A DNA stretch of 35,588 nucleotides, from positions 1-35,588 of the IMG/VR virus record IMGVR_UViG_3300048861_000118, one strand, 5' to 3'. Source of the stretch: a virus (lineage: Duplodnaviria > Caudoviricetes). Made by a program: the position numbers and the translations under genes. This document shows positions 1-35,588 of the stretch, one piece after another (position 1 is the stretch's first letter; every line of letters begins with the position of its first letter). The notes beneath the pieces were generated by a model. The model made no database searches. It saw only the letters and a program-made list of their open reading frames with translations, and was not told the DNA's origin.

Positions 1-1
1 C

Positions 2-2440
2 CTTGAAGCGAGCGACAAGGTCACTCGGCCGCTGCGCGATATGGCGGGCGGATCGACCAAGGCCGCACAGGCGCTCCGGGCCACGCGCGATCGGTTGAAG
101 GAGATCGAGCGCGCGCAGGCCGATGTCGGCGGGTTCCGCCAGCTCAAGGCGGGGCTCCGCTCGACTGAGACGGAATTGCAGACGGCGCGGACGAAGGTCG
201 GCCAGCTCGCCCAGCAGATGAACCAGGCGGGCGCCCCTACCCGCCAACTCACGCGCGACTTTGCCAAGGCCAAGCAGGAAGCGCAGGCGCTCAAGGATCG
301 CCATGCGCAGGAGGCTCGCCAGCTCCAGCAGCTCCGCGATCGGTTGAATGCGGCCAACATCTCGACGCGGGATCTGGCGCGTCATGAGCGGGATCTGCGC
401 GATCAGGCAGGCCGCACCACGCGCGAGCTGGAGCAGCAGTCCCGCCGCCTGGAGCTGCTCCAGCAGCGCCAGCAGCGCATGGCGGCAGGCCGGGAAGGAT
501 TCGACCGCGTCAATGGTCGCGCCGCTTCCCTCGCCGCCGGCGGCGCCGCCGCGATCGGCACTGGCGTTGTGATGGCCGCACCGATCATCGCTGCTGGCAA
601 GGAAGCGATGGAATTCGAAAGCCGCATGACCGACATCGCTCAGAAGGCGGATATGTCGCGTGCGGCGGCAGCCGGCATGGGCCATGAGCTGCTCGGCGCG
701 GCCAAGGCGGCCAACCAGCTCCCGCAGGCCATTCAGGAAGGCGTGGATACGCTCGCCGGCTTCGGCCTCGCCGTGCCCGACGCGCAGCAGATGGTGACGC
801 CGATCGGCCGCGCCGCGACCGCCTACAAGGCCGAAATGGCTGACCTCGCCGCCGCTGCGTTCGCGGCGAAGGACAACCTGAAGGTGCCGATCGATCAGAC
901 CGCCAAGGTGATCGATGTGATGGCATCGGCCGGAAAGGCCGGCGCCTTCGAAATCAAGGATATGGCGCAGTATTTCCCAACGCTGACCGCCGCCTATCAG
1001 GGCTACGGGCAGAAGGGTGTCGGCGCGGTCGCGGATCTGTCCGCCGCCTTGCAGATCACCCGAAAGGGAGCAGGCGACGCTGCGTCGGCAGCGACCAACC
1101 TTCAGAATGTCCTTCAGAAGCTGGCGTCGCCCGACACCGTCCGCGCGTTCAAGAAGAATTACAACGTCGATCTCCCGGCCGCGCTGAAGAAGGCGTATGC
1201 GGAGGGCAAGACGCCGATCGAGGCCCTCGCTGAGATCACCAACCGAACCCTGAAGGGCGATCTCAGCAAACTCTCCACCCTGTACAGCGATGCGCAGGTG
1301 CAGCAGGGCCTGCGCCCGCTCATCCAGAACATGGACGAGTATCGCCGGATCCGGAAAGAGGCTGGCGCCGCCAACGGCGTGACCGATACCGACTTCATCG
1401 AGCGCATGAACGACAGCGCCGAGAAGGCGAAGGCGCTGGAGATCCGCGCCAAGACGCTCTCCGTCGTCATGGGCGAGCAGTTGAAGCCAGTCTTCGATCC
1501 ACTGGCGGACAAGGCTCGTGAGCTGGCCGATCGGTTTGCGGGCTGGGCGGAAAAGAACCCGACCTTGGTCAGGGGGCTGGCGTTGGCCGCGATCGGCATG
1601 GCCGGGCTGTTCGTCGTGCTGGGCGGCGGCGCGATCGTCATCGCTGGCCTCCTCGCTCCGTTCGCCGCGCTCTCTTTCGCTGCCGGCGCGTTGGAGCTCG
1701 CCTTGCTGCCAACCATCGGCATCGCCGTCGCGATCATCGCGGGCCTCGCCCTGCTCGGCGTTGCCGGCTACGCACTATGGTCGAAGTGGGATGAGATCGG
1801 GGCCTATTTCAGCGGGCTCTGGCAGCGCATCTCGGATGGCTTTTCGGGAGCCGTCGCCGCGATCGGCGCGAAGATCTCCGAATGGACGGCGCTAGGCGGC
1901 CATCTGATCCAAGGCGTGATCGACGGCATCACTGGCAAGTTGGCGGCCTTGAAGTCGACCGTCGTCGGCGCCGCCGGCGCGGCCGCTGGTTGGTTCAAGG
2001 AACGGCTCGGCATTCACTCGCCGTCGCGCGTGTTCATGGGCTTCGGCGGCTTCATGATGGAGGGGCTTAGCGAGGGGATCGACGCCGGCACCGATGGGCC
2101 GACCCAGCGGATCGGAGATCTCTCCCGTAAGCTCACCGACCAGATGAGCGGCGCCGGCAACCAGCAGCGGCTTGGCGGCCTGTCGCGCCAGATCGGTGCG
2201 GCGCTGGCGATCGGAGCCGCCGTTCCGGCCGTCGCCGCGCCGTCCGGTGCGGCGGGCGCCGGCGGGGCAGGGGGGGCGACCGCTCCCACCAGCCGCGTGT
2301 TCAATATCACGATCAACCAGCAAGCGGGGCAGAGCGCGCAGGATCTGGCGAAGATGGTCGCCGACGAGATCGACCGGCGCGAGCGTCAGCAGGGCGCCGC
2401 CCAGCGCTCCAGCTATGCCGACACCCCCGATTGGGACTGA
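2..2440 (+). CDS. Tail tape measure protein (P2 gpT-like, TP901 core), 5' end probably outside window
   Basis: Frame is open upstream of ATG 41 (LEASDKVTRPLRDM); coiled-coil N-term, hydrophobic segments, LGIHSPSRVF motif; followed by U and D. Confidence 0.93.
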   Translation, partial: LEASDKVTRPLRDMAGGSTKAAQALRATRDRLKEIERAQADVGGFRQLKAGLRSTETELQTARTKVGQLAQQMNQAGAPTRQLTRDFAKAKQEAQALKDRHAQEARQLQQLRDRLNAANISTRDLARHERDLRDQAGRTTRELEQQSRRLELLQQRQQRMAAGREGFDRVNGRAASLAAGGAAAIGTGVVMAAPIIAAGKEAMEFESRMTDIAQKADMSRAAAAGMGHELLGAAKAANQLPQAIQEGVDTLAGFGLAVPDAQQMVTPIGRAATAYKAEMADLAAAAFAAKDNLKVPIDQTAKVIDVMASAGKAGAFEIKDMAQYFPTLTAAYQGYGQKGVGAVADLSAALQITRKGAGDAASAATNLQNVLQKLASPDTVRAFKKNYNVDLPAALKKAYAEGKTPIEALAEITNRTLKGDLSKLSTLYSDAQVQQGLRPLIQNMDEYRRIRKEAGAANGVTDTDFIERMNDSAEKAKALEIRAKTLSVVMGEQLKPVFDPLADKARELADRFAGWAEKNPTLVRGLALAAIGMAGLFVVLGGGAIVIAGLLAPFAALSFAAGALELALLPTIGIAVAIIAGLALLGVAGYALWSKWDEIGAYFSGLWQRISDGFSGAVAAIGAKISEWTALGGHLIQGVIDGITGKLAALKSTVVGAAGAAAGWFKERLGIHSPSRVFMGFGGFMMEGLSEGIDAGTDGPTQRIGDLSRKLTDQMSGAGNQQRLGGLSRQIGAALAIGAAVPAVAAPSGAAGAGGAGGATAPTSRVFNITINQQAGQSAQDLAKMVADEIDRRERQQGAAQRSSYADTPDWD

Positions 2441-2443
2441 CAC

Positions 2444-2842
2444 ATGACGGCCATCCTCTCTCTCGGCACCTTCGTCTTCAAGATCGACACGCTGCTCCAC
2501 GACGAGTTGGTGAGGCGCACCGCGTGGAAGCATGAGCGCCAGCCGCGTGTCGGTGCGCGGGCGGCCAACCAGTTCAACGGCCCCGGTGACGATATCATCT
2601 CGATCAACGGCACTGCATGGGCGGAATTGCAGGACGGCCGCGCCTCACTCGATCAGCTCCGCGAGATGGGCGATCAGGGCGGGATCTGGCCGCTGATCGA
2701 CGGCGCCGGGCGCGTGCTGGGCTCGTTCGTCATCGAAAATCTGGATGAGCGGACGCGGCACTGGTTTCCGAATGGCGAGGCCCGCAAGATCGATTTCGGC
2801 CTCGATCTCGCCCGCGTTGATGACGTGGAGGCGAAGGCGTGA
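2444..2842 (+). CDS. Phage tail protein, P2 gpU family
   Basis: LGTFVF...RVGARAANQFNGPGDDIISING...LIDGAGRVLG motif, position after tape measure. Confidence 0.92.
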   Translation: MTAILSLGTFVFKIDTLLHDELVRRTAWKHERQPRVGARAANQFNGPGDDIISINGTAWAELQDGRASLDQLREMGDQGGIWPLIDGAGRVLGSFVIENLDERTRHWFPNGEARKIDFGLDLARVDDVEAKA

Positions 2843-3879
2843 CCGTCGTCGTCGCCAACCAGTCCGATTACCGCGTCACCGTAGATGGAAAGGATATCAC
2901 TGGCTTTTTGCGGACCGGGACAAAGGACAGCGCCGGGCGCCCCCGTCCTCGTCTCGTGTCGCTCAGCATCAACGACAAGCCCGAGGAGGCCGATCAGCTC
3001 GATCTGGTGATCGACGACACCGACGGCCGCGTCGACATCCCCAGCCTCGGCGTCACCGTCCATGTCTGGATCGGTTGGAAGGCCGGGCCGGATGTTCAGG
3101 TTGGCCTGATCGACAAGGGTAGCTTCACCGTGGATGAGGTGAGCCATAGTGGTCCGCCGGACATCATCACCATCCGCGCGCGTTCTGCGGACTTCACGGC
3201 GGCCAGCTCGCTGCGCACGCGGAAATCGAAGGCGTGGCACGGCAAGACTCTCGGAGACGTGGTCCGCGATGTCGCGCATAGGCAGAAGCTCACGCCGCAT
3301 ATCTCCGCCGATCTGGATGCGATCCACGTTGATGCCGTGCATCAGAGCCGGGAAAGCGACGCAGCCTTCCTGCGCCGCCTCGGCCGCGAGCATGACGCCG
3401 TCGCGAAGATCAAGGCGGGCAAACTCGTCTTCTCGCGCAAGGGCACGGGAACCACCGCCAGCGGCAAGAAGATGCCCGCCCTCGTCATCAACCGGCGGGA
3501 TGGCGATAAGCACAGTTACGAGGTGAAAAAGCGCGAGGAAGTGACGGGCGTCACCGCCTCCTATCACGATCGGGGCGAAGCCAAGCATGAGCGCGCTGTG
3601 GTCGGCGAGAAGAAGCACGCCAAGCACCTGTCACGCGTCTACGCCACCAAGGAGGCGGCCGAGCGCGCGGCGAAGGCGGCGATGGCCCGCAGCAAGCGCT
3701 TTCCGGCAACTTTCAATCATACGATGGCGCTGGGGCGCGGCGACGTCTACCCGGAGCAGCACGCCACGGTGCGCGGGTTCAAGCCGAAGATCGATGCGCA
3801 AAAATGGCTGGTCGGTGAGGTCACGCATACGGTCACCGACCAAGGCTTCAGCACCGCTGTCAAATATGAGCCGGCATGA
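2839..3879 (+). CDS. Late control / baseplate hub protein, P2 gpD family
   Basis: DKGSFTVDEVSHSGPPD-ITIRARSADF and QSRESDAAFLRRL motifs; GTG start overlaps U stop. Confidence 0.93.
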   Translation: MTVVVANQSDYRVTVDGKDITGFLRTGTKDSAGRPRPRLVSLSINDKPEEADQLDLVIDDTDGRVDIPSLGVTVHVWIGWKAGPDVQVGLIDKGSFTVDEVSHSGPPDIITIRARSADFTAASSLRTRKSKAWHGKTLGDVVRDVAHRQKLTPHISADLDAIHVDAVHQSRESDAAFLRRLGREHDAVAKIKAGKLVFSRKGTGTTASGKKMPALVINRRDGDKHSYEVKKREEVTGVTASYHDRGEAKHERAVVGEKKHAKHLSRVYATKEAAERAAKAAMARSKRFPATFNHTMALGRGDVYPEQHATVRGFKPKIDAQKWLVGEVTHTVTDQGFSTAVKYEPA

Positions 3880-3911
3880 CGGGGCGGCGCGATATCATTG
3901 TCGGCCGACCC

Positions 3912-4502
3912 TTAAAGCCGCGCGCAAAATGCCGCCGCAACGGGGTAGGCGGCGCAGTAGGCGCGGGCGAGCTGCTCGTTGCCGGCGGTCCAGAAGCCGA
4001 TCTCATGGGCGCGGGCAAGGATCTCGTCGCCAGACAGCCCACGGCGCGCCTGGTCGGCCAGCTCGGCCGCCTGCGCTGTGAAATGGGCGATGCGCCGATC
4101 CCCCGCCGCGATCTCGACATTGATGCTTGTGACCGGACCTTTCGCGAGGGGCCGGCCCGCCGCCACGTCGGCCGCGATCGTCGCCATCGCATCCGCCGCG
4201 GCGTGGAAGGCGATAATGCCGTCGTCGCCGGCGGTGACGCGGATTGCGATATTGAGAACCGGCGCGGAGTAGGCCCCAAGCACGACCGAACTACTTACGG
4301 GTACAGCGCTCTTGGCTATAGCAGCCCGCGAGTCGGTTATAGAAGATGCGGACTTGTCGCCATGGTTGCCAATAGCGGTGATTATGACGGGGAAAAGAAC
4401 GAGCATTGCGAAGATAGAGGCGCCTATCGCTACCATCTTGCGCCGGCTCTGCTTGGCCTTTGCAACAACTTGTTTCGGATGCGTATCTAGTTTTGCAGAC
4501 AT
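3912..4502 (-). CDS. Hypothetical membrane-anchored protein (moron position)
   Basis: 196 aa; basic N-term then one hydrophobic helix (VAIGASIFAMLVLFPVIITAI); AT-richer 5' end; opposite strand to tail genes. Confidence 0.65.
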   Translation of the reverse strand: MSAKLDTHPKQVVAKAKQSRRKMVAIGASIFAMLVLFPVIITAIGNHGDKSASSITDSRAAIAKSAVPVSSSVVLGAYSAPVLNIAIRVTAGDDGIIAFHAAADAMATIAADVAAGRPLAKGPVTSINVEIAAGDRRIAHFTAQAAELADQARRGLSGDEILARAHEIGFWTAGNEQLARAYCAAYPVAAAFCARL

Positions 4503-4599
4503 ATTTTATCTCTGTTAAAAGCCATGCGGCAAAGGCGGTCATCGTGGCGGGAGCGCGCAGCATCTTCCCCTTTCCTACAGGGGGCGAGCAGGGCTATCG

Positions 4600-4614
4600 G
4601 AACGAAACAGGAAC
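4600..4614. promoter_or_regulatory. Alphaproteobacterial LexA (SOS) box
   Basis: GAAC-GAAACAG-GAAC = GAAC-N7-GAAC in an intergenic region. Confidence 0.75.
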
Positions 4615-4642
4615 GAAGGTGCGTGGAGTGAGTGGGTCCAAT

Positions 4643-4906
4643 GTGTATCGTGGCGTGGCGAAGTGTCGTGTCGGCTGCCCTCGGTGTGAGGTGCGCTGTT
4701 CAGTGTTGATGAATCTTCGGGAGGACGCGCGTGCTCGCGTCGAGGCCTTGCGTGGCCGGCTCGATCCGGTTCCCTCGGTATCTCTGGCCGCCGAGCTGCG
4801 TGCGGCAAGCGCGAGGCTGGAGGAGGTGGATCGGATGAGCCGGGCGGCAATGCCATGGGTGCGCCGCAACCGGGCGGGCGGCGAGCCGCTGGTGGCTGTG
4901 GGGTGA
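4643..4906 (+). CDS. Small Cys-rich protein downstream of LexA box (candidate antirepressor); start uncertain (GTG 4619/4628/4643/4655)
   Basis: Cx3Cx2Cx3C motif then helical region; GGAG upstream; converges on repressor gene. Confidence 0.55.
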   Translation: MYRGVAKCRVGCPRCEVRCSVLMNLREDARARVEALRGRLDPVPSVSLAAELRAASARLEEVDRMSRAAMPWVRRNRAGGEPLVAVG

Positions 4907-4911
4907 TGCCT

Positions 4912-4950
4912 CCTCACCCGCCGCGCTGCCGTCAGGCGCGGCGGGTGAGG
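4912..4950. terminator. 15-bp perfect hairpin between convergent genes
   Basis: CCTCACCCGCCGCGC-N9-GCGCGGCGGGTGAGG; no U-tract, so terminator role is inferred from position. Confidence 0.55.
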
Positions 4951-5477
4951 GGCAGCTCTCCATGATTGTCGTCGTGGGCGCCGTCATGCTCCTCGATCTC
5001 CAACGGGCCTTCCACGCCCCGCAAGCCGGGCGCGAGCGACTGCGCCAGCAGCTTCGCGATCTCTTCGCGTGGCTGCGTCAGATCGATTGTCGACAGGATG
5101 GTGTCGAACATCTCGATCAGCGCGATCTCGGGCGGAAGGTTGTCAGCCGGGTTGGTGCTGCCGGCGGTGTCGTTGAGGATCGCGGCGATCACGCGCGCGA
5201 TCGTGGCCCGGTCCGTCTCGGAGGCCAACCGCACCTTGCCGACCCAATCGGCATCGCCGGCCGGAGCCAGATTGCCGCTGGGGGTGCCCGTTACAAGGAA
5301 GCCGACATCGACGCCAGCGCCTGCCAAAAGCGCCAGATAATCGGCGTCGGGCGCGCGATCTCCCTTCTCATAATTGGTCTGCGCTCTCAACGACACCTGC
5401 CCGAGCGCCGCCATTTCGGCCTGATTAAGGCCGAGGCGTTTCCGCTCAGAACGGAGACGTCTGCAAAATACGCTCAA
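4932..5477 (-). CDS. Phage immunity repressor, XRE/Cro-C1 HTH, no S24 peptidase domain
   Basis: RLRSERKRLGLNQAEMAALGQVSLRAQTNYEKGDRAPDADYL HTH; TTG start at 5477 with GAGGA RBS; divergent from early operon. Confidence 0.85.
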   Translation of the reverse strand: MSVFCRRLRSERKRLGLNQAEMAALGQVSLRAQTNYEKGDRAPDADYLALLAGAGVDVGFLVTGTPSGNLAPAGDADWVGKVRLASETDRATIARVIAAILNDTAGSTNPADNLPPEIALIEMFDTILSTIDLTQPREEIAKLLAQSLAPGLRGVEGPLEIEEHDGAHDDNHGELPLTRRA

Positions 5478-5555
5478 ATGTGCAATGTCCTCTTGATAAC
5501 ACGCACGAGTGTGCGTATTATTCCACTCGTTTCCACTGCCGAGTGTGTTGCACAT
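5478..5555. promoter_or_regulatory. Lysis/lysogeny switch region with candidate operators
   Basis: ATGTGCAA (5478-5485) and its inverse TTGCACAT (5548-5555) flank the region; internal ACGCAC-N4-GTGCGT dyad and tandem TTCCACT repeats. Confidence 0.55.
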
Positions 5556-5850
5556 GTCGCGATCAAAAGTCTCCCCCGAAGAAGGGTCGACCAAGCGCAA
5601 GGGGCTAGATCCTGCGCGGGTTGCGGCGGCGCGGCGCCGCATCGAGCTATCGGGTACCAACATATCGGATTGGGCTCGCAGGCGTGGGTTCGACATCAAA
5701 CTCGTTCACGAAGTGCTGTCAGGCCATCGGCCCTGCACCCGAGGGCAATCATACCGCATCGCCATTCTCCTCGACCTCAAGGACGGGGCCTTGGACGACA
5801 TCGATCAGCGACTCGGTGGATCGCCGGTTGGGAACGCCGATCATGAATAA
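5554..5850 (+). CDS. Cro/Cox-like DNA-binding protein (BcepMu gp16-like family)
   Basis: NISDWARRRGFDIKLVHEVLSGHRPCTRGQSYRIAILL motif; first gene of early operon, divergent from repressor. Confidence 0.8.
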   Translation: MSRSKVSPEEGSTKRKGLDPARVAAARRRIELSGTNISDWARRRGFDIKLVHEVLSGHRPCTRGQSYRIAILLDLKDGALDDIDQRLGGSPVGNADHE

Positions 5851-5907
5851 TCGGGTCCGTAATGTCCCCTGCAATCGCCACTTTTTTGTGAACGGACGCT
5901 AACGAGC

Positions 5908-6366
5908 ATGACACTCAAGCGCGATACGCTGGGCATTCCCGGCGCAGTCCAAAAGGTGGTTGGCCTGATCGGAGCCGACAAAGCGGCACTGTTGGTCAAT
6001 AAAAGCAGCCGGATAGTCTATTATTGGGCAGAAGAGGGCGATCCGCGTACGCCGTCTGTGATCGAAGCCGCTACGCTCGACGCGGCCTATATTCAGGCTG
6101 GCGGCACCTATCCTCCCATTCAGACAGCCCTTGCCGCGATGATCGACGCGATGACAACCGCGCCATCGCGCGGCGCTCTGGCAGACGAGCTGGCTGAAGT
6201 GTCGAAAGAATGCGGCGAAGCTGTTGCGGCCGGCATCAAGGTGCTCGGCGGCGACGTGTCGGAACCCGACATCCGCCGGGCGCTGGTCGAGGTGCATGAG
6301 GGCGTGGCGCATATGGGCGGCCTCGCCCGCCGGCTGATGGCGATGCTCGAAGAGAGCGCCGCGTGA
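5908..6366 (+). CDS. CII-like regulatory protein
   Basis: N-terminal HTH-like segment (AALLVNKSSRIVYYW) with helical C-term (KECGEAVAA); position after Cro-like gene as in phage 186. Confidence 0.6.
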   Translation: MTLKRDTLGIPGAVQKVVGLIGADKAALLVNKSSRIVYYWAEEGDPRTPSVIEAATLDAAYIQAGGTYPPIQTALAAMIDAMTTAPSRGALADELAEVSKECGEAVAAGIKVLGGDVSEPDIRRALVEVHEGVAHMGGLARRLMAMLEESAA

Positions 6367-6695
6367 GGTCGTTCAAGCGCCAGCGCATCCCCGGCATCGC
6401 CTGCATGACGTGCGGCGCTCGCTCGATCGCACGCACCAGCGAGCAGGTGACACCGACCGTGCGCGAGGTGCGCTACGTCTGCGAAGATCCCGGATGTGAG
6501 GAAAGCTTTCTCGCGCAGGTGGCCGTGGTGCGGGTGATCCGCCCCAGCCTGAAGAAACTCCGTCCCGCCGGCGCACCGGCCGAGATCGCGTCGGATGCCA
6601 GCGTCCGCCGCCTCGCGCCAGCCAAGCGCTCCGATCCCGAACCTGATCCCCATCATGGCGATCTTCTGGCTCCGTTGATGACCAGCACCGCCTAG
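6363..6695 (+). CDS. ogr: Ogr/Delta-like zinc-finger late transcription activator
   Basis: CMTCGARSIARTS...VREVRYVCEDPGCEESF C4 zinc finger. Confidence 0.88.
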   Translation: MRSFKRQRIPGIACMTCGARSIARTSEQVTPTVREVRYVCEDPGCEESFLAQVAVVRVIRPSLKKLRPAGAPAEIASDASVRRLAPAKRSDPEPDPHHGDLLAPLMTSTA

Positions 6696-6784
6696 CCGGA
6701 CCGCAGGGTCCACCTCCTTTCCGACCACCCGCGACGCGCCCCCTTCGGCGCGAACGCTTTCGCTTTGCCCGGAGACATCACACC

Positions 6785-6904
6785 ATGGCCAACCGAGAGA
6801 AGACGAAGTCGAGACTCATTGCCTGCGCCACCATCGTGCTGGCGCTGATCGCAGCGCCGTTCCTGCTGGTGACGATCGCCGCCCAGACTGGTGATCGCCG
6901 GTGA
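6785..6904 (+). CDS. Small membrane peptide (39 aa)
   Basis: GGAG RBS, MANREKTKSRLIACATIVLALIAAPFLLVTIAAQTGDRR, stop overlaps next GTG. Confidence 0.55.
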   Translation: MANREKTKSRLIACATIVLALIAAPFLLVTIAAQTGDRR

Positions 6905-7179
6905 TCCACGTCCTCAATGCCGACGATCGCCGCGAGCAGCTCGGCAACTTCGTCCGCGCCAGTCGGATCCAGGCGGGCCTGACGATCGAGCAGACGGCCG
7001 AGCGCATCACGCGCAACGCCGCCACCACCCGTCATCACGGCCTGGTCCTCTCGCTGATCGAGGACGGCCGCCACCTCCCCACCGATGCCTACATCGATCG
7101 GATCGTCGCCGTGCTGCCCATCAACCCGCGTCTCCTCCGCACCTTGGCCGCGCCGACCGCGTCGGCCACCCGGCACTGA
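6901..7179 (+). CDS. HTH-like DNA-binding protein
   Basis: LGNFVRASRIQAGLTIEQTA...LSLIEDG XRE-like pattern. Confidence 0.6.
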   Translation: MIHVLNADDRREQLGNFVRASRIQAGLTIEQTAERITRNAATTRHHGLVLSLIEDGRHLPTDAYIDRIVAVLPINPRLLRTLAAPTASATRH

Positions 7180-7185
7180 AAGGCC

Positions 7186-7389
7186 GTGTCGATGACCTGT
7201 TCTTTCTGCGGTGACGGCGATTTCTATGAGGCGCCCGACGCCGGCGATCTCGCCGACTTCGTCCGCGCGCTCGTTGCCGGCGACTTGGCGCTCGCACGGA
7301 TACTCGTCTCGCGAATCTTCCCCGACGCACCATCGGCCGCCGTCTGTGAGCGGGCGATGGCGACACCCCAGACAGTGAGGGCTGCATAA
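7186..7389 (+). CDS. Hypothetical protein
   Basis: 67 aa, CSFC motif, translationally coupled to next gene. Confidence 0.55.
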
Positions 7390-8003
7390 TGTCCGACGGC
7401 AACATCGCAGCGGACCAGCTCCGCCTCTACATCGAGCGCATCGAGCGGCTCGAAGAAGAGAAAAAAGGCCTTCAGGACGACACCAAGGACGTCTACCTCG
7501 AAGCGAAATCGCAGGGCTACGACCCCAAGACGATGCGCACCATCGTCCGGCTGCGGAAGATGGAGAAGGGCGCCCGCGACGAGGCGGAATCGCTCCTCGA
7601 AACCTACAAGACCGCGCTGGGCATGGACAGTGAGCCGAGCAGGCCTCGGATCTCCCGCGCGCCCGATCGCCGCCCCGATCCTGCGCCGCCGGCATCTCCG
7701 CCCAGCGCCGACTTGCACGACCTGTATGTCACCGCCGTGGGCGTCGTAACCGGCCAAGGCAGTACCTCGACCTCCTTCCTCCAACGCCAGCTACGGATCG
7801 GCTACAATTCGGCCGCCCGCTTGGTCGAGCAGATGGAGCGCGACGGCATAGTCGGGGCACCAGATCACGTCGGGCGCCGGGAACTGCTGCTGGATGCTGC
7901 CGGCGCCGCACAAGCGATCGTTGATGCGGATCTGCGAAAGCTTTCGGGCGCCGTGAAACCCGGTGATCCGGCGGAGCCGGTGTCTGCGCAGGGGCTCAAC
8001 TGA
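7389..8003 (+). CDS. GapR/DUF2312 nucleoid protein fused to an FtsK gamma (KOPS-binding) domain
   Basis: aa ~1-79 [20 protein letters not shown]...[14 protein letters not shown]...[11 protein letters not shown] (GapR); Pro-rich linker; [30 protein letters not shown] (FtsK gamma). Confidence 0.88.
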
Positions 8004-8167
8004 TGCGCGCCCAGCCCAGCCTTGCCGCCCGCTTCGAAGCTGCCGCCGAGCCCGGCGATATCGAGGTGCTGCTCACCGCCGCCATCCTCTCCGTCGTCGG
8101 TGTCGCTATCATGGTTCTGATCGACGCCGCGCCCGAGATCCTGTCTCTCATTCGGGGAGGCTTCTGA
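8003..8167 (+). CDS. Small membrane protein (54 aa)
   Basis: TGATG coupling at both ends, one hydrophobic helix. Confidence 0.55.
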   Translation: MRAQPSLAARFEAAAEPGDIEVLLTAAILSVVGVAIMVLIDAAPEILSLIRGGF

Positions 8168-8685
8168 TGTCCGCCCACGGCTACAGCTACCATCCCGTCG
8201 CGAAGGGCGGTGCGTTCGAAGTCACCAACGCCGGCCGCGTGATGGCCACCACCACGGATCGGCTGGACGCGGCCGCGATCGTTCACGCACTCGCCAGCCA
8301 GCAGCCGGTGTTCGTCGGCGTCGACTTCGGGACGGGCGACGATATCGGCGCCGCCGTGGTCGCCGAACCGCGCAACTTTCGCGACCTCTTCGTCCACAAG
8401 GCGCGGCAGGGCCGCGATCCGCGGTTCGAGGCGGTGATCCGCCGGCACGCGCTGGAGCATGATTATCGCAGCCTCGCCAACGACGGCAAGACGCTGGCGG
8501 CGCTCGGCCTTGCGATCGCCACGGCCTTCGCGATCGGCGAGGCCGGCGGCCGCCGGGGCGTGCAGGAGGTGATCCACACGGCCCTGATCGACGCGGACTA
8601 TCTGGTGCTGGCGAACGACCGCCACTTCTCGGCCGAGGTAGCTGACCAGGCGCTCGCCTTCTTTGCGCCGGAGATGGCCGAGTGA
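8167..8685 (+). CDS. Hypothetical early protein
   Basis: GGAGG RBS, coupled start MSAHGYSY, GC3-rich codons. Confidence 0.65.
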   Translation: MSAHGYSYHPVAKGGAFEVTNAGRVMATTTDRLDAAAIVHALASQQPVFVGVDFGTGDDIGAAVVAEPRNFRDLFVHKARQGRDPRFEAVIRRHALEHDYRSLANDGKTLAALGLAIATAFAIGEAGGRRGVQEVIHTALIDADYLVLANDRHFSAEVADQALAFFAPEMAE

Positions 8686-8933
8686 TCGCCACCACCCCGT
8701 CGCCGATCGCCGCCACGCTCGGCACCGACATTTGCATCCTGTCGGTCGAGGTGGCGAAGACCACCATCGGCCAGATCGTCGCCTATGAGCTGGGCCGGCT
8801 GGAAATGCAGGTCGGCCTCAAGGCTGGCCGCATCAGAGAGGCGACGGTGCGGGCGGTGACCGAGCAGATCATCACCCGCATCAACGCCCTCGATCCCGTC
8901 ACCATTTGCCAGCCGCGACCGCTTCAAGGCTGA
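8682..8933 (+). CDS. Hypothetical early protein
   Basis: 83 aa, GTGA overlap with upstream gene. Confidence 0.6.
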   Translation: MIATTPSPIAATLGTDICILSVEVAKTTIGQIVAYELGRLEMQVGLKAGRIREATVRAVTEQIITRINALDPVTICQPRPLQG

Positions 8934-9097
8934 TGCTCATCCGGCTGTTCCGCCGGCCGCAGACGGCCACGGCATCCGAGCTGGGGCGCGCGATGCGTGC
9001 CGAGCAGGAACGCCAGTGGCGCGAGCGGCGGGACGCCAAAACAGCCGAGCTGCTGGCCGGGCTGGCAAAGCGGACGCTGCCAGCGCCGCCCGACTGA
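8933..9097 (+). CDS. Hypothetical early protein
   Basis: TGATG coupling, 54 aa. Confidence 0.5.
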   Translation: MLIRLFRRPQTATASELGRAMRAEQERQWRERRDAKTAELLAGLAKRTLPAPPD

Positions 9098-9144
9098 TCG
9101 CCGCCAGCGCATTTTCTTGTTCCTTGCTTACCGGGTATTATCAC

Positions 9145-9870
9145 ATGAACGCTCGCTCCCTGTTCGAGATCGCCACCAACGCAGCCGCCCAACAGGGGCA
9201 GCGCGAGAAGGGCCAGCCCGTCCGGCGCCACAGCTATTTCCCCGACGATCGCCGCGCGCTCGCCATGTGGAAGCCGCTCGACAAGAAGGTGGCGACGGTC
9301 GCGGAACGCCTGACAGCGGCCGAGCGCTACGATCGCGACATGCGCAAGCAGGGCGAGCGAATGGGGCCGCTCGGTGAGATCGGGCTGGCGGTCTACCGCG
9401 TCATGCATTTCTTGATCGACAAGAAGGGGCGCCTCGATCCCGCGATCGACTATATCGCCGCCAAGATCCGGCGCAGCCGTAAAGCCGTGGTGGCCGCGCT
9501 CGCCCGCCTCAAGGAGCATGGCTTTCTTGATTGGGTCCGCCGCGCCGAGCCCGTCGACGAGGCGCAGCAGGGCGAGAAGGGGCCGCAGGTGAAGCAGATC
9601 TCCAACGCCTATGTGCTGAAGATCCCCAAGCTCGCCATGGACTTCATTCGCGGCCGCAAGGGGCCGGCGGCCCCGGTCTGCGAAGAGGACCGGCGCGCTG
9701 CGCACAAGGAGGAGAAGGAGGAGATGCTGGACAGCCTGCCTCTGGCTGAACTCCCCGGCGCACTTGTTGAGAATGACTCGCTTCGGGAAATTCTCGGGCG
9801 AATGGGGGCATCTCTCTCTGTGTCTAACGCGAATTCCCCGAGGGGCCAGATACAGGGCCATAGGGGTTAA
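9145..9870 (+). CDS. Winged-HTH protein resembling small-plasmid replication initiators, in the position of P2 gpA
   Basis: GRLDPAIDYIAAKIRRSRKAVVAALARLKEHGFLDWVRR...QISNAY wHTH; last gene of early operon before cos. Confidence 0.65.
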   Translation: MNARSLFEIATNAAAQQGQREKGQPVRRHSYFPDDRRALAMWKPLDKKVATVAERLTAAERYDRDMRKQGERMGPLGEIGLAVYRVMHFLIDKKGRLDPAIDYIAAKIRRSRKAVVAALARLKEHGFLDWVRRAEPVDEAQQGEKGPQVKQISNAYVLKIPKLAMDFIRGRKGPAAPVCEEDRRAAHKEEKEEMLDSLPLAELPGALVENDSLREILGRMGASLSVSNANSPRGQIQGHRG

Positions 9871-10173
9871 GAATAAGAGGAGCGGCTAGACGCCGCGCGC
9901 TTTGCTCCATCATCGCACCGCCAAGGCCATCGCCGCCGCACCAAGCAGTGCTGGTGGACGCCCCGGCTGCGCCGGGTCGGGTGCTCCCAGGGGGAGCTGG
10001 CGGCGAAGCCTCGCCCGGCCGCAAGCGCTATTCTCGGACAAGCGCTGAAAAGGCACCTTCAGGTGCATCAAACCGCATCGGCCGCAGGCCCCACCTCCCG
10101 CCAAATAGGCCCTGTGGGACCGGGGCCGCATCAGACCGCTAAATCGCATCAAAAGCGCCTCGGAAAGTGCGCG

Positions 10174-10196
10174 GGCGAGGAGGGGGGAAAAGCGCG
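10174..10196 (+). other. Putative cohesive end (cos) site, P2-type
   Basis: GGCGAGGAGGGGGGAAAAGCGCG resembles P2 cos GGCGAGGCGGGGAAAGCAC; located downstream of portal as in P2. Confidence 0.7.
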
Positions 10197-10504
10197 CGAT
10201 TTGGGGGCGTATCTCGACTGCCGCCGCGCCGACGCTGGGCCGCCTGCGGGGGCGCGAGAGGGCCGACAGGCTTCCGCGTGCGTCGGGAAGGCCCCCGCCG
10301 CCGAGGCGCTGAGCGGGCCGCATATCGCGATCTAGGGGTATGCCGATAAATAGACCGGCGGCGCGGGCGGCGAGATAGGCCAGCCGCGCGCCGAGAGGCC
10401 GAGGTGGGCTAGATCCTGCGGCTCGGCCGGCGACTGGTCCACCCGCCGCGCGATTGATCACGCCGCGCCCTGCCGGAGCGGATCACCCCGGCCGACGTTC
10501 TGTC

Positions 10505-10738
10505 ATGATGACCGCGACCGAAATGCGCGCGTACCTCGTCGAGCTGCTGGCCGGCGCCGCCGGCGGCGACCCGGCACGCTGGGACCGATGCGTCGGCCGC
10601 GTCGCTTGGCACCCGCTCGGCGCGAACCCTCATCCGAATTGGTCGATCGCCCCGACCGGCACCCGCAAAGAGATCGACGCGATCCGACAGGCCGAAGCTC
10701 TGGTGCGTGACCATCACCGCTTCGTCATCGGGGATTGA
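10505..10738 (+). CDS. Hypothetical protein between cos and portal
   Basis: 77 aa ORF with GC3-rich codons in a P2 moron position. Confidence 0.6.
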   Translation: MMTATEMRAYLVELLAGAAGGDPARWDRCVGRVAWHPLGANPHPNWSIAPTGTRKEIDAIRQAEALVRDHHRFVIGD

Positions 10739-10975
10739 GGCCGGCGCGGCCGGCGGCGCTAGAAGTCGATCTGTCGCCTGCTCATCTCGGCCGCCAGCTC
10801 GTCTGTCCGCTCGGTGTCGACTTCGCAGTCGAGGCACTCCCACTCGCGGCGAAGCCCTTGATCCGTCATCTCGGCCGGCGGCTTGGGCTGGTCCATGACG
10901 GAGAAACGCGCCAGCGGCCGAATGGTCCCGGCGTCTGGGGGGCGGGAGCGCCGTCCAGGCGGCCCGCCCCTACCC

Positions 10976-12013
10976 TCACTTCTTCGGCAGCGCCTCGGTC
11001 ATCGGCTCGAACATGATCGCCTCCACCCCGAGCTGGTCGTTGATGTCGAGCAGCGCGTTCTGCAACGCGAGGATCTCGGACCGCTTGAACGCATCGAGCG
11101 CGACGCTCACGTCGCCGAAGCCGCCGGCGTTGGTCGGCACGATTCCGAGGAGCTGGGGCGGCGTGCGATGGGCGGCCAGTACGTCGTCGCGGGTGACGTT
11201 CTTGATGCCGAGAAACTCGTCCTTGGCGCCCACCTCGGTCACCGGGATGATCTTGAGCCCGCTCTCCTTGCCCGAAGGCGTGTGCACGAACATGTTGCGG
11301 AAATTGCCCGGCCCCTTCGACTGCCGGAGCGACTCCTTGATCGCCTCGATATCGCCATCGCCGAAATCTCCCGTCGCATAGAGAATGTAGCCGGCGTGGC
11401 TTCCATTCTCGTAATAGCGGCGGCGGAACAGGGTGGCGGCCTCGTTGAGCAGCGCCGATTGCAGGGCGCTCAGATAATCGGGGACGCCGTAAATCTCCTG
11501 ATTGATGTCGGGCGCCCGCACCTGCACGATCGATCCGGGCGCGAATTGCTCCTCCTTCTTGTACCCGGTGACGAACCAATAGTCGCCATCGGCCAGTCCG
11601 CGCCGCGTATATTTGGCCAGCGCATGATCTAGCCGCAGCAACCCGCCCAGCCGGTTCGTCCGCCGCTCAAGATACGCATTGCCGAAGACGAGATAGTCCT
11701 GCGCCGCCGCCGCGAACGCCTGCCGGCTCAACCACTTCGACGGCTTGAACGAGCTGCTGAGCAGCCGCACCTTCAGCTGGATCGCGGATCCATGGTGCGG
11801 CGAGGAGCGAAACACGCGCGCCAGCCCCTCAAGCGGGATCGGCGGCTCCCACCAGCGGCCGTTATGGTAGCACTCGCACAGATCCATCACGTCGCGCCGC
11901 GACATGACCGGCTCCGGATCTCCGAACGAGAATATCTCGGCCGAGCCGGTCCGCACGCCGATCTGCACGGGGTCGGGCTCGATCGGCGCCGGGCTGCTGT
12001 CGACAACAAGCAT
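10976..12013 (-). CDS. Portal protein, PBSX/P2 gpQ family
   Basis: FSFGDPEPV, DINQEIYGVPDYLSALQSALLNEAATLFRRRYYENGSHAGYI, KGPGNFRN motifs. Confidence 0.96.
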   Translation of the reverse strand: MLVVDSSPAPIEPDPVQIGVRTGSAEIFSFGDPEPVMSRRDVMDLCECYHNGRWWEPPIPLEGLARVFRSSPHHGSAIQLKVRLLSSSFKPSKWLSRQAFAAAAQDYLVFGNAYLERRTNRLGGLLRLDHALAKYTRRGLADGDYWFVTGYKKEEQFAPGSIVQVRAPDINQEIYGVPDYLSALQSALLNEAATLFRRRYYENGSHAGYILYATGDFGDGDIEAIKESLRQSKGPGNFRNMFVHTPSGKESGLKIIPVTEVGAKDEFLGIKNVTRDDVLAAHRTPPQLLGIVPTNAGGFGDVSVALDAFKRSEILALQNALLDINDQLGVEAIMFEPMTEALPKK

Positions 12014-13858
12014 TTACAGGATCTCCATGGAGCCCTTCGGCTTTTCCTTGCCGTCGAGCGGTTCGTTGATGAGGATGTGCATGGTCGCCCAGGCGAGATC
12101 GGCGTGGCCCTCGCTACCGCCCCGGCCAGCCTTAAAGGTGACGTTACGGCCGCTGGTGGTGAGCGTCTTCTTGATGCTGATGAAAGAAGAAATGATATCG
12201 ACCCAGCCGCTATCGAACGCAATCCGGCCAGTGCGGATGACGTTTTGCGCCTTCATAATCATCTGCGCCTTGGTTTCTAGAGAGTATTCGATCTTCACGA
12301 CGCCTTTCACGCCGCTGTCAGCTTTGGCCAATAGCTGGTAAACACCGGAGCCTGCACCCGTCTTGTCGATACCAAGGTAAGTGCAGTTGTAGCGCTTCAG
12401 GATGCCCTTAATGAATTCGGCCTGCTGCTGGTAATCAAGGCCACGCAGCTGGTGGCGTTCCAGCAGCCGGAACGAGCCGCCCTGCTCGGTCGGCGGCGCC
12501 GCAATGACCAGCGCCGCGTTGTCGCCTTCGGGGCTTTCCTGCGGGTCGTAACCCGCCCAGACCGGGCGATTGCCATAGGGTCGCGGCGCGTCGGGATCGA
12601 CGTCGATCCAATCGACCAGGCTGTCACACCCGGCGTTGACGAGATCATTGAACTTGAAGGCCGACAGGCTGTCGTCGACGAAATCGCACTCGAACAGGTT
12701 GGCGAATTCGTCTGGCGCATATTCGTCCTTCAGCTCCTCGATGTCGAACAGATCGCAGCCGGCCGCCTCGGCATCGTGGACGGTGACGATGTGGCGCCAA
12801 ATTCGGTCAGGCCCCACCGAGCCGGCGGCAAGCGCGGCATGGCTCACGTCGATCTTGATCTGGTCTTCCTTCTTCCGACGCCGGTTCCGCCGCTCACCGG
12901 TCCAGTAAGGATAGGCCTCGTGCGCCACGGTGGACGGTGTCGAAAAATAGGTCTTCCGCCATTTCTTGTGGGTCGCCATGCCGGACGCGACCTTGTTCAA
13001 CTTCTCGAAGCTGTGGACCCAGAAGAATTCGTCAAAGTAAAAGTTGCCGTGGTAACTCTGCGCGGTGTTGGAATTGGTTCCGAGAAAAATGATCTCAGCC
13101 GCCGCTTCGTCCGTGGGGCGCAGCTCGCTGGTGATGCGCATCGGGTCGCCGGTGAGGACGACACCCACCATCTTCGCAAAGCCGATCATGTAGCTCTTGA
13201 ACTGGTGGGCCTGCGCCTTCGAGGCTGACAGGAAGATCTGGTTCCGGCCGGTCTCGATCGCGTCGATCAGCGCCTCGAACGCGAAGTAATAGGTCGCGCC
13301 GATCTGGCGTGACTTCAGGATATATCGCGTGCGCCGATGAAGATTGGCTAGCCACGTTTCCTGATAGCCATAGAGCTGGCTCTCGAAGATGCGGCGCAGC
13401 TCGGCCGCCTGTTCGGCGGTGAAGTGGTTCTTCTTCGCGGCCTTGCGCGGGCCGGCATTCCGGTTGGCGACCTTCTCGTTCAGATCGCCTTCGTGGCCGC
13501 CCGGCTCCTCGAACCGGCGGACGCGGGCCAGCGTCGCGATCTGGCGGCCGAGGAGGTCGATCTCCTTGTAGTCGGCGGGGCTCTTCTTCTCCTTCAGGAC
13601 GAGTGCCTGCCAGCGCACCTCCAGCGCGTCTTCCATGCGCCGGATCATCGGCGCGTCGTCCCACCCCTCCCGTTGCTTCCAGCTTTCGATAGTGGCGCGC
13701 GGGTACGGCTTGCCCTTGTCGTTGAGGACGCCGAGCTGCTCCAGTTCGTCGGCGATCTCGGTGACGCCCCAGCCCAGCCAGAACAGGCTGCGCGCCCGCC
13801 GGCGCGGGTCGAGCAGGCGGGGCATCAGCGGCGGGATGACGGGGTCGGCACGATCCAT
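12014..13858 (-). CDS. Terminase ATPase subunit, P2 gpP family
   Basis: ILKSRQIGATYYFA, GRNQIFLSASKAQA, YFDEFFW, GHADLAWA motifs. Confidence 0.96.
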   Translation of the reverse strand: MDRADPVIPPLMPRLLDPRRRARSLFWLGWGVTEIADELEQLGVLNDKGKPYPRATIESWKQREGWDDAPMIRRMEDALEVRWQALVLKEKKSPADYKEIDLLGRQIATLARVRRFEEPGGHEGDLNEKVANRNAGPRKAAKKNHFTAEQAAELRRIFESQLYGYQETWLANLHRRTRYILKSRQIGATYYFAFEALIDAIETGRNQIFLSASKAQAHQFKSYMIGFAKMVGVVLTGDPMRITSELRPTDEAAAEIIFLGTNSNTAQSYHGNFYFDEFFWVHSFEKLNKVASGMATHKKWRKTYFSTPSTVAHEAYPYWTGERRNRRRKKEDQIKIDVSHAALAAGSVGPDRIWRHIVTVHDAEAAGCDLFDIEELKDEYAPDEFANLFECDFVDDSLSAFKFNDLVNAGCDSLVDWIDVDPDAPRPYGNRPVWAGYDPQESPEGDNAALVIAAPPTEQGGSFRLLERHQLRGLDYQQQAEFIKGILKRYNCTYLGIDKTGAGSGVYQLLAKADSGVKGVVKIEYSLETKAQMIMKAQNVIRTGRIAFDSGWVDIISSFISIKKTLTTSGRNVTFKAGRGGSEGHADLAWATMHILINEPLDGKEKPKGSMEIL

Positions 13859-13904
13859 GCCGGAAATCACTAGGCATGGCCCGCGCGCGCGCGAGATGCT
13901 GGAT

Positions 13905-13925
13905 TTGTAGAGAGTGCCCCTACAA
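13905..13925. promoter_or_regulatory. Late-promoter activator site (Ogr-type dyad) between divergent P and O genes
   Basis: TTGTAGAGAGTGCCCCTACAA, TGT-N13-ACA; near-identical copies at 28232 and 34071. Confidence 0.72.
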
Positions 13926-14019
13926 GGCGAGCGCGTTGAGAGAGGAAGTCAATCCGAGGATTGGTCGAGCGGTCAAGTGCAAGTCCGCAGCATCAATTCT
14001 ACAGGGACCGTCCTCTCCC

Positions 14020-14841
14020 ATGACTAAAAGCAAGTTCTTCCGCGCTTTCGTCGAGGGTTCGACCGTCAGCGACGGCCGCAAGATCACCCGCGAGATGATC
14101 GACCAGATCGCCGAGACGTTCAGCACGGACGCCTATACGCCGCGCATCAACATCGAGCATCTGAAGGGCTACAGCCCGGAGCCGCCGTTCAATGGCTACG
14201 GCAGCGTGATCGCGGTCAAGGCGCAGGACGACGAGATCACGATCGCCGGCGAGAAGAAGACCGTCCGCGCTCTCTACGCGCAGGTCGACGGCAACGATCA
14301 GCTGGTGAAGCTGCGCAAGCCCGGCACCGACCAGAAGCCGTTCCCGTCCGTCGAGCTGACCGATTCCTATGCCGGCTCCGGCAAGGTCGGCATGATCGGT
14401 CTCGCCTTCACCGACACGCCGGCGTCGCTCGGTACGCAGGCGCTCCAGTTCTCGCGCTCGACGCCGGGATCGGTGTTCGCGGCCGGCGACGAAGCGGTCG
14501 AGCTGGAATTCGAAGATGTCACCGCCGACCAGGCCGGCTTCCTCCGTTCGGTCAAGGGCATGATGGATGCCTTCTCCGCGCGCTTCGCCAAGCCGGAAGA
14601 GCCGAAGGTGGAGACGCCCCCGGCCGCGCCCGCAGGCTTCGACATGGCGGCCTTCAGCCGCGAGGTTGGCACGCTGATCACCGGCGCGATCGGCGCCTAT
14701 GCGACCGCCAACGACGCGGCGCTGGCCGCGCTGCGGACGGACTTCACCAACCTCAAGACCCAGCTCGAAACCACCGAGGACAAGAGCTTCCGCCGGTCGC
14801 CCGCCTCGGGCGGCGAGGGCCGGATCCTCACCGACTGCTGA
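14020..14841 (+). CDS. Capsid scaffolding protein/protease, P2 gpO family
   Basis: SKFFRAFVEGSTVSDGRKI...INIEH...GLAFTDTPASLGT; ends LTDC. Confidence 0.94.
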   Translation: MTKSKFFRAFVEGSTVSDGRKITREMIDQIAETFSTDAYTPRINIEHLKGYSPEPPFNGYGSVIAVKAQDDEITIAGEKKTVRALYAQVDGNDQLVKLRKPGTDQKPFPSVELTDSYAGSGKVGMIGLAFTDTPASLGTQALQFSRSTPGSVFAAGDEAVELEFEDVTADQAGFLRSVKGMMDAFSARFAKPEEPKVETPPAAPAGFDMAAFSREVGTLITGAIGAYATANDAALAALRTDFTNLKTQLETTEDKSFRRSPASGGEGRILTDC

Positions 14842-14889
14842 TCGGCCGTCCCCTCTCCTCGCCTGCCCCCCATCGGAGCCTGTCCCTAA

Positions 14890-15921
14890 ATGCGTAACGA
14901 AACCCGTCTCCAGTATAACCAGCTTCTGCGCCGCATTGCGGAGCTGAACGGCGTGGAGGACGCCAGCAAGTCCTTCTCCGTCGACCCGTCGATCACCCAG
15001 AAGCTGGTGGAGCGCCTCGGGCAGTCCAGCGACTTCATGAGCCGGATCAACGTGATCCCGGTGAAGGAGCAGGAGGGCGAAAAGCTCGGCATCGGTGCCA
15101 CCCGCCCCATCGCCAGCCGTACCGACACGTCCAAGGCGGGTAGCACCGGACGCACGCCCATCGATCCGACCGACAATGCCAGCCTGAACCGCTACCGCTG
15201 CGAGAAGACCAACTCGGACACGGCGATTAAATATGTACGGCTCGACGCCTGGGCGCATCGGCCGGAGTTCCAGACCCTCGTCCGCGATGCGATCCTCGCG
15301 CAGAAGGCGCGCGACGCGATCATGATCGGCTTCAACGGCGTGAAGGTCGCGGCCGAAACCAGCCTCACCAACTATCCGCTGCTTCAGGATGTCAACATCG
15401 GCTGGCTGGAACAGATCCGGAAGAGCGCGCCGGATCGCGTCCTGTCGGAAGGCGAGAAGGAGGAGGGCAAGATCCTCATCCGCGCGGCCGGCGGCGGCGA
15501 CTATGTCAATCTCGACGCGCTGGTCTACGACGGCATCGAGTTGCTCGACGAGTGGCACCGCGATGCGACCGATCTGGTCGCTGTCGTCGGCCGCGATCTG
15601 GTCCACGACAAGTATTTCCGCATCGTCAATGCCTCCGGTGACGATCCGGTCAAGCAGATGGCGCGTGACGTGATCCTTTCGTCCAAGCAGATCGGCGGCC
15701 TGCCGGCGGTGCGCGTGCCCTTCTTCCTGCCGAAAAGCTTGATGATCACCTCGCTCAGCAACCTGTCGCTCTATGTGCAGGAAGGCAGCCAGCGCCGCTT
15801 CCTTCAGGAAGAGCCCAAGTTCGATCAGGTGGCCAACTACGAGAGCGAGAACGACGCCTTCGTGGTCGAGGACTTCGGCAAGGCCGCCCTGTTCGAGAAC
15901 ATCGACACCGAGCGCGCCTGA
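14890..15921 (+). CDS. Major capsid protein, P2 gpN family
   Basis: MRNETR, IGFNG...PLLQDVNIGWL, VRVPFF, YESENDAFVVED motifs. Confidence 0.96.
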   Translation: MRNETRLQYNQLLRRIAELNGVEDASKSFSVDPSITQKLVERLGQSSDFMSRINVIPVKEQEGEKLGIGATRPIASRTDTSKAGSTGRTPIDPTDNASLNRYRCEKTNSDTAIKYVRLDAWAHRPEFQTLVRDAILAQKARDAIMIGFNGVKVAAETSLTNYPLLQDVNIGWLEQIRKSAPDRVLSEGEKEEGKILIRAAGGGDYVNLDALVYDGIELLDEWHRDATDLVAVVGRDLVHDKYFRIVNASGDDPVKQMARDVILSSKQIGGLPAVRVPFFLPKSLMITSLSNLSLYVQEGSQRRFLQEEPKFDQVANYESENDAFVVEDFGKAALFENIDTERA

Positions 15922-15982
15922 TCGCGCGGGGCCGCGTCTCCGGGCGCGGCCTTCCACTCCTTTCCACAGAGACAAGATCACC

Positions 15983-16804
15983 ATGAGCCTGATCCGCAAG
16001 CATCGCGAGCGCATCCTTGCTGCCCAAACTGTCGTGAATGGCGACGCGGCAGGCCATGGTGCGTCGGGCGGGCAGTCCTTGCCCTCTCCCCTGCCCGCCC
16101 GGCACCCTTCCCGTGCCGACACCGCCGCCAAAACCATGAAGGTGCGGCTCACCCACGATCTGCGCCGTCTGAAGGAAATCCAGTCGATCGAGCGCAAGAT
16201 CATCGCCAAGCGCGAGATGTTGCCCGAATATGCGGCGTGGATCGAAGGGCTACTCGCCGCCGGCGATGTTGCCCCCGGCGACGAAGTTTTGCCGACCATC
16301 ATGATCTGGCGCGTCGACACCAGCGACTTTGCCGGCGCTATGCCCCTCGTCCGCCATGTGCTGCGCCACGACGTGCCCCTGCCCGCTCGCTACGAACGCA
16401 CCGCGCCGGCGTTGATCGTCGAGGAGATCGCGATCGCCGCCCTCAAGATGCAGGGTGCCGGCGAAATCTTCCCCCTCGATGTCCTCGAGGAGCTCGAGGA
16501 GCTGACCGGCGACCAGGACATGCACGACGAGATCCGCGCCAAGCTGCACAAGGCGATCGGCGTGGAGATGATGCGCCTGGTCGGAAACGCCGGCGACGAT
16601 AAGGCCGCCGCGATCGCGCGGGCCAACGCTCAGCTCAGCCGCGCCCACGCGCTCCATGAGCGCGTCGGCGTCACCGTCATGCTGCGCCAGCTCGCCCGCG
16701 CGCAGGCCGAGCTGGAGAAGCCCGCCGCCGCCGATCCCAAGCCCGCGCAGGCGGCGCCGAAGCGCGCGCAGGCGAAGAAGAAACCCGCCGGCGCTGCCGG
16801 CTAA
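15983..16804 (+). CDS. Terminase small (endonuclease) subunit, P2 gpM family
   Basis: LKEIQSIERKI..KRE.LPEY, IMIWRVD, DMHDEIRAKLHKAIG motifs. Confidence 0.92.
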   Translation: MSLIRKHRERILAAQTVVNGDAAGHGASGGQSLPSPLPARHPSRADTAAKTMKVRLTHDLRRLKEIQSIERKIIAKREMLPEYAAWIEGLLAAGDVAPGDEVLPTIMIWRVDTSDFAGAMPLVRHVLRHDVPLPARYERTAPALIVEEIAIAALKMQGAGEIFPLDVLEELEELTGDQDMHDEIRAKLHKAIGVEMMRLVGNAGDDKAAAIARANAQLSRAHALHERVGVTVMLRQLARAQAELEKPAAADPKPAQAAPKRAQAKKKPAGAAG

Positions 16805-16915
16805 CCCGCTCGCCCCCCGGCGCTCGGGGGCAGATCGCCGCCGGCGGGACCGGATCTCTGATCCGCTGGCCGCCCCAGCACCGATCTCCACCCCCGATTT
16901 CATCTGGAGCCGCCC

Positions 16916-17425
16916 GTGACCACCACCATCATCCCCGCATGGCCGCAGCGTGCCAACGAGGACGGCGGCGCGGACACCCCCTCCCCGCCTGCCGATGGCC
17001 CGAAGATCCGCAACGACGGCTGGTTCCCCGACATCGACCCGGCCGCGCTGCGTCTGCGCTACCGCATTCGGCAGGACGTGACGGCCGAGCGGCTCCGCGA
17101 AGCGATCCTCGGCGGGATCATGCTGGTGGGCATCGAGCTGGCAGGCTGGCAGGCCAAGCGTTTGGCCGAGGGCGCCGCGCGGCTGGAGGACGTCTCCCCG
17201 CGCGAGCTGGACGGGGAGAACCGTCTCGCGCTGCTCTACCGCCGCGCTGTGGCGTCCGAGGCGCGGGCGCTGCTGATCGAAGGGTATCGGGACTCCGATC
17301 TGACCGGCAAGGGCGATCGCGCGGTCGCGGATCTCGATCCGTCGATCGGCGAGCTGCGCCGCGATCGCATCCACTCCGTCCGCGACATCATGGGCAAGCT
17401 GCGCACCACGGTCGAGCTGCTCTGA
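16916..17425 (+). CDS. Head completion/stabilisation protein, P2 gpL family
   Basis: IRNDGWFPDID, LYRRAV, YRDSDLTGKG, C-term TTVELL. Confidence 0.92.
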   Translation: MTTTIIPAWPQRANEDGGADTPSPPADGPKIRNDGWFPDIDPAALRLRYRIRQDVTAERLREAILGGIMLVGIELAGWQAKRLAEGAARLEDVSPRELDGENRLALLYRRAVASEARALLIEGYRDSDLTGKGDRAVADLDPSIGELRRDRIHSVRDIMGKLRTTVELL

Positions 17426-17643
17426 TGGTCGATCGGGTTTTGCAGTCGAGGCAGGGCGATACGGTCGATGGTCTGCTGTGGCGCGAGATGCGTCTCGGCC
17501 CGCAGGATCTCGGCCCGATCTTCGACGCCAACCCCGGCCTCGCCCAGCTCGGCCCCGTCCTCCCCCTTGGCACCGCCGTGCGCGTGCCGATCACTACCAC
17601 CGCCGCCCCGACCATCCTCCCCCTCATCCAGATCTGGGACTGA
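17425..17643 (+). CDS. Tail protein X (P2 gpX)
   Basis: QGDTVDGLLWR...DANPGLAQLGPVLPLGTAV..P, ends IQIWD. Confidence 0.92.
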   Translation: MVDRVLQSRQGDTVDGLLWREMRLGPQDLGPIFDANPGLAQLGPVLPLGTAVRVPITTTAAPTILPLIQIWD

Positions 17644-17673
17644 CATGACGCACAACCACAGCGGCGAAGCCGC

Positions 17674-18024
17674 ATGAGCAAGCCCCTCGACGAAATCGTC
17701 CACGCGCTCGGGGCATTCATCGCCGCGCTCGCTCCCGCCGCGATCGGCTCGGCCGTGGCGCAGGCGTGGGAAGATGGCCTGAGCTGGTCGCAGCGCGTCG
17801 TTCAGTGGGCGGTCGGCATCTGCGTCTCGTATTACGTGACGGGCGGCCTGGACGCGTGGTTGCACCTCGACCGGTTCGTCACCCAGTCGATCAGCTTCGT
17901 GCTGGCGATGGTGGCCTTCAAGGCCACCCCGAAATTCACCGAGGCTGTCGTGCAGCTCGCCGGCTCGATCCCGGCCGCGATCGCGCAGCGCGTGGGCCTC
18001 GCCAAGCAGGAGGACAGCCAGTGA
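17674..18024 (+). CDS. Putative holin
   Basis: 116 aa with about three hydrophobic helices, directly upstream of endolysin. Confidence 0.75.
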   Translation: MSKPLDEIVHALGAFIAALAPAAIGSAVAQAWEDGLSWSQRVVQWAVGICVSYYVTGGLDAWLHLDRFVTQSISFVLAMVAFKATPKFTEAVVQLAGSIPAAIAQRVGLAKQEDSQ

Positions 18025-18575
18025 AGAGCGACACCCAGCTCATCAATGAGGTGATCGCGCGCGAGGGCGATTATGTGAACCACGCCGCCGATCGCGGCGG
18101 GCCGACGCGCTATGGGATCACCCAAGCCGTCGCACGCGCCGACGGCTACACTGGCGACATGCGCGTGTTCCCGATCGAGCGCGCGCGCGCGATCTACCGT
18201 CGTCAGTACTGGACGGGGCCTCGCTTCGATCTGGTCGCGGCGATCGCGCCGCGTGTCGCAGCCGAGCTGTTCGATACCGGCGTGAACATGGGGCCAAAGG
18301 CCGCGATCAAGTTCTTGCAGCGGTCGCTGAACAACCTTCAGGGGAGCGGCCTCGACGTGGACGGCGGCATCTCGGCGGACGGCGCCACGCTGAAGGCGCT
18401 GAAGGCCTATATGGCCGCGCGCGGCCAGCAGGACGGCGAGCTGGTGTTGGTGGAAGCGCAGAACAATCTGCAAGGCGTCCGCTATCAGGAAATCGTCGAG
18501 GCCGATCCCTCGCAGCGCGCCTTCGTGTTCGGCCAGATCCGCTACCGCGTGATGGACCGGAGCGCGTCGGCATGA
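18021..18575 (+). CDS. Endolysin, glycosyl hydrolase family 108 with PG-binding C-term
   Basis: REGDYVNHAADRGGPTRYGIT, ELFDTGVNMG, LQRSLN motifs. Confidence 0.92.
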   Translation: MKSDTQLINEVIAREGDYVNHAADRGGPTRYGITQAVARADGYTGDMRVFPIERARAIYRRQYWTGPRFDLVAAIAPRVAAELFDTGVNMGPKAAIKFLQRSLNNLQGSGLDVDGGISADGATLKALKAYMAARGQQDGELVLVEAQNNLQGVRYQEIVEADPSQRAFVFGQIRYRVMDRSASA

Positions 18576-19045
18576 TCGCGATCGCGAAGCGTGTGATCGG
18601 ATGGATCACCGGCGAGCGCAGCTACATTGCCTTCCTCGCCGTCGCGGTCGCTGCCGCCGCGCTCTACGCGTGGGGCGCCCTCGGCCGCGCTGATCGCGAC
18701 AAGCTGGTCGCGTGGGGCAACACCGTCTGCGCATCGGCTGGCGCCGAGCTGGCGCCGGCGAAGGGCGCGCGCGGCGAGGCCTGCCGTGCCCGCGTCGCGG
18801 ACCTCGCCAGATACGAACGCGATGTGTCGGCCGAGACGGCGCGGATCCTCGCCGACGCCGCCAAAGATCGGGAAGCCAAGGCCACGCGCGACGCCGATCG
18901 CGCCCGCCAGATCGCCGCCGACGCACGCGCGGCAGCAGAAGCCATGGAGAAAGCAAATGCGAACATCGGTACGGATAATCGGGTTGGTGGGGATTGGTTT
19001 GGCGCTCTCAACCGCCTTGCTGGGCTGCGCGCACCCGGCCGCTGA
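18572..19045 (+). CDS. Putative i-spanin (Rz-like)
   Basis: N-terminal TM helix, Ala-rich coiled coil, follows endolysin. Confidence 0.7.
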   Translation: MIAIAKRVIGWITGERSYIAFLAVAVAAAALYAWGALGRADRDKLVAWGNTVCASAGAELAPAKGARGEACRARVADLARYERDVSAETARILADAAKDREAKATRDADRARQIAADARAAAEAMEKANANIGTDNRVGGDWFGALNRLAGLRAPGR

Positions 19046-19280
19046 ACCGCCGCACGCGCCGGCCGCCGTGGTTGTGCGCGATACGCCGCCCTCCGATCTG
19101 CTCGCCTGCCCTGCCCTGCCCGCCGGCTTTCCGGAGGATGAGCAGGCGACGATGACGCCGGCGGTACGCACCGCGGCGATCCGCGTCATGACCGCGTTCG
19201 GCGCCGTCGTCGGCCAGCTCGGGCGCCTGGTCGAATGGAACAGCCCCGGCGCGTGCCCGCTGGCGGACGCGACGCGATGA
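18957..19280 (+). CDS. Putative o-spanin lipoprotein (Rz1-like)
   Basis: Signal peptide with lipobox LLGC, Pro-rich, overlaps i-spanin 3' end in another frame. Confidence 0.72.
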   Translation: MRTSVRIIGLVGIGLALSTALLGCAHPAAEPPHAPAAVVVRDTPPSDLLACPALPAGFPEDEQATMTPAVRTAAIRVMTAFGAVVGQLGRLVEWNSPGACPLADATR

Positions 19281-19765
19281 AGAAGGTCGAGGCCCTGCGC
19301 GATCTGCTTGTCGGTGCCGTGCCGGGCCTCCGCGCGAACCCCGAGAATCTGTCGCTCTTTGTGGCCAAGGGGAAGATCGGCATGATCCGCTCGACGACGT
19401 TGTCGTTCGAGTATCGCTTCACCGCAACGATCGTCGTCCAGGACTATGCCGGCGACCTCGACCTGATCTTCCTGCCCCTGCTCGCGTGGGTGGCGGAGAA
19501 CCAACCGGAGCTGCTCCGGCGGCAGGATGCCGAGCCCTTCACCTTTGAGGTGGATCTGCTCGATCAGGAGACGCGCGACGTCGAGATCTCGATCGAGCTG
19601 ATTGAGCGCGTGAAGGTCGAGCAGCAGGGGGAAGATTGGGCGGTGACGCACTTATCCGACGAGCCGCTCCGCGATACGCTGGACGGCGTGCCGGAAGGCG
19701 TGCGGATCAGCACGCTCATCCTGCAGGACATGAAGAGCGGCGAGCGCCTGGTGCTTCCCGAGTGA
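19277..19765 (+). CDS. Tail completion protein R (P2 gpR)
   Basis: NPENLSLFV, SFEYRF, PLLAWVAENQPELL, ISIELIERV motifs. Confidence 0.9.
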   Translation: MKKVEALRDLLVGAVPGLRANPENLSLFVAKGKIGMIRSTTLSFEYRFTATIVVQDYAGDLDLIFLPLLAWVAENQPELLRRQDAEPFTFEVDLLDQETRDVEISIELIERVKVEQQGEDWAVTHLSDEPLRDTLDGVPEGVRISTLILQDMKSGERLVLPE

Positions 19766-20427
19766 GCGAGGATCTGTCCGCGATCGAGAAGCTGGCGACG
19801 GTGATGCTGGCCAGCCTCGCGCCGGCCGAGCGCCGGCGGGCGCTGGTCAAGGTCGCGCGGCACGTCCAGGCGAGCCAGCGGGCGCGGATCGGTCGCCAGC
19901 AGGATCCGGACGGCCGCGCCTATGTGAAGCGGCGCAAGAAGGCGCCGCCGGCGCCGGGCGCCTATCCGCTGCGGTTCCTATACCCGAAGGGCGCGGCCGA
20001 GCCCCGCCTTGTCTTCATGAAGAGCTGGGTCCGCCAGCATGATCTCGTCACCGGCTATGACATCGAGGTCGGTGCGATCCGCAGTTTCCATTGGGCGCAG
20101 ATCGCGAAGTTCCTCCCCGTCCCTGCCGGCGAGGGCGGTGCCGGCGGGAAGCTCCGCCGCAAGGGCCGGATCCGCGAGCGCGCCATGTTCCGCAAGCTCA
20201 GCTCGTCCCGCTTCCTGAAGGCCGGCGCGACGGAGAGCGAAGCTTGGATCGGGTTCGACGGTCGCATCGCGGCGATCGCGGAGATCCACCAGGACGGGCT
20301 CGAAGACAAGCCCGCGCCCCGCGCGAAAGCGGTGCGCTATTCGCGGCGCGCGCTGCTAGGGCTCACCCCTGCCGAGGAGGCGGCCGCACTCAACGTCCTG
20401 CTCAACCACGTCACTGAGCGGCTCTAA
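19762..20427 (+). CDS. Virion morphogenesis / tail completion protein S (P2 gpS)
   Basis: RIGRQQDPDGRAY..RK, MFRKL, IAEIHQDG, RRALLGL motifs; internal insertion. Confidence 0.88.
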   Translation: MSEDLSAIEKLATVMLASLAPAERRRALVKVARHVQASQRARIGRQQDPDGRAYVKRRKKAPPAPGAYPLRFLYPKGAAEPRLVFMKSWVRQHDLVTGYDIEVGAIRSFHWAQIAKFLPVPAGEGGAGGKLRRKGRIRERAMFRKLSSSRFLKAGATESEAWIGFDGRIAAIAEIHQDGLEDKPAPRAKAVRYSRRALLGLTPAEEAAALNVLLNHVTERL

Positions 20428-20483
20428 GCCTCACCGATCGCGGACGCCTACCGCGCGTGCTTGTCGCTCGGCGACCAACCCTC

Positions 20484-20510
20484 TTGACGAAATGCGCCAT
20501 ATATGGCACA
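20484..20510 (+). promoter_or_regulatory. Putative TA promoter/operator
   Basis: TTGACG followed by near-perfect palindrome TGCGCCATATATGGCACA. Confidence 0.5.
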
Positions 20511-20634
20511 TCGACACATGCCGGGCGTAGGCCCGGCATTTTCCCATTAGTGGGACCTAGGACGGAGCCAAGGTGGCTCAATTGTGGAGGACATCGGATG
20601 GAAAACAAAATTGGAATTAAGGGGCGTTTAAGAC

Positions 20635-20970
20635 ATGAAACAGGTCGTATTTTATAAGACCAAGGCCGGTAACGAGGTCGTTCTTAACTTTATCCGAGGC
20701 CTTCCGGCTAACGATAAAAAAACAATCGGGGAGGACTTGGCAACTTTACAACATGGGTATCCGTTAGGGATGCCTATGTGTCGGCATCTGGTAGGTGATC
20801 TCTGGGAGCTTCGCAGTTCCATGCCTTCCAAGCGGGAGGCGAGACTCATCTACTTCTACCATAGTGCGTCGAGTAACATTGTCGTGGTTCATGGCTTCAT
20901 CAAGAAGACCCAGAAGACGCCCGCGAACGATATTGATCTGGCGCAAAAACGTAGAGCCGAATTTTCGTAG
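20635..20970 (+). CDS. Type II toxin, RelE/HigB (Gp49-like) family
   Basis: FYKTKAGNEVV..FI, GMPMCRHL.GDLWELRS, VVVHGFIKKTQKTP motifs; low GC. Confidence 0.9.
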   Translation: MKQVVFYKTKAGNEVVLNFIRGLPANDKKTIGEDLATLQHGYPLGMPMCRHLVGDLWELRSSMPSKREARLIYFYHSASSNIVVVHGFIKKTQKTPANDIDLAQKRRAEFS

Positions 20971-20983
20971 GAGAAACGACGAC

Positions 20984-21283
20984 ATGGTGGAGATTGGGGA
21001 TTTTCGTGATCCCAGCGAATTCACCTCCCTCGACAGTTTTCTGGACGAGGAAGGCATTCGCGAAGACGTCACCGCCGTGGCCATTAAGAGAGTGATCGCG
21101 CTCTCGCTTCGTGAGGCGATGAAGAAACATCGCCTCACGAAAGCGGCCATGGCAGTAAAAATGCACACGAGCCGTAGGCAGCTCGACCGGGTACTGGATC
21201 CCGAAGAACACAACATCACATTGGAAACGCTCGCCCGCGCTGCTAACAGCGTCGGGATGAAACTGAAGGTGGAGCTGGCCTAA
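20984..21283 (+). CDS. HTH antitoxin (HigA-like)
   Basis: SLDSFLDEEGI...AIKRVIA...MHTSRRQLDRVLDP...ITLETLARAA; downstream of toxin. Confidence 0.88.
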   Translation: MVEIGDFRDPSEFTSLDSFLDEEGIREDVTAVAIKRVIALSLREAMKKHRLTKAAMAVKMHTSRRQLDRVLDPEEHNITLETLARAANSVGMKLKVELA

Positions 21284-21304
21284 GCCGCTCCGCCTCTTCT
21301 TCTA

Positions 21305-21775
21305 TTAGTGTGCCTGTGTCCGCGCCCAAGCTACGGCGTCGTCGATGCTCGCGAACCCTTGATCGGTGATCGGGGATTTGCCTTCGCAAACGAGCGCCGC
21401 GATGTCCGCGCCGAGGGTTCCGGGAATGATCGGGGCGACGGCGACTTTGGGATCGGCACGGCTCAGCACCGTGCCGGCATGATCGTAGAAAGCCACATAG
21501 GTGTAGTGCGAGGTGTGGGCCGCGCAGTCGTCGGTGAACTGTCGCATCGCGTAGTAGATGTGCTGGGGAAGCGCTGCTTCCTTGGCTGTATTCGCCCAAA
21601 GCGCCCAATAGGTACGAGTGGTGCCGATCGCTTGAATGCTCGCGAGATCAACGAAACCCCATGTTGCGCCGTCAGCGTTTGTTCCGATCGGAACGAGTTT
21701 CATATTGGCGGCGCGGGCGGCGCTCGCACTAAGCAATACCGCTGTCGCCACCAGCACCGCCTTGCACATTCCCAT
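21305..21775 (-). CDS. Secreted protein, surface-adhesin E-like family
   Basis: Signal peptide; FVDLASI...YW...DC...FYD..G...IIPGT...LVC pattern. Confidence 0.6.
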   Translation of the reverse strand: MGMCKAVLVATAVLLSASAARAANMKLVPIGTNADGATWGFVDLASIQAIGTTRTYWALWANTAKEAALPQHIYYAMRQFTDDCAAHTSHYTYVAFYDHAGTVLSRADPKVAVAPIIPGTLGADIAALVCEGKSPITDQGFASIDDAVAWARTQAH

Positions 21776-21935
21776 CCTATGTCCTCACCGCCGCTATCAT
21801 GCGCGATAGTGCCTGCCACCGTGACCGATCGCAATCCGGACGGCGGTCGTGCAGCCTTCCATTTGGCCGAGAACCGCACAGCGAATTTGATCCGGTTTTG
21901 ATCGCGAGGGGCTAACTGGCAATTGCCACCCCGCT

Positions 21936-21965
21936 TACATGTGATAAAGGACATTATCACATGTA
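21936..21965. other. Putative tyrosine-recombinase core site (res/att)
   Basis: Perfect inverted repeat TACATGTGATAA-AGGACA-TTATCACATGTA (12-6-12). Confidence 0.75.
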
Positions 21966-22186
21966 TGGAGGCGAGAGTGGGCTTGGAGACGGTGCGCGCA
22001 AGAGACGGGGTGATCCTCGTGCCGCTGCGCGAAGGCGAAATGGAGCAGCTGCTGCGTGAAGGCTGTGTCGTGAACGCGCGGTTCGGTATAGGCGGCGCCG
22101 CCTTGATCGCGAACCAGTGCAAGTCTGCCCTGCCGTTACTCGCGCAATGGCGCGGCTTCGCATTCGACGGGGGCGCAGGGATATGA
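21965..22186 (+). CDS. Hypothetical protein (start uncertain)
   Basis: ORF directly after palindrome, GGAGG nearby, ATGA coupling to next gene. Confidence 0.5.
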   Translation: MEARVGLETVRARDGVILVPLREGEMEQLLREGCVVNARFGIGGAALIANQCKSALPLLAQWRGFAFDGGAGI

Positions 22187-22620
22187 GCTGCACGACAACC
22201 GATGCAATCACCAACTCCGCGCAAGCGATGGTCGCCTTCGTCCGCGAGTTCGCTAAGAGAGACCCGATCTATGCCAAAGGCCACGAGAAGATCCGCATCG
22301 CCGATGCGCGTCGCCTGATTGCTGATCACGACGAGCTGGCCGCACTGCCCGCCAGCGCGATCCCCTCGCCCCTCACCGCGACCATGGTGCGCGGTCTGCC
22401 CGGCGGCGGGATGGACGACAGCACCTTCGCGGCGGTCGAAACCGCGCTCGATGCCGCTTGGGCTCCCTCCACCAGCGAGGAGCGCTGGCTCACCCTGCCC
22501 GAACGGGTCGCCGCCCTTGGAGCGGGCCGCTCCAAGATGCTCGCCATGCTGCGCGAATGCGCGGAAGGCCATGCCCTCCACAATGACCTACTCGACCTCA
22601 TCGCGCAGATGGAGGCCTGA
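22183..22620 (+). CDS. Hypothetical protein
   Basis: Coupled ORF in small-gene operon. Confidence 0.6.
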   Translation: MSCTTTDAITNSAQAMVAFVREFAKRDPIYAKGHEKIRIADARRLIADHDELAALPASAIPSPLTATMVRGLPGGGMDDSTFAAVETALDAAWAPSTSEERWLTLPERVAALGAGRSKMLAMLRECAEGHALHNDLLDLIAQMEA

Positions 22621-22622
22621 TC

Positions 22623-22925
22623 ATGGCCATGGGAGACACTTGGCGCGCCGCCGCCAGCAAGGCCGGCATGAGCCTGGCGGATTATCTCACCTTCCAGATC
22701 GAGCAGGGACAGCGTGAGGAAGTCGCCGCCGCGATCGATGACGTTCCGATTGCGGAGCAGGCGAAGCCCTTGGCGGCGCTGGGGCTTGCTTGGCCCGCTT
22801 GGCGGGAGCGCGGGATTGATGCTTCGTCGACGGTTGAAATCCGCCGCTTCATGCGGACGGCTGCGCGGCTGATCGAGTGGCAACGGGTTGAAATCGAGAT
22901 AGCCAAGGCGAGGCGCGACGCATGA
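22623..22925 (+). CDS. Hypothetical protein
   Basis: GGAGG RBS, 100 aa. Confidence 0.6.
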   Translation: MAMGDTWRAAASKAGMSLADYLTFQIEQGQREEVAAAIDDVPIAEQAKPLAALGLAWPAWRERGIDASSTVEIRRFMRTAARLIEWQRVEIEIAKARRDA

Positions 22926-23224
22926 ATCTGGACGATCTCAATACCGAAGCTGCCCGCGTCGTGATCGAGCGCATCGCTAAGATCGCCGAGGTGTTCGCCG
23001 GCCCGGCCGGCGTGGGCGGAATGGAAACCGCCGGCTCGATCATCTCCTATCTGGCCGAGCATCCGCGCGACATCGAGCCGTGCCTGCGCTTTGGCGTGTT
23101 TGAGCTACCGATGGATTGGCACATGCACGGCCGTCTTTCCTGGCACTCGCAGAAGGGCGGCAAGGTCGTGTGGCCGGCCGAGGCCCTGCGCGCTCGCAAC
23201 CCCACGGCAGCGGAGGCGGCATGA
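22922..23224 (+). CDS. Hypothetical protein
   Basis: ATGA coupling, 100 aa. Confidence 0.65.
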   Translation: MNLDDLNTEAARVVIERIAKIAEVFAGPAGVGGMETAGSIISYLAEHPRDIEPCLRFGVFELPMDWHMHGRLSWHSQKGGKVVWPAEALRARNPTAAEAA

Positions 23225-23454
23225 GCCGGGCTATCATGAAGGGAGCCGGAGCGGGCTCTGTAGCCGCCCTGATGGTGGGCGCGTGGGAATGGTGCAAGGG
23301 AACCCCATGGGGCGCCGTCCAGGCGGATATGGCCCGTTGCGCGCTCTACCTCATCCCGTGGATGATCCTATGCAACCTTGCGCTCGACCGGCTCGGCCGG
23401 CGCAGTGGAGGCTACAGCGGCGCGCCCCCGAAAGAATGGAAAGGCGTGGATTGA
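23221..23454 (+). CDS. Small putative membrane protein
   Basis: GGAGG RBS, two hydrophobic stretches, coupled. Confidence 0.55.
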   Translation: MSRAIMKGAGAGSVAALMVGAWEWCKGTPWGAVQADMARCALYLIPWMILCNLALDRLGRRSGGYSGAPPKEWKGVD

Positions 23455-23693
23455 TGGCCTGCGAGCATGTCGCCTTGCCGAATGGAGGCTGCGCCATCGT
23501 CTGCACCGCCGGCGGCCCTCGCTGCGCGTGCGGACGATCGGCACCGCTCCTCTGCGACTGGAAGGTGCCCGGCGGCACCTGTGACAAACGGATATGCACC
23601 AGTTGCAGCACGTCGCCGGCGCCGGGCAAGGATCTGTGCAGGACGCACGCCAAGGCTTTCAACGAATGGCAGGCGGAGAGAATGAAGCGATGA
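23454..23693 (+). CDS. Cys-rich putative zinc-binding protein
   Basis: CACG...LLCDW...TCDKRICTSC...DLCRTH; 79 aa; TGATG coupling. Confidence 0.7.
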   Translation: MACEHVALPNGGCAIVCTAGGPRCACGRSAPLLCDWKVPGGTCDKRICTSCSTSPAPGKDLCRTHAKAFNEWQAERMKR

Positions 23694-23902
23694 CGGCCGC
23701 CGTCCATTTCGTCGCCTTCCGCGGTGACGAATATCACCGGGCGCGGCGCCTCTTTGGCGAGCCGGATTTCATCCATCCCCGTTGGGATCGCCGCGCCCAA
23801 CGCGATATTGCGCCGGGCGATGTCGTTGTGTTCGCCAAGGGCGATGACCGGCAAGAGCCTAGCCCCTATAACGCGGCCGACATCATAGAGGATCTAGAAT
23901 GA
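23690..23902 (+). CDS. Hypothetical phage protein
   Basis: VHFVAFRGDEY..A.RLFGEPDFIHPRWDRRA; coupled. Confidence 0.7.
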   Translation: MTAAVHFVAFRGDEYHRARRLFGEPDFIHPRWDRRAQRDIAPGDVVVFAKGDDRQEPSPYNAADIIEDLE

Positions 23903-24054
23903 CCGTCGCCGAGCTGCGCGAGAAACTGGCGGAGTTCCCGCCCGATATGCAGTGCGTCGTCTTTCTGGCGGCGACGGAGCGGCTGGTCCCGGTCGCAGGC
24001 ATCTTCCGCCATGAGCAGGACGCCACGACCGTCGTGGTCATCGAGGGGGAATAG
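23899..24054 (+). CDS. Hypothetical protein (51 aa)
   Basis: MTVAELREKLAEFPPDMQCVV; GAGG RBS; coupled. Confidence 0.6.
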   Translation: MTVAELREKLAEFPPDMQCVVFLAATERLVPVAGIFRHEQDATTVVVIEGE

Positions 24055-24057
24055 ACC

Positions 24058-25017
24058 ATGACCCTCCCCGTCGTCGCGTCCTCTACCCTCGCCCTCCCCG
24101 CCCTGGTCGACGCTGCCGGCGATCGCGCCCGCACCCGCTTCCTCGAATTCTTCGCGGTATCCATCCGCAACCCCAACACGCGCCGCGCCTACGGCCATGC
24201 AGCGGCCGACTTCCTCGGGTGGTGCGCAGCGCAAGGCGTCAGCCAGCTCGGTGCGATCGGGCCGATCCACGTCGCCGCGTGGATCGAGCTGATGGGCCGC
24301 GAGCTGGCGGCGCCGACCGTCAAGCAGCGCCTCGCCGGAATCCGAAGCCTGTTCGATTGGCTTGTCGTCGGGCAGATCGTCCCCCACAACCCAGCCGCCT
24401 CGGTGCGCGGCCCCAGCTACAGCACGAAGCGCGGCAAGACGCCGGCGCTGATCGCGGACGAGATGGCCGAGCTGATCCGCCACATCGACGTGTCGACGCC
24501 GATTGGTCTCCGCGATCGCGCCCTGATCGGCCTCATGGTCTACACCTTCGCCCGCGTCGGCGCCGCGACCGCGATGGCCGTCGAGGACGCCTATGTGCAG
24601 GGCCGCCGGCTGTGGGTCCGCCTCCATGAGAAGGGCGGCAAGCTCCACGAGATGCCGTGCCATCACCGGCTGGAAGAGTGGCTGGTCGCCTACATGGAGG
24701 GAGGCGATCTGCTCGACAGCCCCCGCGTGCCCCTCTTCCAGACAATCGCGCGCGGCACCGGCAAGCTCAGCGGCCGGGCGATGCCGCAGCAGTCGGTCTA
24801 TGACATGATCCAGCGCCGCGCGCAGGCCGCTGGGATCCGCACGCGGCTAGGCGCACACAGCTTCCGCGCCACGGGCATCACCATCTTCCGCGCTGCCGGC
24901 GGGACGCTCGACCAGGCGCAGCACATGGCGAACCACGCATCCCCGCGCACCACCCAGCTCTACGATCGCCGGCAAGACGAGATCACGCTGGACGAGGTGG
25001 AGCGGATCCGCTTCTAA
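24058..25017 (+). CDS. Tyrosine recombinase, plasmid resolvase type
   Basis: IRNPNTRRAY N-term; catalytic R (FARVG), K (EKGGK), HSFR, H (ANHAS), Y (TTQLYD) all intact. Confidence 0.93.
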   Translation: MTLPVVASSTLALPALVDAAGDRARTRFLEFFAVSIRNPNTRRAYGHAAADFLGWCAAQGVSQLGAIGPIHVAAWIELMGRELAAPTVKQRLAGIRSLFDWLVVGQIVPHNPAASVRGPSYSTKRGKTPALIADEMAELIRHIDVSTPIGLRDRALIGLMVYTFARVGAATAMAVEDAYVQGRRLWVRLHEKGGKLHEMPCHHRLEEWLVAYMEGGDLLDSPRVPLFQTIARGTGKLSGRAMPQQSVYDMIQRRAQAAGIRTRLGAHSFRATGITIFRAAGGTLDQAQHMANHASPRTTQLYDRRQDEITLDEVERIRF

Positions 25018-25028
25018 CTCTTGTCGAT

Positions 25029-25043
25029 GTTCCCATTCCGTTC
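25029..25043. promoter_or_regulatory. Alphaproteobacterial LexA (SOS) box
   Basis: GTTC-CCATTCC-GTTC = GTTC-N7-GTTC, 3 bp before ATG 25047. Confidence 0.8.
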
Positions 25044-25046
25044 CAC

Positions 25047-25355
25047 ATGAGCGGGATGGGCAGCAGGCGCCTCGATCGGCTCGCGGATCTCGTCCGCCAT
25101 GACATGCGCCTGCACGCGCAATGCCGGCGCTGTGACAACGACAGCGTGATCGACGCGGCCAAGCTTATGCGCTGGTTCCTCTGCCACAACTGGCCCGACG
25201 TGCTGGACGCGGTGCCGCGCCGCCTCCGGTGCAGTCAGTGCCATGCGCGGGCGCCGCGCGTCCTCCCCTCCCCTTCCCGCGCCAGCGGTCCCAGCGAACG
25301 GTTCTGGCCGGACGACGACGGATGGAAGCGGTTGGTGCGCCGGCTTCGCGGCTGA
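25047..25355 (+). CDS. Zinc-ribbon protein under putative LexA control
   Basis: CRRC...RLRCSQC pairs, 102 aa. Confidence 0.75.
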   Translation: MSGMGSRRLDRLADLVRHDMRLHAQCRRCDNDSVIDAAKLMRWFLCHNWPDVLDAVPRRLRCSQCHARAPRVLPSPSRASGPSERFWPDDDGWKRLVRRLRG

Positions 25356-25382
25356 CGTTCCACCGCTTTCCACATTGACGGA

Positions 25383-25430
25383 ACACGCGAACAGGCGCAC
25401 ATGTCCATGTGTTCACACGCCCACATGTAA
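25383..25430. repeat. Octamer array 1 (parS/operator) upstream of parA
   Basis: ACACGCGA ACAGGCGC ACATGTCC ATGTGTTC ACACGCCC ACATGTAA, 8-bp period. Confidence 0.7.
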
Positions 25431-25440
25431 GGGAGTAGAC

Positions 25441-26127
25441 ATGCGGACAATTGCCGTCATCAGCCAGAAGGGGGGCGCGGGCAAGACAACGCTCGCGATC
25501 CATCTGGCTACCGCCGCCGCGCAGGCCGGACACGCCAGCCTGATCCTCGACACCGATCCGCAGGCGACAGCGTCGCAATGGGGGCAATGGCGGGAAGGCG
25601 CAGAGCCAGAGGTGGTAGACTGCGCCTCCCCTCCCCTCCTCGCCCGCAAGCTCGACCAGGCGAAGGAGCTGGGTGCCGACCTAGTCGTGATCGACACCCC
25701 TCCCCACGCCGATGCCATGGCTCGGCAGGCATGTAAGCTTGCGGATCTGATCCTTGTCCCCTGTCGCCCGCAGGCGTTCGATCTCGCGGCCGTGGAGACC
25801 ACGGCCGAACTGGTCCGCGCTTCAGGCAAGCCTGCCTATCTCGTCTTCGTAGGTGGGCCGCAGCGCGCCCCCCTCGCCTATAAGGATGCGCGCGAGCTGA
25901 TCGAGGGCGGCGACGGACTCGACGGCATGGGGATCACGGTATCACCGGCCATGCTGACGCAGCGCGCCATCTATCACCACAGCACAGCGCAGGGCCGAAC
26001 GGCGGGCGAAGCGGAGCCGGACGGCAAGGCGGCCGAGGAAGTGGCGGAGCTGTGGGCGTGGACATGTTCACAGGTTGACATGCCGACACGTAAGAAGGTG
26101 AACAGGAAAAAGGAGAAAGCACAGTGA
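25441..26127 (+). CDS. parA: Type Ib partition ATPase ParA
   Basis: IAVISQKGGAGKTT deviant Walker A, LDTDPQA, VVIDTPP; no N-terminal HTH. Confidence 0.95.
   Translation: MRTIAVISQKGGAGKTTLAIHLATAAAQAGHASLILDTDPQATASQWGQWREGAEPEVVDCASPPLLARKLDQAKELGADLVVIDTPPHADAMARQACKLADLILVPCRPQAFDLAAVETTAELVRASGKPAYLVFVGGPQRAPLAYKDARELIEGGDGLDGMGITVSPAMLTQRAIYHHSTAQGRTAGEAEPDGKAAEEVAELWAWTCSQVDMPTRKKVNRKKEKAQ
26062..26109. repeat. Octamer array 2 embedded in parA 3' end
   Basis: ACATGTTC ACAGGTTG ACATGCCG ACACGTAA GAAGGTGA ACAGGAAA. Confidence 0.6.
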
Positions 26128-26405
26128 GTAGCCGGTTCGGCGCCATGAAGGCGCAGCGCACGCGCACTACCACCCACGCAGTTACCCCCGAGGCTGCGTC
26201 GCCGATCGAGGCCCCGGCGAAGGCGGCAGGTCGGCCAGCGGCGCGGCAAGGCAAGAAGGCCGTCAGCGCCTATTTCTCGCCTGAGGTAAGCCGGGCGCTC
26301 AACATGCTGGCAGTCGAGCACGAGACAACGTTGCAGGCTCTCATGGGGGAGGCCATCGATCTGCTCATGCGCCAGTACGACAAGCATCCGTTCGGCGAGC
26401 GCTGA
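26124..26405 (+). CDS. Ribbon-helix-helix partition adaptor (ParG-like)
   Basis: Disordered N-term then GKKAVSAYFSPEVSRALNMLAVEHETTLQALMGEAIDLL; coupled to parA. Confidence 0.85.
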   Translation: MSSRFGAMKAQRTRTTTHAVTPEAASPIEAPAKAAGRPAARQGKKAVSAYFSPEVSRALNMLAVEHETTLQALMGEAIDLLMRQYDKHPFGER

Positions 26406-26407
26406 CA

Positions 26408-26447
26408 ACACGACGACATGTGAACATGCGGACACGTCCGCATGCAA
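26408..26447. repeat. Octamer array 3 (parS-like)
   Basis: ACACGACG ACATGTGA ACATGCGG ACACGTCC GCATGCAA. Confidence 0.7.
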
Positions 26448-26465
26448 GACGAGTAAGGGATTTGT

Positions 26466-26825
26466 ATGCTGTTGCTTGCTGCTGCGCTTATCATGGGCAC
26501 CGTCACGAACGTCCACGACGGGGATACCTTCCGCATCGGGGAGACGCGCGTCCGCCTCGCGGCGATCGACGCGAACGAGCTGAAGGGTAACTGCCACAAT
26601 GCCTGCGCGCCGATGTCCGCCGGCGCTGCCCGCGACAATCTTACGCGGCTGGCCCTCGGCCAGCGCGTCACCTGTGAGCAGACGGGGACGAGCTATAACC
26701 GCGTGGTCGCGTTCTGCCGCGTTGGCGCGGTCGACCTGTCATGCGCCCAGGTGAGGGCAGGGGCCGCGATCATCTGGGACCGCTACGATCCGGGCGGCGC
26801 GTTCCGCCGCCGCTGCCTCGGCTAA
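26466..26825 (+). CDS. Thermonuclease (SNase-like) family protein, short hydrophobic N-term
   Basis: VHDGDTF...VRLAAIDANE...SYNRVVAFC motifs. Confidence 0.88.
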   Translation: MLLLAAALIMGTVTNVHDGDTFRIGETRVRLAAIDANELKGNCHNACAPMSAGAARDNLTRLALGQRVTCEQTGTSYNRVVAFCRVGAVDLSCAQVRAGAAIIWDRYDPGGAFRRRCLG

Positions 26826-26856
26826 CATGCCGACATGTGGACATGTCCGCGCGTGA
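26825..26856. repeat. Octamer array 4 (parS-like)
   Basis: ACATGCCG ACATGTGG ACATGTCC GCGCGTGA. Confidence 0.65.
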
Positions 26857-26906
26857 ACGATCCGGTTGCGTGCTGATGATGGAGCGGGGGAGGGGGCTCG
26901 CCTAAA

Positions 26907-26976
26907 AGTGAGCTTTGGGGGGCCACCTCACCGCTAGCGCCACAGCCAAAGGTGAGTGTTGGGGGGCGGCCTCACC
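26907..26976. repeat. Control iterons downstream of rep, arranged as two dyads
   Basis: AGTGAG-N14-CTCACC (26907-26932) and GGTGAG-N14-CTCACC (26951-26976), each containing an inverted origin iteron. Confidence 0.7.
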
Positions 26977-26977
26977 T

Positions 26978-27841
26978 TTAGACGGGCTGGCGGAAGTCCA
27001 TCATCTCCGGCAGCTCGCCGGCAAGGCCTCGCAGCTTCGCCCGGCGAACCACACTATGCTCGTCGATCAGCTTCAGCGCATCCCGCTTCCCGGTCTGCGT
27101 CTTGGCAAACCAGTGGAGCGCAACGCTCTCGACCTTCTTGCCGCGCTTGATAGGCTTGAAATCGACATAGAATGGACAGAGCTTGTTTATCTCGTCCATC
27201 GCGACTTTCAGGCAGTATTTGTTAAGATCTGCGAACCGCTCCAACTTGCCCGATGGCACATTGAGGAGGCCGCGTAGCTCCTCAAGCGAGAATGTTTCGG
27301 AGTTCTTGAATTCGAGGCCTATCCGGCGCTCCATCATCTCATAGAGGCACAGGGAGTATTTGCTTTCGAAGCAATACATCACCTGTGTTTTTAGTCGGGC
27401 ATAGACTTCGCTGTTGCGCAGGATCTCGATCAGCTCCTCGGGGATCCGGTATTGCAGGAACCCGTCCTTCTCCATGCTCTCGTCACTCGCCCCGAGGAGC
27501 TGCACGCGCCGCTTGTACTCCTTGCCACCCTTGCGGATCGTCACGATCGCGATCGTACCCATCAGCCGCAAAAGGCTGTTCTCGATCCGCTCGTTGCTCT
27601 TGTGGGAGCCCCGGAGCTGCGTCTTGTGGATCTGGTGGATGACCGGCTCACCGATCTGATCCCACGCATTCGCGATCAGAAGGTTGTAGACTCGGCGATC
27701 GGCGAGGCTAAGCGGCGATAGCTCGACGATGTCGACCAGCTCGCCGGGCTTGACGATCTCGCCATAACCCGCTGGATCAAAGGGGTTTCCGCGAGTGCGC
27801 TGCGCAAGCGTCTTGATGGTAAGGTCTAGCGTCGCGGTCAT
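26978..27841 (-). CDS. Plasmid replication initiator, Rep_3 (RepB-type) family
   Basis: IVKPGELVDI, LSLADRRVYNLLIANAW, FESKYSLCLYE, FSLEELRGLL.V..GK..RFADL motifs; iterons adjacent. Confidence 0.92.
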   Translation of the reverse strand: MTATLDLTIKTLAQRTRGNPFDPAGYGEIVKPGELVDIVELSPLSLADRRVYNLLIANAWDQIGEPVIHQIHKTQLRGSHKSNERIENSLLRLMGTIAIVTIRKGGKEYKRRVQLLGASDESMEKDGFLQYRIPEELIEILRNSEVYARLKTQVMYCFESKYSLCLYEMMERRIGLEFKNSETFSLEELRGLLNVPSGKLERFADLNKYCLKVAMDEINKLCPFYVDFKPIKRGKKVESVALHWFAKTQTGKRDALKLIDEHSVVRRAKLRGLAGELPEMMDFRQPV

Positions 27842-27903
27842 CGGTGAGCTTTCCCCAAGGAACGGACTCACAATAACACGCCCGGCGACCCTGAAAAGGC
27901 CGC

Positions 27904-28036
27904 CCCCCCAAAACTCACCGATGGTCGGGAAGCCCCCAAACACTCACCGGAATGCCCCCAGACTCTCACCACACCGCCCCCGAAAACTCGCCGGAATGCC
28001 CCCCGAAACTCACCGAACCCCACCCCAACCCTCACC
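27904..28036. repeat. Origin iterons (6 copies, 5 at exact 22-bp period)
   Basis: C-rich tract plus CTC(A/G)CC units ending at 27919, 27948, 27970, 27992, 28014, 28036. Confidence 0.88.
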
Positions 28037-28046
28037 TTTGAGGGCT

Positions 28047-28155
28047 CATTATCCCCTAATTACCGTAGCTTGGTTGGGGGTGAATCTAGAACTAGATGAA
28101 TAAAGAGAACTTGAACCCTAAATGTGAGGTTTCGGGGGCTTTGCCCTGTGGATAA
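28047..28155. promoter_or_regulatory. AT-rich unwinding region and DnaA box of plasmid origin
   Basis: AT-rich 28081-28125; perfect DnaA box TGTGGATAA at 28147-28155. Confidence 0.8.
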
Positions 28156-28231
28156 TCTGGCGCTGCACACGCATCGCTTATTTGCACGACACGCAGGAAA
28201 GGCCCTTCGGGCCGGGCTTGGCAACGGGTTC

Positions 28232-28252
28232 TTGTAGAGAAGCTCCCGACAA
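28232..28252 (+). promoter_or_regulatory. Late-promoter activator site upstream of gpJ
   Basis: TTGTAGAGAAGCTCCCGACAA. Confidence 0.72.
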
Positions 28253-28298
28253 ACCACCGGCGTAGCCTCGCGCGGGGGCCGACGACGATAGCGTCGGG

Positions 28299-29231
28299 AT
28301 GGCCGACACCACCGTCTCCTATCCCTACACTGCGGTCGATCTCTCGCAGCTCCCGCCGCCGAAAGCGGTGGTCGAGCTGTCGTTTGAGCAAACCTACGCC
28401 GAAATGGCCGCCATCGTGCAGGAAGTGCTGGAGCGCTCCGGTAGCGGCATCACCTTCGACCCCCTCAACGATGCGGATGTCGGCGCCGCCGTTCTTCAGG
28501 TCGCCGCCTACTATGTGATGCTCAAGACCGGATCGGTAAACGACGGCATCAAGGCCGTGCTGCTCGCCTATTCCACCGGCTCCGACCTCGACAACATCGG
28601 CGCCTTCTATCGTCTCAAGCGCTGGCTCCTGACGCCCGGCGATCCCGACGCTGGCATTCCCGACCTCTACGAGAGCGATCCCGATTTCCGTCGCCGGATC
28701 TCGCTGGCACCAGAAGGCTACTCCACGGCGGGGCCGGAAGGCGCCTACATCTTCCACGCGCTCAACGCTGACCCACAGGTCGCGGACGCCAGCGCCACAA
28801 GCCCCGAGGATGAACCCGGCACCGTCGTCGTTACTGTGCTGGGCAGGGAAGGGGAGGGGACCGTCTCCCCCGAGCTGGTGTCAAAGGTCGCCGAGTATGT
28901 CAGCGCCCGCACGCTGCGCCCGATGACGGACAATGTGATCGTCCAGTCGGCACGGATCCGCGAGTACACAATCGACGCGGACATCTGGACCTTTGCCGGC
29001 CCCGACAGCGCGATCGTCATGGCCGAAGCCCAGCGACAAGCCGAGGCCTTTGCCGTCGAAAACCATGCCCTCGGCCGCGACATCAACGTCAACATGGTCG
29101 CGGGCGCCCTCAAGGTGGCCGGCGTCCAGAACATCAAGCTGCGCAGCCTCTCCGAAGACATGATCCTCGATCGCACCGAGGCATCCAACTGCACCGCGAT
29201 CCGTCTCAATTGGGCCGGGCTCGGCGAATGA
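28299..29231 (+). CDS. Baseplate assembly protein J
   Basis: VDLSQLPPP, GSDLDNIGA, ESDPDFRRRI.LAPEGYSTAGPEGAYIFHAL motifs. Confidence 0.95.
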   Translation: MADTTVSYPYTAVDLSQLPPPKAVVELSFEQTYAEMAAIVQEVLERSGSGITFDPLNDADVGAAVLQVAAYYVMLKTGSVNDGIKAVLLAYSTGSDLDNIGAFYRLKRWLLTPGDPDAGIPDLYESDPDFRRRISLAPEGYSTAGPEGAYIFHALNADPQVADASATSPEDEPGTVVVTVLGREGEGTVSPELVSKVAEYVSARTLRPMTDNVIVQSARIREYTIDADIWTFAGPDSAIVMAEAQRQAEAFAVENHALGRDINVNMVAGALKVAGVQNIKLRSLSEDMILDRTEASNCTAIRLNWAGLGE

Positions 29232-29866
29232 GTGCGCTGCCCCTCATCGATAAGGCGCGCTTCGCTACGGCACTCGCTGCGGCGCGGGAGAAGCTCGCGG
29301 GCCAGCCCATCACGCAACAGCCTTCGCTGCTGCCCAACCCGACCCCGCTGATGCGCGCGCTGGAACAGGCAATCGGCCGGCTTGAGGCTATCCCCGTCCC
29401 GATCGCGTCGGCGTGGAACCCAGATACCTGCCCGGTCGAGCTGCTGCCCTATCTCGCCTGGTCGCTGTCGATCGACGTGTGGTCGCCCGATTGGCCTGAG
29501 GCAGTGAAGCGCGAGCGGATCCGCCGCGCCATGATCATCCAGCAGTCCAAGGGCACCCGCTCCTCGATCGAGGAAGTGGTGGCCGCCTTCGGCGGATCCG
29601 TTGCGATCCGTGAATGGTGGGAGATGGTGCCGCCCGGCCGGCCCCACACCTTCGATATGATCCTCGGCCTCACCGGCGCCGGCGGCTACGTGCCGAGCGC
29701 GGCGCTTGTCGATCAGGTCATCACGGACATCACCCGCACCAAGCCGGTGCGCTCTCATTTCACCTTCACGCTGTCCCTCTCGGCCGTGGGCTCGATCGGC
29801 AAGGTCGGGGCGATCCGCCCCGTCTCTTACGCGCGTCTGCGTCTCGATGCGGCGCCGGCGTTCTGA
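29228..29866 (+). CDS. Tail protein I (P2 gpI)
   Basis: WNPDTCPVELLPYLAWSLSIDVW, KGT, EWWE, KPVRSHF motifs. Confidence 0.95.
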   Translation: MSALPLIDKARFATALAAAREKLAGQPITQQPSLLPNPTPLMRALEQAIGRLEAIPVPIASAWNPDTCPVELLPYLAWSLSIDVWSPDWPEAVKRERIRRAMIIQQSKGTRSSIEEVVAAFGGSVAIREWWEMVPPGRPHTFDMILGLTGAGGYVPSAALVDQVITDITRTKPVRSHFTFTLSLSAVGSIGKVGAIRPVSYARLRLDAAPAF

Positions 29867-29877
29867 CGAGACGGAAC

Positions 29878-31446
29878 ATGCCCGCAGTCCCCACCATCAC
29901 CATCACTGACGCCGGCCGCGCTGCTCTGGTCAACGCCGACCACGACGGCACCAAGGCGGTGAAGATCACGACATGCGGCGTTACCGCGACCGCGATCGTG
30001 CCCGATCCGGCGATGACCGCCTTGCCCGGCGAGATCAAACGCATCGGCACGGTTTCGGGCGGCGTAGTGGCGGCGGATACGATCCACTTGGTCGTGCGCG
30101 ACGAAGCCGCGGAATCCTACACCGTTCGATCGCTCGCCCTCTATCTCGCGGACGGAACACTCTTCGCCCTTTACGGGCAGGCGGACCCGCTGCTGATCAA
30201 GACCGAACGGTCGATGTTCCTGCTCGAAACGGACATCACGTTCCCGGATGTGCGCGCAGCGCTGATCCAGTTCGGGGATGCCAATTTCTCGAACCCGCCG
30301 GCGACGACCGAGCGACAGGGCGTGGTGGAGCTGGCCACGGACGAGGAGACGATCGCAGGCAGGGATGCGACACGCGCCGTCTATCCGCGTGGCCTACTGG
30401 CTGCTTTTACCGCCTGGATGGATGCTCGTCTCGGGGTAGGATCTCCGACCGCTTTCACGAAGACACTGCTGGCTTCGGCGAGTGCCATGGCCGCACGCGC
30501 CACGCTCGGCCTGGGCAACTCGGCCGTGCTCAATATCGGACATGGAAACGGCGTCGATGCTGATACGCTCGATGGTCAGCATGGGAGCTGGTTTACCGAC
30601 ATCATCGGACGGTTGGGCTATACGCCAATCCAGCAGGGCGGCGGTGCTGGGCAGGGGGCCAGCAAGGTCCAGATCGGGTGGGGCGGTACGCGCCTGAAGG
30701 CACAGGTCGATGGCGCGGACCAGGGCAACATCGTGTTCGACAAAGACATCGCCGATGTCTGGCGTGGATCTAACGATGGCTCCGGTTCGGGAATGGACTC
30801 GGACTTGCTCGATGGTCAGCAGGGCAGCTGGTACGCTGACATCAAAGCGCGGCTCGGCTACAATCCGGCGAACAAAGCGGGCGAAGCCTTTGAGGGGTCC
30901 GTTGAGACGGGCGGCGATTTCGTCCTAAATCGCACCACGAACCCGTGGGGCTACATTATCAGGCCGAATGTGCCCGGCTATAAATACCTATCATTAGCGA
31001 CAACCGGCGCGGGCTTGCTTGATCAGGTCAACATTAATACTGCGCTTTGCACGCGCGCCGGTAGTGTAATGTGGGACGCCGCAAATGACGGTGCAGGTTC
31101 CGGGCTCGATGCGGACGTATTCCACGGTTTTACGATCGAGGCGTTCTTGCGCGACCTTGGAACGTCCTTCGGCACCAATGGCTATATCCGGTTCAGCAAC
31201 GGCCTGATTGTGCAATGGGGCACGGTCGCCGGGACGTTTCCCGGGAACACCGACATTGCGATTGTTCTGCCGATGGCCTTCCCACGCGCCATTCTGACCC
31301 TCGTCGGTGCGAACAGCGATGTTGTAGCCCAGCCAAACGCGGTCGTTGGGTTCAACTATTCGCCGCCCCCCGGGCCGGGAAGCTTCTATTTCCGTACAAA
31401 CGTCGGCGGTCAAAATCGCATCAATTACTTAGCAGTCGGCTGGTGA
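29878..31446 (+). CDS. Tail fibre protein (gpH-like)
   Basis: TITDAGRAAL N-term, PPATTERQGVVELAT, three G.G.DAD.LDG-type repeats, C-term GYIRFSNGLIVQWG domain. Confidence 0.92.
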   Translation: MPAVPTITITDAGRAALVNADHDGTKAVKITTCGVTATAIVPDPAMTALPGEIKRIGTVSGGVVAADTIHLVVRDEAAESYTVRSLALYLADGTLFALYGQADPLLIKTERSMFLLETDITFPDVRAALIQFGDANFSNPPATTERQGVVELATDEETIAGRDATRAVYPRGLLAAFTAWMDARLGVGSPTAFTKTLLASASAMAARATLGLGNSAVLNIGHGNGVDADTLDGQHGSWFTDIIGRLGYTPIQQGGGAGQGASKVQIGWGGTRLKAQVDGADQGNIVFDKDIADVWRGSNDGSGSGMDSDLLDGQQGSWYADIKARLGYNPANKAGEAFEGSVETGGDFVLNRTTNPWGYIIRPNVPGYKYLSLATTGAGLLDQVNINTALCTRAGSVMWDAANDGAGSGLDADVFHGFTIEAFLRDLGTSFGTNGYIRFSNGLIVQWGTVAGTFPGNTDIAIVLPMAFPRAILTLVGANSDVVAQPNAVVGFNYSPPPGPGSFYFRTNVGGQNRINYLAVGW

Positions 31447-31450
31447 GGGC

Positions 31451-31849
31451 ATGACGATGTATTATTCGGCTTCTAAGCGTGGGTTCTATGATCCCGAGTT
31501 TCACACCACCATTCCTGCGGATGCCGTCGAGATTTCGGCCGAGCGCCACAGAGAGCTGCTGGAGGAGCAGTCGGCCGGCTGGATGATCAGCCACGACAGC
31601 GAGGGGAACCCGATCGTCGTCGAGCACCCCGAGCCGACCCCGGCCGAAGAGATGGCCTATCTCCGTCACCGCCGCGACGAGCTGCTCCGCGCGTCTGACT
31701 TCAGCCAGTTCGCCGACGCGCCGCTCGACGGGGAGCAGCGGAGCGCCTGGTCGGCCTATCGTCAGCAGCTCCGCGATCTGCCCGCCACATTCGCCTCCAC
31801 CCCGGCCGACACGGTCTGGCCGACCCCTCCCGCGAGAGCCAGAACATGA
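31451..31849 (+). CDS. Tail fibre assembly chaperone
   Basis: YYSASKRGFYD..IPADAVEIS, RDELLRASD, WSAYRQQLRDLP, WP.PP motifs. Confidence 0.9.
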   Translation: MTMYYSASKRGFYDPEFHTTIPADAVEISAERHRELLEEQSAGWMISHDSEGNPIVVEHPEPTPAEEMAYLRHRRDELLRASDFSQFADAPLDGEQRSAWSAYRQQLRDLPATFASTPADTVWPTPPARART

Positions 31850-32133
31850 AGATAACCATCGGCGCATTCGACCCTGCCACCCGCTCTGTAGCCGCGACCT
31901 TCGCAGACCCGGCATCCGGCATCGTACACGAACGGCCGGTCAACGCGGTGGTGGATGCCACTGGCGGATATGACGAAGCGGCCACCCGTGACCGCGTGGA
32001 CGCTGTCGGGCGCGGAGTGCGGGCGAAGATCGCGGTGGGCGCGATCCTCGCCCCGCCGCCGCCCGCGCCGGAGGCTCAGACGGTTACAGCGCCGAAGAAG
32101 AGCCGACGCCTCCCAGCCAAGCTCGCCGGCTGA
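31846..32133 (+). CDS. Hypothetical tail-associated protein
   Basis: 95 aa, coupled to chaperone gene. Confidence 0.65.
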   Translation: MKITIGAFDPATRSVAATFADPASGIVHERPVNAVVDATGGYDEAATRDRVDAVGRGVRAKIAVGAILAPPPPAPEAQTVTAPKKSRRLPAKLAG

Positions 32134-32155
32134 TCTCGGCGTTCGCCGCCTTTTC

Positions 32156-32262
32156 GGAGGGGGCAGGGATGTACCACCATCCCCAACCTGCGAGCCTGCA
32201 CTCGCACCTCGCGCGGCAGATGCCGCGTTTCGGCCCCTCCTAGCTGGCCAGCGGGCGGGGGC
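32156..32262 (+). ncRNA. Structured RNA leader upstream of DNA adenine methylase
   Basis: Outer stem GGAGGGG/CCCCTCC enclosing three hairpins (GGGATG/CATCCC, TGCGAG/CTCGCA, CGCGGCA/TGCCGCG). Confidence 0.55.
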
Positions 32263-32273
32263 ATTGATGCAGG

Positions 32274-33110
32274 ATGTTTGACTTGTCCACTCGTTTCCAC
32301 TCGATTGCCCCCGTTCGCCCCGTAGCCGGCTATATCGGAGGCAAACGCAACCTCGCCCGGCGGGTGTGCGCGATCATCGATCGCGTGCCGCACTCGTCCT
32401 ATGCGGAGCCCTTCGTCGGCATGGGCGGCATCTTCCTGCGCCGCACGCGGCGGCCGCGCGCCGAGGCGATCAATGACGTTTCCGGCGATGTGACCACGCT
32501 CTTCCGCTGCCTCGCCGAGCACTATGTCTATCTGGTCGACATGCTCAAATTTCGGATCGCCAGCCGGGCGGAGTTCAACCGTTTGCTGGGGCAGGATCCC
32601 GAGCGCCTGACGGACCTCCAACGCGCCGTCCGCTTTCTCTATGTCCAGCGGCAGGCGTTCGGCGGGAAGGTGGCCGGGCGCAACTTTGGCGTCGACGCAC
32701 GGAGCCCGGCCCGCTTCGACGTCGGCAAGCTGGAGCCGATGCTCGCCGAGCTGCATGAACGGTTACAGGGCGTGGTGATCGAGCAGCTGCCCTACGCGGA
32801 TTTCATTCGTCGCTATGATCACGAAGGCGCGCTGTTCTACCTCGATCCCCCCTATTACGGATCTGAGGGCGACTATGGCGCCGGGGTCTTCGGCTGCGAC
32901 GACTTCGCCGCGATCGCCGCCCAGCTCGCCGGCATTAAGGGGCGCTTCCTGCTGTCGATCAACGACCATCCCGCCATCCGCGAGATCTTCGGCGCCTTCG
33001 ACCAGCACGCGGTCGATACCACCTACACGATCACACGGGCGGCCGGGCAGAAGGCCGGCGAGCTGCTGATCACAAACTTGCCGGCCGAGCTGGTCGCGAG
33101 CGCGATCTAG
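32274..33110 (+). CDS. DNA adenine methyltransferase, D12/Dam class (orphan)
   Basis: YIGGK, YAEPFVGMGG, INDVS, FYLDPPY, FLLSIND, ELLITN motifs. Confidence 0.95.
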   Translation: MFDLSTRFHSIAPVRPVAGYIGGKRNLARRVCAIIDRVPHSSYAEPFVGMGGIFLRRTRRPRAEAINDVSGDVTTLFRCLAEHYVYLVDMLKFRIASRAEFNRLLGQDPERLTDLQRAVRFLYVQRQAFGGKVAGRNFGVDARSPARFDVGKLEPMLAELHERLQGVVIEQLPYADFIRRYDHEGALFYLDPPYYGSEGDYGAGVFGCDDFAAIAAQLAGIKGRFLLSINDHPAIREIFGAFDQHAVDTTYTITRAAGQKAGELLITNLPAELVASAI

Positions 33111-34027
33111 GCAGGCAGGAGTCGACGCAGTTGCGACAGGAAACCACCGGCCGGCCGGGGCGGGGAGGGCGGCGGGCAGTTGGCCAGCTCGGCCTGCCGG
33201 ATGGTTTCCCGCGCAGCCGCGATCGTGGCGAGCGGATCCTCGCCGGCGCGGCGGAAGCGCACAAAAAATTCCAGCTCGCCCCGGCTCGTCGGCACGAACC
33301 GCTCGATTTCGAACGGGAGCACCTTCAACCGGATCAGATCCTCGCAGATGTCGAGGAAGGAAGCGGGCGAGAACACCCAGCAATGGCTGTCGATATAGCG
33401 GTCGCTGGTCAGCTGCTCGACGCATTGCCCATAGGCCAGCGAGAGCGCGATATCACCCATCATCACCGGCCCGTCCGTTCGGCCCGCCCAGATCTCATGG
33501 CATGGGATGTCGACGGCCATCCGGCAGTTGTCGAAGATCTGGCGGATCGACGGCCTGACGCGCTTCTCCAGCCACGATTGCACCAGCTCGCCCGTGGTGC
33601 TCAGCGGGCGCTGGATATCGAAGGTGTAGCGCTTGTCGGGCACCGCAAGCGCGATGATGCCGTCGTCGTCCAGCGCCTCGGCGATCTCCAGCAGCCAGCC
33701 GATGGGGTTTGGGACATGCTCGATCACATGGGAGGCCAGCGCATAGGCAAAGGAGCCGCTTTCCTTCAGCGGCCGCTCGCCCCAGACGAGATCGATTTCA
33801 ACGATGTCGGCCGGGTTGATCCTGTCATTCGGATCGTCCCGATAGGCCTTCGCGCGCACCGTCTCGGTGTCGCCATAGTCGACGTAGAGCACCGGCCCCA
33901 TGTCTTTCGTGACGAGCGGGCGCGTCAGTGGGCCATATTCCACTCCGGGACGGCTCAGATCGAGCCCACCCACCAGATGATCCTTACGCAACACAGTATA
34001 CCTTCGACCTGAAACCCGGCATCTCAA
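33107..34027 (-). CDS. Class I SAM-dependent methyltransferase-domain protein (moron); start uncertain
   Basis: GVEYGP, YVDY, ASHVIEHVPNPIGWL...L...G...LAVPDKRYTFD motifs. Confidence 0.8.
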   Translation of the reverse strand: MRCRVSGRRYTVLRKDHLVGGLDLSRPGVEYGPLTRPLVTKDMGPVLYVDYGDTETVRAKAYRDDPNDRINPADIVEIDLVWGERPLKESGSFAYALASHVIEHVPNPIGWLLEIAEALDDDGIIALAVPDKRYTFDIQRPLSTTGELVQSWLEKRVRPSIRQIFDNCRMAVDIPCHEIWAGRTDGPVMMGDIALSLAYGQCVEQLTSDRYIDSHCWVFSPASFLDICEDLIRLKVLPFEIERFVPTSRGELEFFVRFRRAGEDPLATIAAARETIRQAELANCPPPSPPRPAGGFLSQLRRLLPA

Positions 34028-34070
34028 CTAGCCGGCGAAGCGATTTCCCGCAATGAATTGCAGCCTGTTC

Positions 34071-34091
34071 TTGTAGAGAACGTCTGCACAA
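34071..34091 (+). promoter_or_regulatory. Late-promoter activator site upstream of gpV
   Basis: TTGTAGAGAACGTCTGCACAA. Confidence 0.72.
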
Positions 34092-34138
34092 GTCTCACGC
34101 GATGCGCGGGCGCGAGGCCGCCGCCATGGTCGGCCCGC

Positions 34139-34690
34139 ATGAGCGACCCCACCGATATCCAACGCCTGATCGGCGATGTCATCCGCCTAGGCGCTGTTGC
34201 GTCCGTGGATCTCGGTGAGGCGCTCTGCACGGTCGAGATCGGCGATCTCATCACGGCCCCTCTTCCGTGGCTCGCCGGTCGCGCCGGGGCCACCTCCGTC
34301 TGGTCACCACCCGTTAAAGGTGAACAGGTCATCGTCCTTTGCCCCGAGGGCGATACCGAGGCGGGGGTGGTCCTTGCGGGCCTCTATTCCAACAAGAACC
34401 CGGCGCCGGCCGACCGCGCGGAACTGGACCTGTTCAAGTTCCCGGACGGCTCGACCGTCTCCTTCGACGCCGAAGCGAGGCATCTCTCGATCTCGCTGGT
34501 CAAGGGCACGCGCATGACGATCGCCGCCCCGGCAGGTCTGCGCATCGGCGGTGACGCGGGTGTCATTGTCGAAAGCTCGCTGACCGTGCGGGGCAACGTC
34601 AGCGCGGGCAACGGCGCCTCGGGCACCTTCTCCACGGCAACGGGCCAAGTGGTGATGGTGCAGGGCGGCATAATCACGGACATCAGCTGA
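34139..34690 (+). CDS. Baseplate spike protein V
   Basis: IRLGAVASVD, LPWLAGRAG...WSPPVKGEQVIVLCPEGD, FPDG motifs. Confidence 0.93.
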   Translation: MSDPTDIQRLIGDVIRLGAVASVDLGEALCTVEIGDLITAPLPWLAGRAGATSVWSPPVKGEQVIVLCPEGDTEAGVVLAGLYSNKNPAPADRAELDLFKFPDGSTVSFDAEARHLSISLVKGTRMTIAAPAGLRIGGDAGVIVESSLTVRGNVSAGNGASGTFSTATGQVVMVQGGIITDIS

Positions 34691-35127
34691 TGCTTGATCC
34701 CAAGGTTTTCGAAGACGTGCGCCGCCGGGTCGACGCCGTCGCCACATGCCAGGATCTTTCCGACATCGCCCGCGACGCCATCGCGGCGGCGGGCATTCAG
34801 GAAAAGATCAACGAGGAAATGGCGAAGCTTCAGCCGATCCTCGCGCTGTTGCAGGTGCCAGGGGCGAACCTCATCGCCCTTGCGACGTGGATCAAGGATT
34901 TCATCAGCGGTGTGCTCGGCCCCTATGTCCGGCCGATCGAAACCTATGTCGGCGAGCTGGCGATCCTAGCGGCCGAGGTGACGGCGACACTCGCTGCGAT
35001 CGAGCGCAAGGCCGCTGATCTTGGCAATTGCCACATCGATTTGCCGCCGCCGCCGTACATCCCGATCCCCGAAATTCCCGACCCGATACCGGATTTGCCG
35101 GACCTGCCCGGATTTCCCCAGCTGTGA
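34690..35127 (+). CDS. Hypothetical helical protein with Pro-rich tail between V and W
   Basis: Coupled on both sides; 145 aa. Confidence 0.7.
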   Translation: MLDPKVFEDVRRRVDAVATCQDLSDIARDAIAAAGIQEKINEEMAKLQPILALLQVPGANLIALATWIKDFISGVLGPYVRPIETYVGELAILAAEVTATLAAIERKAADLGNCHIDLPPPPYIPIPEIPDPIPDLPDLPGFPQL

Positions 35128-35468
35128 CCGTGCCGATGGTCATGGACGCCACCACCGGCAAGGTGCTGGTCGGCGATGCGGCGGATGCGCAGATGGTCGG
35201 CACCATCCTGTCCACCCGCATCGGCACCCGCGTCGGCCGCCGCGAATTCGGCTCCGAGCTGCGCGAGCTGATGGACCAGCCGATGAATTCCGGCCTGCGG
35301 CAGCGGATGCTCGGCGCCACGGCGTTGGCACTGATGCGCTGGATGCCCGGCCTTGTGCTCGATCGCGTCCAGATCGTGCGGGACGGGGAGGGGAGCGCGT
35401 CCGTCATCCTCGACCGCCGCCGAGCCAACGGCACCGTCGCGCGCCTCGTCGCCCCCCTCAATCTCTGA
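35124..35468 (+). CDS. Baseplate wedge protein W (gp25-like)
   Basis: MDATTGK, ILSTRIGTRVGRREFGSEL.ELMDQP, ALMRW motifs. Confidence 0.9.
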   Translation: MTVPMVMDATTGKVLVGDAADAQMVGTILSTRIGTRVGRREFGSELRELMDQPMNSGLRQRMLGATALALMRWMPGLVLDRVQIVRDGEGSASVILDRRRANGTVARLVAPLNL

Positions 35469-35490
35469 CCACCCCCGCGAAGGATCTTCA

Positions 35491-35588
35491 GTGAACACGT
35501 TCCACGGCATCAAGGTCACCGAGCAGTCCGGCAGCGCGCCGGCGCTCCAGCCTATCTCCACGTCCGATATCGGCCTCGTCGTCACTTC
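35491..35588 (+). CDS. Tail sheath protein FI, 5' fragment
   Basis: FHGIKVTE...ISTSDIGLVVT matches P2 FI N-terminus; AAGGA RBS. Confidence 0.8.
   Translation, partial: MNTFHGIKVTEQSGSAPALQPISTSDIGLVVT

Follow-up and report, generated by a model that had tools for sequence, protein, structure and literature searches.

The window analysed here is one whole IMG/VR record (35 588 nucleotides, classed as linear, 65% GC). A single uninterrupted frame at 7389-8003 on the plus strand encodes a 204-aa protein (P0001) in which a GapR domain is followed by an FtsK gamma domain. This gene is joined to both flanking genes through TAATG/TGATG overlaps, and a GAGG motif sits 8 nt 5' of it. As originally predicted, it lies in a phage early operon. 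A CI-like repressor ORF (4932-5699, minus strand, start probably internal), an HTH gene, and a CII-like gene with an Ogr/Delta activator (5908-6695, plus strand, same operon as the fusion) are located upstream. The operon is closed downstream by a gene for a plasmid-type RepA/HTH replication protein (9145-9870, plus strand). The CI-like and HTH genes are separated by a putative sigma-70-like promoter (5493-5521, plus strand, 10/12 consensus match) that faces the operon. No integrase was found beside the repressor in the window.

The protein was analysed with Pfam and AlphaFold2. The GapR domain (PF10073/DUF2312) was found at aa 7-78 (7407-7622, plus strand), with 72/72 profile positions matched (E 6e-33; 112.6 bits against a cut-off of 22.6). 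The FtsK gamma winged helix (PF09397) was found at aa 111-168 (7719-7892, plus strand) and covers profile positions 5-62 of 63 (E 9e-22; 77 bits against a cut-off of 30.6). Between them, a Pro-rich linker (aa 79-110; 7623-7718, plus strand) was modelled with low confidence and resembles the linkers of the nearest GapR-gamma homologues. The alpha-beta ATPase motor of FtsK/SpoIIIE is absent from the 204 residues according to Pfam (no PF01580 or PF17854 match), and no Pfam domain other than GapR and FtsK_gamma was found in the protein. The AlphaFold2 model (mean pLDDT 85) contained two confident domains joined by the low-confidence linker, with GapR helices predicted at residues 6-41, 46-57 and 60-77. 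The modelled gamma superposed on solved FtsK gamma structures with an rmsd of 1.0-1.3 A among the best matches. Its recognition loop and helix (aa 132-150; 7782-7838, plus strand) carry the equivalents of the E. coli KOPS, XerD and DNA-contact residues. The C-terminal extension (7893-8000, plus strand), with a predicted helix at aa 170-187 and a low-confidence tail, is variable and weakly conserved in the family alignment. The original prediction of a complete GapR domain, a Pro-rich linker and an FtsK gamma without a motor was thus borne out by Pfam: DUF2312 and Ftsk_gamma were both matched in the one frame, and it is indeed the C-terminal half that matches Ftsk_gamma.

An assembly artefact was ruled out on three grounds. 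A second IMG/VR contig (L082) carries an identical fusion gene. The linker is spanned by one contig from each of two soil runs, which may be source samples (7517-8507 and 7517-8102). Homologues also contain the two domains. The product of 7389-8003 was therefore confirmed as a genuine GapR-gamma fusion.

The residues of both DNA-binding parts were compared with those of the characterized proteins. The DNA channel of Caulobacter GapR involves K34, K42, K49, K56, K59 and K66 together with the E28-R65 pair (PMC7373187; PMC6853979). The channel residues correspond to K25, K33, K40, K47, R50 and K57 in the fusion and the pair to E19 and R56. At each of these positions the residue present here is also the most frequent one, occurring in 75-97% of the 191 fusions collected. 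For gamma, base-contact assignments were taken from PMC2680272 and PMC5052618. In E. coli FtsK, the R1300, E1303, E1306 triple mutant is KOPS-blind (PMC2680272), and the three equivalents (R144, E147 and E150) are retained in the fusion. So are those of Q1288, R1289, R1292-G1294 and N1296, through which E. coli FtsK contacts XerD (PMC5052618). Over 192 phage gamma domains, the wing arginine was present in 99%, the four core contact residues were retained together in 165 and the E1303 and E1306 equivalents were each conserved at about 90%. The R1300, E1303 and E1306 equivalents occurred together in 105/192. Position 1300 was basic in 116/192 phage gammas versus 39/40 host FtsKs, a comparison that omitted the locus of an unpublished genome; its 29 non-sphingomonad hosts, being the best Pfam scorers, lean towards the consensus. 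Some members of the family may therefore read KOPS less specifically, although residue 1297 or 1300 is basic in 150/192 domains. Every XerD contact of gamma also belongs to its DNA contacts (PMC5052618), so conservation of the contact residues does not distinguish a role in XerD binding from one in DNA binding.

KOPS (GGGNAGGG) was counted in the window and elsewhere. The window contains 25 copies, versus 5.7 in shuffled sequences (0/100 shuffles reached 25) and 4.7 expected by a Markov model; its density is 0.70 per kb, versus 0.20 near a host dif. All 14/14 sites at 10968-25705 are on the minus strand and all 9/9 sites at 26755-35392 are on the plus strand, and three overlapping copies form a cluster at 28841-28858 in the latter arm. 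The strand switches at the ParA-RHH genes of a Par/Rep cassette, and the 2300-10900 region, which includes the fusion gene, has zero KOPS. With breakpoints set by eye, KOPS was the most polarised among 1917 like-shaped motifs with at least 10 matches; with free breakpoints the polarity gave p 6e-4, and 0.011 once clusters were merged. Gene direction was rejected as its cause, genes being mostly on the plus strand on both arms, and so was GC skew, the cumulative skew showing no flip at 26 kb. The same octamer is polarised around a Sphingomonas chromosomal dif, with 19 plus/0 minus on one side versus 1 plus/20 minus on the other (five 20-kb pieces per side). The arrangement at 10968-35392 resembles a mini-chromosome, yet its convergence zone contains no dif.

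Other loci were scored in the same way. Integrated relatives have mostly one-directional KOPS at lower density; one-directional KOPS is known for lambdoid prophages (PMC3603311). The observed/expected ratio was 2.22 for 26 fusion loci, 1.87 for 14 GapR-only viral loci and 1.49 for 33 P2-like relative loci, and no tie between the fusion and KOPS enrichment or avoidance was found among these three sets. For Ruegeria phage 45A6, 49 of the 53 kb were scored (L137 1-49000), and no KOPS occurred where 5.3 were expected. Two near-identical GapR-only phage-plasmid records (G020 and G021) have dense, polarised KOPS converging near a dif-like site. In these (G020:C1 1-20000, L379; G021, L380), GapR occurs without gamma; RepA and ParA were seen for G020.

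These counts bear on the proposal that the fusion serves host takeover. A clamp on chromosomal KOPS would block FtsK loading, or mixed tetramers would mislocalise host GapR, so that segregation and division would be delayed during lytic growth. The KOPS-reading residues are intact in the fusion, and the absence of KOPS from 45A6 would suit such a weapon. The operon position of the fusion gene is one at which P2/186-like phages encode inhibitors of division and replication. Mixed host-phage tetramers are plausible, since the GapR domain shares 88% identity with the one GapR that a Sphingomonas chromosome encodes, among housekeeping genes, and since fused GapR domains cluster with the GapRs of host genera in a tree. 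On the other side, cells with a KOPS-blind FtsK have a normal growth rate and a loss of about 5% per generation (PMC2680272), a mild phenotype, and FtsK is able to strip DNA-bound proteins (PMC2800217). KOPS avoidance is not seen across the fusion phages taken together, and a pure poison would have no need of an intact DNA channel. The mild phenotype and the lack of KOPS avoidance weaken the idea of a division blocker, and host takeover as the main function is considered doubtful.

By gene content, the element looks like a phage-plasmid of the pZM36 type, with P2-type head and tail genes and plasmid Rep and Par. A plasmid cassette (20428-28298, both borders bridged by contigs) is inserted between tail genes S and J. 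It contains a toxin-antitoxin-like pair, a symmetric recombination-like site, a tyrosine recombinase, ParA, RHH, Rep3 and 22-bp iterons. Two plasmid-type replication systems are thus present in one P2-like phage: RepA/HTH (9145-9870) and the iteron-type Rep3 with ParA of the cassette (20428-28298). No relatives of this Rep3 were found in viral contigs. The toxin-antitoxin-like pair (20635-21283) consists of Gp49-like (PF05973) and HTH genes in a low-GC stretch. A perfect 12-6-12 inverted repeat at 21936-21965 has the shape of a single-recombinase site and lies 2 kb from the tyrosine recombinase (24058-25017); it is likely a dimer-resolution site. The start codon for the RepA-like protein is overlapped by a ten-base match to one arm of this palindrome (9138-9147, half-site only). 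Through this half-site the plasmid recombinase might keep the lytic Rep gene repressed, or the match might be due to chance. A Dam-type adenine methyltransferase and a convergent SAM-dependent methyltransferase are encoded at 32274-34027, between the tail-fibre and baseplate V genes. The sheath and tube genes are missing from the window. Contigs extend 1872 and 282 bases beyond its ends, roughly as much as the absent sheath-tube block would occupy, and these extensions fit a candidate circle of about 38 kb. We infer that the element is a phage-plasmid and that its host is a Sphingomonas-like soil bacterium.

The spread of the fusion was examined by several searches. A homologue search gave 831 matches, and domains were checked in the best 120 of them. 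Both Pfam domains were present in all of these 120, in the order GapR-gamma in 97 and gamma-GapR in 23. The final collection of 264 proteins, which includes a profile search of 50%-identity representatives, contained 191 fusions (131 GapR-gamma, 58 gamma-GapR and 2 with two gammas), with linkers of about 20-120 aa. Fusions in both orders were found across unrelated alphaproteobacterial temperate phages. Ruegeria phage 45A6 is one GenBank phage that carries a fusion (gamma-GapR), annotated as FtsK. Among 401 Sphingomonadales genomes, both domains lay in one frame for 1 of the 150 matches listed (there were 40 further), a search that may miss reversed-order or long-linker fusions. A search of genome contigs returned GapR loci, none with a fused gamma, and a metagenome search gave 80 loci with no fusion (67 FtsK-like and 13 ending at contig ends).

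Gene neighbourhoods were surveyed for seven other fusion loci and one flanking gene (72 of the 111 candidate ORFs, near-duplicate loci and fusions being omitted). Two of the seven loci are P2-like prophages with their own integrase, and two are lambdoid phages with Erf, a Holliday-junction resolvase and an O-like Rep. A DNA methyltransferase gene was present within about 4.5 kb in 7/7 of the other fusion loci (L083, L085, L087-L090 and L099), a count made with no control set. Gamma was also found fused to phage RdgC (L114 9101-10342; L115 8927-10183), to unknown domains, and to a phage primase-helicase, where it is placed between the Prim-Pol and D5 domains (L091 9290-12535). The main partner of gamma in these viruses is GapR: of 32 viral-contig loci with a sphingomonad-type gamma, 27 are GapR fusions. 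The literature search, mostly outside subscription papers, found no description of a GapR-gamma fusion, in agreement with the earlier statement that no characterised example was known. It found no paper on phage RdgC-gamma or primase-gamma fusions and none in which a phage GapR was tested experimentally. The fusions form a widespread family built from two known domains, of which no characterised example is known.

The origins of the two domains were studied with trees that are rough, the GapR and gamma alignments using only 65-74 columns. In the GapR tree, fused and stand-alone domains were intermixed, and a single clade of fused GapR domains was rejected (AU p 1.7e-5; 19 sampled fused versus 15 solo rows). 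Phage gammas clustered with sphingomonad FtsK with support 95/95, and one origin of the phage gamma was compatible with the tree test (p 0.36; 22 sampled phage rows). The gamma studied here is 56-62% identical to the nearest FtsKs. In 27 related P2-like records, found by capsid or RepA, GapR was present in 17/27 and gamma in 0/27. Gamma is therefore not needed in these phages. GapR adjoins replication genes in the relatives and is common among them, so the base function of the fusion would be that of GapR. Gamma is a captured FtsK domain, an optional module that was repeatedly gained, lost or swapped. This optional character, the frequent reversal of domain order and the resemblance of the window to a phage-plasmid had all been missed in the original prediction.

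Such a history would also suit a portable, largely non-specific DNA-binding module, in which gamma boosts affinity, KOPS is irrelevant and the benefit is small. The fusions to RdgC, primase-helicase and unknown domains, the two domain orders and the variable linkers (about 20-120 aa) are all expected from it. So are the scattering of fused GapR domains outside one clade (AU p 1.7e-5), the relaxation of position 1300 in 40% of phage gammas and the uncoupling of KOPS density from the fusion. A module of this kind fits less well with the predominance of GapR as partner (27/32 sphingomonad-type viral loci, a count inflated by shared descent). Nor does it predict the conservation of E1303/E1306 at about 90%, the basic residue at 1297 or 1300 in 150/192 domains or the retention of all KOPS residues in the present fusion. 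It is held to be an unlikely account of the fusion.

The gamma domain could alternatively act on XerCD. Clustered gammas would switch on host XerD with no motor. The outcome would be the resolution or integration of phage DNA, or else the knotting and catenation of sister chromosomes at the host dif. Isolated gamma activates E. coli XerCD without the motor, the engineered gamma-3 does so more strongly, and the products are complex and catenated (PMC3130261). The minimal E. coli FtsK peptide 1289-1297 (PMC5052618) is matched at 7/9 positions in the fusion, every listed contact residue is present, and four are kept together in 165/192 phage domains, a conservation for which DNA binding alone also accounts. 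A dif PWM was built from 20 sphingomonad dif sites, which themselves score 29.5-40.3. No dif was found in the window (best score 0.6; about 2 kb of the putative circle lies outside it) or in 26/26 fusion loci (best score 8.3). The best match in the window, rejected as a dif, is the symmetric 12-6-12 palindrome close to the plasmid recombinase; it does not lie in the zone where the KOPS converge. Ten fusion-bearing whole virus records contained no dif core within 1 mismatch and one within 2; a dif-like site occurs instead in the two GapR-only phage-plasmid records. The one chromosomal fusion prophage is 565 kb from dif, hence not at the host dif, and several fusion phages have their own integrase.

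The host recombinase was also compared with that of E. coli. In sphingomonad XerD-like proteins (L221 1450-2370; L220, L222-L224), 5/5 have Arg in place of the key E. coli E184 and Ala at Y187/W188, and the partner Arg of host FtsK is retained. These five proteins score below the family cut-off, and the one whose neighbours were examined adjoins an accA-like gene. Judging from these residues, FtsK-XerD activation in sphingomonads may rely on other contacts. The lack of dif and a sphingomonad XerD without the E. coli contact residues disfavour XerCD activation for the phage's own DNA, and a motor-free activator is regarded as quite improbable overall.

Of the three functions offered originally, a KOPS-targeted topology factor fits best, because both DNA surfaces are intact and the genome is KOPS-rich; the XerCD activator is disfavoured and the division blocker is weakened. 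Tentatively, and with somewhat less than even confidence, gamma is proposed to give the GapR topology clamp a second, KOPS-preferring grip by which it is loaded onto DNA after induction. Gamma would hold DNA, with a preference for KOPS octamers, and next to it the GapR domains would close as a tetrameric ring. By homology with host GapR, such a tetramer would surround DNA and display up to four gammas on flexible linkers. This would be enough for one KOPS, which is occupied by three gammas (PMC5052618). The loading step of FtsK would thus be copied and the motor left out. GapR binds GC-rich DNA more weakly (Kd 529 nM on 80% GC DNA versus 313 nM on 20% GC; PMC13408042), and a second grip would give higher GapR occupancy on GC-rich DNA after induction. 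The ring would then help gyrase and topo IV to match replication and unlinking of phage circles, and as a side effect host FtsK and host GapR would be disturbed to some extent. Stimulation of topoisomerases by the fused GapR is assumed by analogy with the host protein. Gamma was also considered as a candidate contact for topo IV: the FtsK C-terminus stimulates topo IV independently of the motor, and the relevant passages do not mention gamma (PMC2875013). Against the KOPS-loading reading count the KOPS-free 45A6, the two GapR-only phage-plasmids with polarised KOPS, the dispensability of gamma in relatives and the uncoupling of KOPS density from the fusion.

A bolder version, rather unlikely, treats the protein as a motorless mimic of FtsK. 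A ring clamp loaded on KOPS through multivalent gammas would read the host's chromosome-polarity code. It would take over the KOPS of the phage-plasmid, turning an FtsK-segregated plasmid into a replicating phage, and would stall segregation of the host terminus; the RdgC-gamma fusions would be convergent. KOPS and gamma are known only within host FtsK segregation; for GapR, only sequence-poor sensing of topology is known. If KOPS is indeed read, this would be the first phage reading chromosome-polarity signals and the first sequence-targeted GapR. If gamma is a mere affinity booster, the fusion would be a case of modest domain shuffling in phage early genes. The protein is small and easily tested, and mutant positions are known for each half.

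The fusion was finally compared with known systems. Stand-alone GapR is encoded by Erythrobacter phage R34L1 (PMC12185513), with the same domain and no gamma, and T4 DsbA is a remote GapR homologue (PMC7824862). The Zymomonas element pZM36, a P2-like phage-plasmid with the same gene order, has its GapR slot between Ogr and the Rep gene, without gamma. Two short genes annotated as GapR-type occupy the position of the fusion there, and the match covers the GapR part only. Motor-free, multivalent display of gamma was likewise obtained with the engineered gamma-3 and XerC/XerD-gamma fusions (PMC3130261), but the phage fusion is natural, has no dif in cis and faces a host XerD whose contacts are unlike those of E. 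coli. IMEX-type elements exploit Xer through FtsK-independent XerD activation, with a dif-like attachment site and integration at dif; no such site was found in the fusion loci examined, nor such integration in the one chromosomal case. In the phage RdgC-gamma and primase-gamma proteins (L114, L115 and L091), gamma is likewise grafted onto a DNA-handling protein, with another partner and in other phage groups. RdgC is itself a DNA-encircling ring. With the host GapRs of Caulobacter crescentus and Bosea (PF10073/UPF0335; PDB 6CG8, 6JYK, 6OZX and 6CFY), the fusion shares the three-helix domain, the six basic channel residues and the E28-R65 pair. The host protein stands alone, whereas the fusion is encoded in a phage early operon and carries an additional domain that reads sequence. 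With FtsK gamma (PF09397; PDB 2J5P, 2VE9 and 5DCF), it shares the fold, the recognition loop and a sphingomonad-type sequence. Host FtsK is a membrane-anchored hexameric pump, whereas in the fusion gamma has neither the alpha-beta motor nor the anchor and is predicted to be carried on a passive tetramer.
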